This document shows positions 1 to 64,000 of a DNA stretch of 64,000 nucleotides, in pieces. Source of the stretch: a bacterium (lineage in GTDB: Bacteria; Bacteroidota; Ignavibacteria; UBA10030); assembly GCA_043803945.1 (NCBI GenBank), contig JAZDJN010000012.1, forward strand, positions 1-64,000. Reading direction: 5' to 3'. Both the position numbers and the translations under genes were made by a program. The first letter of the stretch is position 1; each line of letters begins with the position of its first letter. The notes beneath the pieces were generated by a model, which was not told the origin of the DNA, did no database searches, and saw nothing but the letters and a program-made list of their open reading frames with translations.

Positions 1-31
1 AAAAAGCTGATCTATCTCTGAATCAGCTTTT
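1..31 (-). terminator. Probable intrinsic terminator downstream of the tRNA unit
   Basis: Inverted repeat aaaagctgat...atcagctttt with A/T tracts; lies at the window edge. Confidence 0.5.
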
Positions 32-124
32 CATCCCTCGACGGGCTCGGGATAAATTCCGCATTCGACATTTCCCCACCTACGCACTTTGTGCTCCGGT
101 AGGCAGCCCATTCCCAATTTCTAG

Positions 125-197
125 TACCCCCAACGAGATTCGAACTCGTGTTACAGGCTTGAAAAGCCCGTGTCCTAGGCCTCTAGACGATGGGGGC
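125..197 (-). tRNA. tRNA-Glu(TTC)
   Basis: Reverse complement GCCCCCATCGTCTAGAGGCCTAGGACACGGGCTTTTCAAGCCTGTAACACGAGTTCGAATCTCGTTGGGGGTA folds as a cloverleaf with TTC anticodon and GTTCGAA T-loop; CCA not encoded. Confidence 0.95.
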
Positions 198-202
198 GCG
201 TA

Positions 203-302
203 AATGGGAAAATATGGAAATATGAAAATGCGAAAATATGAGAATATAAAAATGAGAAACTACAGAAATATGAAAATGAAAAAAATGAAATGAGAGAATG
301 AA
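203..302. repeat. Degenerate ~8-bp tandem repeat arm (purine-rich on +)
   Basis: gaaaatat / ggaaatat / gaaaatgc / gagaatat periodicity. Confidence 0.7.
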
Positions 303-326
303 TATACTTAATACGAACGTGGATTT

Positions 327-689
327 TCAGCGGCTTGTTTTCAATTTGTTCCTTCGGGCAGTCAGCTTTGAAGCGATAAAGATCGCGAGTAATTCAGAAG
401 CTTCCCGATGCAACCGATGAAAAAGATCGTTGCCGACGATACCTGATTCTTTGAGAAGCTCCAGCCAATACATGGTTTCGTCGGTCTCCTCTTCGACGAT
501 GCAGATCTTTGAAATGAAATCTGCTCGTGACCGAGCCCGGCAAGCAGCCCTGTAATTGGCCCCGACCGATGTTGCTGAACGAATGATCTGCCTGCAAAGT
601 ACGTCGCTGACCATCCCCCTCGGAACCGTCTCAACGATCCTCAGAATGCTTAACGCAAATCGCTTGGTTCTCTCCTTTAAATCTTCCAA
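327..689 (-). CDS. Four helix bundle protein (23S rRNA IVP-like, TIGR02436 type)
   Basis: DLKERTKRFAL...QIIRSATSVGANYRAACRARSRADF...EETDETMYWLELL. Confidence 0.9.
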   Translation of the reverse strand: MEDLKERTKRFALSILRIVETVPRGMVSDVLCRQIIRSATSVGANYRAACRARSRADFISKICIVEEETDETMYWLELLKESGIVGNDLFHRLHREASELLAIFIASKLTARRNKLKTSR

Positions 690-719
690 AGAACATACCT
701 CCCCAGGTAAATTTCTAGA

Positions 720-811
720 TTACCTAATTCTCAAATTCCTACATTCTCAACTTCCCTAACTCCACACTCTTACATTCCCAACTTCCCACATTTACTCATT
801 TCCACATTTTC
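720..811. repeat. Degenerate ~8-bp tandem repeat arm (pyrimidine-rich on +), inverted relative to 203-302
   Basis: attctcaa / attcctac / attcccaa / cttcccac periodicity. Confidence 0.7.
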
Positions 812-812
812 G

Positions 813-887
813 GGTGCCCAATGGGACTCGAACCCACGGCCTCCAGGGCCACAACCTGGCGTTCTAACCGACTGAACTATGGGCACC
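813..887 (-). tRNA. tRNA-His(GTG) with genomic G-1
   Basis: Reverse complement GGTGCCCATAGTTCAGTCGGTTAGAACGCCAGGTTGTGGCCCTGGAGGCCGTGGGTTCGAGTCCCATTGGGCACC; G-1:C73 pair. Confidence 0.95.
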
Positions 888-1194
888 GTATAAAATCAAG
901 GTCATGATAGATCCCGACAAACAACGTCGGGATTCTCAATTTGACGGATAAGTTAGCTTCACTCCGTTCGCTAACTTATGTCACATTGGAACTATGGGCA
1001 CCGTATTACGGCGTTTCCGCCTTCACTTCCTCACCGGTGATCCAATTCATAAAACGTTTCGGCGGATTCTCAATTTGACTGTTGAGTTAGCTGCGCTGCG
1101 CTTGCTAACTCAAGTCAAATCGGAACTAACCGACTGAACTATGGGCACCGTGTAAAATCAAGGTCATGATAGATCCCGACAAACAACGTCGGGA
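864..1194. repeat. Direct repeats of the tRNA-His 5' end plus leader, interleaved with palindromic units
   Basis: 864-932 matches 1126-1194 with one mismatch; 929-994 resembles 1064-1128; short third copy aactatgggcaccgta near 990-1005. Confidence 0.85.
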
Positions 1195-1273
1195 GGCACC
1201 GTTTGACCTTTTCGGGCCCGGTAAGCCCTTACTATAGAGAAGAAAAGCCTGTTTCACCAGGCTTTCAACGGGC

Positions 1274-1305
1274 ACAAAAATAGTAAATCTTGCCCCGAAA
1301 GGCAA
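1274..1305 (-). promoter_or_regulatory. Putative promoter of the tRNA unit
   Basis: Minus strand TTGCCT-17 nt-TATTTTTG (TAnnTTTG-like). Confidence 0.45.
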
Positions 1306-1601
1306 GCCGATTTTTCCTCCACACCCCACTTCAAAATCATTCATTTTCTTACATAATCATTCTTTTCTCACCGTTGCGACGGATCATCACTCAATCCAAT
1401 CCACTTTCCACAACACTCCAGCCACCCCGCTGTTTCCATTATTAATTTCGACAGAACACTTCAATCTATTCTTCTCTCTATATTACTATACGTGGCATAA
1501 AACTTGAACATATTCTCTGGCAGGTTACGCTGCCCCTGAAAACGACGACAACACTTAACTCATTCCATGTTTATTGCAGCTTCGGTTGGAGGATTTTATC
1601 A

Positions 1602-2516
1602 ATGAAAAAAGATTTCCTAACCGTCCGGGATCTCACACAACAGGAGATTCTCGATACATTCAAACTTGCCGGAGAGATGAAGGCTCATCCCGCTCAATAC
1701 AGCGATGCCTTGAAGGGAAAAACTCTCGCTCTGATCTTTGAGAAACCTTCACTCCGCACCCGTGTGACATTCGACGTGGGCATTCAGCAGCTCGGCGGAT
1801 TCTCCGTTACGCTACTCCCTAACGAAATCAGCCTCGGCAAACGCGAGTCGATTCACGATGTGGCAAAGAACCTTGAACGCATGGTTCAGGGAATTATGAT
1901 CCGCACCTTTGCCCACCAGGTGGTGATCGATATGGCAAAGCATGCCTCTGTTCCGATCATCAACGCATTAACCGATTATTCGCACCCCTGCCAGGCAATA
2001 GCCGATTACATGACAATCCAGGAAGTCAAGGGCAAGCTGCAAGGGCTGAAGCTCTGTTATGTGGGAGATGGCAATAATGTTGCACACTCATTGATGTTTG
2101 CCGGCGCACGTCTTGGTGTCAGTGTCACAGTATCATGCCCGAATGGATTCGAACCGAACGCCATTGCATTCCAGCAAGCGACGGAGGATGCAAAAGCGAC
2201 AGGAGCAAAAATCGAGATTACACACAATCCTGCAGAGGGCGTGAAGAACGCCGATGTCATTTACACCGATGTGTGGGCATCGATGGGTCAGGAGACTGAA
2301 GCCGAAAAGCGCAAAGCGATCTTTAAACCGTTCCAGGTCAACACAGATCTCATGGCAAAAGCAAATCCCGGTGCAATCTTTATGCATTGCCTCCCGGCAC
2401 ACCGCGGCGACGAGGTGACGGACGAGGTGATCGATTCTCCGTCTTCGGTTGTCTTCCAGGAAGCAGAGAACCGTTTACATGCGCAAAAAGCAATTATGTA
2501 TAGCTTGATGAAGTAA
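1602..2516 (+). CDS. argF: Ornithine carbamoyltransferase
   Basis: FEKPSLRTR, HPCQ, DVWASMG and MHCLP motifs; GGAGG RBS. Confidence 0.95.
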   Translation: MKKDFLTVRDLTQQEILDTFKLAGEMKAHPAQYSDALKGKTLALIFEKPSLRTRVTFDVGIQQLGGFSVTLLPNEISLGKRESIHDVAKNLERMVQGIMIRTFAHQVVIDMAKHASVPIINALTDYSHPCQAIADYMTIQEVKGKLQGLKLCYVGDGNNVAHSLMFAGARLGVSVTVSCPNGFEPNAIAFQQATEDAKATGAKIEITHNPAEGVKNADVIYTDVWASMGQETEAEKRKAIFKPFQVNTDLMAKANPGAIFMHCLPAHRGDEVTDEVIDSPSSVVFQEAENRLHAQKAIMYSLMK

Positions 2517-3469
2517 TGGTGAGGCCGGTGTCAAAAACAGCCCTGATAGCAATCGGCGGTAATTCCCTTATCCGTGCAGGAGAACGGGGAGCGATTGATG
2601 AACAACTTGCCAATGCACAGGCAACAGCAAAAGCGCTTGTGCAGATGGTGAAGGATGGCTGGCACATTGTGGTGACCCACGGCAACGGTCCGCAAGTTGG
2701 TGCTGCACTCCTGCGTTCGGAGCGGGCAGCCGGTGAAGTCTATACTCATCCTCTCGATGTCTGTGTCGCTACGACGCAAACCGAGATCGGGTATTTGCTC
2801 GAACGGGGATTGTATTACGAACTGCGCATTGCCGGACTCACAACACCGGTCATTACCATACTTACACAGGTGCGTGTCGATCAAAACGATCCGGCATTTT
2901 TGAATCCAGAAAAACCGATCGGCCCATTCTACTCCGAGAAGATCGCAGAAGAGAAACATGCGCAGTTCGGCTGGCAGTTAAAGGAAGATGCCTCCCGAGG
3001 ATACCGGCGTGTAGTGCCTTCGCCGGAACCGCTGGATATAATAGAGGGTGATACAATCCACACATTGCTCGATCAGGGATTTATCGTTATCGCTCTGGGC
3101 GGCGGCGGAATCCCCGTCGAAGTGCGGGAAGATCACTCTATTATAGGGGTCGAAGCTGTGATCGACAAGGATAGAGCTTCCGCTCTGCTTGCATCACGTC
3201 TCGGTGTCGATACCTTTATCATCAGCACCGATGCCGACCAGGTCTATCTCGATTACAAAAAGCCGACTCAACGGGGACTCAGCACTGTCACTGTTGATGA
3301 GCTGCAGCGCCATTATGATGCCGGACAATTTCCTCCGGGAAGCATGGGGCCCAAGATTCAATCTGCGCTCCGGTTTCTGAGGAATGGCGGTTCAAACGTT
3401 ATCATTACCACATTTACCCTGCTGCCCGAAGCACTTAAAGGAAATGCAGGAACACACATTGTACGTTGA
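2516..3469 (+). CDS. arcC: Carbamate kinase
   Basis: AIGGNSL, THGNGPQVG, RRVVPSPEP, VIDKD, GSMGPK. Confidence 0.95.
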   Translation: MVRPVSKTALIAIGGNSLIRAGERGAIDEQLANAQATAKALVQMVKDGWHIVVTHGNGPQVGAALLRSERAAGEVYTHPLDVCVATTQTEIGYLLERGLYYELRIAGLTTPVITILTQVRVDQNDPAFLNPEKPIGPFYSEKIAEEKHAQFGWQLKEDASRGYRRVVPSPEPLDIIEGDTIHTLLDQGFIVIALGGGGIPVEVREDHSIIGVEAVIDKDRASALLASRLGVDTFIISTDADQVYLDYKKPTQRGLSTVTVDELQRHYDAGQFPPGSMGPKIQSALRFLRNGGSNVIITTFTLLPEALKGNAGTHIVR

Positions 3470-3483
3470 AGTGGAGTAACGCC

Positions 3484-4401
3484 ATGAAACTACAACACAT
3501 TATCCAATCACAACAATTCACTGTTCCCATGTTGATGGAGCTGTTCACCCGAACCCTCGAGATGAAACGGATTGCCGACCGCGGCGGTACGCGTGACTAC
3601 GATAATAAAATCATGGCAACACTCTTCTATAAACCATCGACGCGGACACGCTTCTCGTTCGAGGCAGCAATGCACCGTCTTGGCGGCAGCGTCCTTACAA
3701 CGGAATCGGCAAAGGAATTTTCTTCCGTCATTGACGGTGAGCATCTCGAAGATACGATCCGCATTATGGGCGACCTCGCCGATGTCATTGTCGTCCGGCA
3801 TAATGAAGAAGGCGGTGCCCAGCGAGCTGCTGCAGTTTCGAAGGTCCCGATTATCAATGCCGGTGATGGCGGAGGCGGCCAGCATCCTACACAGGCATTA
3901 CTCGACCTTTATACCATCTACAACGAATGTAAAACGCTCAACGGCCTCTCCGTTGCGTTGATCGGCGCTCTTGATACCGGAAGGACTGCCCGTTCCCTTG
4001 CATACCTTCTGAGTAAATTTGAACGGATTAAACTCTATTTTATTGCTCCTCCGGAAATGCAAATCAAGTCGGATATTGTGCAGCATCTTCAAGAGCACAA
4101 CATCTGGTACCAACTCACGTCGAACCTCGAAGAGGTACTGCCATCGGTAGATGTGGTGTACCAAACGCGCATCGACCGGGATCGCCTGCAGCGAAGCGAC
4201 ATCAGCCTCTCACAGTACAAGATCAATAATGATGTGCTGAGAAAAATGAAGATGAATTCGATCATCCTTCACCCTTTGCCGCGTTCAGTGGAAATCGATC
4301 CTTCGGTCGATCTCGACCCGAGAGCTGCGTATTTCCGGCAAACCCGAAATGGATTATATGTCCGCATGGCGTTGCTAACCATGCTGTTTGATCGAGAGTG
4401 A
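3484..4401 (+). CDS. pyrB: Aspartate carbamoyltransferase-like protein (atypical active site)
   Basis: PSTRTR, VVRH, INAGDG, HPTQALLD, HPLPR; ATG at 3484 after GGAG RBS. Confidence 0.75.
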   Translation: MKLQHIIQSQQFTVPMLMELFTRTLEMKRIADRGGTRDYDNKIMATLFYKPSTRTRFSFEAAMHRLGGSVLTTESAKEFSSVIDGEHLEDTIRIMGDLADVIVVRHNEEGGAQRAAAVSKVPIINAGDGGGGQHPTQALLDLYTIYNECKTLNGLSVALIGALDTGRTARSLAYLLSKFERIKLYFIAPPEMQIKSDIVQHLQEHNIWYQLTSNLEEVLPSVDVVYQTRIDRDRLQRSDISLSQYKINNDVLRKMKMNSIILHPLPRSVEIDPSVDLDPRAAYFRQTRNGLYVRMALLTMLFDRE

Positions 4402-4537
4402 TCACTCAATATATTAACCACCGATGACAAATGGAGTATCACAGATATTTTGATTTTTACATTGTCATTTTCACTTTTTCAATTTGATATTTGAATTACT
4501 AATCAGCTTAGAATTTTATCACTCACCTACGAAAAGT

Positions 4538-5737
4538 ATGAACACTCAAGACTACATTACACTTGAAGAACAATACGGTGCTCACAACTATCATCCTCTC
4601 GATATTGTCATCCAGCGTGCCGAGGGTGTTTGGGTGACCGACGCCGAAGGAAAACGTTACCTCGATTGCCTTGCCGCATACTCAGCCGTGAATCAGGGAC
4701 ATTGCCATCCCAGAATCCTGAAGGCGTTTATCGAACAGGCTGCAAAAGTGACATTAACCAGCCGTGCATTTCGGAACGACCAGCTGCCGCTCCTCTACAA
4801 GCAACTGCACGATCTCACAGGATTTGAGATGTCGCTGCCGATGAACTCCGGAGCAGAAGCTGTGGAGACCGCAGTGAAAGCGGCGCGCAAATGGGCATAC
4901 ACCGTCAAAGGCATTCCCGAAGGCAAGGCAGAAATTATCTGTGCCGAAGGAAATTTTCATGGCAGAACGACAACAGTTGTCAGTTTCTCAACGGAACCGC
5001 AATATCGCGACGGCTTCGGTCCATTCACTCCAGGCTTTCCCATTGTGAAGTATAGCGATATCGACGACCTGCGATCAAAGATTACCCCCAACACAGCGGC
5101 ATTCCTTGTCGAACCAATCCAGGGCGAGGCGGGAATTGTCGTTCCTCCCGAAGGCTATTTAACACAGGCTGCCGAGTTATGCAAGCAGCATAACGTGCTT
5201 CTGATTGTCGACGAGATTCAGTCCGGACTCGGGCGCAGTGGCAAACTCTTCGCGTATCAGTATGACAACATTCAGCCCGATATGGTAATCATCGGAAAGG
5301 CGCTCGGCGGCGGATTCTATCCGGTCTCTGCTGTGCTCTCACGGAAAGAGATTCTCGGCGTGTTTCATCCGGGCGATCATGGTTCAACGTTTGGCGGAAA
5401 TCCTCTCGCAGCCGCAACAGCATGTGCTGCGTTGACCGTTCTTGTGGAAGAAAACCTGATTCAACGATCATTCGATCTTGGAAAATACTTCATGGAGCAA
5501 CTGAAGACGATCAAGAGTCTGCACATTGTGCAGGTGCGGGGGAAAGGTCTCTGGATCGGGCTGGTGCTAGACTGTGCAGCCAGGCCTTATTGCGAGGCAT
5601 TGAAGGAGCAGGGAATACTCTGCAAGGAAACACATGAGCGGGTGATTCGCATTGCACCGCCGCTCGTTATTACGAAAGAAGAAATTGATTGGGCGTGTGA
5701 ACGCTTCAAGATCGTACTGACTTCATCTATCAGTTAG
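4538..5737 (+). CDS. rocD: Ornithine--oxo-acid aminotransferase
   Basis: YGAHNYHPL, AYSAVNQGH, MNSGAEAVETA, DEIQSGLGRSG, GKALGGG, HGSTFGGNP. Confidence 0.93.
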   Translation: MNTQDYITLEEQYGAHNYHPLDIVIQRAEGVWVTDAEGKRYLDCLAAYSAVNQGHCHPRILKAFIEQAAKVTLTSRAFRNDQLPLLYKQLHDLTGFEMSLPMNSGAEAVETAVKAARKWAYTVKGIPEGKAEIICAEGNFHGRTTTVVSFSTEPQYRDGFGPFTPGFPIVKYSDIDDLRSKITPNTAAFLVEPIQGEAGIVVPPEGYLTQAAELCKQHNVLLIVDEIQSGLGRSGKLFAYQYDNIQPDMVIIGKALGGGFYPVSAVLSRKEILGVFHPGDHGSTFGGNPLAAATACAALTVLVEENLIQRSFDLGKYFMEQLKTIKSLHIVQVRGKGLWIGLVLDCAARPYCEALKEQGILCKETHERVIRIAPPLVITKEEIDWACERFKIVLTSSIS

Positions 5738-5745
5738 AAAGAAGA

Positions 5746-5826
5746 ACCACAAAGGACACGAAGGGCACGGAGGTTATTATTGAGAATTTTAAGACAGCTT
5801 CTTTGTGTCCTTCGTGAACTTCGTGG
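5746..5826. repeat. Imperfect hairpin of two 9-bp-period arms with no gene between them
   Basis: accacaaaggacacgaagggcacggag ... ctttgtgtccttcgtgaacttcgtgg. Confidence 0.75.
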
Positions 5827-5894
5827 ATAAATTATTAGACATTATGTATTAACTGGATCTCAAGATTATCCACACAAGGAGAAGGACCTATCGT

Positions 5895-7226
5895 ATGGTA
5901 AAAGAAAACCGTATCAATACACTCATCGTCGGGGCAGCCGGACGCGACTTTCATAATTTTAACGTGATTTACCGTGATAACGAATTGTATAACGTCGTTG
6001 CCTTTACGGCTGCGCAGATTCCGAACATCGCCGGACGAAAATATCCAGCCGCTCTTGCCGGAAAACTCTATCCCAGAGGAATCCCCATTTTCGAGGAGAA
6101 AGATCTCGAACAGATCATACAGAAATATGAAATCGAGGAGGTGGTCTTCTCGTACAGCGATGTGACGAACAACCACGTGATGAGTATTGGAGCAAGGGCC
6201 TCTGCAGCGGGTGCGCACTTCAAGATCATCAGTGCCAAACAGACCATGCTGAAAAGCACCAAGCCGGTCATTTCCGTGTGTGCTGTCCGTACCGGAAGCG
6301 GCAAGAGCCAGACTTCAAGGAAGATCTCACGCCTGTTGCACGAAGCGGGGTACAAGGTTGCCGCAATCCGCCACCCGATGCCCTATGGAGACCTTGAGAA
6401 GCAGGCAGTTCAGCGCTTTGCCACCATCGAAGATATGCAGAAACACAAATGCACTATTGAAGAGATGGAAGAATACGAACCCCATATTGAAAACGGTACG
6501 ATCGTTTATGCCGGAGTGGATTACGAAGCAATTCTTCGCAAGGCAGAGCAGGAAGTGGATATCATTCTCTGGGATGGCGGCAATAACGATACGCCATTCT
6601 ATGCTCCGAATCTTGCCATTGTGGTTGCCGATCCGCTGCGTGTCGGGAATGAGCTGACCTATTTCCCGAGCGAAACGAATCTTCGACTTGCCGACGTTGT
6701 CATTATCAACAAAATCGATTCCGCTTCCCCGGAGGCAATCCATTCCCTTCGCGGAAATATTCGCCGGATCAACCCGAAAGCTAAAATTGTCGATGCGGCA
6801 TCGCCCATTTATGCCGAACAGAGCGAGTTGATTGCCGGCAAAAAAGTTCTCATTATTGAGGACGGACCCACACTGACGCACGGTGAAATGAAGTTCGGTG
6901 CCGGCACGGTCGCTGCTTTAAAGTTCGGTGCAGCAGAGCTTATCGATCCACGACCGTGGTGCACAGGCGAGATCAAGAAAACATTTGAGACCTATCCCAA
7001 CATAGGAGTTCTGCTCCCGGCCATGGGATACAGTCCGAAGCAGGTAAAGGATCTCGAGGTCACCATCAATAAAGTACCGTGCGATGTGGTGATCATTGGT
7101 ACACCGATCAATCTCAAACGGATCGTGAAGATGAAGAAAACAGCTCTTCGTGTCTATTATGAATTGGAAGAGATTGGTGAGCCGAATCTCCGAACGATTC
7201 TCGCGGAATTTAAGAAGACCATCTAA
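5895..7226 (+). CDS. COG2403 / cDPG-synthetase-like P-loop protein; candidate arginine synthetase (ArcE type)
   Basis: GAAGRDFHNFN, VAFTAAQIP, AVRTGSGKSQ, RHPMPYG, WDGGNND, EDGPTLTHG; located in an OTC/CK operon. Confidence 0.8.
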   Translation: MVKENRINTLIVGAAGRDFHNFNVIYRDNELYNVVAFTAAQIPNIAGRKYPAALAGKLYPRGIPIFEEKDLEQIIQKYEIEEVVFSYSDVTNNHVMSIGARASAAGAHFKIISAKQTMLKSTKPVISVCAVRTGSGKSQTSRKISRLLHEAGYKVAAIRHPMPYGDLEKQAVQRFATIEDMQKHKCTIEEMEEYEPHIENGTIVYAGVDYEAILRKAEQEVDIILWDGGNNDTPFYAPNLAIVVADPLRVGNELTYFPSETNLRLADVVIINKIDSASPEAIHSLRGNIRRINPKAKIVDAASPIYAEQSELIAGKKVLIIEDGPTLTHGEMKFGAGTVAALKFGAAELIDPRPWCTGEIKKTFETYPNIGVLLPAMGYSPKQVKDLEVTINKVPCDVVIIGTPINLKRIVKMKKTALRVYYELEEIGEPNLRTILAEFKKTI

Positions 7227-7250
7227 CATTCAACACTTGAGGTATCGGCC

Positions 7251-8573
7251 ATGGCAAAGAAACCAACACAAAAAAAACGCGCAGCATCGCCCTATGCCCC
7301 CGAGACTCGATTGATCTGGGGAAAGTCGTTCACACCGAAATGGGATTACAGCCATCACGTTGTGCCGCCGATATCCTCGTCGTCCACATTTCGGATGTCT
7401 TCCACCAGGCGCGGGGCGAAGGGATTCGTTGAGTTTGCCCATCATGTCGGTGACTTTGTCGTGAAATCGAAAGCACCGATTTATATTTACGACCGGCTGG
7501 GCGAACCCAACAAGGATTTACTGGAAGAGAATCTTGCTGTTGCCGAGCAGGGTGATATTGCCGTGACATTTTCAACGGGTATGGCGGCCGTTTCGGCATT
7601 GTGCGGAATTCTTCTGGGAAGCGGGAGCGAGGTGGTTGCTCATAACATGTTGTATGGATGCACCTACTCGCTGCTGACCAACTGGCTTCCCCGTTACCAG
7701 ATTAAAACGAACTTTGTCGACTTCAACGATCCTGCGGCACTCGAACGCGCCATTACACCACAAACCAGGCTTCTTTATTTCGAGTCTCCAGTAAATCCAA
7801 CGATGGTTCTTATCGATTTGAAGAAGATTGTTCAAATTGCACTGAAACATAATGCCCGGCGTTCCGAACAGCATCATATCTACACCGCTATCGACAACAC
7901 CTTCTCGTCGCCATTCTGTCAGCGTCCGTTGACATTCGGCATCGATTTTGTCGTTGCATCATTAACCAAAGGCCTCTGCGGCTTTGGTACCGACATGGGC
8001 GGCGTTGTTGTTGGGCCTGGATGGAGTTACGATCGACTGTTGATGTACCGAAAAGATTTTGGCGGGGTGTTGAGTGCGAAAAGCGCCTGGCCGATTCTTG
8101 TCTATGGCGTGCCTTCGCTCGCAAACAGATTTCGCCAACAGATTGCCTCGGCTCAGCGCGTGGCAGAGTACCTTGAAAATGACAAGCGCATTGCTCAGGT
8201 CAATTATCCGGGCCTCGATTCATTCCCGCAGCGGTCAATTGCCCGGGCGCAGATGCTCGACTTCGACGGTAAATTTGCACCCGGTGTGTTGCTGTATTTC
8301 ATTCCTAAGGGCAAGACTCCAGAAGAGCGGCACCGGAAATCTCAGCGACTGGTCGATTACATCGCAAAACATTCCTACACAATGACGCTTGCTGTCAGCC
8401 TAGGGAATATTAGAACATTGATCGAACATCCGGGATCGATGACGCACTCTGCCATTCCTCCGAGAGAGCAGTTGAAAGGCGGTATGGATCCGGGCGGCAT
8501 TCGGTTGTCCGTTGGATTGGAGCGGCCTGAGGATATTATTCGTGATTTGAAGAAAGCGCTGGAACAGATTTGA
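7251..8573 (+). CDS. PLP-dependent trans-sulfuration enzyme, methionine gamma-lyase-like
   Basis: YDRLGEP, STGMAA, LYGCT, ESPVNP, DNTF, SLTK (PLP Lys), AVSLG, IRLSVGLE. Confidence 0.85.
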   Translation: MAKKPTQKKRAASPYAPETRLIWGKSFTPKWDYSHHVVPPISSSSTFRMSSTRRGAKGFVEFAHHVGDFVVKSKAPIYIYDRLGEPNKDLLEENLAVAEQGDIAVTFSTGMAAVSALCGILLGSGSEVVAHNMLYGCTYSLLTNWLPRYQIKTNFVDFNDPAALERAITPQTRLLYFESPVNPTMVLIDLKKIVQIALKHNARRSEQHHIYTAIDNTFSSPFCQRPLTFGIDFVVASLTKGLCGFGTDMGGVVVGPGWSYDRLLMYRKDFGGVLSAKSAWPILVYGVPSLANRFRQQIASAQRVAEYLENDKRIAQVNYPGLDSFPQRSIARAQMLDFDGKFAPGVLLYFIPKGKTPEERHRKSQRLVDYIAKHSYTMTLAVSLGNIRTLIEHPGSMTHSAIPPREQLKGGMDPGGIRLSVGLERPEDIIRDLKKALEQI

Positions 8574-8612
8574 CCACTGATTGCACTGATTACACTGATT
8601 GGTGGAAAGCAC

Positions 8613-8645
8613 AGCCGCTTTGTGGAATGACAAAGCGGCTTTTTT
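8613..8645 (+). terminator. Intrinsic terminator of the arg/orn operon
   Basis: agccgctttg...caaagcggct followed by a T tract. Confidence 0.8.
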
Positions 8646-8790
8646 ATGAATAGAGTCAGAAGTGGCAAGCGGCAACAGGTAAATGCACTCCCGGGCTGAT
8701 GGAAGAATACCAATACAGGGTGATTTTCAATTTGGATCTGTCACGTCACATTTTACATTTTGCATTTTTACTTTTTCATTATCTTTACTC

Positions 8791-10278
8791 TTACCCTCCA
8801 ACATAGTGCTCCAGAATTTTCCTGTAATGATATCCATAGATTGAAAGAGTGATCGCCATAGGAAATACTTTTGGCCGTGTCATCAGCGACCACCAGAAGA
8901 GTTTCCAGTAATGGACTCGTTCCTTTCCAAAGATTCCGAGAATGAAGACCGATTTGATGAATGCTTTCAGATACTCATACCGCAGCCGAACATATTGAAC
9001 TTTCGGAGGTTGATAGGTTTCTAAAAATGTTTTCACCCGCGCGTAATACTGCTTCGGTGTATAGATTGACTCGAGGATTGACCGATACCCTTTCACCAAA
9101 CTTTCATAATTCATCTTAGGAATAAAGTTCATCGAGAAATCCGTATTGTCGCCCGACATGGCGCTGAGCAATCTTCCCTCCTTCAGCATGCGGTGATATA
9201 ACCTCGAGCCGATGGGGGCGTTCAACAATCCGACCATTGCTGTCGCGATACCGCTTTCCTGAATGAAGTCCACCAGCTTCTGAAAGATCGAGCTCGGATC
9301 ATGATCAAATCCCACAATAAATCCGCCCTGGATCTGCAGGCCATGCCGTTGAATCGTTTTGACCGAATCGATGAGGCTTCTATTCCTGTTCGGTGTCTTC
9401 TTGCATTCCAACAGGCTTTCCTCATGGGGAGACTCGATACCGATAAACACCGTATTAAACCCGGCTTGAATCATCAATTGCATCAGCTCTTCATCATCGG
9501 CGAGATTGATCGAGGCTTCGGTATTGAGTCCGAAGGGCTGCTTTCTTTTTTTCATCCAATCAATGACTGCGGGAAGAATCTCTTTCTTGAGCTTCACTTT
9601 ATTGCCGATAAAGTTGTCGTCGACCAGAAATACATCGCCCCGCCAGCCGACGGTGTAGAGGCTTTCGAGCTCTGCAAGAAACTGCTCTCTGGTTTTTGTC
9701 CGGGGAGTTCTCCCGTACAAGACCGTGATATCACAGAATTCGCAGTCATACGGACAGCCGCGGGAATATTGCATATTCATCATTGAATAGTATCGCGGGG
9801 TCAGGAGATGCCAGAGTGGTATCGGCGTTGTCGAGATATCTGCCCAATCCGTTGTTGTATAGGAATGCTTTGGTATGCCGCGCCGCAGATCGTCCAGGAA
9901 AAGTGGAAGCGTAAGCTCTGCTTCTCCAAGGACGAGATAGTCGACATCATCGAATTCGCCTGCCCGCTCGGTGAACAACGGCCCACCGGCAACGATTTTA
10001 CGGTGAAGCGATTTGCACAGCGCCATGATCTCGCGGACAGATTTTACCTGAATAGACATTCCCCCGAGAAACACATAGTCGGCCCAAAGGATATCGCGTT
10101 CTTTGAGGGGTTGAACATTCATGTCGATAAGCATTTTATTCCACGATGCAGGAAGCATTGCAGCAATGGTGAGCAGCCCAAGCGGCGGAAAGGCGGCCTT
10201 TTTGGAGACAAACTTCAGCGCGTGCCGGAATCCCCAGAAGGTTTCCGGAAAGAGAGGATTGACGAGAAGGATATTCAT
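8791..10278 (-). CDS. B12-binding radical SAM protein (DUF4070 type)
   Basis: PPLGLLT N-terminal domain, SRGCPYDCEFC, DDNFIGN, GFIVGFD. Confidence 0.9.
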   Translation of the reverse strand: MNILLVNPLFPETFWGFRHALKFVSKKAAFPPLGLLTIAAMLPASWNKMLIDMNVQPLKERDILWADYVFLGGMSIQVKSVREIMALCKSLHRKIVAGGPLFTERAGEFDDVDYLVLGEAELTLPLFLDDLRRGIPKHSYTTTDWADISTTPIPLWHLLTPRYYSMMNMQYSRGCPYDCEFCDITVLYGRTPRTKTREQFLAELESLYTVGWRGDVFLVDDNFIGNKVKLKKEILPAVIDWMKKRKQPFGLNTEASINLADDEELMQLMIQAGFNTVFIGIESPHEESLLECKKTPNRNRSLIDSVKTIQRHGLQIQGGFIVGFDHDPSSIFQKLVDFIQESGIATAMVGLLNAPIGSRLYHRMLKEGRLLSAMSGDNTDFSMNFIPKMNYESLVKGYRSILESIYTPKQYYARVKTFLETYQPPKVQYVRLRYEYLKAFIKSVFILGIFGKERVHYWKLFWWSLMTRPKVFPMAITLSIYGYHYRKILEHYVGG

Positions 10279-10649
10279 GAGGTATTCATACTTCGTTAGT
10301 TTGTACTGAGGAATTCTGGATCGTTATCGAGACCAGGGGAAGCTTCCTGGGATTACCGGGGGTGATCTCTTCCAGGGCCGGGAATTCGAGATCGAGTGTG
10401 GAGATGATCGTCGAAAGCAGAACCAATGAAGGGGCTTAGTCGGGCTTCATTGTACCCGGCCGCAATGTACAGATTATCCGGAAAAGGTCAAACGGCAGAA
10501 TATTTTTCTTGACATTTGAGCTGTCACCGTTTACTTTTCGGTGTGTTTCATCGCAGGTGAAGCATCCATTCAACACCGTTTTCTGCCAAACATCGAGATT
10601 CTCTGATACATACCGAGTGCATATTTTTTGAGGAGCTTTCTCGAATTGT

Positions 10650-10994
10650 ATGATTTCGAAACCGAAAGTCTTAAGGTCTTTTCTCAGTACGATCGCTCAG
10701 CACAGCAGCCGTGTTATTACGGTCAAAGAGGCCGCGCTGCGGATCCATGTCGATCCATCAGACTTGAATCGCATCTGTTATTTTGAAACAGGCAAGCGGG
10801 CAAAGGCCCTGCTCGATGATGAATTTAAGCGAAGGGTGATTCACGATCTCAAGACGACATGTCTTATGGGCTATGAGATTGCTGCGAAGATGGGATTCTC
10901 AGATCCCCGGAATTTCTACCGCAAAGTCACGCGGATTTTTGGCAAAGGATGGTCATCGGTCGAGATTGATTTTCGAACAGGCAAGAGGAATTAG
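10650..10994 (+). CDS. Small AraC-type HTH protein
   Basis: YEIAAKMGFSDPRNFYR second HTH; GAGGAG RBS. Confidence 0.7.
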   Translation: MISKPKVLRSFLSTIAQHSSRVITVKEAALRIHVDPSDLNRICYFETGKRAKALLDDEFKRRVIHDLKTTCLMGYEIAAKMGFSDPRNFYRKVTRIFGKGWSSVEIDFRTGKRN

Positions 10995-11199
10995 AAACAT
11001 TGGATTTCACATGTTGTCGTTTCTGAAATACGCGCCCATGAAGAGCACCCATAATCAGCACCCGAAGATGATGGTTGATATCGGGCTACGATCTTTTTAC
11101 TATTTGCACAAGCAGAGGCAGGTTCCATCCCCAGTTCTTTTATCGATCGTAGTTCGTGGTCATTCCAATCAACCAATTATTTACATAAAGGAGGGTACA

Positions 11200-11568
11200 A
11201 TGCTAAATGTGAGATGTATACAAAGAGTAATTGGGATTTGTATATTAAGTATACTTATCCTTAGTAATATCATTCTCTTATTCTCAGAGAATGTTCAGGC
11301 TCGTCCAGTTCCGCAACAAGGTAAATGGTTGGGTGCAAATACGAATGTTTGGACTTGCTTCCAAAAGGTAACCAATAATTATGTGGGACTTGGTGATTTT
11401 AGCTGCTATGTAAACTATTCCCAATCAATCGTTACAGAGGTATGTGATGGTGCTGGTCAAGATTGTCTATATACACAGGGTGGCAATAACCCTTGGAGAT
11501 GGAATCCACCCACTCCTTGCTACCCAGACTATCAATCACAACCTTGCATGTTTCCTTGTGTATTTTGA
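11200..11568 (+). CDS. Secreted Cys-rich small protein (122 aa)
   Basis: AAGGAGG RBS before ATG 11200; hydrophobic signal ending VQA; 7 Cys in the mature part. Confidence 0.7.
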   Translation: MLNVRCIQRVIGICILSILILSNIILLFSENVQARPVPQQGKWLGANTNVWTCFQKVTNNYVGLGDFSCYVNYSQSIVTEVCDGAGQDCLYTQGGNNPWRWNPPTPCYPDYQSQPCMFPCVF

Positions 11569-11647
11569 AAAATTAACGGATGTTACGCAGAAAGAATAAT
11601 CTTGTTAATTAAAACGGTGCATCTCCCTTATGGGAGTTGTCCATAAT

Positions 11648-11673
11648 GTAGGACGAGTTGCCAACTCGTCCAC
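11648..11673. repeat. GTAG-type REP-like palindrome
   Basis: gtaggacgagttgccaactcgtccac. Confidence 0.6.
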
Positions 11674-11844
11674 ATTGGGTTTGCGAATATTCAGTGTAAT
11701 GCTCACATTCAAAGTATGAAATACATTCGATAATAACTTTTTGGGCAACCTCATATGGGGTGGTTGGAGTTTGCCAATAACAACATAGATTGATTGATGA
11801 TTATCCTTTTTTTCGTCAGGGGATATATTAACAGAATATAGCTG

Positions 11845-12987
11845 ATGTTCTCATACCATTTACAATATATATTTATAGTTTTAATGTTTTTGGGCTGTGG
11901 CTCAAAAAGTAAATTTGAAGATGATAGAAGTATTGTATCAGCAGGAAACAATAATATTCTTGCCGATTCTCTATTTTCTGTTATTAAAGAGATCCAGTTA
12001 GAAACAATCTCATCAAGTATAATTTCTTTTCCATATTTATTATATAAACACCAAGATAATTTAATTATCTCATCGCGAGGGATGGAACTAAAAGTATTCA
12101 GTGTTAATGGAAAATATATAAAGAATATTGGTAGACTTGGGGATGGACCTGGTGAATACAGAGATATTTCTACTTGCTTCAATATCGATGGAGAGAATTT
12201 TGGTGTTTTCGATCCGAAGAATAAACGCGTAACTATTTTCAACTCTGATGGTGTATTGTTTAATACATATAAGTTTAATATTTATGATACATATGCCATC
12301 CAATCAATCGTACATTGTCAAAACAAATATTACATACATTCAAAATCGTATTGGAAAGGACATCCTGAATTAGTATATGAGACAGATTCGGTTTTTAATA
12401 TTATCCGGGGTTTCATTTCTGCTGATGAAAAATATTATGGGTATTTTTATCGAAACCTGATAGAGGGGCATCTTATTTTTGATGATCAAAGACTATGTTT
12501 ATATGAAGTTAATTCAATGGCTTTTCGCCTTAATATAATTGATCCTTTCTCAAGCAAAGTAGATTTTATAGAAATAAGCAGTCCTTCCTTTTTTAAACAA
12601 TTAACTCCTCTACCAAAAATATCCTCTTCTGAGTTTAGTGTAGGTGAATATAGAAAGGCAACGCACCCATTTAAGCTGTTTGTTATTGGAAATCGTTACC
12701 TAATTATTCAATATCTAAGCAATATTTACAGCAATAAATTTCATGCTGAAGTTGCTAGGTTTGATTATTTTATTTTGGATTTAGAAAAAAGATTATATGT
12801 ATTTGCTTCAGGTGGGTTACATAATCCCACATATGGCGATGGTACTAATTTGTATAATGTTATGTATAATAGAAAAGAAGATAAGAACGATGATGAATCG
12901 TTCGTAAGGAATCCGAAGATACTTATTTACCAATTTAACAAGAGATACTTTGAACAATTGACAAAACATCTTACCAATAATTATTAA
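11845..12987 (+). CDS. 6-bladed beta-propeller lipoprotein
   Basis: Lipobox FLGC; IGRLGDGPGEY signature; AT-rich. Confidence 0.75.
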   Translation: MFSYHLQYIFIVLMFLGCGSKSKFEDDRSIVSAGNNNILADSLFSVIKEIQLETISSSIISFPYLLYKHQDNLIISSRGMELKVFSVNGKYIKNIGRLGDGPGEYRDISTCFNIDGENFGVFDPKNKRVTIFNSDGVLFNTYKFNIYDTYAIQSIVHCQNKYYIHSKSYWKGHPELVYETDSVFNIIRGFISADEKYYGYFYRNLIEGHLIFDDQRLCLYEVNSMAFRLNIIDPFSSKVDFIEISSPSFFKQLTPLPKISSSEFSVGEYRKATHPFKLFVIGNRYLIIQYLSNIYSNKFHAEVARFDYFILDLEKRLYVFASGGLHNPTYGDGTNLYNVMYNRKEDKNDDESFVRNPKILIYQFNKRYFEQLTKHLTNNY

Positions 12988-12996
12988 TATTATTAA

Positions 12997-13554
12997 ATGG
13001 GAAAAAATATATCTATTAGCATCCTAATTATTCTTAATGTATTAACATTATATCGTTTATTAAATCGAACTGGTATTCCTTGTACTCAAATAAATTCAGT
13101 TCTTGAATATGAGAGATTAAATCAAATAGATACATTGGTATTAAGTAGCTGGAAAAAGGAAGAGCGTGTTACCCCAAAATTTGATAAACCAACTATTTTA
13201 CTTTTCTTTTCAAAAAAAGGTTGCAAGAGTTGTTATGAAGATATAATCGATTTGATGAGTAAATATCATAATAAACAGATTTCAACTTATATCATCTCAA
13301 CAGATGTTAACACAAAAGAAGAACGCTCTATATTTAATGCACGATTTATCCAAGCGTTACCTTTTTATTCATTAAAGTTATTATCACTTAAAGACACATC
13401 AAAATATGCATTACCATTATTTCTTGTTGTCGATCAAAAAAAACAAATATTATTTTCTAAAACTCTTCCTCCAGTTCCAGATGCACTCAAAGAATATCCT
13501 TTTTGGCAAAGGATTGAATTACTCTACTCTTTAGCAAAAAACGCATATAGCTAA
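12997..13554 (+). CDS. Membrane-anchored thioredoxin-like CxxC protein
   Basis: N-terminal TM, LLFFSKKGCKSC, LPLFLVVD. Confidence 0.65.
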   Translation: MGKNISISILIILNVLTLYRLLNRTGIPCTQINSVLEYERLNQIDTLVLSSWKKEERVTPKFDKPTILLFFSKKGCKSCYEDIIDLMSKYHNKQISTYIISTDVNTKEERSIFNARFIQALPFYSLKLLSLKDTSKYALPLFLVVDQKKQILFSKTLPPVPDALKEYPFWQRIELLYSLAKNAYS

Positions 13555-13686
13555 TTCTATCATTTAATGCCACCTAATGAATTGCAACGATTATCCTTTG
13601 CGCCCCTTTGCGGTTTAACACTTAATCTAAATTACTCAGTTGGTTTTAATGAAATATACAGACGATGATCTGGCTTCACAACTCGA

Positions 13687-15159
13687 TTAGGAAACTGTTT
13701 CTTGCGGCAGCTCCTCAAGCCCGAACCTATTTGCATGAGATTTCATCACGTGCGATACGCGAGTTCTTACCTCATTGTTCAGAATCGGCCCACTATCCTT
13801 TTCAAGCAGTTTCTGTACTTGTTGTGAAGCGCGCTCTGCCAATGTCGGTTTCCCGTCGCGTTCCCATTCTTCATGCGTGCCCCGGTCAATAATCCGTGGA
13901 TACTTCTGCTCTACATGAAACCACTCGAGCGTGTGGGGATTGGTAAGAAAATCGAACTCCTTCTCTCCTGCCGGAAACAAATCTAAGGCAATCGGTTCAT
14001 CCCGCTGGGCAATTCCCTCGATGAGCCGGTAGGCCATACCGCAGATTTCATTATCGATCACGAGCTTCTCAAGGCTCTGCGTCATTTCGTAATCTATCAT
14101 TCCGCCGCCCGAGATGACATTGATACCGGAGAGTGCCGCCATTACCATTCCCATGCCGGTTTCCAGGCCGGCCTGAGCATCGACACATTTTGAATCGCTC
14201 AGGCCAAGATAGGCATGCGTAGGAAGCCCGAGCGCTTTGCCGATTTGACTGTATGCGGAGTCGATCATCATCGTTTCCATCGCGCCCATCGGTGCGTTTG
14301 CTGTTCTGAGATCGAATGCTGCCGGCGACCCGCCAAAAATCACCGGCGCACTTTTATCCGCCAATTGCGCCATTGCGACACCGGCGAGGTTTTCTGCTGC
14401 CAGTTGCACTAACGCTCCAGCCAAGGTGATGGGCGCTGTTGCTCCTGTCAGAGGCATCGAGACAATCTCCGAGGGGATTCCCGACCGTGCACAATCGAGA
14501 ACACTCTGCGATGTGAGATTGCTCCACTTTAATGGCGGTGAAGGGCACGCATCAAAGATGGCAAGAGGTTTCTCTCTAAGTTGATCCGCACCACCTCTAA
14601 CCGCTGAGAGCATATCACGCATTGGCTCGAATCCCTCAACCACAAAGAGCCCGGTCACAATCGGTTTCGAGCAGTGCTGGAGCGCAAGATAGAGCCGGTA
14701 GCAATCGGAGATTTGTTCCGGCACGTCGCTGCTTATCAATCCTGTGCTCTGAAAATGGAAATGCTCAAGCTGCTGAATGAGGCGGGAGAACCGAATCAGA
14801 TCATGAGTAGAAGCTTTTCGTTCGGACTGTGTTTGGTGATCGAAGATCCTGAGCGCCGCCGAGCCCGGATCGAAATGAATTTCGTCACCCCCGACACAGT
14901 ACGATTGTTCGCCGCTGGCATCAACCATCGTGATTGTGTGAGGAGCCGAAGCAAGTGCGTCCTGAATAATCCTGGCTGGTATCCGCAGGCGGGAGGTTGC
15001 TGAGTCTTTCATCGCACCCGCATCGAGTAAGAGCCGCTCTGCTTCCCGATTCTCAACGAACACACCAACCCGTTCAAGCAGTTGAAACGCTTCGTTAATA
15101 ATTTTTTGTACGAAGGCCTCACTGAGTATTTTCATCGAGGGTCGAAACGGCATAGTCAT
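13687..15159 (-). CDS. Trimethylamine methyltransferase (MttB superfamily, non-pyrrolysine)
   Basis: SPPLKW, GATAPITLAGAL, DSKCVDAQAG, EKLVIDNEI; no internal TAG. Confidence 0.88.
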   Translation of the reverse strand: MTMPFRPSMKILSEAFVQKIINEAFQLLERVGVFVENREAERLLLDAGAMKDSATSRLRIPARIIQDALASAPHTITMVDASGEQSYCVGGDEIHFDPGSAALRIFDHQTQSERKASTHDLIRFSRLIQQLEHFHFQSTGLISSDVPEQISDCYRLYLALQHCSKPIVTGLFVVEGFEPMRDMLSAVRGGADQLREKPLAIFDACPSPPLKWSNLTSQSVLDCARSGIPSEIVSMPLTGATAPITLAGALVQLAAENLAGVAMAQLADKSAPVIFGGSPAAFDLRTANAPMGAMETMMIDSAYSQIGKALGLPTHAYLGLSDSKCVDAQAGLETGMGMVMAALSGINVISGGGMIDYEMTQSLEKLVIDNEICGMAYRLIEGIAQRDEPIALDLFPAGEKEFDFLTNPHTLEWFHVEQKYPRIIDRGTHEEWERDGKPTLAERASQQVQKLLEKDSGPILNNEVRTRVSHVMKSHANRFGLEELPQETVS

Positions 15160-15402
15160 ACTTCTGTTCCTCTTTCCCTCATCAAACGGTTCTCTCTTTT
15201 CTGACAGATGCTATGAAGAAAGATTGTTTCCGCTCAGCAAAGAAAGAAGTAGCATCCAATCTTTTTGACCCCCTCGTCAATCTCCCTCTCACTCTTTCTT
15301 CTTCGTCTGCCACCAACTTTTTGATTACCACGTTCTTCATACTTTCTACTTGCTACTCGATACTTCAATACTCCCCTCATACTCTCATACACTCTTACAC
15401 TC

Positions 15403-16941
15403 TCATTTCCCCTGCAACCATTTCTTTTCCCAGGCTGAATATTCATGCAGGAGCTGTGCGGGTGCATAGGCATACCAGCCATATCCGGTTCTTCTCTCCC
15501 GATCGACTTCAGCGAGTGTATAGACCGGAATGCCATCTCTGTTCGAGAAGAATGGCCTGTTTGTTCCCAACTCATAAAATCGCGTCCAGATCGGCGGTGC
15601 TTTGGGATCATCAACTGCAACGCGATCGATACTCGTGGTATGATATTGAAACTGAACCCGCGGTGCATCTACAGTATCGATCCGAATTCCCTTAATCGCC
15701 GATCTTTTGTACCACGCTATCGCCGACTGAACTGCTCCAACAATATCCTTCCCAGGATTCTCGATACTCATGAGGAACTGCACGATCTCTGCACTTTCCA
15801 GGCTGCAGAGCGAAGGCAGTTCATAGGTCCGTGCTTTTTGCGGTTCGTATGTTCGATTGTCATGCTGTTGACACCAGACCGTCGCTATACCTTTCTGCTG
15901 TATCTGACACTTCAGGATGCAGGCGATCCCGTTCGTGTATGCCTGCTTGAGAAGAGATCGGCGCTGCGGATCGACAAAGGAATAGGCTGGATCATTGGTA
16001 ACAATGTCGTGGAGAAGCTTCATAATACCGATCATCGCACCGTCGTTGAATGTAATGTACTTCCTATAACCATTGATATCCGGATAAAACTGAGGCCAGC
16101 CTCCATTGGGATATTGTGCGCTCAGGATGAAATCCAATCCTTTCAGGCATGCCTCTTTGTATACAGCAGTCTTGAACAACCCGTACGCTTGAGCCAGGTA
16201 TGCAACATGGGAATGTGTGGCCCCGTTATCGAAGGTCGTATTCAACTCATTCTTTGACGCGAGCACAGCATCGTACTGATCTTTCGTCAACACAGCCTGC
16301 ATATCGTAATTCTTCGGCCAGCCGCCATTGGATTTTTGATACAACAGGATGTTGTCGGCGATTCTGTTGCTTTCCTGATCTGAGTACCGTTCCTGCCGCG
16401 CCATCGGTGCAATCACCCGCACTTCATCCAGAATATCATACCAGTGATGCGAGCTGTCATAGAATGGCCCGAGAGGGATTTTATTATCGTACTGTTTGAT
16501 CACCAGATACTTCAGCTCCGCATCGCCGACATTGCGAATGCCATGCTCTGACCCTGATGGACAATAAAAGCTTGCATAGGGAGTAATAATCTGCGTCTTG
16601 CCATTGAGGTACGCTTCCGCTGTTCCTTCGAGCACAAAGAAAAATTCATCTTCCCCATGCTGATGCGGTGGATGCGTTGCTGCATGCGGACGAACGACGC
16701 TCATCTTCAGCGTTCTGCCGTCGATAAATCCCCGGTCGGCAAACCAATATTGATAGCCGGCCTTTGTCGATTCGATTGCAGCCGGAGAGAATTGATTCAC
16801 ATTCTTCTGGAGCGAGAAAATCATACTCTCTAATTCTCCCTTCCGGGTATTCTGCTGCGCAGGTGAGAGGCAGAAGATAACGAGAAGCATCGGGAAGAGC
16901 GCATGAAATTCCGGCAATTGGAGTCTTCGAAATCGTTTCAT
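15403..16941 (-). CDS. Secreted cupin domain fused to a PL10 pectate lyase
   Basis: HPPHQH..EFFFVLEG cupin; GGWPKN, TFDNGAT, GGWPQFYP, ITFND, ARTYELPS. Confidence 0.85.
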   Translation of the reverse strand: MKRFRRLQLPEFHALFPMLLVIFCLSPAQQNTRKGELESMIFSLQKNVNQFSPAAIESTKAGYQYWFADRGFIDGRTLKMSVVRPHAATHPPHQHGEDEFFFVLEGTAEAYLNGKTQIITPYASFYCPSGSEHGIRNVGDAELKYLVIKQYDNKIPLGPFYDSSHHWYDILDEVRVIAPMARQERYSDQESNRIADNILLYQKSNGGWPKNYDMQAVLTKDQYDAVLASKNELNTTFDNGATHSHVAYLAQAYGLFKTAVYKEACLKGLDFILSAQYPNGGWPQFYPDINGYRKYITFNDGAMIGIMKLLHDIVTNDPAYSFVDPQRRSLLKQAYTNGIACILKCQIQQKGIATVWCQQHDNRTYEPQKARTYELPSLCSLESAEIVQFLMSIENPGKDIVGAVQSAIAWYKRSAIKGIRIDTVDAPRVQFQYHTTSIDRVAVDDPKAPPIWTRFYELGTNRPFFSNRDGIPVYTLAEVDRERRTGYGWYAYAPAQLLHEYSAWEKKWLQGK

Positions 16942-17478
16942 TGGTCCACCAAATTAGTTCTTGAGAAATACATTGAACGCATCGGCGCAAAATAATATCT
17001 TTATCTAAAGATAGAGAAAAAAAAGTAACCTTCTACCCTCCTCCCATTTTCCACCAAGAATTTCTTGAATGAGCTAGATATGCAGCGAACATCTTTAGCA
17101 GGTATTCTTTCCATATCTCGATGTTGGTCTTAGTATCTTCATATCCACACCTTGTTCAATCCCAACTACGTCATTCTCTAAGAACAACCTTTTGTTCTCC
17201 TGGCAGAATGTTCATCCATCTGTATGATGATTCAGAAGACCGGTAAGTAACAAAATCTCAATACGTTATCGGTATTCCTTTCTGAGTTATCGGAATATTC
17301 TTTTTCATCCTCAGGAATTTTCCATACTATCTAAAAAACCCTACACGCAAAAAATCCATTTTTGAAGGGATTCGATAAAACGGCTGGCATAGGCCTTGAT
17401 GCAAGAAGAGCACCTTGTGGCACTTTCTAGGTATGTGCACAACGGTACGGCCTGAGGCACAAGAAAGGATTCTCGCCT

Positions 17479-17970
17479 ATGAGTACAGGAGCACTTATAT
17501 TGGCTCGTCTCTCCGATCCGGAGAAACTGCTCTCCACTGCCGAGTTTCTCGAGCGGTCGGAGTTCGTCGAATGCTGGAACGCTGTTGACGGGCATGTGGA
17601 CCTCGTAGCAAAGATTAAAACGAGCGCGGCAAATCTCCCCGAACAATTCCAAACACTCGCCGGCATCGATGACCTGCAGGTGTACGACCTGACCGATGAA
17701 TCGGGAAACCTTGTCTGCAACCCGGAGCTGTCTCATGCATTCCTCTTTCTCGATATCCAGCCCGATACACTCAACACAGTTAAATCATTGTTACGAACTT
17801 ACAAGAATATTATTTTCTGCTCGCAGGTCAATGGAACGAGCGAGTTGATCGCTGTTTTGAATGGCACATCATTTCAGGAGATCGATCAAATCGTCAACCG
17901 CGGTATCCGTACCATCGACGGCGTGTTGCGTGTTAAACAAGACCGTGTCATCAATCTGAAACAGATCTAA
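17479..17970 (+). CDS. Lrp/AsnC ligand-binding (ferredoxin-like) double-domain protein lacking an HTH
   Basis: VDGHVDLVAKI and IRTIDGV repeats. Confidence 0.6.
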   Translation: MSTGALILARLSDPEKLLSTAEFLERSEFVECWNAVDGHVDLVAKIKTSAANLPEQFQTLAGIDDLQVYDLTDESGNLVCNPELSHAFLFLDIQPDTLNTVKSLLRTYKNIIFCSQVNGTSELIAVLNGTSFQEIDQIVNRGIRTIDGVLRVKQDRVINLKQI

Positions 17971-17979
17971 GGCCGAACC

Positions 17980-18486
17980 ATGGCAGACCATCCCACTGAA
18001 GAATTCAAACCGTTCAATGTCGACCTCTGGAAGTACGACGGGCATGCGGGTGCGTTGATCCCTCTTCTGCAATCCGCCCAGAACACGTATGGGTACGTTT
18101 CTGAAAAGGTAATCGATCACATCAGTTATATCACCGGAATTCCCGCTGCGGAAATCTATGGTGTGGTCACCTTCTATGCACAGTTCCGCACAAAGCCGCT
18201 CGGTAAGAATATTGTGAAGATCTGCAACGGAACGGCCTGCCACGTGAATGGTGCGAGAACGATTTACGATACGGTTCAGGACGAGCTCCAAATCACGTAT
18301 GATGAAACCACGGACGACGGTAATTTCAGTTTGCTCTCTGTTGCATGCCTTGGCTGCTGTTCTCTTGCTCCCGTGTTAACAGTGAATGGAGAGACTCATG
18401 GCCGGCTGGATTCAACGAAAGTGCGAAAAGTGATTCGCGAAGAGAAACGCCGTGCCGGTGCGGTTTCGAAAGCGACGGAAGAATGA
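17980..18486 (+). CDS. nuoE: NuoE/HydC-like [2Fe-2S] subunit
   Basis: CNGTACH, CLGCCSLAP. Confidence 0.9.
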   Translation: MADHPTEEFKPFNVDLWKYDGHAGALIPLLQSAQNTYGYVSEKVIDHISYITGIPAAEIYGVVTFYAQFRTKPLGKNIVKICNGTACHVNGARTIYDTVQDELQITYDETTDDGNFSLLSVACLGCCSLAPVLTVNGETHGRLDSTKVRKVIREEKRRAGAVSKATEE

Positions 18487-18493
18487 GGCTCTT

Positions 18494-20251
18494 ATGAAAA
18501 TTGTAACCATCGGATTGGGAACATGCGGTATTTCAGCGGGCGGCGAAAAAGTCTATAAAGCATTTCAAGACGAGCTGAAGGAACGTCCCGATGCATTTCA
18601 ACTGAAGGAAACCGGCTGTATCGGCATGTGCTATCGAGAAGTGCTTGTTGAAATCGCTAACGGTAGTGGCAGTACCCGCCTCTATGGCGACGTTACGCCG
18701 GAACGGGTCGGCAAGATCATCGAGCAGGATGTCTTAAAGAATCAACCGATTGCCGAGTGGCTTGTGTCCGGTGACAACCGAGAAGCAGGATTCTTTGAAA
18801 ATCAGATCCGTATCGTTCTGCGGAACTGCGGTAAGATCGATCCCGGCTCCATCGAAGAGTACATTGCATGCGGCGGCTATGAGGCAATCAAGAAAGTGCT
18901 CACCTCGATGACGCCGGAACAGGTCATCAACGAAGTCACAACATCGGGTTTGCGCGGACGCGGCGGTGCCGGATTTCCCACCGGAACAAAATGGAAATTT
19001 ACACGCTCCGCACAAGGCACAAAAAAATATGTGATATGCAATGCCGATGAAGGCGATCCCGGAGCATTTATGGATCGGTCGGTACTCGAGAGCGATCCTC
19101 ATTCCGTACTCGAAGGTATGATCATCGCCGCCTTCGCCATCGGCGCATCGTACGGATACATCTATTGCCGTGCAGAATATCCCAAGGCGGTTACAAGATT
19201 AAACCAGGCCATTGGTCAGGCTCGGAAGAAAGGATTCCTTGGGCAGCAGATTCTTGGTACAGATTTTTCGTTTGATCTCAAGGTGAAAGAAGGCGCCGGT
19301 GCATTCGTCTGCGGTGAAGAAACCGCATTGATTGCCTCCATTGAGGGACGCCGCGGTATGCCCCGCTTCCGCCCCCCATTCCCCGCGAATTCCGGACTCT
19401 GGAAGAAACCGACCAACATCAACAATGTCGAAACATTCGCTAACGTACCATGGATTATCTTGAATGGAGGATCGGCATTCGCCGCGTATGGTACCGCCGA
19501 CAGTAAGGGAACAAAAGTGTTTGCCATGGCAGGCAAGGTAAAGCGAACAGGGCTTGTTGAAGTGCCCATGGGCATTTCCATCCAATCTCTCATCTTCGAT
19601 GTCTGCGGCGGTATCATCAACGATAAGAAATTTAAAGCAGTGCAGATGGGCGGCCCTTCCGGCGGATGCATTCCCGCTTCGATGAGCAGCACCTCGATCG
19701 ATTATCAGCAGATCAACAAGACCGGCGCCATCATGGGTTCAGGCGGACTCATCGTGATGGATGAGACCACGTGCATGGTGGATGTGGCGAAGTTCTTCCT
19801 CACCTTCACACAGGCAGAGTCATGCGGCAAGTGCACCTTTTGCCGCATCGGCACAAAACGGATGCTCGAGATTCTTGAACGCATCACCGAAGGCAAGGGA
19901 ACGATGCAGGATCTCGATAATCTCGCTGAGTTGAGCGAACAGATTCAGATCGCCTCACTCTGCGGCCTCGGCCAGACGGCACCGAATCCCGTTTTAACGA
20001 CCTTAAAATATTTCCGCGATGAATATGTCGCACACATCGAACAGAAAAAGTGCCCAGCCCATGTTTGCGCACCGCTGCTGACATTCACCATCAACGACAA
20101 ATGCCCTGGCTGCATGGTCTGCGCCCGTGCGTGCCCGACAACAGCGATTACCGGCGAGAAACGCAAGATCCATGTGATCGACCAGGACAAGTGTATCCAA
20201 TGCGGCAAATGTTTCACCGTCTGCCGCTTCGACGCAGTAGAGAAAGACTGA
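18494..20251 (+). CDS. nuoF: NuoF/HydB-like FMN/NADH subunit with N-terminal [2Fe-2S] and C-terminal 2x[4Fe-4S]
   Basis: GLRGRGGAGF, NADEGDPGA, CGEETAL, CGKCTFC, CPGCMVCARAC. Confidence 0.92.
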   Translation: MKIVTIGLGTCGISAGGEKVYKAFQDELKERPDAFQLKETGCIGMCYREVLVEIANGSGSTRLYGDVTPERVGKIIEQDVLKNQPIAEWLVSGDNREAGFFENQIRIVLRNCGKIDPGSIEEYIACGGYEAIKKVLTSMTPEQVINEVTTSGLRGRGGAGFPTGTKWKFTRSAQGTKKYVICNADEGDPGAFMDRSVLESDPHSVLEGMIIAAFAIGASYGYIYCRAEYPKAVTRLNQAIGQARKKGFLGQQILGTDFSFDLKVKEGAGAFVCGEETALIASIEGRRGMPRFRPPFPANSGLWKKPTNINNVETFANVPWIILNGGSAFAAYGTADSKGTKVFAMAGKVKRTGLVEVPMGISIQSLIFDVCGGIINDKKFKAVQMGGPSGGCIPASMSSTSIDYQQINKTGAIMGSGGLIVMDETTCMVDVAKFFLTFTQAESCGKCTFCRIGTKRMLEILERITEGKGTMQDLDNLAELSEQIQIASLCGLGQTAPNPVLTTLKYFRDEYVAHIEQKKCPAHVCAPLLTFTINDKCPGCMVCARACPTTAITGEKRKIHVIDQDKCIQCGKCFTVCRFDAVEKD

Positions 20252-20261
20252 GGATGACAGC

Positions 20262-23200
20262 ATGGTAACCCTAACCATAAATGGCAACACTGTTACGGCA
20301 TCACCTGACAGGACAATTCTTCAAGTCTGTCATGAACAGCAGATCGACACCATCCCCACACTTTGCTACGACGATAAGCTTCCTCCATTCGGCTCATGTT
20401 TTCTCTGTGTCATAGAACTCGAAGGGCAAAGCAGGCTTTTCCCCGCGTGCTCAACAAAAGTGACAGAGGGAATGAAAATTCAGACGCGCTCTGAAAAAGT
20501 TACACGAGCCCGGAAAACTTGCCTTGAACTTTTACTCTCCGACCATTATGCCGATTGCTTCGGTCCGTGCCGTTTGAACTGCCCCGCTGATGTCGATATT
20601 CAGGGTTACATGTCGCTCATTCACCTCGGAAAGTTCAAGGAAGCCGTTGCACTCATTAAGGAAAAGAACCCTCTCCCCTCTGTCTGCGGACGTGTTTGTA
20701 CGCGCAAATGTGAAGTGAACTGCCGGCGATCGATCGTTGATGAACCGGTGGGGATTGATTTTCTGAAACGGTACGCTGCCGATCAGGATATGATCGGAGA
20801 GATGTGGACTCCCGAGACGAAGCCAAGCAACGGCACTCGCGTTGCCATCATCGGCGGAGGACCTGCCGGACTGACTGCTGCATATTATCTTACTCTCGAG
20901 GGCTATGAACCGGAGATCTTTGAGGCGCTGCCGGAACTTGGTGGTATGCTGCGATATGGAATTCCGGAATACCGCTTGCCGAAAGAGGTGCTCGATAAAG
21001 AGATTAACTGGATTGCCGGACTCGGTGTTGATGTCCACACAAACAAAGCTCTTGGAAAAGATTTTACCATCGACGATCTCTTCAGCCAGGGATTCAAATC
21101 GGTGTTTATTGGATTGGGTGCACAGATTGGTAAACCGATGCAGGTGGAGAACGAAGATGTCGACGGCATTCTCAGCGGCGTTGAGTTTCTGAAACAGGTG
21201 GAGATGAAAACCAATCCTGCAATATCAGGACGGATTGTCGTAGTCGGCGGCGGTAACACGGCCATCGATGCTGCACGCACCTCGCTCCGCCTTGGTGCAA
21301 TAGAAGTCATTCTCCTCTACCGGCGGACGCGCCATGAGATGCCTGCGAATGAAATCGAGATCTTCGCAGCCGAGCAAGAGGGTGTGAAGATGCACTATCT
21401 TTCCGCACCAACGAAAGTCATTGCTGAAAACGGCAGAATGGTTTCATTGGAGTGTATTAAAATGGAACTTGGTGAACCGGATGCGAGCGGGCGGCGGCGT
21501 CCCGTGCCGATGAAAGATTCGGAACATATTCTCACATGCGATTGGGTCATCTCTGCCATCGGCCAGGAGGCAAACCTTGACGGAGTCGATGAGAAGATCA
21601 AAGTGACAAAGTGGAAAACCATCGACGCAAAATCGGGAACATTCAACACCACACGGCCCGGTGTCTTCGCCGGCGGCGACGTCGTGACCGGTCCTGCCGA
21701 TGCCATCGATGCAATTGCAGCCGGACGAAAAGCGGCGCTGGCCATCGACAAATACATTCAAACCGGCGTTATCGAACCGTTGACAGGAAGATTCGAGAGC
21801 AAGCGGGATAATTTTCATAAACTGACGGCGCAGGATATTCCTCCCGTTGAACAGATCGAGCGCCATCACCCTGAAGAAATACCCGTCATCGAGCGCATCC
21901 TCGGCTTTTCCGAAGTCGAAAAGGCTTATGATGATGATACAGCAAAGATTGAAGCACTGCGCTGTGCAGAATGCGGCTGCGATGTCGGTCTGGCATGCGC
22001 GTTACAGGATTATTGCACAGAGTATTGTGTCGACCAAAAACGATTCACCGGTGCATTCAATCGCTATAAGGTCGATACACGTCATCCCTTCGTTAAACTC
22101 GATTTGAACAAATGTATTCGCTGCGGGCGATGCGTGAACACCTGCGCTGAAATTTTAAATGTCGCCGCGCTCGGATTCGTGAACCGCGGCTTCCGCACCA
22201 TCGTGAAGCCGGCACTCGAGAAAGCATTACATGAAACCAACTGTGTCTCATGCGGAAATTGTATCGATGTTTGCCCCACCGGCGCTCTCGTAGAGAAATT
22301 GCCTTTCCGGCGACAGGGCCCATGGAAGATGGATTCGTTTTTCAATGTCTGTAACTACTGTTCAGTGGGATGCAACATCACCGTGATGGTGAAGACAACC
22401 GATCTTTTTTATGTCAATGGCGCCTCACCTGAGCTGGGGCCGAACCGCGGCGAGCTCTGTGTGAAAGGACGATTCGGATACGAGCATTACTTAGACGGCA
22501 CACGCTGGACAAAACCAATGGTGCGCAAAGAGGGGCGTCTCAAAGAAGCGTCGTGGGAAGAAGCTTTTTCTGCAATCAAAAAAGGATTGAACAAAGTAAT
22601 CGAGGATCACAACAGCGATCACATCCTCGTCGCTGCATCGCCGAAACTCACCAACGAAGAGCTCTACCTTGCGGGAAAATTCACCCGTGCGACACTCAAG
22701 ACCAATAATCTTACCTCCTTCTACCGCATGGTGAATGAAGCCGATTACCATGCCCTTGATGGCATGCTCGGTGCGACCGCCTCAACTGTCGGACTCAAGG
22801 AGATTGAGGAAGCAGACCTTTATATTATCCTTGGCGGCAATCCGACCATGGAGAATCCTGTTCTCGGCTGGCAAATCAAACGGCGAATGAAACAGGGCAC
22901 GCAGGCAATTGTCATTAATTCAGGCCAGATCGATTTAACGCAGTATGCTACGGTATGGGTAGATCCACGGCGCGGAACCGCAACGACAGTACTCAACGGA
23001 CTCATTGCTGAACTTGCACGCCGTAATGCACTCAATGAACAATTCATCAAGGATCGAACGGCCAACGCGCAGCAGGTTCTTCAATCGCTGACAAAGTATG
23101 ACATGAGCGAAGTAGCAGCGGTCACCGGCGTCTCCGTCCAGACACTTAATTCAATCGTCCATCTGCTGATAGATCCTACGAAAAAGATTGTGGCGTATTA

Positions 23201-23990
23201 CAACATGGAGAGCCGCATCGACAGAGCAGCAAACGACCTCAAAGCGCTGACGACCTTGATGATGCTCCTTGGAAAAGTCGGCGTGGACGGATCGGGTATT
23301 GCACTTATGACAGGCCAGAGCAATTCAACGGGAATGCGCCTGGCGGGATTCGACAACAAACTGCTTCCGGGCGGACTTCTGCTTGGGCATAAGGACCAGA
23401 CCGAGTCGGTCGGAAATGCATGGAAGGTTGATTTAGCTGCTCTTCTCGAAACATCGGGAACGAACATCGGCAGAAAGATTCGGGAAGATAAAATCAGGGC
23501 TGCGGTGATCGTTGGAGAAAATCCTTCTGTTTCACCGGAGTACCATCACTTTACAAACAATCTTGAATTCCTTGTCGTTGCCGATCTCTATTTGACTGAG
23601 ACGGCGCAGGCGGCAGATGTTTTCCTGCCTCTCTCCATAACGATGGAGACGGATGGCCACCTCACCAACTGGGCGGGGCTTGTACAGCAATCCAACCCGA
23701 TCGGCGAACCCCTCAACTCACTCCGGACAATTGATATTTTCAATAAGCTGGCGGAGACGATGAGCGGCGAGCCCGTTTGGTATGCTTACAAGGATGTGTT
23801 GACGGAGTATGAGTCGTTCTTGCCGCGCAACGGCACAAGCGGCCGGTTGAACGGAACATTTCTGACGGAAGATGGGAAAGCACATTTCATTCTCTATTCC
23901 GATCAGATTCAGTCCACGAGTGCGGAGGTTCCGGCGGTACTTGAGATCGATGCGAGAATGGCGAATCAGATGAAGCTGATTAGAGGGTAG
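20262..23990 (+). CDS. Fused NuoG-N / GltD(NfnB)-like FAD-NADPH / molybdopterin-oxidoreductase-like subunit (StnC type)
   Basis: [2Fe-2S] N-terminus, CGRVC, GGGPAGL, GGGNTAID, YRRTR, CIRCGRC, CNYCSVGC..LCVKG. Confidence 0.85.
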   Translation: MVTLTINGNTVTASPDRTILQVCHEQQIDTIPTLCYDDKLPPFGSCFLCVIELEGQSRLFPACSTKVTEGMKIQTRSEKVTRARKTCLELLLSDHYADCFGPCRLNCPADVDIQGYMSLIHLGKFKEAVALIKEKNPLPSVCGRVCTRKCEVNCRRSIVDEPVGIDFLKRYAADQDMIGEMWTPETKPSNGTRVAIIGGGPAGLTAAYYLTLEGYEPEIFEALPELGGMLRYGIPEYRLPKEVLDKEINWIAGLGVDVHTNKALGKDFTIDDLFSQGFKSVFIGLGAQIGKPMQVENEDVDGILSGVEFLKQVEMKTNPAISGRIVVVGGGNTAIDAARTSLRLGAIEVILLYRRTRHEMPANEIEIFAAEQEGVKMHYLSAPTKVIAENGRMVSLECIKMELGEPDASGRRRPVPMKDSEHILTCDWVISAIGQEANLDGVDEKIKVTKWKTIDAKSGTFNTTRPGVFAGGDVVTGPADAIDAIAAGRKAALAIDKYIQTGVIEPLTGRFESKRDNFHKLTAQDIPPVEQIERHHPEEIPVIERILGFSEVEKAYDDDTAKIEALRCAECGCDVGLACALQDYCTEYCVDQKRFTGAFNRYKVDTRHPFVKLDLNKCIRCGRCVNTCAEILNVAALGFVNRGFRTIVKPALEKALHETNCVSCGNCIDVCPTGALVEKLPFRRQGPWKMDSFFNVCNYCSVGCNITVMVKTTDLFYVNGASPELGPNRGELCVKGRFGYEHYLDGTRWTKPMVRKEGRLKEASWEEAFSAIKKGLNKVIEDHNSDHILVAASPKLTNEELYLAGKFTRATLKTNNLTSFYRMVNEADYHALDGMLGATASTVGLKEIEEADLYIILGGNPTMENPVLGWQIKRRMKQGTQAIVINSGQIDLTQYATVWVDPRRGTATTVLNGLIAELARRNALNEQFIKDRTANAQQVLQSLTKYDMSEVAAVTGVSVQTLNSIVHLLIDPTKKIVAYYNMESRIDRAANDLKALTTLMMLLGKVGVDGSGIALMTGQSNSTGMRLAGFDNKLLPGGLLLGHKDQTESVGNAWKVDLAALLETSGTNIGRKIREDKIRAAVIVGENPSVSPEYHHFTNNLEFLVVADLYLTETAQAADVFLPLSITMETDGHLTNWAGLVQQSNPIGEPLNSLRTIDIFNKLAETMSGEPVWYAYKDVLTEYESFLPRNGTSGRLNGTFLTEDGKAHFILYSDQIQSTSAEVPAVLEIDARMANQMKLIRG

Positions 23991-24420
23991 ATGTAATTTG
24001 CCTTCCAAAGCACTTTTGTTTTTCTCAAATCCTTTGGAAAGTTTTACTAACTGTTTCTTCTCTCGAATTCCTTGTTTTCTTAACAAGGAATAAGTACGTT
24101 TTTACCGGCAGGACAACCGTTAACAGCCGGTTCGCAAAAAGGCCATTGTACAGGGATGGTAATTGTTGTGCAACCCGACAACTTTTTACACCATTCTGTG
24201 ATTGAAACAAGTATCTCTGGAAGTAGGTAGCCCGTTTTTCGGGATGCCTCCCAAAGATATTTCCTGGAAGATGAAATCGTTATACAATTCAAACATTCTA
24301 TGATCAACATACGAATCATTATCCTAGAGCAGACCGTTTTTTCAACAATCATGCATGAGAATAATATTCCGAGGTTCTATAACATCATACTCTACCCAAC
24401 TATAACAAGGAAGATCCACT

Positions 24421-24780
24421 ATGAGTACACGCAAAAAAATATTGTTAGGGTGTATCACCATACTGCCTCTCATTCACATATTTGTTATTATTTCTCTTTT
24501 CATCGTGGCTTTCACATCAGCTTTTTTGCTCGACGGATTTCTCGACCTCGGATCATTCTTTCCAGGCTTCAAAGCCTTATTTGCACTTCATCTATGTGTT
24601 ATTCCCCTGATTATCGGATTGGAAATTTTTTACATCATCACTATTTTTCGAAACGACCGTCTTCAACAGAATGAGAAGTTCTTCTGGGCCATAGCGATCT
24701 TTGTGGGAACCATCATTGCAATGCCGATTTATTGGTATTTACATGTGTGGGCAGTACCAAAATCTAACCGGAAAACATAG
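24421..24780 (+). CDS. Small membrane protein
   Basis: Three hydrophobic segments; EKFFWAIAIF..MPIYW. Confidence 0.65.
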   Translation: MSTRKKILLGCITILPLIHIFVIISLFIVAFTSAFLLDGFLDLGSFFPGFKALFALHLCVIPLIIGLEIFYIITIFRNDRLQQNEKFFWAIAIFVGTIIAMPIYWYLHVWAVPKSNRKT

Positions 24781-24822
24781 CGGTGTCCCTATCCTGATCT
24801 GCAAAAGGTAAGCGATCTAACA

Positions 24823-24850
24823 TGTAGGTCGAGCAGCCTGCTCGACCTAC
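24823..24850. repeat. GTAG-type REP-like palindrome
   Basis: gtaggtcgagcagcctgctcgacctac. Confidence 0.65.
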
Positions 24851-24874
24851 AAAAGTCGAACTTCTTAACAATCC

Positions 24875-25963
24875 TCACCGAAACAAATCAATTTGATTGC
24901 TGCCTGGAGGCCGAAAGTGTTCGGTAGAGAGTGACCGCGTTTCCTCGTTGAGATGATACTTGCGAATTGAAGTTTCAAATACCTGTCTGATCATAGAAGC
25001 ATATTCTCCTTTGCCCGAAAGCCGTTTGCCGAACTCGGAGCAATTGAGCTTTCCTTCCCGGATATCTTTCAACTGTGAGAGAATCTTTGACAACTTTGAA
25101 GGCACTTCCCTTTTCAGCCAGTCTTGAAATATCTCCCTTACAGCATACGGCAACCGCAGAATAGAATACGATGCAAACCGTGCACCGCAGTCGGATGCCT
25201 GCTTGAGAATGGATGATAATTCTGAATCAGTCAGGCCAGGAATCATCGGTGCAGCATTTACTCCCACAGGAATGCCAGCCAGAGCGAGATGCTGAATTGT
25301 ATCAAGTCGTTTCTGCGGTGTCGACGTTCTGGGCTCCAGCTTCCTTGCCAGTCCCTCACGAAGTGTCGTTATAGAAATACCGACACTCACACAATTGAAC
25401 GACGCAAGCTCTTTAAAAATATCGAGATCACGCAAAACGAGAGCATTCTTTGTCGTGACCACCACCGGGTTGCGTGCCTTAAGAAAGACTTCAAGGCACC
25501 GCCGCGTTAACCGGAGCTTTCGTTCAATCGGCTGATAGCAATCGGTATTACCCGAGAGAGCAACCACCTGCGGTTTCCATGAACGCCTCCTAAACTCCCG
25601 TTCCAATAATTCCGCGACATCATATTTCACCATGATCTTCGTCTCAAAATCGAGGCCGGAAGAAAACCCGAGATATTCATGCGACGGGCGTGCATAGCAG
25701 TAGATGCAGCCATGCTCGCAACCCCGGTAAGGATTCACACTGTATGAATAAAAGATATCCGGACTGTCGTTGCTCGCCAATACGGTTTTGGAACGATCAG
25801 CGTAGAAGGTCGTGATTGGATTCCGCTCCGGTTCAGGATCCTGAAAATATTCCGAAAGTTCGGAGGGAGTTTCCCCACGACTTGTCTTCTCGAAACGATT
25901 AGGGGGATTGATATGAGCCGCACGGCCCAGATAGGCTTTTGTCTCTGCTATTGTGCACTTCAT
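24875..25963 (-). CDS. PA0069-family radical SAM protein (SplB-like, DNA-repair associated)
   Basis: NPPNRFE, NPYRGCEHGCIYCYARPSHEYLG, SGNTDCYQP. Confidence 0.9.
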   Translation of the reverse strand: MKCTIAETKAYLGRAAHINPPNRFEKTSRGETPSELSEYFQDPEPERNPITTFYADRSKTVLASNDSPDIFYSYSVNPYRGCEHGCIYCYARPSHEYLGFSSGLDFETKIMVKYDVAELLEREFRRRSWKPQVVALSGNTDCYQPIERKLRLTRRCLEVFLKARNPVVVTTKNALVLRDLDIFKELASFNCVSVGISITTLREGLARKLEPRTSTPQKRLDTIQHLALAGIPVGVNAAPMIPGLTDSELSSILKQASDCGARFASYSILRLPYAVREIFQDWLKREVPSKLSKILSQLKDIREGKLNCSEFGKRLSGKGEYASMIRQVFETSIRKYHLNEETRSLSTEHFRPPGSNQIDLFR

Positions 25964-26026
25964 TTTGATTTACTATAATGGCTAGTGATCATATCAAATG
26001 ATGCAGAAGCTTAGACAAAGGAGCCC

Positions 26027-26133
26027 AACCGCAAAGGACACTAAGAACGCAAAGAACAAAAAGAGAACAGACTAACAGAAATTAATAAACACTCGACAGA
26101 TTTTCCTTTGTATCCTTTGCGGACTTTGCAGTT
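26027..26133. repeat. Hairpin of 9-bp-period inverted arms
   Basis: aaccgcaaaggacactaagaacgcaaag ... ctttgtatcctttgcggactttgcagtt. Confidence 0.7.
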
Positions 26134-26178
26134 CGACTTTATTCTTTCCTTTTTAGCCGGAACTCTATAGATAATATT

Positions 26179-26447
26179 ATGTACTTCGATCTTACTTCAT
26201 TCAAACAAGTAGACGATTATCGTTTATTCGTGAGCTTTGAAAACGGGAAATCGGGCATTATTAATCTCGGAGATTTCATCCCACTCGGCGGTATGTTTTC
26301 CCGTCTCATCGTCTGGAATATTGTCAACAGGTTTTCATCCACAAAGAACTCGGCGTGCTTACGTGGCCCGATGGCCTCGATATCGCACCTGAAACTCTTT
26401 ACAGTACCGCAACCGGTGAACCTCTACCCAATTGGGTAATAGAATAA
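26179..26447 (+). pseudogene. DUF2442-family gene with a frameshift near 26305
   Basis: DYRLFVSFENG..GGMFSRL in one frame; GVLTWPDGLDIAPETLY continues in another frame to TAA at 26447. Confidence 0.75.
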
Positions 26448-26520
26448 TCCCCTCACGGTTACTTTTTGATATTTCCGTTGTCATTTTTCACTTTTCATCT
26501 TAATTTTTTTATTCCCACTC

Positions 26521-28857
26521 TCAAACTGAGTGCTTACTTTTAAACATTGTCAACTGTGCCTTTGGCACCGACCGGTAGAGTGGAATTTCCTTCACGGCCT
26601 GGCGCCCCCGCCTTCTCGCTCTCACTGCAATGTTGAGATACTCTTTCAGTTTCTCCACATCATATCCAAACGGCAAGAGGAGCGTCTCCGCTGCCCGCAG
26701 GGCAAACTCTGTGTACTGTTCAATATCGTACCCATCCTCAAATGCATAGAGCGCAAGCGGCTTGGCTTTCTCCGGCCTCTTCTTCCCTGACTGGTCGAGG
26801 ATAATAAACTCGATCGACTCGCCCGGCGAGAGCGGCACACCCATCTCCTTCACCATCTTCGAGACCACCGCACTGATGCTGTTGTTCGCGTACTCGTCGG
26901 CATCCTTGGTGATATGGCGCTTCATCACAAGGTCCATGGGATTGGCCTTGCCGCTGCGCAGCAGTGCAACGTAGTTCCTGAGCACCTCAAGCAGATCGGG
27001 CACCATGGCCTCAATACCGCCGATCGACCGTGCAACGGCCATGCGGTCCAGCATCGCCGCCTGTAAATTTTTGATGAACATGGGCGTATCACGCCGCCGC
27101 GCCTCGATGCCGCGCATCTTAATCTCACCGAAACGGTACCAGCCGACATAATGGTTCGCCGTCGAGATCAACGGATCGGTCTTCGACGAGGGAAAAAGAA
27201 TCCAGTTGTACATTCCCTCCAGCGAAATATCGATACCGACCTTCACACCAATCTCTTTACAGAGCCGTTCATAGTCTGCTTCCGTCGCTCCCGGTTTCTT
27301 CAGCCACATGCAGTCGATGATGGCGTGCAGCATCCGGTAGCCATGCGACTCGGCAATTTCTTTCGCCTTGAGAATGGAATCCCGTGAGACTGCGTTCACC
27401 GATTCGTGCGCCTCGATTCTTCCGAAGCGTGCATTCTTGTAGCCAAGGTAGCCGAAGCAGCTGACGAGCATCCATTTCAGAGCGTTCTGCCGCCGGTCGT
27501 ATTTCCTGAAGAGCGCTTCGTCTTTTCCCTTGTATTCCCGCTTTTTCTGTTTGTAGTACGCCCTTTTCTTCACCACCATGTCAAGCGTTGCCGGAACAAT
27601 GCCAGTGCGTTTCTCGCACACCGTGTAGTTCAGCTCCGGCACCTTCGTGTTGCGGCAGCACCGGCAGTTGATCGTCTCGGGTGAAATGTTGTGCTTGACC
27701 ATGATTGTCGGATACATCGAAACGAAATCGAGTTCAGCGACATCTTCGTGGTAGCCGGAGGGTGGATTGAAGATGAGTCCGCCCCGGTCTGCCAGCATCA
27801 ACGTTGCCGCCGATTTGAATTCCTCGGGCTCGCGTTTCTTCGAGGGAATCAAAATCCCATTCTTGTGTGCCCAGGAAAGCTGCAGCGAGGACATCGATGT
27901 GCCGATGCTCGCCCGCGCTTCCCGCTGGCCGCACATCTGTGTGAGCCGCGCCATCTCATAAAGTCCGTCGAGATCCGCTTCACCCATGGTGAAGGAGTTC
28001 TTCTCGTCCACATGCCAGCGGCCGGCAATCTCGAATGCTCCATCTTTATGGACGATCCGGCCGTACTGGAAGAAGCTCGATTCCTTTGTAGTTTTATAAC
28101 CCGCAGCAGCATCACGGTTCAGCAGCATCTGCATGTTACACTGCGATGCGAGTGCCGTGATATGCGGCAAAAGAATCGAGTCGCCATACTCGGTAAGAAT
28201 AATATCCGGGTCACAGCGGTGGAGGTGCCAGTTGAGTGTGTCGAGAACGTCGCGTGCTGATTCTTGCTCGAGCGCATAGGTGCGCCCGTCGTAACTAACT
28301 TCGAGTTGTAGCTGCCGCTGGTACTTCGGCGGAACGAAAGTATTTCCGTTGCGCAGCCACATGATCGAAAGCGGCGGCAGGGCATATTCGGTGGCTTCAC
28401 GTGAATCGTTGATCTGCCAGTTGCAGAGCCGGCCCGTTCCGTCAATTGCATACTCGCCGAACGCCAGCGGAAACAATTCGGTATCGTAGAGAAACAACTG
28501 GGGCACGAGGATATCGGAGTTGAAGAAGGCGAAATGGGGAAAGAATTTCTCGTAGTACCACACCACCTCCCTGAAGCGCGTAGGATCGTGCACGTTCACC
28601 TGCAGCACATCCCACATGTCACCCGAGAATATCTCCCGCCGGGTTGTTGGTGCGATACTCACCGGCACCGGACATTGTGTGCCCAACTGCAGCGCCCGGC
28701 GGCTGTCGCTCTTGTTCAGGTGAAGGAAGAACGACGGGACAAACGGATACCGGCAGCAGTGCTTGTTGCCGTCCTGATCGATCAGCCATACGGTGACGCC
28801 ATCACTGACAGCATAGACATCAAATAACCAACCGGATATTGTACGATTCAGAGTCAT
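26521..28857 (-). CDS. polB: Family B DNA polymerase, PolB2-like
   Basis: DRGG, LDFVSMYPTIM, KWMLVSCFGYLG, HAIIDC replacing YGDTDS, RGIEARRRDTP; exonuclease motifs degenerate. Confidence 0.9.
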   Translation of the reverse strand: MTLNRTISGWLFDVYAVSDGVTVWLIDQDGNKHCCRYPFVPSFFLHLNKSDSRRALQLGTQCPVPVSIAPTTRREIFSGDMWDVLQVNVHDPTRFREVVWYYEKFFPHFAFFNSDILVPQLFLYDTELFPLAFGEYAIDGTGRLCNWQINDSREATEYALPPLSIMWLRNGNTFVPPKYQRQLQLEVSYDGRTYALEQESARDVLDTLNWHLHRCDPDIILTEYGDSILLPHITALASQCNMQMLLNRDAAAGYKTTKESSFFQYGRIVHKDGAFEIAGRWHVDEKNSFTMGEADLDGLYEMARLTQMCGQREARASIGTSMSSLQLSWAHKNGILIPSKKREPEEFKSAATLMLADRGGLIFNPPSGYHEDVAELDFVSMYPTIMVKHNISPETINCRCCRNTKVPELNYTVCEKRTGIVPATLDMVVKKRAYYKQKKREYKGKDEALFRKYDRRQNALKWMLVSCFGYLGYKNARFGRIEAHESVNAVSRDSILKAKEIAESHGYRMLHAIIDCMWLKKPGATEADYERLCKEIGVKVGIDISLEGMYNWILFPSSKTDPLISTANHYVGWYRFGEIKMRGIEARRRDTPMFIKNLQAAMLDRMAVARSIGGIEAMVPDLLEVLRNYVALLRSGKANPMDLVMKRHITKDADEYANNSISAVVSKMVKEMGVPLSPGESIEFIILDQSGKKRPEKAKPLALYAFEDGYDIEQYTEFALRAAETLLLPFGYDVEKLKEYLNIAVRARRRGRQAVKEIPLYRSVPKAQLTMFKSKHSV

Positions 28858-28905
28858 GGGTGTTTTAAAAAGTTACACCAACGAGTCACGGATACTACAC
28901 TCGGT

Positions 28906-29060
28906 AAAAATATCAAACTGCAAAAATGAAATTGGAAAATGACAGAGCAAAATGTAAAAAAGGCGTGTAACCGTATTAACTCCGCGAAGTGAAATACACC
29001 GAAGCGAAGATGGTATTTAATTTTTCCATTGTCATTTTGCCTTTTACATTTTGCATTTTT
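28906..29060. repeat. Inverted 7-bp-period arms (AAAATGx / xCATTTT)
   Basis: gcaaaaatgaaattggaaaatgacagagcaaaatgtaaaa ... ttttccattgtcattttgccttttacattttgcattttt. Confidence 0.7.
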
Positions 29061-29095
29061 ATTTCTGCCGCAGGCCTTCCATTCGTTCCATCCGT

Positions 29096-29497
29096 TCACT
29101 TGATCCAAAGAATTTTTATATCTTTCTCCAACGCCTTGAACTCACGATCACCGGTAACAAGCTCGGCCTTACGCTGCTTTGCCAGCGCAGCGGCAAAAGC
29201 ACCGGCGTACGACATTCTATGCGACGCCTTGTATCGTGCAGCAAGCAATGAGAGTTCTTCGTCGGCATCAATCAACTCCAAGGGATACTTGCTCAGGGTA
29301 GAGCGATAAAGCTCTCCCCGTGCCTCACCACCTTCTCGCAACGCGATGTAATACATCTCGCCCCAGTTGACAACGCAGACGGCAAGATCAGCCTGGTCGT
29401 TGAGCGCCTTGAGAAAAAGATCGGTCACCGTTTCTGCACCGGTTTCTCCCTCAGCGTAGGCGAGAAGAGCGTAACTATCGAGGACATAGTGCTTCAT
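29096..29497 (-). CDS. vapC: VapC-family PIN toxin
   Basis: YVLDSYALLAY, VNWGE, SYAGAF, LVTGDREF. Confidence 0.88.
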   Translation of the reverse strand: MKHYVLDSYALLAYAEGETGAETVTDLFLKALNDQADLAVCVVNWGEMYYIALREGGEARGELYRSTLSKYPLELIDADEELSLLAARYKASHRMSYAGAFAAALAKQRKAELVTGDREFKALEKDIKILWIK

Positions 29498-29730
29498 AAC
29501 TCACGCTCCTTTTTCTTTTCTTCCACCAAGGCGCGAAGCAATTTTCCTTTTGTTCCCAAAAATCCGGCGTTCGCCTTGATGAACTCGGGCGTAATGGGGA
29601 CAATACGGATGCTGTCGTTCTCTTCGTAGAACTGGACCCGCGTACCGTTTCGAATACCGTACTTCTGGCGCAACTTTGCCGGTATCACAACCTGACCCTT
29701 GACCGTCACATAGGATATTGACATAGGCAT
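29494..29730 (-). CDS. AbrB/MazE-family antitoxin
   Basis: VTVKGQVVIPAKLRQKYGI; overlaps the toxin start. Confidence 0.88.
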   Translation of the reverse strand: MPMSISYVTVKGQVVIPAKLRQKYGIRNGTRVQFYEENDSIRIVPITPEFIKANAGFLGTKGKLLRALVEEKKKEREL

Positions 29731-29764
29731 ATACTCCTTTCCCGTTTGTGCTTAATTACAACTA

Positions 29765-29793
29765 AGTATATACCATTTTTATAAGTAAGTCAA
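29765..29793 (-). promoter_or_regulatory. Promoter of the TA pair
   Basis: Minus strand TTGACT-17 nt-TATACT. Confidence 0.65.
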
Positions 29794-29862
29794 TTACTAA
29801 AAAGTAATACAAAAACTACATATACCTCAGACAACATTATGTATCCTCATAATGGAAAGAGC

Positions 29863-30126
29863 TTACAGACGCCCCCTCTCCATTCGCTCTATCCGTTCCT
29901 TAAGCTGCCTGAGGAGTTTCTGCTGCTCGACAAGAATTGACATCATAATGCTCTCGAACGGCACTGTGCGCATTGCATAGAAATTTTCGGCAAGGTGCAG
30001 TTTTGCCGCGCGAAAGACTTCATCGAACAGTTCCTGATCCTCCTTGCGCAGCCCGCGGCGAAACTTCGACCAGCTTGCCAGCTCGTTGTCGATGATGTTC
30101 GTGAAGGTCGGTACTGTGCGTCCCAC
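29863..30126 (-). CDS. Small helical PolB2 partner protein (PPB2/arCOG07300-like)
   Basis: GTG start after AGGAG; GRTVPTF..W..FRRGLRKEDQELFD..PFESIMMSILVEQ. Confidence 0.75.
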   Translation of the reverse strand: MGRTVPTFTNIIDNELASWSKFRRGLRKEDQELFDEVFRAAKLHLAENFYAMRTVPFESIMMSILVEQQKLLRQLKERIERMERGRL

Positions 30127-30198
30127 TGATTTCTCTCCTCTATAACAATGAACCATCGAGTGCGCCAAGGACACCAAGAACGCCAGCCTGATAGAAAT

Positions 30199-30942
30199 TC
30201 AAATCATTTTAACTTTTGCATTGTCATTTTGCATTTTCCTGTTTGATATTTCATCCTTTTCAGAAGGAATCGGTAACCCGGCAGCACTGTTACGCCTGAC
30301 GGGGCAGTGCATGCTCCCGCGATCTGCTTCGAGCAACAATCTTACCTGATCGTTTTCATCAACCTCCAGCCGGTAGACCCGATCCATGGTTTCTTTCATC
30401 GTTGTAAACAGCCGGTTGCGCTGCTCGGGCCAGACGGTGCGCTCCTGACACACAACAAGCAGCGAGGCACCGGAGCGTTTCATCTCGCTCAATGCCGCCA
30501 GCACACGCTTGAGAATGTTGCGGACTTCGTAGAGCGATGCCTGCTCGTCATACATGGTATCCAGCAGCCCGAAGATCATTCCCGTGCTGGATCCCTGTGA
30601 CGATAAAAATGCCGGCAGCCGGTTGACCACTGCCTGCTCAATCTGGTAACATGTAAAGCTGCGGGAGACGAAGATCTGGTTGAGCAGCGTATCGGGGTTT
30701 TGCCGGCGCTGCTGTGCAAACCGGACAATCGAGTGGACGTCGAACCGGTTGCAGCCGTCGACAACGGCAACGGTCGTTCCGCGGGTCAGGGCAGACGAGG
30801 CAATCCGCATGGAGAGATCGAAGACCTTCTTCTCGCCGTAGAGCAGATAGATTTTGCCTGGCGGCTCGGGAAAATGCTTCACCAGCGATCCGTAGGAGTG
30901 GTGCGTTAACGATGTATTCCGTTGTGGTGCAGCGATTTGCAT
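30199..30942 (-). CDS. Inactive RecA/RadA-like protein (iRadA/ImuA-like)
   Basis: IYLLYGEK (no GKT), VVDGCNRFD, IFVSRSFTCYQ; start position uncertain. Confidence 0.75.
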   Translation of the reverse strand: MQIAAPQRNTSLTHHSYGSLVKHFPEPPGKIYLLYGEKKVFDLSMRIASSALTRGTTVAVVDGCNRFDVHSIVRFAQQRRQNPDTLLNQIFVSRSFTCYQIEQAVVNRLPAFLSSQGSSTGMIFGLLDTMYDEQASLYEVRNILKRVLAALSEMKRSGASLLVVCQERTVWPEQRNRLFTTMKETMDRVYRLEVDENDQVRLLLEADRGSMHCPVRRNSAAGLPIPSEKDEISNRKMQNDNAKVKMI

Positions 30943-31037
30943 ATCGAGTCCCGGTAGATTTTCCCTTGCGCCCGAAGGCAACCGCAGTCATGTGATTGCC
31001 CTGGCCGACGAACAGGTAACTTCTTTTACAGAACCTC

Positions 31038-31126
31038 TTGACATCAACCTGAAAATCTTCTATCTTTGCCTCAGAAGAATACGACATAAATGTCGTGTTG
31101 TCAAGAGTAAAGTTGACAAATATGTC
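31038..31126. promoter_or_regulatory. Overlapping divergent promoters with two palindromic operators
   Basis: + TTGACA(31038)-17-TATCTT(31061); - TTGACA(31104)-17-TATTCT(31081); ACGACAT-AA-ATGTCGT at 31081-31096; GACA-AATA-TGTC at 31115-31126. Confidence 0.8.
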
Positions 31127-31140
31127 TTTTGGAAAGATGG

Positions 31141-31756
31141 CCGCCAAGGCGCCAAGGAAAGAGAGGAAAAAGCACTGAGGAGATGTTGTGAAAGAGCCAG
31201 ATGAAGCGATAGATGAATTAGCACATAGGGTGATTGGAGCAGCGATTGAAGTTCATAGAATTCTTGGACCTGGTTTTCTAGAATCAGTGTATGAAGAAGC
31301 GCTTTGTGCAGAATTAACTATTCGTTCTCTTTCTTTTAAGAGACAGGTACCGATAAGTATAGAATACAAAGGGCATTGCGTCGGGGAAGGAAGGATCGAT
31401 CTGATAATCCATGATAAAATTATTATTGAACTGAAAGCTGTTGAAGCATTTGCTCCTATCCACATGGCACAATTATTGTCGTATCTGCGAGCAACCGGTA
31501 TCCAGCTTGGGTTGTTGATAAATTTTCAAGCCGCCTTATTAAGAGAGGGTCTTAAGAGGATTGTCCTGTCAACGTAAAAACAAAAGCTTGTTTATTGGGG
31601 CACTTTGCGTGTTGCTCAAAATAGAAATCACTGGCAACAGGTTAAGAACCACAGAGACTTTTTAACACTACAAATTTTTTTCTTGGCGCCCTTGGCGGCA
31701 ATAGTTATTTGAAAAATCTTTTTCAACCTTTATATTCTCTTGGCGCCCTTGGCGGC
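31141..31756. repeat. Inverted arms flanking the GxxExxY gene
   Basis: ccgccaaggcgccaag at 31141 versus cttggcgcccttggcggc at 31682 and 31739. Confidence 0.75.
31188..31577 (+). CDS. GxxExxY protein (PD-(D/E)xK-like)
   Basis: LGPGFLESVYEEAL, RIDLII, IELKAV, QLLSYL, GLLINF. Confidence 0.92.
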   Translation: MKEPDEAIDELAHRVIGAAIEVHRILGPGFLESVYEEALCAELTIRSLSFKRQVPISIEYKGHCVGEGRIDLIIHDKIIIELKAVEAFAPIHMAQLLSYLRATGIQLGLLINFQAALLREGLKRIVLST

Positions 31757-31779
31757 CAATATTTCTTAAGGAGATTCCC

Positions 31780-32430
31780 ATGAAACAATCACTCGCACAA
31801 CGGATTCGTCAGGCTCGTCTCGCGAAGGAGCTCGATCAGGCAAAGCTCGCCGCAAAGGTAGATGTTGCCACGCGCACCGTCCAGCGCTGGGAAAAAGGCG
31901 AGCAGGTTCCCGACAGCAACTACCTGATGCGCATCGCTAAAACAACCGGCGTCACTCCGCATTGGCTGCTGACCGGCGAAGGTGAGATGTATCTGAAGTC
32001 ACAGCCGGAGACCAACGTGATCCCGCTTCCAACCGGACGTTACCGAAAAGTGGATTTGGTCACACTGCCGCTTCTCTCATCGGTACCCGGCGGCGCGCCA
32101 AGTCTGATTTTTCACCCGGACTATGTAGAGAAGTACATTACCGTTGATGACATCAATGATTCGAGCGCCTTTGCCCTTGAAGTAAAAGGCAACAGCATGG
32201 CACCGCGCATTGAAGATGGAGACATTATTGTGGTAAGTCCAAAGTTCGATGCGCGCAGCGGCGACATTTGTGTTGTGCGTGTGAACGATGAGGACACCGT
32301 GAAGCGCGTAAAGATCGAAGAGCATTACCTCCATCTTATTCCACTTAATCCAGAGTATGAACCGATGGTTGTGAAAAAGAGAGATGTCTCGTTTATCTGG
32401 AGAGTGGTGAAGGTGATTAAGAGTGTGTAG
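31780..32430 (+). CDS. XRE-HTH plus S24 autopeptidase repressor (LexA/CI-like)
   Basis: HTH RTVQRWEKG; VPGG putative cleavage site; GNSMAP Ser and TVKR Lys; AAGGAG RBS. Confidence 0.9.
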   Translation: MKQSLAQRIRQARLAKELDQAKLAAKVDVATRTVQRWEKGEQVPDSNYLMRIAKTTGVTPHWLLTGEGEMYLKSQPETNVIPLPTGRYRKVDLVTLPLLSSVPGGAPSLIFHPDYVEKYITVDDINDSSAFALEVKGNSMAPRIEDGDIIVVSPKFDARSGDICVVRVNDEDTVKRVKIEEHYLHLIPLNPEYEPMVVKKRDVSFIWRVVKVIKSV

Positions 32431-32737
32431 GAATATGAGAGTGTGAGAATGGGGGAATGTGGGAGTGTTGGGAATGGGAGACGAGAGGTAGAGTAACGAA
32501 TTTGCGATTGCCAATTGCAGAATGAGGAAACAAAGAGCAGAATGCAGACAGCAGAAAACGATAACAAATCAAAGAGCAACGGTTCAATGAATCATTAGAT
32601 CGTTGATCTAAGTTTATTCTTAAATCTCTTGGCGTTTTTGGCGCCTTGCCTGCCTGCGTGCCGAAGGCACTTCCGCCTACACAAAGCTTCGGCGGACAAG
32701 TCGGCAGGCAGGGCGGTTAAACATCTTTGGAGGAACA

Positions 32738-32998
32738 ATGGACAAATCATACAAAAACTGTCAGAGCTACGGCATGCCGATTAAGAAAGATCCCAAGAAC
32801 GGCGGAACGAATGCAGACGGTACAAAGAACCTGATGTATTGCAGCTACTGCTATGCCGATGGAAAATTCACTCAGCCGGATTGGACAGCACACGACATGC
32901 AGCTGTTCGTTAAAAAAACAATGAAGGAGATGGGCTTCCCGGGATTAATCGTGGGATGGTTTACAAAAGGGATACCGAGGTTGGAGAGATGGAAATAA
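32738..32998 (+). CDS. Zinc ribbon domain protein
   Basis: NCQSYGMP (second Cys replaced by Tyr), GTNADG, YCSYCY..G.F, LERWK. Confidence 0.8.
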   Translation: MDKSYKNCQSYGMPIKKDPKNGGTNADGTKNLMYCSYCYADGKFTQPDWTAHDMQLFVKKTMKEMGFPGLIVGWFTKGIPRLERWK

Positions 32999-32999
32999 G

Positions 33000-33185
33000 A
33001 GGAAAGAGGGGAAGATGGGGAGACTGGGAGAGAAGGTGAAGGTGAGAACGTAAGAGGGTGTGAATGATTGTCGATTGACGATCGGGAAAGTTGAGTTCAG
33101 ATAACAGGCAGCAGATTGCAGGTGGCAGACAAGGATACGCTTGCATGCTAACAGCCAAAGGCCAATTGCTGAGAGCTGCAGCAAA
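33000..33185. repeat. Mosaic of 8-mer then 7-mer periodic repeats (purine-rich)
   Basis: gggagagaaggtgaaggtgagaacgtaagagggtgtg...gcagattgcaggtggcagac. Confidence 0.6.
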
Positions 33186-33205
33186 CTACTATTCACCAGA
33201 ATGCT

Positions 33206-34972
33206 TCAATGAATTTTTTCCAACAATGCCATAAAATTACGCTTCTTCTTGTGAGTCGTACGCAGATCGGCCAGATAGTTATTCCACTCTTCTACCTTAC
33301 CAAGCCGTCCAAAAAGTACACCAATCTTTTTTACCAATGCTGACGCGTCACGATAGGCTTCATTATTCATCTGCCTTACGATTGGCTCAACTAACGACCG
33401 ATAGACTGTTAAAGCATCCTCGGGATGATCGTTCTCACGCTTCACAGCAAGCTCGCGCCACAGCGATTCATGGCATCCTCCCTCTTGAGCTTCTCTCCAC
33501 GCCACATCGATATCTTTTTCCCACAGATAGATTCGTACCAGTTCTGAACGATCGTCGGAATTCCAAATCCATTGATTACTCCTCGCCTTGCGTTTAGATT
33601 CTTTGATGCGGTCTCGAATGAGCGGAAGTGCTTTCTCTCTCCACATACCCCATGCTTCATGGCCACCTGCCTGCTCAGCATGAATCTTGAGAAGCTTATA
33701 TTTTTCTAACTGAGGTGAATCGGAAACCTCTGCCCAAATTAGCTGCATTGCATCGTCATGCCTCTTGAGCCAATGGTATTCTTTCGCCAGAAACTTACGC
33801 AGCCGGGAGTCTGTCCGTTTTGGAAAGACCCTTACACCCTCTTCGGCCCACTCCAATGCCTTATCCCTTTTGCCTGCCTCCTTATAAATTTCAGCAATCG
33901 TCAAATATGAGTAGGCATGCGAGAGATCTTTCTTCTTCACAGCGACCAGTTTCTCAACATCTTTTGTTTTCGAGGCAAGAGCCTCCATAATACTCGTAAT
34001 GCGGTATCGATTTCCAGCGAAGCTCTCTCTCTCCTGTCCCGGTTTTAATGCGGGAATTTTTACCCATTCCTTTTCTGCAAGCTCTGCATACACGCTTAAG
34101 CCTTTTTTGCCTAACACCCCTGCATATCGTGTTGATGCTCCATAAAACACTTCCCATTCGCTGTGAAGCTCCCAGTCAAACAGCTTTCGAGCTAATTGTT
34201 CTGGATCGGGTTTTACTTTTACACACGCCTTATAATGAAGTTCCTGAGTATCAGTGAGAATATCGCTCATAGCGCCGTCGGAATCATCCACCATATCCAT
34301 TTGAGCTTCCAGGCTCTTGAGGAAATATTCCGAGATCTCAATAACTGCCAGGGCATGGCCCTCGTGCAGAAGATCATCCAGAGACTCGATGATCTTTTCA
34401 ATTCCCTCTGAGTACTCATACATCGATTTGTAATCGACATAATCCCCCGAATCCACTGCCCGATCGATCTCTCTTTTGAACGTTGGAATTGATATTTTAT
34501 TTTCGCTCTTACTTGCTTTTAGATAAAGGTCGGATCTCAGTTCTTCATTTTTCTTCACACTCTGCATCAACATTGCTATAAGTGTTGTTTTATCCTGCGA
34601 CTCCAAATACGTCTCAACATCTTTTATTTTCAACGGGCTGCCGGATTGTGTCTCTTTAGGCTGAAGAGCACCTTCTTCATGTTTCTTGGACTCCAGGAAC
34701 GCTAAAGCAACAGCGACGCAATGCTTGCAAAAAACCTTATTGTCCTGATGAAATGGACAGGTACAGGAATATTCTAACTTATCCTTTTCTTGCCAAAGCT
34801 CTACTCGATAGACTCGTGAACCATGAACCTTTGCGTAGATTCTCTCATCGTCGATCTCGATATTCTTCACTCTTCCTTCTTCGAAATACTCCTTGCCACG
34901 TGAGTATGATGGCTCACCGACTGATTTTCGAAGCTGGTCGATGGTGAGAAGTTGGGAGATGTTTTTATGCAT
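33206..34972 (-). CDS. SWIM zinc finger protein with helical C-terminal repeats
   Basis: RGKEYF, AKVHGSRVY, CTCP..FCKHCVAV, HKKKRNF. Confidence 0.85.
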   Translation of the reverse strand: MHKNISQLLTIDQLRKSVGEPSYSRGKEYFEEGRVKNIEIDDERIYAKVHGSRVYRVELWQEKDKLEYSCTCPFHQDNKVFCKHCVAVALAFLESKKHEEGALQPKETQSGSPLKIKDVETYLESQDKTTLIAMLMQSVKKNEELRSDLYLKASKSENKISIPTFKREIDRAVDSGDYVDYKSMYEYSEGIEKIIESLDDLLHEGHALAVIEISEYFLKSLEAQMDMVDDSDGAMSDILTDTQELHYKACVKVKPDPEQLARKLFDWELHSEWEVFYGASTRYAGVLGKKGLSVYAELAEKEWVKIPALKPGQERESFAGNRYRITSIMEALASKTKDVEKLVAVKKKDLSHAYSYLTIAEIYKEAGKRDKALEWAEEGVRVFPKRTDSRLRKFLAKEYHWLKRHDDAMQLIWAEVSDSPQLEKYKLLKIHAEQAGGHEAWGMWREKALPLIRDRIKESKRKARSNQWIWNSDDRSELVRIYLWEKDIDVAWREAQEGGCHESLWRELAVKRENDHPEDALTVYRSLVEPIVRQMNNEAYRDASALVKKIGVLFGRLGKVEEWNNYLADLRTTHKKKRNFMALLEKIH

Positions 34973-35155
34973 GATGAATGTTCTGGTTTCGCGTAAGGTT
35001 ATTGAGATTTCATTGATTACGTATTGAATGTAAAAATTCTCATCGAAATTTAAGAGAATGTAAACGAACCTCTCATAAGATATAAAGTCGTCTTTTGGGA
35101 AAATTGATTTTCAATTTCTCAAACCACACATCGAGAGCGAACAAGTGCCGATCCT

Positions 35156-35263
35156 ATGAAGAAAAATCCGGTTGTTCACGAGTATTTTTCCATTGACATC
35201 GATCTCGTATGGCAAATTACCCCAAAAAGCCTGCCCGACCTCAAGATCAACTTACAACATTAA
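35156..35263 (+). pseudogene. HepT/DUF86 toxin C-terminal remnant
   Basis: MKKNPVVHEYFSIDIDLVWQI..SLPDLK; Rx4H Arg and N-terminus lost. Confidence 0.6.
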
Positions 35264-35459
35264 AGGATCTTGCAGGGTAGCCCCCGATTCATAAGCTGCG
35301 ATTTCTTTTGGGAATCATCTCTCAGCGTCATCTGCGAAATTACCATATATTATTGTGTACAAATATATACTTTTGTATATGAAGTACAAACACATGGCCA
35401 TCGTGCCAACGGCACAGAATTTCCCAAATTTCCATGAGTTTGATCTTTTCGAATGCCAT

Positions 35460-35673
35460 CTGTCAATCCTCCATAGTGATGAAATAGCGATTAAGCCAAA
35501 GGCTTATGAGCCTTCGGCTCAGAGGAGACAAAGTATGGCTGTTCCTAAAACAGAATCAACTCCGGGTGGGGTAACTTTGACAGGGGGTCAGTGGGGAATG
35601 ATCTGACCCTGGAAACGGGGAATCATCTGGCCCTGAAGGCCTCTAACATGGGGAATTGTGGTGACCCTTGACA
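35460..35673 (+). mobile_element. IS21-family end remnant
   Basis: Three ggggaat..tg.ccct boxes ending in TTGACA at 35673; upstream ILHSDEIAIKPKAY resembles an IstB C-terminus. Confidence 0.6.
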
Positions 35674-35972
35674 GATATAAAAATAATCATAAAAAAAGCC
35701 TTTTTTGTATCTCGATGTGCGCGTTTGGTTTTGTTGTTCTTCTTACTAGTTCTTCCAGACACTCCCCGCCATAATGATCAGTAGGTTTACTCACCATCTT
35801 GTTGGGCGGGCAAGCCGCGACAGAATCAAACTTATCTCCTGAATTATACATCCCTGCAAAGTATCTCCTTTACACTCCTCTACCAACAGCTGATAAATCT
35901 CTTCCTACATATGCTTTGTTTTCACAACCGGAATTACTGAATTCTATATTATCAATACTAATTATGTATTCT

Positions 35973-36695
35973 TCATCCCGCTTTCTTCATTCTCGGCATT
36001 TCATCCCAGGTTTTACCTTCAAGCAATCTGCCCGCTTTTTTCTTGTTCGTACCTCCCCATTGCTTGAAGAAGAATGGAACACGATTATTAAAACATTGGT
36101 CGCGGATATCTAGCACCCAGGCTTCATCCATTGGCCGCGCTCCAGGACCTGATTCTCCACCTACGATCACCCAATCGATCTTCTTGAGATTCAGTTTGCG
36201 AAGTGGTCCAAGCAGCGGTTCAAGTGAGAGGAACTTTACAAGAGCACCTGTCGCCCTCAAATCATCAATGCGGTGTATGTAATCCTGATTCTCGACACTG
36301 ACACCCATCCAGATGTTTGGTGTCCACTTCAGCAGCGGGCTGAGTTCTCGAAGCCGTTCTGAGCGTTTTGTCAAAACTTGAAAACGATGCCAGTGAGTCT
36401 GTCCCATCACGTCAAATACTTTTTGGATGAATGCAAGCGGAACATCTTTATGGAATAAGTCACTCATCGAATTTACAAAGATCGTTTGCGGCTTCTTCCA
36501 CTGGAGCGGAAGATCCACCGCATGGTCGTGCAACGTTAGTTTGAATCCATTAGTATAGTTCGCCTGTCCCATTCGCTGTAAACGGTATGCCATACGTTCT
36601 GCATAGCAATGCTTGCAGCCCGGACTGATTTTATTACAGCCAGTAACCGGATTCCATGTAGATTCAGTCCATTCGATCTGTGATTTTTGCGCCAT
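35973..36695 (-). CDS. DUF5131 / phage Gp37-Gp68 family protein (radical SAM-like)
   Basis: [53 protein letters not shown]. Confidence 0.93.
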
Positions 36696-36696
36696 G

Positions 36697-37572
36697 TTAT
36701 TCTAATATTTCTTGTGCAATTTTAATTGCGGTTTTTGCTCCTTTTACGTTCGCTGCTGCGAAACAGAGCAAATAAAGAGGAATATTTTTCCTGTTTAGAA
36801 GTAGAAGGGGATTAGAAGCGACTCCAGGAAATATACTTGAAAGTCGATTCACAAAATACTCAGCAATCGAATCAAAATTGCAGTTCTTTATTGTCAAATT
36901 TTCCTCACCAAAAAGATTCTCTTCTCTCGTTTTCTTATAGAATGCTCGGTACCACCCCGATGAACCGAAGACAACATTCAACCGCTTGCGAACTGCTGGA
37001 TTTATTTGCGCATCTCGTCGAAGCAACCGATTAACTGCCACACCCAGAGGGAAGAGAATCCAGAGATCGATGGCTTTAGTTTCTGCTATCGCTTCTATTG
37101 TATTCCACGCGACTTGCATACCGTATGGATCAAGAAAGAGCACTGCCCTGTTCTTTTTCCAATCATAATTCCGGCATCTGTCTTGAAGCCATTCGTTTGC
37201 GTCTTCATTGACAATTGAGACATCTTTGGAAAGTTCGGGATATGAATTGCGTAATGCCTCAAGTTCGACAATCTTGTTTGCATTGCGTTCAATGAAAATA
37301 TACTTGGAAAACCGCGGCTTCACTTCCAATGCAATTCTGGCGGAGCCATCAACGAATGTCCTCGTTTCAGGTTCCAGTAGTTCCGGTATGGCTAATTGCA
37401 ATTCATTTTCTTCTGGAGAAATTGTTCGATAACCCGTTCCCGCAAACGCATCGATAAATGCAAACCTAAACGGCTGCTTATTCATGATGGTTGCATAGGC
37501 AACAAGATACTTCTTCAGCCTCAACAACTTATCATTTGTCCAATCGCCGCCAAAGCTATGATGAGATACCAA
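36697..37572 (-). CDS. tcmP: Three-Cys-motif partner protein (methyltransferase-like)
   Basis: [31 protein letters not shown]; adjacent to DUF5131. Confidence 0.88.
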
Positions 37573-37682
37573 GGTGCTTTCTCCCGTATGATTCTACACC
37601 TTCTCCGTCCCCTGATTGAGCAGGTACTCCTGAAACCGATCAAGTTCTATCTTGATCTTGGTCATGGTCAGGAAATTGATAA

Positions 37683-38108
37683 TTACATCGAATGAATCAA
37701 CCGCGTGAATCCTTCCTGCTCGAAGTGATGATCGCTTGACAATACTTCTGTTATCGCATTCTCATTCATCACTTGCATAGAAACACAATCAATGAAACTA
37801 GACTCTTTATCCAAACGAGATTTGTAGAATGAGACACTTCTGACAAATAAATCTCGCGTCTGTGGGAATACTCTCACATTAGGATTCTGGAGAATCTTAT
37901 TTACCGCTTCAGCAGCTTTTAGTCTCCATCCTTCTCCGAACCTCGAAAATAGATTAAGAACTTCTCCAAGGACGAATTCTGTAGTTATATACAACACTGG
38001 ACCATGCTTTTTAAGTTCTTCGTCGGCTCGCCTTGCTGCAAGATGGTGCTGATCTTGAGTATCAAGTATCGCAACCCAAAAACAAGTGTCTGCAAAAACC
38101 TGCTTCAT
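37683..38108 (-). CDS. PIN-domain (VapC-like) nuclease
   Basis: VFADTCFW, VLGE, SFIDCVS, SSDHHFEQEGF. Confidence 0.88.
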   Translation of the reverse strand: MKQVFADTCFWVAILDTQDQHHLAARRADEELKKHGPVLYITTEFVLGEVLNLFSRFGEGWRLKAAEAVNKILQNPNVRVFPQTRDLFVRSVSFYKSRLDKESSFIDCVSMQVMNENAITEVLSSDHHFEQEGFTRLIHSM

Positions 38109-38113
38109 GAATG

Positions 38114-39010
38114 CTAACGGTTGTAGAGGTACTTATCGTGACTCGAAGAGAAATCTTTGGGTAATTTCTTTATTTCTTCCTCAGGGATATCTGCCACAAG
38201 AGACAGAAGCTCATCAACAATAGACGGCGCTTCTATACTGAGTTGATTTTCATCGCTTGTTTCCTCCAGTGAATCAACTCGCACAATCTTTTTCAATGTA
38301 CCATCTGGATTGAATTCGCCCCACCCTCTCACGCGAAGTTTCTTAGATCGATGTTCTTTAAGAGCAGTTGTCACCGTCTCTTCAGCCTCTACCGGAAACG
38401 CTACAGGGAAGTTTATACCCTCTCCTTTATAGAGTTGAAAACTATTATGGACTACATCCGCTGCTCCAACCATACCCACGATATCAACTATGTCTTCAAA
38501 GCTTTTTTCTGCAAACTTTAAGATACGAGCCCGAACCTCGGGAGTGTATTCAACAGCTTTCGATTTTGAAGGGTGAATATGGAGCTTTTCATTCTCTCGC
38601 AGTGTCGAGCCGAGCTTACCAAAAAGTGGGATAATGTTCTTCGGTAAATTTTCCGGTAGCGGCGAATCTTGTTGGAGGCATTCTATGGTTCTCCCCGTCA
38701 ACTCAACAGCTTCCACGACCGGTTCCTCTTCAAATACTTCTAATTGTACACCATCTTCAAAATAGGCTTCTAATGGAAGTACTGCGCTTCCATCACCGAT
38801 ATGCGTAAAACGAAGGATTGTTCTCTGCTCGAAGTTGCGAGGTATTCTTTCTCGCTCTGGATGTTTTCTCTTATACAATTCAACAGCAGTCTTGGTAACG
38901 AGGCTTTGATATTCGATTAGCTCTGATAGCACATCAAGTGTGAGGGCGTGACCTTCGAATCTCTGACCTTCCAGCCTTAGCTCAACTATTTCTATCCATT
39001 TGCCAGCCAT
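38114..39010 (-). CDS. Hypothetical protein with an antitoxin-like C-terminus
   Basis: Ends IPEEEIKKLPKDFSSSHDKYLY, as in PIN-linked antitoxins; 5 bp upstream of the PIN gene. Confidence 0.6.
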   Translation of the reverse strand: MAGKWIEIVELRLEGQRFEGHALTLDVLSELIEYQSLVTKTAVELYKRKHPERERIPRNFEQRTILRFTHIGDGSAVLPLEAYFEDGVQLEVFEEEPVVEAVELTGRTIECLQQDSPLPENLPKNIIPLFGKLGSTLRENEKLHIHPSKSKAVEYTPEVRARILKFAEKSFEDIVDIVGMVGAADVVHNSFQLYKGEGINFPVAFPVEAEETVTTALKEHRSKKLRVRGWGEFNPDGTLKKIVRVDSLEETSDENQLSIEAPSIVDELLSLVADIPEEEIKKLPKDFSSSHDKYLYNR

Positions 39011-39289
39011 CGAAATAAACCCTGAAGTATCATTTAGGAAGGATATTCATGTTCAAATGAATCAGTGCAACTTGACGCTGTTAATATTAGGTAATCGAGA
39101 GTGTAAAAGCAACCGCTAACCCTGGACCGGATTGATTCATAATAAGAAGGAGAATGGGAGGCAGAATCGGCCCGACTTAGAATAAAAACATCTTATATTT
39201 ACAGCCATTTTAACGTCTTTCTTCTTTCATCTTACTGATTCAGGTCGGGAGGAGACCTCCCTCCCAGCATTGATAATTAGAAAGTCTTC

Positions 39290-39458
39290 CATTTCCCGTT
39301 TCCGCCTCCTCTCTTAATGTCGTCTGCTCTCTACGATCTGTAGTCTGACGTCTGCAGTCTGTCTTCTGCCATCTGCAATCTGCCATTACCAATCCCCCCA
39401 TCACTCCTTCTCCCACTCTCATACTCTTATACACTCTTACCCTCTTACGCTCATACCC
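39290..39458. repeat. Mosaic of 7-mer then 8-mer periodic repeats (pyrimidine-rich)
   Basis: tctgccatctgcaatctgcc...actctcatactcttatacactcttaccctcttacg. Confidence 0.6.
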
Positions 39459-40088
39459 TCAAATCTTTTTCCACTCTTGCCTAAACACAAACACTCCGCT
39501 CTGCCATATCTCTTCCGGCGATGTGTTTGATGGATGTGTTGGAGTTGTGAGAATTTCCTTGCCAATGTTTTGATAGCACAGACGTACGAATGTTGCACAT
39601 TGAATGGCATGCTTCATATCGAAAATATTTTTCTTCGATAAGGCCTTTGTGAGTATCGCCCAGAGCGTGCCGAAGAGTTCACCGACCGGATACCGGTAGT
39701 GGTTCTCATCATACGCCAACTCGAGAGCTTTCCTTAACATTACCTCCTGCTCCTGCTGTGAAAGAGGTAATCCAAGCACACCGGCATAATCGAGATCGTC
39801 TCGGCACCACTTCACGATGCGGCTCTCCATCAAACCGTTCTTCACCTCCCAGTCCTTGACGCTCACGTGAAGGTCGCTCTCGAAGATATAGATGCCGCCG
39901 TCACCGCGACCGTCATCGCGGCACGGTCCCATTATAAAGACATGGTTAAACTTCGACGGTTTCTTATCCGGTGTTATACCGCTCTGCGCTTCACGGATAA
40001 GCTTATAGACCGGGTCTGAGGATCCAATAAGACAGATACGTCCCGGCGCATAATGCTGCCGGAAGAAGTTGAGGACTTGTGTGTTCAT
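39459..40088 (-). CDS. Permuted papain-like (NlpC/P60, YaeF/YiiX-like) protein
   Basis: PGRICL, FNHVFI (His before Cys), FES, QCATFV, SPEEI. Confidence 0.7.
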   Translation of the reverse strand: MNTQVLNFFRQHYAPGRICLIGSSDPVYKLIREAQSGITPDKKPSKFNHVFIMGPCRDDGRGDGGIYIFESDLHVSVKDWEVKNGLMESRIVKWCRDDLDYAGVLGLPLSQQEQEVMLRKALELAYDENHYRYPVGELFGTLWAILTKALSKKNIFDMKHAIQCATFVRLCYQNIGKEILTTPTHPSNTSPEEIWQSGVFVFRQEWKKI

Positions 40089-40127
40089 AGAGTTGCTCCT
40101 TCTGTTATAGAAATCAATCAGTCTCGA

Positions 40128-40678
40128 TGCACCCTTCGACTTCGTCCCGACTCATCAAGATGAATCGGGACTGCGCTCAGGGTGACAGGATTAAGTTTTC
40201 AAAGATAATAGTCAGTCTGAGCGCAGTGAGTGCTTTCTACGAACGAAGTCGATGACCGCTGTGAGGAAATAATGCATTTTGCATCCTTCGACTTCTCTCG
40301 TCCCGACAGGTCGAGCCGAGCTGCCTGCCCGCCAATTTGTGAGCAAGAATGGCAGGCGAGCGCTCAGGGTGACAGGATTAAGTTTTCAAAGATAATAGTC
40401 AGTCTGAGCGCAGTGAGTGCTTTTTACGAACGAAGTCGAAGACTGCGGATAGGAAATAATTCATTTTGCATCCTTCGACTCTATCCTGATTCATCGAAAT
40501 GAACCGGAATTGCGCTCAGGATGACTGGAGTTTTTAAAGTAAGAACCATAGTCAGTCTGAGCGCAGTGAGTGCTTTCTACGAACGAAGTCGAAGACTGTG
40601 GATAGGAAATAATTCATTTTGCATCCTTCGACTCCATCCCGATTCATCGAAATGAACCGGGATTGCGCTCAGGATGAC
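40128..40678. repeat. Tandem array of about 3.5 REP-like palindromic units (150-190 bp)
   Basis: Repeated gca.ccttcgac...gcgctcagg.tgac and gtcagtctgagcgcagtgagtgcttt.tacgaacgaagtcga. Confidence 0.9.
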
Positions 40679-40986
40679 TCTCTCTTTTTTCGTCTTTCAA
40701 CCATTTCCTTTGATTGGGCAAGTTCATGGATCAGATCAAAGTCTCCTTTTATCAGTGCTTCCTTCTTTTTCCGCGACCAGCCTTTGATTTGCCTCTCCGC
40801 GCATATTGCCTGGTAGATATCCGGAAATTCGTCCGACCAAACCAGCTTGACAGGTCGACGCCTCGAAGTGTAGCCTTCATAGATTCCTAATTCATGCGCA
40901 CTTATTCGCGTCTCCGGCTGAGTCGTACATCCGGTGTAATATGAGCCATCAGAGCATTCGAGTATGTACACCCAGGCTTTCTTCAC
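40669..40986 (-). CDS. GIY-YIG nuclease (YhbQ-like)
   Basis: WVYILECSDGSYYTG, RISAH, YT, ERQIKGWSRKKK. Confidence 0.9.
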   Translation of the reverse strand: MKKAWVYILECSDGSYYTGCTTQPETRISAHELGIYEGYTSRRRPVKLVWSDEFPDIYQAICAERQIKGWSRKKKEALIKGDFDLIHELAQSKEMVERRKKRESS

Positions 40987-41122
40987 ATCTATTGTTCCTG
41001 ACCATCACCATCACAAGCGATGACTTTTTTGAAATCATTGTCTATGTTTCAACGGAGGTTATTATGATATTCATTTTTTGCTTCAACGTGTGAAATCAGT
41101 GTAATCAGTGAAATCAGCGTAA

Positions 41123-42685
41123 TCAGCGGTCATAGTTTTCCATAAACGCCTTCCGTATATGCGCCACCGCCGTATTCACACGCCACTTGAATTGATTCTC
41201 CCAGCACAGCCGCGGATTGCGATTCTTCTCCTTGTAGAGCACATTGCTGGCTTTGATCTCCTTTTTATCAACTGCAATTTCGTTGTGGTGAGGCAATGTC
41301 CATCGCTTCGGAAAGTCCTCCTTCTCCTCCATGCCTTCCGGGATATTGATCGCCGCTTCGATCGCTCCATCCGGAACACCTCGATTGATAATCTTCCAGA
41401 TCGTATCGGAATCTCCCTTCTGCGCATACCGCCCGGAGATCACTTCACCTTCCCACATTGCGGGGATATCAGTCTTCGGTACCGTGTTCTTCGCATTCAC
41501 CGAAAAGGAGGGAGATGTAAGATCGAATGTTGCGTCTTTTATATACACCGGCAGGTTCGCAAAACACCCGCTCCTGTTGTTTGGATCGTACAGCATCGCT
41601 CGTTCATCCTTGCCTGCCCCTGGATTTTCGATACGCGCAAAGTGGCAGTATGATGTATGTGCATAAAAATCGGCAATAGCATGGGCAGCGTATGCAAATG
41701 CCTCGATGTTATTGTTATCCTTTTTAAACACGTCCAATCTCTCCTGGATTTGCTGCCACCCCTCATTGATATATCCATTATCAAAGTGATCGAAGGGATG
41801 ATACGAACGCACGTCGATCTTATCGAAAATCGCAACAGCATGGACGAAATATTTCTTCAATTTTTCCTTGATCACGTCGGGCGCAATATCTTTAAGTGCC
41901 CGCTCTAAAAGGATGATCTCGTGCCACTCTCCGGCAAATTTTGGATTAATGCGACGCCATTGCTTTTTCAGAGTAAACGAAGAAGTCGAGGTGTTATCGT
42001 CGTGAAGCACCGACCAGACATGCCGATCGTTGAAGACATAAAATGGAACGTACTCAACAATCCGTTTCCGGGGAATTCGCCGTTGCCCGACTTGCTTTCC
42101 ACGCGCTTTCGGAATCACCGGTTTCAGTAACGGCTCTATCAATCGCCATTTGCCAATTTCGGTTTTATACATTACCCACATATGATCGTACTCCTCAGGC
42201 TTCGCCTTGCCAACGGTGTCCCGTACTTTTCCAAGAACAAGCCGGATATTATATCCACTTATCCCGCCCGCAAGCATGAGCGATGCAATAACGAATGAAA
42301 TATCTTCGCAGTCGCCAGTTTTCAGTGCGAGAGTTTCGTCCGGAAATTGCCATGCATCGCGTCCCCGAGCACTCTTATACCTTATAGTCTCTGAGATATA
42401 TGCCCAAATAATATTAGCCCGATAATCGAAGCTCCCCGATCTACGCTCGAGAAACTGATTCCAGTCGCCCCCATGTTTCTGAACATAGGCTTTGATGTTT
42501 TCGAACAGCTCCCGATGAAGCACGGTATTGTTTTCATGAACGAGAAATTCCCGCACGTCAATATCATACTCCTTGTCCGAGCCAACGGCAGGCCTTGAGG
42601 ATGGCACAATAGCATCGTGCAATATGACATCACCATCCCAGTTCCATTTGGTGATCCCTTTGATGTTTGAATACTTGAGGCACAT
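41123..42685 (-). CDS. Transglutaminase-like domain fused to a HET-C/Zn-phospholipase-like domain
   Basis: WQFPDETL..GDCED, HMWV, IEP; HFDN, HAIADFYAHTS. Confidence 0.75.
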   Translation of the reverse strand: MCLKYSNIKGITKWNWDGDVILHDAIVPSSRPAVGSDKEYDIDVREFLVHENNTVLHRELFENIKAYVQKHGGDWNQFLERRSGSFDYRANIIWAYISETIRYKSARGRDAWQFPDETLALKTGDCEDISFVIASLMLAGGISGYNIRLVLGKVRDTVGKAKPEEYDHMWVMYKTEIGKWRLIEPLLKPVIPKARGKQVGQRRIPRKRIVEYVPFYVFNDRHVWSVLHDDNTSTSSFTLKKQWRRINPKFAGEWHEIILLERALKDIAPDVIKEKLKKYFVHAVAIFDKIDVRSYHPFDHFDNGYINEGWQQIQERLDVFKKDNNNIEAFAYAAHAIADFYAHTSYCHFARIENPGAGKDERAMLYDPNNRSGCFANLPVYIKDATFDLTSPSFSVNAKNTVPKTDIPAMWEGEVISGRYAQKGDSDTIWKIINRGVPDGAIEAAINIPEGMEEKEDFPKRWTLPHHNEIAVDKKEIKASNVLYKEKNRNPRLCWENQFKWRVNTAVAHIRKAFMENYDR

Positions 42686-42730
42686 AGATTATCCTTTCAA
42701 GGCTGTAACTCCTTAGTTGATAAAAGATTG

Positions 42731-42860
42731 AACACTGATGACGCAGAAGAATACAAGATTACCACAAAAACATTGTTGTATTGATGGAAGAAGTATATTC
42801 AGAATTATTCATTAAGCTTCATCTGTGATTATCAGTGATTTTCTTGTGTTATCTGTGTTC
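42731..42860. repeat. Hairpin of inverted periodic arms
   Basis: aacactgatgacgcagaagaa ... ttcttgtgttatctgtgttc. Confidence 0.55.
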
Positions 42861-42906
42861 TATTCTTGATGTTCCGTATGTGGAAAATTGTATGTTGAGC
42901 AGAAAC

Positions 42907-44112
42907 TCAAGACCCTGAAAATATTTTCAACAACTTTGCTATGCTCTGGTTGACCTCTTTCGAAGCTGTCTGATTTTGCTGCTGCAACCAGGTCTTGATC
43001 CGCTGCTTTATTGCCGTATTTGAGTTGTAGGCAAATCCCTCAACAACCTGAAGGAGCAGTTTTTTTGAGAGATCGTTCTTTGCAGGTTGATAGGATCGAA
43101 ACACATACGGCAGTACCCGTGCATCCTGAATCCTCCGCAGAAGAATTGTCATGGTCCGGTTCTCCGTTTCAACGCCGCTGGTAATATAGCCCACTGCTTT
43201 CTCATAAAATTTATCTGTCAAGATCACAGCATATGTTCCCGATGAGCTAAGCTGACCAACAGTCGAAAAATTCGCAAGCACTTGTGCATGGTTGATGGCA
43301 TCGATCCGGCGGTTCTGAAGAACGTCCTGTTTCAACTCTTCAGCAACCATCACCATATATTCATCACCAGCCCGGTCTAATTCTTTCTTCATGGACATCT
43401 GATTAATCGGATTTTTTGACTCCTTATATGCCTCATACACCCTTCGAGCAGAATCGAGAGAGAGTTTTGGTTTTGCCTGCGTTGTCGACTTTGTTTGCGC
43501 CCAGGCTGACGGTATCAGCCATGACGAAGCATAGCCCGGTTGTTCCGTCATCGCCGAGTCTTTCTCAGGCGGCACAACGAGGCTCAAACTGAGAAAATCG
43601 TTATCAACTTCCAGATGCGGTTTTAATGCAGGCGCATTGGCGATGAACATCGATGGATAAATATCTCTTTCGCACAACGTGGTGTAGATTCCTTTTTGTT
43701 GTGAGTACCTCACAAAGGCGAATGGGATGGGTGTATTGACCTCTGATCGTTTGAGCTTGATAAGCCACTCATACACGAATCGTTGCGAGTAGTGGTGTGT
43801 TGCCCGTTTGTGAACATAGACATTCTCACCAATGAGCTCGGTGTGCATCAGAGAATCCGGAAGCCCTCCACCATTGGGCGCTTTGATACAGCCGGTAATT
43901 TCAATTTCATCCGACACAACTGTCGGATTCCCTTGCGGTCCGACTGTCCAATACAATGTCCACACGATACCGAAAGAGACCAATCCAACCATAATAAAAT
44001 ACACGATGATTTGTACCCACCGGGGCATCTTTCTAAAGTTCGCGACAACGACCCTGTCAAGTATAGTCTGTAATAAACCACCGACTCCCGTTGGTTGTTT
44101 TTCCTTTCCCAT
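42907..44112 (-). CDS. Membrane-anchored protein with C-terminal helical/HEAT-like region
   Basis: One TM near the N-terminus; AAGGAGG RBS. Confidence 0.7.
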   Translation of the reverse strand: MGKEKQPTGVGGLLQTILDRVVVANFRKMPRWVQIIVYFIMVGLVSFGIVWTLYWTVGPQGNPTVVSDEIEITGCIKAPNGGGLPDSLMHTELIGENVYVHKRATHHYSQRFVYEWLIKLKRSEVNTPIPFAFVRYSQQKGIYTTLCERDIYPSMFIANAPALKPHLEVDNDFLSLSLVVPPEKDSAMTEQPGYASSWLIPSAWAQTKSTTQAKPKLSLDSARRVYEAYKESKNPINQMSMKKELDRAGDEYMVMVAEELKQDVLQNRRIDAINHAQVLANFSTVGQLSSSGTYAVILTDKFYEKAVGYITSGVETENRTMTILLRRIQDARVLPYVFRSYQPAKNDLSKKLLLQVVEGFAYNSNTAIKQRIKTWLQQQNQTASKEVNQSIAKLLKIFSGS

Positions 44113-44226
44113 AGTTGTTCCTCCTTATTGCGTTGATCCACTTATATGAAATTCAAACTACATCGTGATGTATCTATGAATGGTTTACTCCTCCAACAAT
44201 GGAATGAAGTATCCCCACCTTCTCTC

Positions 44227-45315
44227 TCATAGTTGGCTGATCATTTCAGGCAAACTCCAATGGACGGAAAACGATGTAGAGAGCGTCGATTGCTCGATGC
44301 CGCGCTTCTCAAATCCCAGACTAAATTCCACCCATGAGCTGCTGATGACATTCATCTCACCCCCCAGACTCACCAGTTGATATGATGATGAATTACTCAT
44401 CGACCTGATCTGCACCTCTCCGAACATTTTTAGCCGGTTCGATCCGGCGTAGAATCGGGCCGTCATGCCGAAGCTGCTCGAATCCATCCTTCCCGAAGCA
44501 TTGCGCTCGAGTGTACTAGAGAGGCCAAAGAGGAATTGCCCATACGAACCGATTGGCCAGGAAGCCGATAGCCATCCTGCATACTTGCCAACCCGCACAC
44601 CGCGAATAAGCGAGTCGGGTGAATGGTATTTCGCCGCAGTTCCCCATTCGATGACCGAAGCGTTCCAGAGACTATCCTTCCGCTCTGTCCGTAAGCGATC
44701 TACCAGATCTTCATACTTCTTCATCTGCTCAGATGAGTCCTTTTGTATCCGCCCGGATGAACCTGAGAAACCGGTATTGGTGGCACGAACGTCCTTAACG
44801 ATCTTCAGTGCTATGCCGGAGAGTTGCTCGAGATACTTCTGATCGCACCGCGGGTCGGCATCATCGAAGAGCGTCATCCGGAAACCGATCGATGCCTCGG
44901 TACCGCCGAGGTTATCATCCAACCGCCTGCTTGCCGCTGAAAACCGTAAGCGATAGAGAAAGGGAGATTCTCGATATTGCGAGAGCGTCAGCGACGATCC
45001 ATAGAGAATCATTGCCGGAGCAACCTCGACAGCAAATGTTTTCGGCAGGACTCCGCCCGATTGTGCAAATCCGGCAGCGAGTAACGCAACCTCCTGCATC
45101 GTTCCCGGCCTCAGAATATTCGAAGGATTATCGTCGAGAATCTTATAAGCGGGGGCATCGGGAACAGCAAGATTCATACGTGCTTCGGCAGTGCTCTTTT
45201 TCAGCCACTCACTTCCCGGATTTTGGGCGAGAACCGTGTACACACCACAGATTAATTCCGTCAGGATGAGTAAACCGATGACACAACCGCTCCTCTGCTG
45301 CTGTGTTGTAACCAT
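44227..45315 (-). CDS. Secreted protein, probable outer-membrane beta-barrel
   Basis: Signal ending VLA-Q; alternating beta-strand pattern in the C-terminal half; AAGGAG RBS. Confidence 0.6.
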   Translation of the reverse strand: MVTTQQQRSGCVIGLLILTELICGVYTVLAQNPGSEWLKKSTAEARMNLAVPDAPAYKILDDNPSNILRPGTMQEVALLAAGFAQSGGVLPKTFAVEVAPAMILYGSSLTLSQYRESPFLYRLRFSAASRRLDDNLGGTEASIGFRMTLFDDADPRCDQKYLEQLSGIALKIVKDVRATNTGFSGSSGRIQKDSSEQMKKYEDLVDRLRTERKDSLWNASVIEWGTAAKYHSPDSLIRGVRVGKYAGWLSASWPIGSYGQFLFGLSSTLERNASGRMDSSSFGMTARFYAGSNRLKMFGEVQIRSMSNSSSYQLVSLGGEMNVISSSWVEFSLGFEKRGIEQSTLSTSFSVHWSLPEMISQL

Positions 45316-45326
45316 AGCGTTCTCCT

Positions 45327-45704
45327 TTAACAAACAAGTTCAACAACTAATCGTATTTGAACCGACTTTGTATCGATGGTTCCTTCATCGTATTCCCTTC
45401 CTCGCTCTATTCCATCCTGAGAGATTACCATATCCACACGGTACCGTTCCCCCGGCTGCGGATTTGGTGCAAGAATACTTGCGAGACAATCGAGGAATTT
45501 TCCTTTGAGAGAATCCACCGGCTGAGGCAAAAAATATTTATCAGGAATCTGATCGGTGTTCACGCCTTCACCGATAAAAGTTTTGGTCTTTTGATCTCCA
45601 TTCCAGAGTTGAAGGGAATATGCTCCCACCTGAGCATAACTAAAAACGATTTCAACGGTCACAGGACCGGCGTTCGCGTTAAGTGTAATTTTATTGAGTG
45701 GCAT
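45327..45704 (-). CDS. Small beta-rich hypothetical protein
   Basis: 125-aa ORF in operon context. Confidence 0.6.
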   Translation of the reverse strand: MPLNKITLNANAGPVTVEIVFSYAQVGAYSLQLWNGDQKTKTFIGEGVNTDQIPDKYFLPQPVDSLKGKFLDCLASILAPNPQPGERYRVDMVISQDGIERGREYDEGTIDTKSVQIRLVVELVC

Positions 45705-45742
45705 TGCTTTTACCCTTTTTCTTTTAGATGTCTGTAAGAGAA

Positions 45743-46606
45743 TTATACTGCTTTCTGCCCCTGTGTTGCATCATTCGGCTGAGCTGGTGCAGACTGAGAG
45801 GGCTGAGTCGGTGTTTTAGGTGATGGCGATGACGATCCCACCATCACGGGACTGGGTGGAGACGATGGTTGTCCACCTCCTAGAATAGCCGTAATAACTT
45901 TATCGATTGCCTGGATAAAGAATCGTTCACTGAATCCGCCCAGAAATGCAACGAGCAAAAGCGGCGTCTTGTTAAGAATGTTTGTGTTTCCTTGGAGTGT
46001 AATGAATCCTGCCTGCACCACAAACACGAGCACGATCCCCATAATAGCGCCTATAGCGGGCTTCAGGAAGTACCAAATGGCAAACGATCCATCGAATGTC
46101 AGGTCGGTGGCGTGCTTGACAATCCCCCACCAGACAATGGTCGTTCCACCGAATAATCCGAGCCACAGATACTGGAACGAATCTTCTGGTACGAGCTTGA
46201 GAGAATGAACTCTGAAGGGCATCCACGCGACGAACATCTCAATCAAATAAAGGAGGATGATCCAAAATAAAGGAGCTACTGCGAGACGGAGACGCAACAA
46301 TTTAAGAGATTCACTGGTAATGGCTCTGTTCACCAGGACGCTCATCTCGGTGGTGTACTGCTGGGCGAGAAACCAATTCTTATCCACAGCGGCAATATAG
46401 GCTTGCTGTCTGAGAAGCATTAAACGCTTCCAAAAATCTTCATTTGAAGAAAATGACTGTGCACGTTTGGTGATCGAAGCGATCGTCTCTTCGAACTGTT
46501 CTTCGCGGAGCTTGCCGCTTACTTGTCGAATAAATTGTTCAACGCTGACATAGTCGGGCGGGACATCGGATCCCACAAAAAAGTTTTTCACTTGCTTCAT
46601 TTGCAT
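45743..46606 (-). CDS. 4-TM membrane protein (WYxxKP...GFSERF type) with Pro/Ser tail
   Basis: Hydrophobic segments; GLFGG, WYFLKPAIG, AFLGGFSERF. Confidence 0.7.
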   Translation of the reverse strand: MQMKQVKNFFVGSDVPPDYVSVEQFIRQVSGKLREEQFEETIASITKRAQSFSSNEDFWKRLMLLRQQAYIAAVDKNWFLAQQYTTEMSVLVNRAITSESLKLLRLRLAVAPLFWIILLYLIEMFVAWMPFRVHSLKLVPEDSFQYLWLGLFGGTTIVWWGIVKHATDLTFDGSFAIWYFLKPAIGAIMGIVLVFVVQAGFITLQGNTNILNKTPLLLVAFLGGFSERFFIQAIDKVITAILGGGQPSSPPSPVMVGSSSPSPKTPTQPSQSAPAQPNDATQGQKAV

Positions 46607-46798
46607 CGTAATATCCTTTCCTTATACAAGACCCTTGTTGGTTTTCATGAAAGTGTATCGATAACGAACTATTGCATGGCATGATCCTTTTTTTCATTTA
46701 ACCAATTGGGAGCATCTCCAGATTGTCAACGACAGGCGTTGGGACGATTGAAGATGCTCCCGTGAGTATGAAATGGGAAGAATGAGTTCTGGTCCTTG

Positions 46799-47713
46799 TT
46801 AGAATCCGAATTGCCCTGTAGCAACCCACTCATTCTTGAGCAGCGACCACCAATCGGTTGCCAATCCTTTCAAGACATAGTCATAGGGCAACCAACCATA
46901 CCCACTTTGCCCCCACGCTGTGCTCCATGAATTCCTTATAAGCAGTGCACCTGTGGTCTCAAGTCCACCTGGATTGGTGTTTTTAATCTTCATGGAATCG
47001 TCGTATCCTACAGCGACGATCGCGTGACCACCTGTAACCCGATCGGCTGGCGCAGGGAATGGAATCTTTCCGGTTGTGCCTGCCTGAGCAATCGAGTTGT
47101 AGACAGTGAAGCCGAAGATCGAAGGAAGCTTGGCTGCCAAATTCGTCTTAATTCTTTCGAGCAAGAGGGTTTGAGTTGTCCCAATCGGATCCAGGCGATA
47201 GTATGTGATGGCCTGATAATTCTGGGCAAAGGCATAGAGAAATGCCGATGGCTCCTTGTCATAATTTGCCACAACGTAGGGCCAATATTTTTCCGGCGGA
47301 ACGCCAAACAACACTAATGCACCCATGGTAGTCCGAAGAAATGCTCCGGTGTCTCCGGTCCAGTTGAGCAGATTTCTCGTAACTTTGTATAAGAAGAGGC
47401 GTGAGGCATCGATATGCGTCCCAAACGCACGCCGCTCGAAATATTCAACCATACCAACGCCCGCATGGGCTGTGCATGATCCAAGCCCATCCTGATCTTC
47501 TATCGCTGTACACCAGGGCCGCAAATCGGCCGATGGTGGCAGTGCAGCCGATGGCTTATCAATTCCAATTTTTCCGAGCATCTGTTTGATAGAATCCGTT
47601 TGACCTACCGATTTCAATTTGAGCGAAACTTCATGTTGTTCCATGGAATAATCCCGGAGGTCAGGATAGTCTGGTAACCATCCCATACGATATTGTTCTT
47701 GTACGTCTGACAT
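46799..47713 (-). CDS. C1 family (papain-like) cysteine protease
   Basis: GWLPD, DQDGLGSCTAHA, GGHAIVAVGYDD, IRNSWSTAWG. Confidence 0.93.
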   Translation of the reverse strand: MSDVQEQYRMGWLPDYPDLRDYSMEQHEVSLKLKSVGQTDSIKQMLGKIGIDKPSAALPPSADLRPWCTAIEDQDGLGSCTAHAGVGMVEYFERRAFGTHIDASRLFLYKVTRNLLNWTGDTGAFLRTTMGALVLFGVPPEKYWPYVVANYDKEPSAFLYAFAQNYQAITYYRLDPIGTTQTLLLERIKTNLAAKLPSIFGFTVYNSIAQAGTTGKIPFPAPADRVTGGHAIVAVGYDDSMKIKNTNPGGLETTGALLIRNSWSTAWGQSGYGWLPYDYVLKGLATDWWSLLKNEWVATGQFGF

Positions 47714-47917
47714 TGTTGTTCCTCCCTTCGAGGAAGTGATACAAGTGTTAAGATGGAAATCGAATGAGGTCTTTGTTCAAACCTCATGCCGGTAGAAGTA
47801 GCTATCTCATAGTTCTCATCACCTCCTGTTCGATGACAATGCACTGTCGAGTTCATTGTTCCGCATTGCATTTCCTAACCTTGACTGCTCTTTTGAGAAG
47901 CAGACAGGGATCATGAA

Positions 47918-48892
47918 TCACTTCGTGAATTCCAATTGAAGAACAATCGGGAAATGATCCGAATACCCATTCCTGTCGTAGGATATCTTTTGTGCCGGCC
48001 GGCCGAACCGGCGAGGTGTACCGTTTCGTTTCTGCATGGCTTTCGTACGATAGATGGTTACACCTTCGGGGTGAAGCGTTAGAGGAGAATCCTTCTTGAG
48101 AAATTCTTTCGTCACCATACATTGATCGAGCATGTTCCACTCGGATCCATAGTAGAACGTCCCAGAAGGTACCGTGGACATCAACGGCCACATACAATTC
48201 CAGAAGAGTGGATTCTTTGCACGCACAACCTGCTTTGGATCTCTCTTTGCGAGAAGGTATTCTTGAATCGACCGATTGAACGGTTCATCATTAAAATCTC
48301 CCATCAGCAGTACGGGGAATGGTAGTTGGCTGCCTGTGGTGAGATGTTGATGAGAGAGCAGATAGCTGACAGTCTCAGCGGTGAGCATACGGAATGGTTC
48401 TGTTTCATACTGACCGCCGGACCGCGAGGGCCAGTGATTCCCCGCAACAATGAATGAAGTGCCGGTTATTCGATGTGTTATTGTTGTCCAGAAAATATCA
48501 CGCGTTGCCGACCGCTTAATGATAGAGTGAAATCCCGTGTTCGAGCACGAGAGGATTTTCTTATCGTAGATGAAAGAGATTTCGATACCCCGGAGATCTT
48601 CCGTATCATGCGTCAAAACAGCGTACGATCTATCGGGCAATGTGAGCCGATCAACGAGAAGTTGCACGACCTCTTCGTTTTCAACTTCGCATATTCCAAG
48701 AAAATCAGGCCCCTGATTTTCAAACATTGATGAGATGACAGATGCAAGCTGGTCGAGTTTGCGGTCGCGAACCTGAACGGTCCAGCCCTTTAGTTCATTC
48801 TGCAACCTCCGTGCAAGATCAGGATGCCTCGATGCATCTTTATGATCAAACAGGTTTTCTACATTCCACCAGGCAAGTCGTATAAGACCCAT
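47918..48892 (-). CDS. Endonuclease/exonuclease/phosphatase family protein
   Basis: WNVENLFD, CEVEN, NHWPSR, MGDFNDEP, SDHFP. Confidence 0.9.
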   Translation of the reverse strand: MGLIRLAWWNVENLFDHKDASRHPDLARRLQNELKGWTVQVRDRKLDQLASVISSMFENQGPDFLGICEVENEEVVQLLVDRLTLPDRSYAVLTHDTEDLRGIEISFIYDKKILSCSNTGFHSIIKRSATRDIFWTTITHRITGTSFIVAGNHWPSRSGGQYETEPFRMLTAETVSYLLSHQHLTTGSQLPFPVLLMGDFNDEPFNRSIQEYLLAKRDPKQVVRAKNPLFWNCMWPLMSTVPSGTFYYGSEWNMLDQCMVTKEFLKKDSPLTLHPEGVTIYRTKAMQKRNGTPRRFGRPAQKISYDRNGYSDHFPIVLQLEFTK

Positions 48893-49246
48893 AGAATCGC
48901 CCTCCAGAAATGATCGGAAAGACGCTGAGGAGGAGGGGGCAATAACTCGTTCCTCTACGTGATGTCACTTCAAATCAACCGAAGACGCGCAGTAGACGGT
49001 CATACCTTTCAGGCACTAGAATATGAGAGATGCAAGGTACGGCTGAAGGATTGTTGGCGAGTTCGATACAGCGGTAAGGCTATGACGCATATATGCTAAA
49101 ATTCGCCACAAACCTCGCGCTAATATTAGCTAATTTTAAAAGTGTTGTCAAGAACTTTTTTTCACTTTTGAGGATATTACAGGAGTAACCAGTATCTTTG
49201 AGCCAACAACCACTTCTCACTACGATATTCATCGAGGAAGACAGCC

Positions 49247-49969
49247 ATGTGTGGACGGTACGCCCTGACTAAAACACAGCGGGATATCGAATCAGAAGAA
49301 CTCTTTAGCCATATCCGGTCCGTTGACGTCGCATTTGATCAGCTTCCCCACTATAATATCTCGCCAATGCAGAAAGCCCCTGTCATTGCTATACGGGATG
49401 GTGAGCTTGTCCTCCAGAATATGCAGTGGTGGCTGATACCACACTGGTCGAAATCGAATAAACCCTCGTTCTCGACCTTCAATGCAAAATCCGAAACGCT
49501 CGACCAGAGTAAGCTCTTCGTCAGCTACTTCAAAGGAAGCCGGTGCCTTGTTCCTGCCGATGCGTTCTACGAGTGGCAAAAGGTAGCCGTTTCCTCATCT
49601 GAAAAACCGCAGAAGAAGAAAGAAGAGAAACAGCCCTGCTGCATCCGGATGAAGGACGAATCATTGTTTATGTTTGCCGGCTTGTTTTCAGTCTGGAAGG
49701 ATGCCGAAGGGCATGAACTTCCGACCTTTACGATTCTTACAACAGAACCGAACGACCTTATGCGCCCCATCCACAACCGGATGCCCGTTATCCTTCCCCC
49801 CGATCAGTACGAACCATGGTTAGACAGAACGAACAAGGATATCGAGACACTCAAAAAGAGTCTTGTCCCGTACGCACCTGACAAGATGAAGGCTTACCAC
49901 ATCTCTAACCTTGTGAATTCACCGAAGAATGATTCAGCGGAATGTTTGCATACCGTGGAAAAAGACTAG
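49247..49969 (+). CDS. SRAP (YedK/HMCES-like) abasic-site protein
   Basis: MCGRY, FNAKSE, FYEW, IHNRMPVIL. Confidence 0.93.
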   Translation: MCGRYALTKTQRDIESEELFSHIRSVDVAFDQLPHYNISPMQKAPVIAIRDGELVLQNMQWWLIPHWSKSNKPSFSTFNAKSETLDQSKLFVSYFKGSRCLVPADAFYEWQKVAVSSSEKPQKKKEEKQPCCIRMKDESLFMFAGLFSVWKDAEGHELPTFTILTTEPNDLMRPIHNRMPVILPPDQYEPWLDRTNKDIETLKKSLVPYAPDKMKAYHISNLVNSPKNDSAECLHTVEKD

Positions 49970-49976
49970 GAACCTA

Positions 49977-50897
49977 CTAACGCGGTGGCCGGAAGAGTTC
50001 GGGTTCAACACGCTCACCGGGCATGCTGATGGCTTCCAGGAGAGGAAAGGCTTGTAACGTTGTTGCGGGAACAATCACTCGTTGATCATTTTGCAGCCGA
50101 TAGCGCAGTTGTAAACCGTTGACAACGGAATTTGCTTTTGGATCGTTGTGAAATACGGCGAAGCGCGTGTGAGCGACCTTAAGAATGGACTCAATCCTTT
50201 TGGTAATATCGCTAAGTTCTTGTGCGGAGTAGAAATAGTCATACCGCTCCCCCTCCCCTTTCCGATCCCATGTCCTGGCATTTCTTCCCATCATACGAAA
50301 GTACGCGAAGCCATCCCATGCCGATTTCCGAAAAGGCATGTGCTGCTTGATTTTCGGCAAATCGACATTGACGAGATGGAAGTTCTGTTCCTGGAAGAAA
50401 GAGGTCAGATCACTTTTATTCCATGAGTTGTTCCGGAGCTCGAGGAAGAGAGTGTGCTCACCGAATGTCCTGCTGAGTTTTTGAAGATACTCCTGCCGCT
50501 CGCTCGTTCGGGTAAATGAATACGGAAACTGAATGACAACGCCCCCGAGTTTGCTATCTGCCGCAAGCGGTTCGAGCATGCGCAGAACCGCAGTAACATC
50601 TCTGAGCGTTGCGTCGAATGTATGAGTGAATCCACGAAACAATTTTACAGTGAAGATGAATTGCTCGTTCGATGCAACATCGATCAACCACCGTTTTGAT
50701 TGCCGTGCAGAGAGCGAGGTATTATAGAAGGTTGCATTCACTTCCACCATGTCGAAGAATTGAGAATAAAATTCGAGCTTTCGAAAGTCCTTTGCCTGCC
50801 TGGCCGGATAGAATCGTCCGTCAAACGGCGGCAAATCCCACCCACCCATACCGACATAGACGACTGGTCGTTCAGAACTTTTACTGGAAGTAATCAC
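49977..50897 (-). CDS. DUF72 (YecE-like) protein
   Basis: VGMGGW, VEVNATFY, QFPYSF, ELRNNSW, YFRMMGRN, RYDYFYS. Confidence 0.9.
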   Translation of the reverse strand: MITSSKSSERPVVYVGMGGWDLPPFDGRFYPARQAKDFRKLEFYSQFFDMVEVNATFYNTSLSARQSKRWLIDVASNEQFIFTVKLFRGFTHTFDATLRDVTAVLRMLEPLAADSKLGGVVIQFPYSFTRTSERQEYLQKLSRTFGEHTLFLELRNNSWNKSDLTSFFQEQNFHLVNVDLPKIKQHMPFRKSAWDGFAYFRMMGRNARTWDRKGEGERYDYFYSAQELSDITKRIESILKVAHTRFAVFHNDPKANSVVNGLQLRYRLQNDQRVIVPATTLQAFPLLEAISMPGERVEPELFRPPR

Positions 50898-50943
50898 GGG
50901 ATATGGTATGTTGTAAAAATATGGTAAACCCGGCCGTTCCCCT

Positions 50944-52266
50944 TCACTCTGAAGCCTGTTCTTTCGGAGATGCAGGTAATGGATGTCGATGGACTCGCAC
51001 TTTCTCTATAACCCGGTCTTTCACCTGCTCAACAGTAAACTCCGTGCTGTTGACGTGAATGGTCTCTCCTTTTTCAGGAATATGACCCAGGTTTTCAATG
51101 ACGAATCCGCCTATGGAGAGAATATCCTTCGGCGATAACTCTCTGTCGATTAACCGTTCCACATCGTTCGTCGTCAGGGTTGCATCGACAATATACTCGC
51201 TCTCACTGATCTTGATAATATCAGGCGACTCCCGATCGTATTCATCCTGTATCGTTCCTACCAATTCTTCCAGAACATTCTCGAGTGTCACCAGTCCCGC
51301 GGTTCCTCCATACTCATCGGCAAGGAACACCATATGCGTTTTCCGTTGCAACATGGTCTCCAACACCTTTTCGAGTTTTGCCGTTTCGGGTAAGAACACC
51401 GCATCGCGCTGCACCGATTCGAGCGAAAAGCCCGGCTGGTGATCCTTTTCATACTTGAAAATATCCTTGGTGTAGACGATACCAATAATATTGTCAATGG
51501 TTTCCTTATAGATCGGGTAGCGAGAAAATTTATTGGCACGCATGGTCGCCAGGTTATCCTGAATGAGTGCAGTGATAGAAAGCGCTACGATTGACGGACG
51601 AGGAATCATTGTATGCTTCGCCAGCTTTCGGCGAAAATCCATCGCGTTCAATACCAAATTCCGGTTTGTGACCGTCACCCGCTTATCCTGAGACAACAGG
51701 ATGCGTAATTCCTCTTCCGAGTGCATCAGCTCAGACTCACTGACTACTCTGAATCCTAAAATCTTTAAAATGGCATTCGCAACGGAATTCAACGACCAAA
51801 TAATCGGCCGAAAAGCCAGGTAGAAGAGGCGTAGAGGGTAAGCGACCCACAGGGTTGTATGCTGTGCTTTCTGGATTGCAAGCGACTTCGGAGCTAATTC
51901 CCCTAGTATGATGTGAAGGAATGTAATGATGGAGAATCCGATCCCAAAAGACACGCCATGGACAATCTCTTCCTTTACTACTCCCACCTCAATAAGAACA
52001 GGGCGGACGTGGCTTGCGACAAACGGTTCACCGAGCCAACCGAGAGCGAGGCTCGTAATTGTAATTCCCAGTTGAGTTGCTGAAAGGTAAGAATCTAAAT
52101 GGCTGATAATTTCTTTCGAAATTTTCGCGCGAAAATCACCCTTAGCAACGAGGGGATCAATTTGCGTTGCGCGTACTTTTACTATTGCAAACTCAGCCGC
52201 GACAAAAAAACCATTGAGGAATACAAAAAAGAAGACGATAAATATTTCTGTGATTATTGTCCACAT
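50944..52266 (-). CDS. TlyC/CNNM hemolysin-family protein (CBS, CorC)
   Basis: NGFFVAAEFA, QLGITITSLALGW, GELAPK, DEYGGTAG. Confidence 0.93.
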   Translation of the reverse strand: MWTIITEIFIVFFFVFLNGFFVAAEFAIVKVRATQIDPLVAKGDFRAKISKEIISHLDSYLSATQLGITITSLALGWLGEPFVASHVRPVLIEVGVVKEEIVHGVSFGIGFSIITFLHIILGELAPKSLAIQKAQHTTLWVAYPLRLFYLAFRPIIWSLNSVANAILKILGFRVVSESELMHSEEELRILLSQDKRVTVTNRNLVLNAMDFRRKLAKHTMIPRPSIVALSITALIQDNLATMRANKFSRYPIYKETIDNIIGIVYTKDIFKYEKDHQPGFSLESVQRDAVFLPETAKLEKVLETMLQRKTHMVFLADEYGGTAGLVTLENVLEELVGTIQDEYDRESPDIIKISESEYIVDATLTTNDVERLIDRELSPKDILSIGGFVIENLGHIPEKGETIHVNSTEFTVEQVKDRVIEKVRVHRHPLPASPKEQASE

Positions 52267-52483
52267 GCCCGATATTGTTTGGTGTGTTCACTTGTGTTAA
52301 TATACCCTTTAATCGAGAGCTGTTCAAGATAAGCTTCTCTCCTGAAGATCGAATGCACTCAAAGTGTTGATTTTTGAAAAATTTCGCCGGAGTAATTTCC
52401 ATACTCCAAGGGATGAAACAGTAGCAATAAGGGGAAGAGTGAACGAAATTATTGTTGCAGGGAATCTACTCCCAAGAGCCGTA

Positions 52484-55366
52484 CTATTTTCTCAATTGCT
52501 CTGAAATCCAGCCCAGGTACGATTCCATTTTGGCGAGAAAATTGAGATAGGCTGTCGACCATTCAGTTGGGTTGGCAGGCTGGGATTTTCCGAGACATTC
52601 CTGGAACACTTTTGAAACCGATGTTGCAATTTTGTGCTTCCCTTCCTCGATTGCTGCTTCGACATCAGAGGAGTAGAATGCTTTCAGGCTATTGATATCC
52701 CATCGGACACGTGTCTCGGGTGCATTTTTAGCGAAGAACGATAAATCTGTCTTGTTACCCCCCGACATTTCGAAGATGAGAAGATTCCATTTTTCCATAA
52801 TCTTTCTAAACTCATCTTCATTCTGGCAATTATCCATCGGCAGCCGCGCAATAGCAAGCTCGGTTAACAGGGAATGCCTGAAGAGAAGATCGCCTCCGAT
52901 CGTTTGAGAAAGAAGGTTCACATCTTTTTTCATCCCCAAAACCCGATATACTGCAAAATACGTTTCCCGTTCAAAATTTCTGCCTGTTTGTTGCGGCTTC
53001 GCGGGCTGCTGCTTCGCCATCATTTTCATTTTCATGGCAAGCTCGGCATCAACCTTAGCTGGCGGTGCAGGCTCCTGCAGTACAGAATCCTCCGTTGCCT
53101 TCCCTCTCGTTGCGGATCGGGTCCCTTCGAGGATCGCCAGGCGTTTATCCCAATCGATCCCATCAAACTGTTTCGAGGCATCTGTAAATATTGGATTCGG
53201 ATCGGCCTGAGCTTGCAGCAACAATAACATTCTTGTTAACAGCCGGTCTTTATAAATATTCTTGAAATGTGAGAGATTTGCCACGATGTACAAATCTTCC
53301 TCAACGCAGGAAAAGACCGAGTTGAGGATTCGTGCGAGGCGATGCTCGCCGACCTTTCGATCGTCTATCTGCCTGAGTGTATAATCCAGACCCGCTACAG
53401 TTGTATCGAAGATGACGGCTTTCTTGCGGCGGTTGCGGAACGATTGGGGAGTGCCAACTTCTACATTCCGAAGGCCATTCAAGCGCAACTGAAGCTTCGC
53501 AAAGAGCGTGGAGCCCGAAAACGGCACGATTATTCCGACATCCGCTGCAACACGCTGCGGGATCATTAACGCATGCTTCGTAAACTCAACCGATCGCTTC
53601 ATTTGAACTTCATTGAAGGGGATGATTTTTTTCCGCCCGATGTACTGCTTGCAGTTGTGGCCAATTTCACTGGTATCAATAAAATAAATTTTCCCTTTTG
53701 CATGAGGCGAAACAAAAACATTAATCTTATCATCGAAGAGAACAGATGAGACAAAAAGAGACAATTTCGGTGTTGTTGCAAAATGGGATGCAAGGAAAAT
53801 ACACCATTGGGAATTTTGTTGAGCCCAATCGAACAATTTCTGCAGCTTATCGGTCCCGGAAACATGGAGGAAGATGTCCTGCTGCAACCAGGTCTGTGCG
53901 AGGTCACTGTTGGAGAATGATTCTGGGCCAAGCTGGAAGGGATCTCCTGCAACAACCATTCGATCCTGGGCAATCATGGAGAGGGCTGCAAGCGACGGCA
54001 TCTGGATCGTTTCTGCATCATCGACAATCACAAGGTCGAATTGCATGTTGTGCATCCGCGGATCGGAGAGTGCCGTTGAAACCGTAGAAGCAACAAATCG
54101 TTTTGATTGTAGCAGGGCAATCTCATCGATAGCGATAAACTCTTCAATGCTGTTCCCCACCTTTTGGATACCGCCAAGCTCATTAATGCGCTTCAATGCA
54201 GCGTTAAATTCACGAATCTCTTCGCTGGGAATTGGGGTTTGCGCTTCAAGCTTGACAAGTTCTTTTGTCAATGTTTGCTGCATCAGTTGCTGTTTTTTCA
54301 GCGATGCTTGTTTTTCCGCAAATTGTTTCTGGGCATTGGCAAGCTCTTCTTTGTAACTCTTTTTGAGTTTCTCGAGCATAGAGGCATTCTGCGCACGGGT
54401 GATCGTATCCTTATGACCCGAAATTTCTTCCTGGAGTTTCTCTACCAGTTTCTTATTCTCGTTGGATCGATCCCGGAAGTCTTGCAGTTTTGCGTAGTAG
54501 TCTTCATATAAAAATTGCTGGATTTTCGTTTTCCAAAACTTCTGGAGAAGGGTTACACGCTCCTGAAATACTTTTTTCTTTTCGCTTTTCTTTGTGCCAA
54601 TTTCAGAATCGAGGCATATCTTGGTGAGTTCCTCTAACTGATAATTCACCGGATACCCGACACGGGTAAATAGCTCCGGTTTGACGAAATCGAGATTTTT
54701 GCTTTCAGTGACCACCCTGAGAATCATTTGATCGACAGTTTCACTCGTTGGAGAAACGAAGAGCACACGTTTCCCCGCTTTTAAATAATTAAGCGCCGCT
54801 ACAGCCAGAACGTGGGTTTTTCCAGAACGAATCATGCCCCAAACATATGAGACGCGATGCTTAAAAATCTTCTGCAATGCCTCTTGCTGCTCGGGGGGAG
54901 TTATAGGGGTCGCTGCCGGCTGGAATGTGGCAGGAAAATGGTTATCCGGCGCTGCCGGCTGAAAGAGGAACGATGCAACCGTCTGCGATACGGTAGCGCT
55001 TTTCAGTTTCTCAATAATCGGTTTGAGATGATCTTCATGATTCCACACACAGCGGATCTCTGGAAGCAACTGGCCAAAATCGATCGGAAGCGCTATCGTG
55101 AGATATTGGTTGTGTTGAGCCACAATCCAACCGTTGATTGTTACCGATTGTAATTGGCTGAAGATAAAGGAGGCGCGTTCAATCTCGTTAAGGTAAATTT
55201 CTTCCGGGATTTCAAAACGATAATAGAAGTGCTCGGCAAAGGCACCGAGATATTCACCGCTGAACAGGGTGAGTTCTTTTCTCTCTGTCCTTAGTTGGTC
55301 GGATTCAGCCTGAAGAGCTGCGGCAAGAGTACTCTGGAGTTGTCCGTTCTCTGATTCTTGGGCCAT
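52484..55366 (-). CDS. UPF1/DNA2-like SF1 helicase-fold protein with coiled coil and degenerate motifs
   Basis: GMIRSGKT, IVDDAE, GDPFQLGP, VGIIVPF. Confidence 0.75.
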   Translation of the reverse strand: MAQESENGQLQSTLAAALQAESDQLRTERKELTLFSGEYLGAFAEHFYYRFEIPEEIYLNEIERASFIFSQLQSVTINGWIVAQHNQYLTIALPIDFGQLLPEIRCVWNHEDHLKPIIEKLKSATVSQTVASFLFQPAAPDNHFPATFQPAATPITPPEQQEALQKIFKHRVSYVWGMIRSGKTHVLAVAALNYLKAGKRVLFVSPTSETVDQMILRVVTESKNLDFVKPELFTRVGYPVNYQLEELTKICLDSEIGTKKSEKKKVFQERVTLLQKFWKTKIQQFLYEDYYAKLQDFRDRSNENKKLVEKLQEEISGHKDTITRAQNASMLEKLKKSYKEELANAQKQFAEKQASLKKQQLMQQTLTKELVKLEAQTPIPSEEIREFNAALKRINELGGIQKVGNSIEEFIAIDEIALLQSKRFVASTVSTALSDPRMHNMQFDLVIVDDAETIQMPSLAALSMIAQDRMVVAGDPFQLGPESFSNSDLAQTWLQQDIFLHVSGTDKLQKLFDWAQQNSQWCIFLASHFATTPKLSLFVSSVLFDDKINVFVSPHAKGKIYFIDTSEIGHNCKQYIGRKKIIPFNEVQMKRSVEFTKHALMIPQRVAADVGIIVPFSGSTLFAKLQLRLNGLRNVEVGTPQSFRNRRKKAVIFDTTVAGLDYTLRQIDDRKVGEHRLARILNSVFSCVEEDLYIVANLSHFKNIYKDRLLTRMLLLLQAQADPNPIFTDASKQFDGIDWDKRLAILEGTRSATRGKATEDSVLQEPAPPAKVDAELAMKMKMMAKQQPAKPQQTGRNFERETYFAVYRVLGMKKDVNLLSQTIGGDLLFRHSLLTELAIARLPMDNCQNEDEFRKIMEKWNLLIFEMSGGNKTDLSFFAKNAPETRVRWDINSLKAFYSSDVEAAIEEGKHKIATSVSKVFQECLGKSQPANPTEWSTAYLNFLAKMESYLGWISEQLRK

Positions 55367-55638
55367 GGGGACACGGGGTTAAGCATTCCATCCCAAGTAA
55401 ATCACTCGGAATTGCCTCGGACTGGATGCTGCTTTATTCTTCCTTCGGTTATTGATTTGCTTACGTCGATGAAATCTACAAGAATTCACCTAAAAAACCA
55501 ACCGTTCATAAAAATAATTCGATGCTTCCCATTTCCGTTTCAGCATGAACCGGCAAGAACGATCGGGTGATCTGTTGGAATGCAGAGAATTCAGGTTACA
55601 GGGGAACATGAGGAAGGTTTTTGGTAATGCGCTGTTCT

Positions 55639-55812
55639 CTACGGTTTATCGGGCAGTTCTTCGAATGCGTCGCCAAACAACTCATCGGCCACCGCCGAGG
55701 AATCGAAAAAGCTATTAAACTCTGTGCCGATTAACCGCTTTCTTCTATAGTAGAGCGCCAGCACCGAAATCGTCAGGCCAGCAAGCAAACCGATGATGAC
55801 ATATTTTTTCAT
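55639..55812 (-). CDS. 57-aa single-TM protein (below ORF-track cutoff)
   Basis: GGAG RBS; MKKYVIIGLLAGLTISVLALYYRRKR... Confidence 0.65.
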   Translation of the reverse strand: MKKYVIIGLLAGLTISVLALYYRRKRLIGTEFNSFFDSSAVADELFGDAFEELPDKP

Positions 55813-55942
55813 TCAATTCTCCGTGTAAAGTATCGCGTACGTATTGATTGATAAGGCTATGAGAATATATATTTTTAGGAGAACTTGTTCTACGCTTCCA
55901 GAATTAAAAATCCTCAATGATTCTTTCAGAATCCAAAGGAGT

Positions 55943-56000
55943 AAAAAAAAGAATCCGATTACCTCAATTGCAAATCAATGGGAGGCAACCGGATTCTTTT
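55943..56000 (-). terminator. Intrinsic terminator after the Hc1-like gene
   Basis: aaaagaatccg...cggattctttt with A8 tract. Confidence 0.7.
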
Positions 56001-56024
56001 CGGATCAAGAATCTAACTCCCTCT

Positions 56025-56243
56025 TTAGTTTGTTGATTGCTCTTCAGTCTCGGGGGTTTCGGTACCTGTCATCTTTGCTTTAACATCTTGTACTTCGTTA
56101 CGAATATCCTGTGCTTTTCGTTTCAATGTTGCCATGTGTTTCCGTACGCGCGTACCGGCAGATTTGTTGCCCTTCACGAAGAATTTTTCGAAATCCTTTT
56201 GAAATGTTTGAATAAGATCCAATAATTCTTGATGACGATTCAT
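56025..56243 (-). CDS. Histone H1-like (Hc1-type) small basic protein
   Basis: DFEKFFVKGNKSAGTRVRKHM..LK..AQDIR. Confidence 0.85.
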   Translation of the reverse strand: MNRHQELLDLIQTFQKDFEKFFVKGNKSAGTRVRKHMATLKRKAQDIRNEVQDVKAKMTGTETPETEEQSTN

Positions 56244-56852
56244 CGGAGAATTCCTTTCTATTGATATGATGATTGTACTAAATCGTTTCTATCATTTAAC
56301 CGAGTACTACAATTCACTTTGGGCCAAGTAGGAAATATTCCTTCCTCTTGCCAAACTTCCCCCGTTTGTCGACCTCACAACCATGGCAAGCTTATCATAC
56401 TTCATCAAATCCTGAAAGCAGTGGTTCCATTGATAATTCCAAGATCCATGTTGCAATACCATTATCACGGCCTAATCATTGTCACTTACCAAAGCTTTCA
56501 ACTTTCACTGCTCAATCACCACCGGTTTAGTAAAATTATCAATTTTCGATGGTGGTTTTTTCACCATTTTGAGCAAATATGAGTGATTGGAGTAACTTGC
56601 TACTTTTCGTGATTAGCAATATTTCAAAGAAGATATCGAAAACAATCCAATTTTCAGGGGAAATATAAAGAAAAAGCTAAGGAAATCAAATGAAATTCTT
56701 AATCTAGAAGTAGTTAGTCCCTTGTGCTTCTTTTTGATGATCTTCTCTCGGAATGAATGACCCTGCGGCATGCCATAGGGAATTATCAAGTCAAAAAACC
56801 ATTTTGGCTTGAATTTGTTTACTTCCTGTTCTTGAGCGCAAACTACTGCCCG

Positions 56853-57611
56853 TTATCCAAAGAGTATGCTTCCACCATTAACATTCAGAACAGCACCAAC
56901 CATGTGGTTGGAAAGATCTGAAGCGAGAAACAGTACTGGACCGGCAATATCATCAGGAGAGCCTACGCACCCTCGCGGGATAAGTCGATTGATTTCATCC
57001 TGCATCTCCGGATTGGATAACACATGGGAAACCATGTCAGTGTCGACCCACCCCGGCGAGACACAATTAACATTAATACCATCCCCAGCTAATTCAGCAG
57101 CTATGGATTTGGAAAAGGCGATTAGTCCACCTTTCGATGCAGCATAGTGGGAATAGTACGCCTCCCCTCGCTGACCTGCAGTGCTGGCAATATTAATAAT
57201 TTTGCCATTGTGCTGCTTTTTCATCAAGGGCGCCACTTCTTTGCAGAAGAGAAACACACTCTTAAGATTTATATCCATCGTTTCGTGCCATTGTCTCTCA
57301 GTTATTGAACTGATTGGTCCTCGTTTCCAAATACCTGCATTATTCACAAGAATATCAATCTTCCCGAAATGGTTCAGAACTATCTTTATTGCTTTATCAA
57401 CTTCTTTCTTCTCAGAGACATTGGTTTTTATGATCAGACATTCGCCCCCTTGGCTGGCAATCTTGTATGCTGTTTCCCGTGCTTTCTGCAATTTGGTATT
57501 ATAGGTGATCGCCACACGTGCCCCAGCTTTGGACAAGTGAAGCGCAACTGCCGCACCAATTCCACGTGACCCTCCTGTAACCAAAGCCGTCTTACCCGAT
57601 AGATCGATCAT
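56853..57611 (-). CDS. SDR family oxidoreductase (FabG-like)
   Basis: TGGSRGIG, NNAG, YAASK, PGWVDT. Confidence 0.92.
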   Translation of the reverse strand: MIDLSGKTALVTGGSRGIGAAVALHLSKAGARVAITYNTKLQKARETAYKIASQGGECLIIKTNVSEKKEVDKAIKIVLNHFGKIDILVNNAGIWKRGPISSITERQWHETMDINLKSVFLFCKEVAPLMKKQHNGKIINIASTAGQRGEAYYSHYAASKGGLIAFSKSIAAELAGDGINVNCVSPGWVDTDMVSHVLSNPEMQDEINRLIPRGCVGSPDDIAGPVLFLASDLSNHMVGAVLNVNGGSILFG

Positions 57612-57761
57612 TTTACCCCCTATGTACTTGAAGAACTAATAATTTCTGAACAGAACCTTCTCTGTTGTTATATTGTTAATAATTTAAAATATGCTGATCT
57701 TATTTACAAGAAATTATCCGTTTCTGGAAAATAGACGGCTTTGTATGGATGAGAGAAAGGA

Positions 57762-58025
57762 TTGATCCGGACAATAATGACAAAAATAGGTTTTCCCCTA
57801 GACCAGGTGAGGAAAGGCAGCCAAGTCATTATTGTTGAACTACCTCAAGATAAGCACCAGGCAAAGCTAATCCGATTGGGGCTCCATAAAGGGCAGACGA
57901 TCAAGTGCCTGGAAAAATTACCAGGCGGCACCATTATCATCCAAAAATCAAGGCAAGAAATTGCCCTTGGAGTATCTCTTGCACGGACAATCCTCGTAGC
58001 ATATACCCATACTGAACATCGATAG
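57762..58025 (+). CDS. feoA: FeoA family protein
   Basis: KLIRLGL..G, IALG..LA; upstream of feoB. Confidence 0.85.
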   Translation: MIRTIMTKIGFPLDQVRKGSQVIIVELPQDKHQAKLIRLGLHKGQTIKCLEKLPGGTIIIQKSRQEIALGVSLARTILVAYTHTEHR

Positions 58026-58034
58026 GTGTATTGA

Positions 58035-59909
58035 GTGGACGTAAAACAACCTGAACATATTGAACATCACAAACATATCAAGGCAACCCTCCAAAACAGG
58101 GGATTGGGTAGAATGAAAGTCGCTCTCGTTGGCAATCCCAATGTGGGTAAATCTCTTTTTTTTAATTATTTATCGGGATTGTATGTTGATGTTTCAAACT
58201 ACCCGGGTACAACCGTCGAATATACCAAAGGTCAATTCAAACAATTTGAGATTTATGATACACCGGGTGTCTATGGTATTTCTTCCTTCAGCGATGAGGA
58301 GTGTGTTACACAGGAGGTTGTTCTCGAGGCAGATATTGTATTGAATATTGTCGATTCAGTCCATCTGGAACGCGACCTCTTCCTCACACAGCAATTAATT
58401 GACATGGGGAAAAAGGTCTCGGTCGTATTGAATTTTATGGATGAAGTGCATAAAATTGGTCTTGAACTCGATGACAAATTGCTCTCCAGCTACCTTGGTG
58501 TACCCGTCTTTAAGACAACAGCTACCTCGCATGAAGGATTTGACCTGCTTGAACAGGCAATCGCAGAGGCACGCCGGGGCGAGCAGGATCCGGCCTTACA
58601 CCACGCCCTGCATCAGATGCTGACTACCATTGGCTCGGAAGCAGAGGGATTACTGATTCTTGAAGGGGATGATCTGGTAGCCAAAAAGCATGGACTCACC
58701 CCGGGCAATCAACGTGAACTATTATATATCGAACGGCGCAACCGTGTGAATCTCATCGTCGAGGCAGTATTCTCCGACAAGCACGCTCAGAGCAGATGGG
58801 CAACACTCCTCGGCCGGTGGTCGGTGAACCTCTGGACAGGAGTTCCGATTGTTATTCTTGTCCTGTACCTTATTTACCTCTTTGTCGGCAAGCTTGTGGC
58901 TCAGGAATTGGTAGCATTCATGGAAACAAAGTTTGGCCATGAATTATGGGAACCATGGATTCGAGGTATTGTTACTCAGCACATTGCACCGGATTCATGG
59001 TTGAACATACTGCTGGTTGGCGAATTCGGCGTAGTCACAATGACGATAACCTATTTGCTGTTCCTTCTTCTTCCTCTCGTTATCGCTTTCTATTTATCAC
59101 TCGCTTTGCTGGAGGACAGCGGGTATCTTCCGCGGCTTGCAACACTTGTCGATCGGAGCCTGAACGCCATCGGTTTAAATGGCAGCGCGGTCATTCCTCT
59201 CATCCTTGGTTTCGGGTGTGTAACAATGGCGACGGTAACAACACGCATCCTGGGAAGCGATCGGGAGCGCACCATTTCGAATGCCATTCTGCAGTTTGCA
59301 GTGCCATGCTCAGCACAAATTGCTGTTGTTGCGGCAATGCTGACAGGAGCAGGCTTTAAAGCAATTCTCATCTATTCGTTTACTATCCTGCTCATGTTTA
59401 TTCTAATCGGAACAATACTTCACCGATCATTGCCTGGAACTTCATCGCCGCTTCTTCTCGACCTGCCCCCCATGCGATTTCCACGATTGGATAACGTTGT
59501 ACGAAAGACCGCATTTCGTTCTTATTACTTTATGAAAGAGGCAACGCCATGGTTTTTCGCCGGCGCTCTCGCCATCGGCATACTGCAGATCACCGGACTA
59601 CTCACAGTCTGGCAGCAACTGCTGGTGCCGCTCACAACGGGATGGCTGCAATTGCCGCGTGAAGCAGCGACAGCGTTCGTGATGGGACTAGTACGAAGAG
59701 ATTTCGGAGCCGCCGGTCTCTATGAACTGTCACTTTCTCCGGAGCAGGTGATCGTCTCGTTGGTCACCATTACACTCTTCACTCCCTGCGTCGCTTCACT
59801 GATGGTCATGATAAAGGAGCGCGGGCCAAAGGAGGCGGCGCTGGTCTGGTTTGGTACGTGGGTCGGTGCGTTTCTTGTCGGTGGAATTCTTTCTCAGATT
59901 TTGATATGA
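58035..59909 (+). CDS. feoB: Ferrous iron transporter B
   Basis: GNPNVGKS, NYPGTTV, DTPG, LEDSGYLPR, GFGC, PCSAQ. Confidence 0.95.
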   Translation: MDVKQPEHIEHHKHIKATLQNRGLGRMKVALVGNPNVGKSLFFNYLSGLYVDVSNYPGTTVEYTKGQFKQFEIYDTPGVYGISSFSDEECVTQEVVLEADIVLNIVDSVHLERDLFLTQQLIDMGKKVSVVLNFMDEVHKIGLELDDKLLSSYLGVPVFKTTATSHEGFDLLEQAIAEARRGEQDPALHHALHQMLTTIGSEAEGLLILEGDDLVAKKHGLTPGNQRELLYIERRNRVNLIVEAVFSDKHAQSRWATLLGRWSVNLWTGVPIVILVLYLIYLFVGKLVAQELVAFMETKFGHELWEPWIRGIVTQHIAPDSWLNILLVGEFGVVTMTITYLLFLLLPLVIAFYLSLALLEDSGYLPRLATLVDRSLNAIGLNGSAVIPLILGFGCVTMATVTTRILGSDRERTISNAILQFAVPCSAQIAVVAAMLTGAGFKAILIYSFTILLMFILIGTILHRSLPGTSSPLLLDLPPMRFPRLDNVVRKTAFRSYYFMKEATPWFFAGALAIGILQITGLLTVWQQLLVPLTTGWLQLPREAATAFVMGLVRRDFGAAGLYELSLSPEQVIVSLVTITLFTPCVASLMVMIKERGPKEAALVWFGTWVGAFLVGGILSQILI

Positions 59910-60109
59910 GCACAATCAGAGAGAAACTGCGCAGCGAACATCGCACCTGCCCCACGTGCGGCAATGGTATTGAGAATCCATTTTCCGAACGTTGCCCGCG
60001 ATGCCTGACCCTCATTCCTGTTCTTGATCCGGGGTGTGGCACTTGCATCCACGGCACAAGCTGTCCGGTTTCAGCAGAAAAGACAAAGCATCAGCGGAAC
60101 CCTTCATAG
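59906..60109 (+). CDS. Small Cys-rich protein translationally coupled to feoB
   Basis: ATGA overlap; CPTC, CPRC, CGTC..C. Confidence 0.65.
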   Translation: MSTIREKLRSEHRTCPTCGNGIENPFSERCPRCLTLIPVLDPGCGTCIHGTSCPVSAEKTKHQRNPS

Positions 60110-60141
60110 GATTGCCCGGACTTGTCAGGCATCTTACACAA

Positions 60142-60912
60142 ATGCACAAACGCATCCAACGATTTGCAGTGGCACACATTTATCATCGAATTAAGCCCTT
60201 CATAAAGAGCGCTCGATTGTTGCTCCGGGGAATATTCTATCTCGGAACAACCTATCACTGTCCATGTTGTGGATGGAGTGTCAGAATATTCCTTCCGGGA
60301 GGAGACCAACGACGGCCCAATGCTCAGTGTCCACGCTGCGCTTCATTGGAGCGGCATCGTTTACTCTGGCTCTTTTTAAAGAACAGAACAAATCTGTTTT
60401 CTGCGAAACTCAAGGTTTTACACATTGCTCCTGAACCGGTATTCCAGCGAATATTTCAATCATCAGAATTGAACCTTGAGTATCTGAGCGCCGACCTTCA
60501 CAATCCTCTGGCGATGATGAATATCGATATCACCACCATCCCCTTCGCAAACGCGACCTTCGATGTCATTCTTGCCAACCACGTCCTGGAACATGTCGTG
60601 GACGACCGAAAAGCCATGAAGGAACTATACCGGGTGTTGCGGAATACTGGATGGGCAATTATTCAATCACCTATCGACGAAGGGCGGCAATCAACATTTG
60701 AAGACCCCGCAATTACCTCGCCCAACGAACGTGCGAGAATCTTTGGCCAATCGGACCATGTGCGGATCTACGGGCGGGATTATTCGAAGCGTCTTGAAGA
60801 AGCAGGATTTATCGTAACCGTTATCGACGTTGCGGCTGAGATCGGCGAGAACGAGGCGAGGCGGTTTGGGTTGTTGAAGGAAGAAAAGATTTTTCTCTGT
60901 TCCTGCAGGTAG
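60142..60912 (+). CDS. Class I SAM-dependent methyltransferase with N-terminal Zn-ribbon
   Basis: CPCC, CPRCASLERHR, LHIAPE, NHVLEHV, GQSDHVRIYG. Confidence 0.85.
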   Translation: MHKRIQRFAVAHIYHRIKPFIKSARLLLRGIFYLGTTYHCPCCGWSVRIFLPGGDQRRPNAQCPRCASLERHRLLWLFLKNRTNLFSAKLKVLHIAPEPVFQRIFQSSELNLEYLSADLHNPLAMMNIDITTIPFANATFDVILANHVLEHVVDDRKAMKELYRVLRNTGWAIIQSPIDEGRQSTFEDPAITSPNERARIFGQSDHVRIYGRDYSKRLEEAGFIVTVIDVAAEIGENEARRFGLLKEEKIFLCSCR

Positions 60913-61032
60913 AGACTCTTTCACGTTCTCTTTCCCAAAGATATCCTTCTCGTTCTGCATCAGATAACTCTCGCTGTGCGCCTATCGGACGCTCATCAAG
61001 CAGTTGTAGGCCAAGCACAAAGAAACGAGAGA

Positions 61033-61710
61033 TCACTTCAGAGCATTTCGTAAACCCGTGCCATGAAAGAGCTGCTCAATTGAGGCAAGCCCCGACTTAA
61101 GTTCTTCGCGGGGGAGGTTCCCTCGTTCAAGTTCCTCATCAGTTTTTACCGCCAATCGATTATAGAATTTCTTTGCCTCGTCATAATACGAGGCGTCCAT
61201 GCCGAGAAGCTGGAACAGGGTATCCTCTGCCCTGGCAAATTGCCCTTGCAGTTCATAGTAACGAACAAGGCGCCATTGCAGATCGGCAGGCAGTTCAAAC
61301 TCAGCAAGTGAGGTGATCAGTTGGGAAACACGAAGAGAGATCTCTTTTGGTAGAGTATCGCGAAATTCCGAATGTAATTCCAAATACAATGTCAGCGACC
61401 GGATCAATCCGCGGACCCCTTCTGCCTCATGCTGTTGCAGCATGGCAACCTCTCCCCGCTCCCTCAGCAACTCTGCCATGAGAAGACATTTTTCAATATC
61501 AAACCGATCACTTAACCTCAGCAACCGGATAAGCTCGTCTGTCGAGAGAGCATCGAGAAATGCCGGATCGGCACCCAGTAATAATTTCCCGGCGGCCGTC
61601 ATATCCCGTTGGGCTTCATCGTAGCGTTTGTTCTCTTTATGAAGCAGCACCTTTGAGAGCACACGCGCAAGGTCGTTGATTATTCTGAGAATGTAATCTC
61701 GTTCTATCAT
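61033..61710 (-). CDS. DUF6483-like helical protein
   Basis: MIERDYILRII, AEDTLF, LERGNLPREE. Confidence 0.75.
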   Translation of the reverse strand: MIERDYILRIINDLARVLSKVLLHKENKRYDEAQRDMTAAGKLLLGADPAFLDALSTDELIRLLRLSDRFDIEKCLLMAELLRERGEVAMLQQHEAEGVRGLIRSLTLYLELHSEFRDTLPKEISLRVSQLITSLAEFELPADLQWRLVRYYELQGQFARAEDTLFQLLGMDASYYDEAKKFYNRLAVKTDEELERGNLPREELKSGLASIEQLFHGTGLRNALK

Positions 61711-61895
61711 AGAATCGTTCTTTCCATCATCATACAGAAAGTAGCGACAGTTGAGACAAAATCCAAAGCTCCGAGCATCATACACCTATCTTTTTGTTTC
61801 AAATCTCGAAACTTCTACCGATCATGAGTAAGTTGCTAACAGCAGCATCATGACATACTGTTGGCTGAATCCAGCAAAGAACAATATTCCATAGA

Positions 61896-62552
61896 ATGAA
61901 AATTCTCGCTTTTTCCGATATTCACGGCGCACATCAGAGAGTGTTTGAACTTGCTTCGGCAGAATGCCCCTTCGATGCTATGATTATTGCGGGTGATATC
62001 ACGACCCATGGAACTCCCAGACAAGCTTTGGATGCCATCGAACAATTTCAGTCACTGGGGAAACCTCTCTTCGTCGTGACGGGTAATATGGATCCTGTGG
62101 ATATTGGACGACGCATTCAGGATCACGGTAGTTCCATTGATGGAAATGGAATCGTCTGGAACGACGTTGGATTCTTTGGTGTAGGCGGCTCACCATTTAC
62201 TCCAATGCATACGCCCAATGAATTGCCGGAAGAAGAGATCACCCGTCGATGCGAAGAGGGATGGAATAAGGTGAATGATGCACGATGGAAAATATTTGTA
62301 CCCCATGCTCCGCCGTACAAGACTACAATCGACAGAATTATGACCGGAAACCATGTTGGAAGTACTGCCATCCGGATATGCATCGAACAGCACCAGCCTC
62401 ACGCTGTCGTGTGCGGACATATTCACGAAGCGCGAGGAACCGACCGCCTGGGAACAAGCCAGATGGTCAACTGCGGCCCGGCAGGATCGGGATCATACGC
62501 CGTAATCCGGATTGAAGACACACTGACGATTGAACTTCGAGGAGGTTATTGA
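61896..62552 (+). CDS. Metallophosphoesterase
   Basis: SDIHG, AGD, GNMD, HAPP, CGHIHE. Confidence 0.92.
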   Translation: MKILAFSDIHGAHQRVFELASAECPFDAMIIAGDITTHGTPRQALDAIEQFQSLGKPLFVVTGNMDPVDIGRRIQDHGSSIDGNGIVWNDVGFFGVGGSPFTPMHTPNELPEEEITRRCEEGWNKVNDARWKIFVPHAPPYKTTIDRIMTGNHVGSTAIRICIEQHQPHAVVCGHIHEARGTDRLGTSQMVNCGPAGSGSYAVIRIEDTLTIELRGGY

Positions 62553-63157
62553 TGAGTGTCGGTTTTATCGGCCTTGGTATTATGGGAACTCCGATGGCCG
62601 CACGCTTTTTGAACAGTGGCAATACTCTCGTTGTCTCTAACCGGACCCGCGCAAAAGCAGAAGCATTGATTACTTGTGGATCTCAATGGTGTACAACTTC
62701 TTCGGATGTTGCAAGGCAATGTGAGGTTGTTTTCACCATGGTTTCAACTCCCGATGCCCTGCGGCATGTCGCTCTAGGGTCAGAGGGAATCCTTTCCGGT
62801 TTCACTTCCGGTGGAATTCACGTCGACACCAGCACAGTCTCGCCGATGCTGACCGAAGAGCTGGAGACAGTGTATCAGAAGAATGGTTGTTCATTTCTTC
62901 ACGCGCCGGTCCTTGGCAGCATACCACAGGCCACAGAGGGCACTCTGCTTCTTTTTGTAGGCGGGAACAACAAGGCTTATCTACGCGTTCAGCCATTGCT
63001 TCAACTCCTCAGTCAGAAGATCTGGCGTTTTGAGCAAGCCTCCCAGGCTTCCCATATGAAGCTGTTGTGCAATTCCTTTATTGCCGGGATGATTACGACA
63101 CTCGCTCAAGCTATCGTCTATTCACTTGAACAACGACAGAACCAGGGAGCAGTATGA
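62552..63157 (+). pseudogene. 3-hydroxyisobutyrate dehydrogenase-family gene, C-terminally truncated
   Basis: GFIGLGIMG, APVLG, KLLCN then stops at about 200 aa. Confidence 0.65.
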
Positions 63158-63798
63158 ATAAACCCGTAGTTGTTATCTTCGACCTCGGCAATGTTTTAGT
63201 CCACATTCACCCTGAGTGCTTTCTTCAGTCGCTTGGTATCGATTCGCCTGAGAACCGCCGCTATTTCCAACCCTTTGTCATTGAGGCAGTTCAACGCTAC
63301 GAACGTGGTGAAGAAACAACGGGCCAATACCTGGAACGAATTTCTCAACTTGTCAATATTCAGGCAAGAGAACATCAGCCATCACTCTCATTGCCAAAAC
63401 ATCTTTTCACGCGTGAGCAGCTTGTCCAGGCCATGAAGAGCATCATAGGGGATCCCATTCAAGAAATGGAACAACTTGTCCACAGCGTCGCGAAGAATTA
63501 TCAAACCGCTCTTCTGAGCAACACCAATCCTCTCCATTACGATCATTGTCTTGAACACCTCCCTGTGCTCCATCAAATTCCCCAGCACATTCTTTCATAC
63601 AAGTTCCATTGCCTCAAACCTGGTTCACTCATTTTCGAAAAAGCTGCTCAATATCTCCACGCCGACCCGTCCGAGATCCTTTTCATCGATGATGCAGCAG
63701 AGAATGTTCGCGGGGCCGCTGAAATAGGCTATCGATTCATCCAGTTTCAGGGAAAGGATGCGTTGGAGTCCAAATTGAGAATCCTTGAAATCCTGTAA
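63154..63798 (+). CDS. HAD family phosphatase (YihX-like)
   Basis: FDLGNV, LSNTN, KP, FIDD. Confidence 0.9.
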   Translation: MNKPVVVIFDLGNVLVHIHPECFLQSLGIDSPENRRYFQPFVIEAVQRYERGEETTGQYLERISQLVNIQAREHQPSLSLPKHLFTREQLVQAMKSIIGDPIQEMEQLVHSVAKNYQTALLSNTNPLHYDHCLEHLPVLHQIPQHILSYKFHCLKPGSLIFEKAAQYLHADPSEILFIDDAAENVRGAAEIGYRFIQFQGKDALESKLRILEIL

Positions 63799-63927
63799 AA
63801 ATCGATATCGACGAATCTTCGGAGTTCGTCATATCAAAGTGGGGAAATCTTCTGCCTAACGATTTTGGTGATATAAAGCACTGAAAACGACGAATTTAAA
63901 AAACCCTTATTTTCCAAGCATTTTTTA

Positions 63928-63995
63928 CTTGACTTTGTAACGCGATTCCATAACTTTCCATGCCGTGTGGGGAAAAGTGGGGAATCTGGGAGAGC
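63928..63995 (+). promoter_or_regulatory. Probable mraZ/dcw promoter with MraZ boxes
   Basis: TTGACT..TAACTT then TGGGG boxes at about 10-bp spacing (tgtggggaaaagtggggaatctgggga). Confidence 0.65.
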
Positions 63996-64000
63996 AATTT

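Follow-up and report, generated by a model that had tools for sequence, protein, structure and literature searches.

Which system does the family-B polymerase operon at positions 24875-32430 of a 64,000-nucleotide stretch of an Ignavibacteria genome (the window) belong to, and what controls it? Operons combining iRadA, PPB2 and PolB2, with lexA neighbours, have already been reported in bacteria (PMC4104785, PMC11791011), and a CI-like 'non-canonical LexA' has been described in Bacteroidetes (PMC8565304). We consider it quite likely that these genes form a bacterial PolB2 mutasome operon, followed by a radical SAM repair gene, and that a phage-CI-type S24 repressor, standing in for LexA in this lineage, keeps it silent. 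It is largely an ordinary new example of a known architecture, distinguished by a CI-like repressor in place of classical LexA; new here are a conserved predicted operator, the exchange of LexA and XRE-S24 repressors beside PolB2, clustered intergenic operators that the genome has only at this locus, and genome-specific insertions.

All genes named in a sequence-only reading of this DNA lie in the window where that reading had placed them. Open reading frames and family matches agree with the minus-strand order that it gave (a RadA-like protein, a small helical partner, a toxin-antitoxin pair, PolB and a radical SAM protein), which we identify as iRadA, PPB2, a vapBC insert, PolB2 and a PA0069-family radical SAM protein; the starts of iRadA, PPB2 and PolB2 follow one another at 30942, 30126 and 28857. 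The repressor, an XRE-HTH/S24 protein, was said to be divergent from the operon. It does face it, but the two are not directly divergent because a GxxExxY (PD-(D/E)XK_3) gene sits between them on the plus strand, in the repressor leader (31188-31577; PF13366, E 3e-43; TIGR04256). Starting 0.8 kb from the repressor is a variable island in which PADLOC lists candidate defence genes.

PolB2 (26521-28857, minus strand, 778 aa) is recognised from family matches and invariant columns as a polymerase of family B, whose exonuclease domain is probably degenerate. It matches PF00136 (E 2e-33), and among NCBIfam models the one for type-B polymerases, NF004416, scores highest (E 1e-118; 397.5 bits, under the cut-off of 516). 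Grouping with Pol II-type enzymes, named earlier as a possible refutation, is not what family models and PDB matches indicate: the best Pol II model, NF004421, gives 51.7 bits where its cut-off is 570, and the best 60 of 61 PDB matches, headed by archaeal PolBs (E 1e-43), include no Pol II chain. The motif HAIIDC noted earlier is found at residues 511-516 as motif C (H511-A-I-I-D515-C), where the first Asp of DxD is replaced (IID for DTD) and the second is kept; motif A contributes D377. H511, D515 and D377 are invariant across 55 sequences, as are D357, G359 and G360. Further features are FKSA at 347-350, the D357-R358 loop, CxCC..C at 398-414 and a C-terminal QLTMF at 768-772, a candidate beta-clamp motif; an (L/M)F dipeptide was read by eye within the last 30 residues of 15/22 orthologues. 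The phmmer alignment to solved PolBs covers residues 283-739 only, no exonuclease-domain Pfam family is listed for the protein at E <= 0.01, and on our reading the acidic residues of the ExoI, ExoII and ExoIII motifs are probably replaced.

The first gene of the operon, iRadA (30199-30942, minus strand, 247 aa), lies in a frame open from 30981, with the ATG at 30942 as the likely start. By sequence it gives a weak RadB match alone (E 0.005), while its structure model (pLDDT 85.4) has the RadA/Rad51 fold, with RadA, DMC1 and RAD51 as top PDB matches (best E 6.5e-10, TM 0.6-0.69). Only the core of that fold is present, the N-terminal domain being absent, and there is no P-loop: Walker A (GxxxxGK[ST]) is missing throughout a 23-sequence iRadA alignment, in which VVDG is conserved. 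PPB2 (29863-30126, minus strand) was listed as a TTG frame at 29863-30177; its actual start is a GTG at 30126 that follows a GGAG-type ribosome-binding site, and the protein has 87 aa, with the N-terminus MGRTVPTF. Such a ribosome-binding site precedes each of 24 PPB2 orthologues, all of which start with MGR, followed by T4 in 23 and by N in one (MGRN). Its model (pLDDT 81.4) has three helices (8-24, 28-48, 57-86). Foldseek found nothing similar to this model at E <= 0.001 (the N-terminal domain of SigE reached E 2.9), and the best VIA-align score was Z 5.6, with RpoE at Z 4.8, level with many helical chains.

Complex modelling, proposed earlier as a check, predicts an interface between PolB2 and iRadA, with ipSAE 0.82, 0.82 and 0.81 in three runs against 0.00 for the best of three controls; the mark used is reached by 116/157 solved complexes and 2/215 mismatched pairs, counts that hold only roughly here, as custom alignments were used. 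At least 94% of contacts agree between runs, and partner pLDDT is at least 83. In the models iRadA contacts PolB2 residues 340-357, the loop before D357-R358, with the contacts centred on F347-K-S-A350. FxxA is the oligomerisation motif of Rad51. The models thus suggest that PolB2 binds iRadA through loop 340-357 as in a Rad51 filament, and published models also place the PolB2 loop before D(K/R) on iRadA (PMC11791011).

Gene order, IID motif, MGRT arm, RadA fold and modelled interface all agree with the PolB2 mutasome identity that had been proposed. As in the bacterial mutasomes described in PMC4104785 and PMC11791011, the three genes stand in the bacterial order with other genes interspersed, IID replaces DxD, the exonuclease domain is probably decayed, PPB2 carries the MGRT arm, the RadA-fold partner has no ATPase site, a candidate beta-clamp-type motif is present, and an S24 repressor, SRAP and DUF72 are nearby, SRAP and DUF72 being 17 kb off here. 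Unlike in those systems, the neighbouring repressor here has a CI/XRE-type HTH. The clamp motif is more often on iRadA in PMC11791011, the candidate here being on PolB2, and neither a vapBC inside the operon nor a PA0069 radical SAM gene behind it appears in the main text of that paper. The sequence-only reading held such systems to have little experimental description in bacteria, but in silico the architecture was already published in 2014 and 2025.

PolB2 was detected in 30/40 relatives and in 14/150 genomes sampled from the phylum, all 14 of the same class. Co-conservation, which the earlier reading had asked about, is clear, iRadA, PPB2 and PolB2 being contiguous in 17/20 relatives' loci. 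The neighbours of PolB2 in relatives are DNA-damage genes: SRAP, DUF72, DinB and SplB-like radical SAM genes.

The nearest biochemical reference is Dpo2 of Sulfolobus islandicus, an active, exonuclease-free extender of mismatches and lesions (PMC8764526), with which the host's protein shares an IID-type motif C, a probable lack of proofreading and the operon partners iRadA and PPB2. Dpo2 differs in being archaeal, in its regulation by an Orc1/Cdc6-type factor (according to PMC11791011) and in using PCNA rather than the beta clamp. By analogy with this enzyme, the sole biochemical basis, the PolB2 of the host may likewise be an extender. In outline, the locus would also work like E. coli Pol V (UmuD'2C-RecA) and ImuA-ImuB-DnaE2, in which an error-prone polymerase under repressor control is induced by damage and acts with a small subunit and a member of the RecA family. 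The components differ, however: catalysis falls to an unrelated family-B enzyme where those systems use family Y or C, an inactive RadA paralogue takes the place of RecA itself, and the small subunit lies outside the S24 family. The host genome carries neither of these two systems: as the sequence-only reading had advised, it was checked for imuABC and umuDC, and it has no second Pol III alpha, therefore no imuABC-type DnaE2, and no UmuD or LexA beyond the S24 repressor.

That repressor (31780-32430, plus strand) matches HTH_3, Phage_CI_repr and Peptidase_S24, its HTH resembling the phage CI, P22 C2 and 434 repressor families. Aligned to E. coli LexA, it has Ser139, Lys175 and a cleavage-site equivalent at G104-G105. 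Ser and Lys are invariant in 31/31 orthologues, and the cleavage-site equivalent is GG in 24 of them, as in the host, and AG in the other seven. Canonical LexA was tried and rejected: there is no PF01726 match, and TIGR00498 gives 68.9 bits against a cut-off of 110.95, through the S24 part alone. The protein is the sole S24 or LexA-like match in the host genome, whose completeness by marker genes is 100%. Of 40 relatives, 30 have full-length orthologues, with identities of 51-83%; those of at least 59% identity are confined to one order, and in the rest of the phylum identity is at most 37%. Beside PolB2 in 80 public loci, 21/28 S24 genes encode canonical LexA and 7 the XRE type, and within the host's order the two swap beside PolB2, each being accompanied by an operator state of its own. 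In the preferred reading, the CI-type S24 repressor would serve as the LexA of the host lineage.

Its putative operators lie between the two transcription units. O1 (ACGACATAAATGTCGT, 31081-31096; core GACA-N4-TGTC at 31083-31094) has the top PWM score of the whole 5.54-Mb genome (23.5), at a position conserved in relatives, and O2 (31113-31128; core GACAAATATGTC at 31115-31126; PWM 19.0, genome rank 4) lies 32 bp from it, a site paired with O1 at ~31-33 bp being the usual layout in relatives. O1 falls within the -35/-10 spacer of a predicted promoter of the operon, P(-) (31076-31104, minus strand, TTGACA-17-TATTCT), with O2 upstream of its -35 element, and just downstream of a repressor-side promoter, P(+) (31038-31066, plus strand, TTGACA-17-TATCTT), which points to GxxExxY and XRE-S24. 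The two promoters overlap face to face, each matching the consensus at 10/12 positions, and share the top score in an 8-kb promoter scan (five sites at 10/12). The operators are 140-180 bp upstream of the iRadA ATG and ~650 bp upstream of the repressor gene, with GxxExxY between; the repressor gene now lies ~700 bp from the operator-controlled promoter, and a further promoter-like site is found at 31709-31736. The earlier view that control is CI-like rather than by canonical LexA agrees with the presence of the CI-like repressor's predicted operators within the operon promoter.

In a 15-locus alignment, TTGACA and both operator half-sites are invariant, and the promoter-O1-O2 layout also recurs upstream of repressor orthologues. 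At least one exact GACA-N4-TGTC occurs in 28/31 upstream regions of these orthologues and at least two in 17/31, compared with 61/1619 control tiles from the same loci. The iRadA upstream regions carry a site in 11/25 cases, ten of them in the layout O2 / TTGACA / O1 / TATnnT; the other 14/25 have none within 350 nt, most of these having a site 0.6-3 kb further up, heading longer operons, and in four a SRAP gene runs divergently, with the vicinity free of sites. GACA-N4-TGTC is found in PolB2 operon promoters even where the repressor is unlinked, on other contigs. Sites with PWM >= 17 occur in 18/34 PolB2 loci labelled Ignavibacteria or Bacteroidota and in 0/46 loci of other phyla, the matrix being derived from the same clade and some of the 34 loci belonging to site-contributing genomes; among Bacteroidota-labelled PolB2 loci carrying canonical LexA, the count is 0/8. 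These site statistics argue that GACA-N4-TGTC is a conserved predicted operator of the XRE-S24 repressor, newly described here.

The non-canonical LexA of PMC8565304 is alike in combining a CI-type HTH with S24, in its Ser-Lys dyad and (A/G)-G site, in a palindromic operator with fixed spacer, usually in two copies, in sites in its own promoter and before error-prone polymerase and SplB-type genes (which here rest on site statistics), and in a host lineage devoid of classical LexA. It differs in its operators, GGA-N5-TCC or CTAA-N5-TTAG there and GACA-N4-TGTC here, and in that the matrix detects no site, other than possible weak ones, before recA or dinB in the host genome. The main text of that paper mentions neither GACA-N4-TGTC half-sites, nor polB, nor Ignavibacteria.

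From these data, we infer that repressor dimers on O1 and O2 would block both promoters, and that upon DNA damage RecA filaments would stimulate repressor self-cleavage at G104-G105 via the Ser139/Lys175 dyad, after which the operon would be transcribed. PolB2 would then bind iRadA by its FxxA-type loop and a PPB2 trimer by the MGRT arm, be recruited to the beta clamp through QLTMF at its C-terminus, and extend primer ends past lesions without proofreading, like archaeal Dpo2. In the host, the circuit would be modified by two insertions, vapBC with its own promoter-like site and GxxExxY in the repressor leader.

Judged from their distribution and flanks, both are genome-specific insertions. 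GxxExxY is present in 0/20 relatives' loci, and copies of a dispersed repeat stand in inverted orientation on either side of it (31139-31155, 31681-31699, 31738-31756). The VapC (PIN; 29096-29497; PF01850, E 7e-16) and VapB (AbrB/MazE type; 29494-29730; PF04014, E 5e-9) genes, both on the minus strand, overlap by 4 nt, which fits a VapBC type II toxin-antitoxin. They are flanked by a 20-nt direct repeat that duplicates the PPB2 3' end (29078-29097 and 29879-29898, 90% identical, spacing 801). The vapC-PolB2 spacer contains a 47-nt inverted repeat (28912-29062; arms 28912-28958 and 29016-29062), of which a third copy at 30208-30254 encodes an odd C-terminal tail of iRadA; there are no more copies elsewhere in the genome, and the predicted RNA fold of the spacer is unexceptional (z -1.34).

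The insertion raises the possibility that vapBC has cut the operon in two: transcription of PolB2, perhaps also of the radical SAM gene, would start mainly at a vapB promoter under antitoxin autoregulation, and polymerase expression would be uncoupled from damage. A promoter-like site (TTGACT-17-TATACT, 29765-29793, minus strand), assigned by a 10/12 consensus match only, lies 35 nt upstream of vapB and could drive PolB2 independently of the repressor; vapBC separates PPB2 from PolB2 in 0/20 relatives' loci, and no terminator-like site is present on the minus strand from vapC to PolB2. However, there is none between PPB2 and vapB either, therefore read-through from P(-) may occur; every ORF is intact, and the literature treats bacterial operons 'interspersed with other genes' as operons all the same (PMC11791011). 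A split operon is conceivable but rather unlikely, and we favour a single unit that would respond to damage.

It is unlikely that the repressor instead governs the SOS response globally, reaching recA, uvr genes, dinB and further targets in this genome through degenerate sites missed by the scan, in which case the locus would not be a nearly closed circuit. The repressor cannot be called the operon's 'own', as the sequence-only reading did, since its orthologues in relatives are mostly unlinked to PolB2 and four of those genomes keep one with no PolB2 detected. The same operators also precede DUF72, dinB and radical SAM genes in relatives, and the non-canonical LexA of Bacteroidetes governs classical SOS genes (PMC8565304). 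Yet O1 and O2 are the only clustered intergenic operator pair in the host genome, the other high-scoring sites whose context was checked all lying inside long ORFs except C62:5092. Best PWM scores are low before recA (-8.1), dinB (-9.6), SRAP (-4.0) and DUF72 (4.2) in the host, and in five relatives no exact operator lies within 1 kb of recA.

Concerning function, we consider it improbable that PolB2, iRadA and PPB2 serve replication restart, replication regulation or phage defence rather than translesion synthesis, or that PolB2 is catalytically dead. The first Asp of DxD is replaced, the PolB2 group was long predicted to be inactive, with a replication-related role discussed (PMC4104785), and the candidate defence island is close to the repressor. 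However, Dpo2 has the same IID motif and is an active extender (PMC8764526), D377 and D515 never vary in the alignment, the neighbours in relatives are damage-related, and PADLOC matches PolB2 only to a homing-endonuclease model, in its polymerase part. Finally, a prophage or mobile-element CI repressor standing beside the operon by chance is highly improbable, as its phage-like HTH and the mobile-looking insertions around it (GxxExxY, vapBC) are outweighed by full-length orthologues in most relatives, its status as the single S24 protein of the genome, the operators in PolB2 promoters on other contigs, and the absence of adjoining phage genes.

Under the preferred reading of a repressed mutasome operon, the PA0069-family radical SAM gene (24875-25963, minus strand; SplB-like DNA-repair type; 468.4 bits to NF033668, whose cut-off is 360) is the last on the operon strand. 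It is indeed present behind PolB, as reported earlier, but 557 bp downstream, and directly follows PolB2 in just 5/20 relatives' loci. In the host genome no operator lies upstream of it (best PWM 0.6), and in one relative (G020) its orthologue and the repressor gene diverge from a shared intergenic region that contains an operator. The gap between PolB2 and the radical SAM gene holds a DUF2442-like relic ORF on the opposite strand.

The operon lies on the minus strand between 24.9 and 31.0 kb of the window and starts with a RadA-like gene (iRadA, 30942-30199), whose start is probably the ATG at 30942. It continues with a small helical gene (PPB2, 30126-29863) that starts at a GTG, a vapB-vapC pair (29730-29096) identified by the family scan as a PIN toxin and an AbrB/MazE-type antitoxin, a family-B polymerase of 778 aa (PolB2, 28857-26521; PF00136, E 2e-33) and, after a gap of 557 bp, a radical SAM gene of the PA0069 family (25963-24875; NF033668, 468.4 bits, the cut-off being 360). 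The family scan also identified, on the plus strand, a GxxExxY PD-(D/E)XK gene (31188-31577) and an HTH_3 + Peptidase_S24 protein (31780-32430), the CI-like repressor XRE-S24. Apart from RadB at E 0.005, the two helper genes, iRadA and PPB2, have no family match by sequence. All ORFs of the locus are intact despite the insertions described below. The ORFs and family scans bear out the gene set of the sequence-only reading; its layout needs one correction, as the GxxExxY gene separates the repressor from the operon.

The best PDB matches of PolB2 are archaeal family-B polymerases (E 1e-43), no Pol II chain is found among the best 60 of 61 PDB matches, and the NCBIfam Pol II models reach 51.7 bits at most; the placement relative to archaeal PolB2, PolB3 and Pol II rests on these family scores and PDB ranks. 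The motif HAIIDC is located at residues 511-516, and D377 (motif A), H511 and D515 are invariant across 55 sequences. The family scan lists no exonuclease-domain family for the protein, and its alignment to solved polymerases begins only at residue 283. At the C-terminus, QLTMF (768-772) is a candidate clamp motif; as read by eye, 15 of 22 orthologues show an (L/M)F dipeptide in their final 30 residues. A PADLOC 'HEase' match was rejected as a defence assignment, as it covers the polymerase part alone of a model 1671 positions long. Residues 398-414 (about 27616-27666 in the window), which lie between polymerase motifs A and B, form a four-cysteine motif, CxCC-x12-C, that is almost invariant in the 55 sequences and may be a metal site; the available portions of the published PolB2 descriptions make no mention of it.

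The structure model of iRadA (pLDDT 85.4) finds its best solved matches in the ATPase cores of RadA, DMC1 and RAD51 (E 6.5e-10, TM 0.6-0.69), and the P-loop is absent from an alignment of 23 iRadA sequences. Read from its GTG, PPB2 begins with MGRTVPTF, and its orthologues carry MGRT in 23 of 24 cases and MGRN in one, each preceded by a GGAG-type ribosome-binding site; the MGRT arm is a hallmark of PPB2 according to Timinskas et al., 2025 (PMC11791011). The PPB2 model consists of three helices (pLDDT 81.4), for which Foldseek returned no match at E <= 0.001 and VIA-align a best Z of 5.6, among generic helical chains.

Models of the PolB2-iRadA core complex scored 0.82, 0.82 and 0.81, the best of three controls scoring 0.00. 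Such a score is reached by 116 of 157 solved complexes and by two of 215 mismatched pairs, counts that are only a rough calibration because the author's own alignments were used. Contact agreement between runs was at least 94%, with a partner pLDDT of at least 83. The confident contacts fall on PolB2 residues 340-357, a loop containing F347-K-S-A350 directly before the invariant D357-R358, and published models place a Rad51-oligomerisation-like motif at the same loop (PMC11791011). The modelling supports a PolB2-iRadA interface as a prediction, not as proof of binding.

PolB2 is present in 30 of 40 relatives (18/24 from the same family, 12/16 from the same order) and in 14 of 150 genomes sampled across the phylum, all from the same class and 13 from the same order. 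Named close homologues, at 70-73% identity, come from MAGs labelled Ignavibacteria or Bacteroidota. We found iRadA, PPB2 and PolB2 to be contiguous in 17 of 20 relatives' loci, the co-conservation of core genes on which the sequence-only reading depended. The exceptions are a locus with PolB2 alone on a short contig (L008), one where the three genes are split by 5.6 kb (L015) and one where iRadA was not detected with the query used (L027). The radical SAM gene directly follows PolB2 in five of the 20 loci, a repressor orthologue lies within 5 kb in five, and neither vapBC nor GxxExxY occurs in any. SRAP and DUF72 genes are neighbours of the PolB2 operon in relatives, at its head or on its flank; in the window they are 17 kb off and convergent (SRAP 49247-49966, plus strand; DUF72 49980-50897, minus strand), adjoin a CNNM/CorC transporter as in the relative's locus L009, and have no operator.

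In the region of cleavage and catalysis, the S24 protein aligns with E. coli LexA. All 31 orthologues keep Ser139 and Lys175, and the equivalent of Ala84-Gly85 is Gly-Gly in 24 of them and Ala-Gly in seven. The N-terminal domain of the protein matches P22 C2 and the 434 repressor rather than the winged helix of LexA. Upstream of the repressor orthologues, a palindrome, CGACA-wwww-TGTCG, is repeated, mostly in two copies about 31-33 bp apart, just 3' of a TTGACA-17-TATnnT promoter. At least one exact GACA-N4-TGTC is present in 28 of the 31 repressor upstream regions, and two or more in 17, against 61 of 1619 control tiles from the same loci. The three regions with no site are those of the window itself and of two loci (L035 from genome G013, L041 from G008) where the repressor gene stands immediately upstream of iRadA in the same orientation and CCTTC-N-GAAGG-type palindromes replace GACA-N4-TGTC; in G008, PolB2 stands alone on a separate contig with its own operator pair (L008 7724-7767).

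The same site is found upstream of iRadA in 11 of 25 regions, ten of which share one layout: an upstream operator (O2), about 8 nt, TTGACA, an operator in the spacer (O1) and a TAT-type -10. These ten include loci whose repressor is on a different contig, and an alignment of 15 loci shows no variation in TTGACA or in either half-site. Most other iRadA regions have a site 0.6-3 kb further upstream, heading longer operons that start with DUF72 or dinB, and four have a divergent SRAP gene and no site nearby. Sites scoring at least 17 with a matrix (PWM) built from sites of the same clade occur in 18 of 34 Ignavibacteria- or Bacteroidota-labelled PolB2 loci, part of which come from genomes that supplied matrix sites, and in none of 46 PolB2 loci from other phyla (502,894 bases). 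One relative has a second strong operator pair (L055, G016:C3:208350-208392; PWM 24.4 and 24.3, 31 bp apart), which adjoins an IS1-like transposase and small genes, and may mark an extra regulon member.

In the window, the palindrome O1 (31083-31094) has the top PWM score of the entire 5.54-Mb genome, and O2 (31115-31126) the fourth. The operon promoter P(-) (31104 to 31076, minus strand; TTGACA-17-TATTCT) and the repressor-side promoter P(+) (31038 to 31066, plus strand; TTGACA-17-TATCTT), each matching 10/12 consensus positions, are two of the five top (10/12) promoter-like sites in an 8-kb scan; facing each other, the two overlap. The spacer of P(-) is occupied by O1, which is a few bases 3' of the expected P(+) start, while O2 is upstream of the P(-) -35. 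Given these positions, one pair of bound repressor dimers could close both promoters.

Is the repressor the operon's own, as had been proposed? Only partly. XRE-S24 is the sole S24 or LexA-like match in a genome that is 100% complete by markers, and O1/O2 is its only clustered intergenic operator pair. Among relatives, 30 of 40 have a full-length orthologue of the repressor, in most cases not linked to PolB2. In four genomes (G017, G020, G021, G022) an orthologue occurs where PolB2 was not found; in G021 this absence may be an assembly effect, because an iRadA fragment closes the sequence examined, some 425 bp short of where the contig ends, and in G020 the repressor is divergent from a radical SAM orthologue with an operator in between. 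From this distribution of operators and orthologues, XRE-S24 appears to stand in for LexA in this order, with a small predicted regulon centred on lesion tolerance.

In the window's genome, this predicted regulon appears reduced to one locus. Exact GACA-W4-TGTC occurs only seven times genome-wide (eight scrambled controls give 2-23), and the PWM finds no operator upstream of recA, dinB, SRAP, DUF72 or the radical SAM gene. Other high-scoring operator-like sites were discarded, those on contigs C42, C103, C16 and C13 lying inside long ORFs and that on C71 inside a 961-aa ORF; a further one (C62:5092) is single, in a gene-poor stretch. No exact site was found within 1 kb of recA in five relatives. 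Pol III alpha, Y-family polymerase and RecA each occur once in the genome, which, with its single S24 protein, therefore has no UmuD, DnaE2-based cassette or classical LexA; the genome check proposed for imuABC and umuDC found neither system.

Among 80 public PolB2 loci, 29 have an S24 gene nearby, 28 of which were scanned: 21 are canonical LexA (LexA_DNA_bind + S24), mostly directly upstream on the operon strand, four are orthologues of XRE-S24, and three are short XRE-S24 proteins. The latter, from Nitrospiraceae-labelled MAGs (L114-L116), are HTH_3 + S24 proteins of 181-190 aa that head PolB2 operons, in what looks like an independent case of an XRE-type repressor replacing LexA. Canonical LexA also occurs beside closely related PolB2 operons of the same group, such as L080 and L081, whose PolB2 is 70-71% identical, and L018 (genome G028), with no XRE-S24 orthologue. 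None of eight Bacteroidota-labelled PolB2 loci with canonical LexA has a GACA-N4-TGTC site. Canonical LexA and XRE-S24 beside orthologous operons in one order offer a natural case of regulator replacement. We tentatively propose, at somewhat less than even confidence, that a CI-type S24 protein replaced canonical LexA at the mutasome in this order, with the new operator GACA-N4-TGTC, and that the predicted damage regulon of this genome shrank to repressor and mutasome, leaving recA, dinB, SRAP and DUF72 outside. Such an SOS circuit would be minimal, serving the mutasome only, with a further rewiring by a toxin-antitoxin cassette that perhaps lends promoter activity to the polymerase gene.

The observation made by the sequence-only reading holds as a whole and its interpretation is largely right, but the architecture was already published in silico. 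Bacterial PolB2, arCOG07300, inactivated radA and lexA were placed in one predicted operon by Makarova et al., 2014 (PMC4104785), while the bacterial operon order with its interspersed genes, the enrichment of lexA, SRAP and DUF72, the MGRT arm, D(K/R) loop and clamp motifs, and the name 'PolB2 mutasome' are given by Timinskas et al., 2025 (PMC11791011). CI-type S24 repressors have been described as non-canonical LexA in Bacteroidetes (Sanchez-Osuna et al., 2021; PMC8565304), in a main text that lacks the strings 'polB', 'Ignavibacteri', 'GACA' and 'TGTC'. In the literature searched, supplements aside, we did not find the GACA-N4-TGTC operator in print, nor relevant papers on Ignavibacteria, LexA and SOS together. 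Judging from sequence comparison, the operator/promoter architecture, the swap between LexA and XRE-S24 within one order and the apparent one-locus regulon are what the present analysis adds; apart from these points, the finding confirms rather than changes published in-silico work.

With the operon as main or only target of a simple two-operator switch, and no Pol V or ImuABC, such a lineage would be a clean test case for PolB2 as the source of damage-induced mutagenesis in bacteria, and for the way in which a CI-type repressor takes over from LexA. To our knowledge, no bacterial PolB2 mutasome has been studied at the bench, and neither induction nor mutagenesis has experimental support in any bacterium; EMSA, reporter and induction experiments can be designed directly from the operator and promoter layout.

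The locus also bears two insertions specific to this genome, vapBC and GxxExxY. A 20-nt direct repeat (29078-29097 and 29879-29898; 90%, spacing 801), which duplicates the PPB2 3' end, borders the vapBC cassette, and the cassette brings a promoter-like site (10/12 consensus). The vapC-PolB2 spacer contains an inverted pair of a 47-nt sequence, a third copy of which is in the iRadA 3' end; the idea of a multi-copy element was discarded, as the genome has no further copies, and the predicted RNA fold of the spacer is unexceptional (z -1.34). On the opposite strand, a DUF2442-like ORF (26179-26439, plus strand; E 2e-4, under the Pfam cut-off) lies within the 557 bp that separate PolB2 from the radical SAM gene, and may be the remnant of one more small cassette inserted here.

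The GxxExxY gene separates the repressor ATG from the operator-controlled P(+) and has inverted copies of a dispersed repeat on both sides; its protein has 11 tblastn matches in the genome, only one of which is tied to the repeat. A GC-rich sequence, CTTGGCGCCCTTGGCGGC, with two copies ahead of the repressor gene and an inverted one close to the operon, was rejected as an operator, being a dispersed genomic repeat untied to GxxExxY genes and absent near recA and dinB. The dispersed repeat is a tandem heptamer, CTTGGCG-N1-3-CTTGGCGGC, of intergenic AT-rich DNA, with window copies at 31139-31155 (minus strand), 31681-31699 and 31738-31756 (both plus strand) and about 30155-30190. It has 36 genomic matches at two errors or fewer and 50 core matches; many form inverted pairs 75-340 bp apart, and many are located immediately 5' of a start codon.

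The repressor and the SRAP/DUF72 pair are separated by a variable island of some 16.7 kb (32500-49200), which encodes a SWIM/DUF6880 protein (33206-34972; PADLOC PDC-S62), a DUF5131 protein (35973-36695; PADLOC PDC-M41B), PIN, GIY-YIG, transglutaminase-like and papain-like proteins and an EEP nuclease, and may be a defence island. Finally, a low-GC stretch at 11000-14000 (0.30-0.37 versus about 0.47), with a DUF5128/DUF4934 beta-propeller gene and ORFs, may be foreign DNA.
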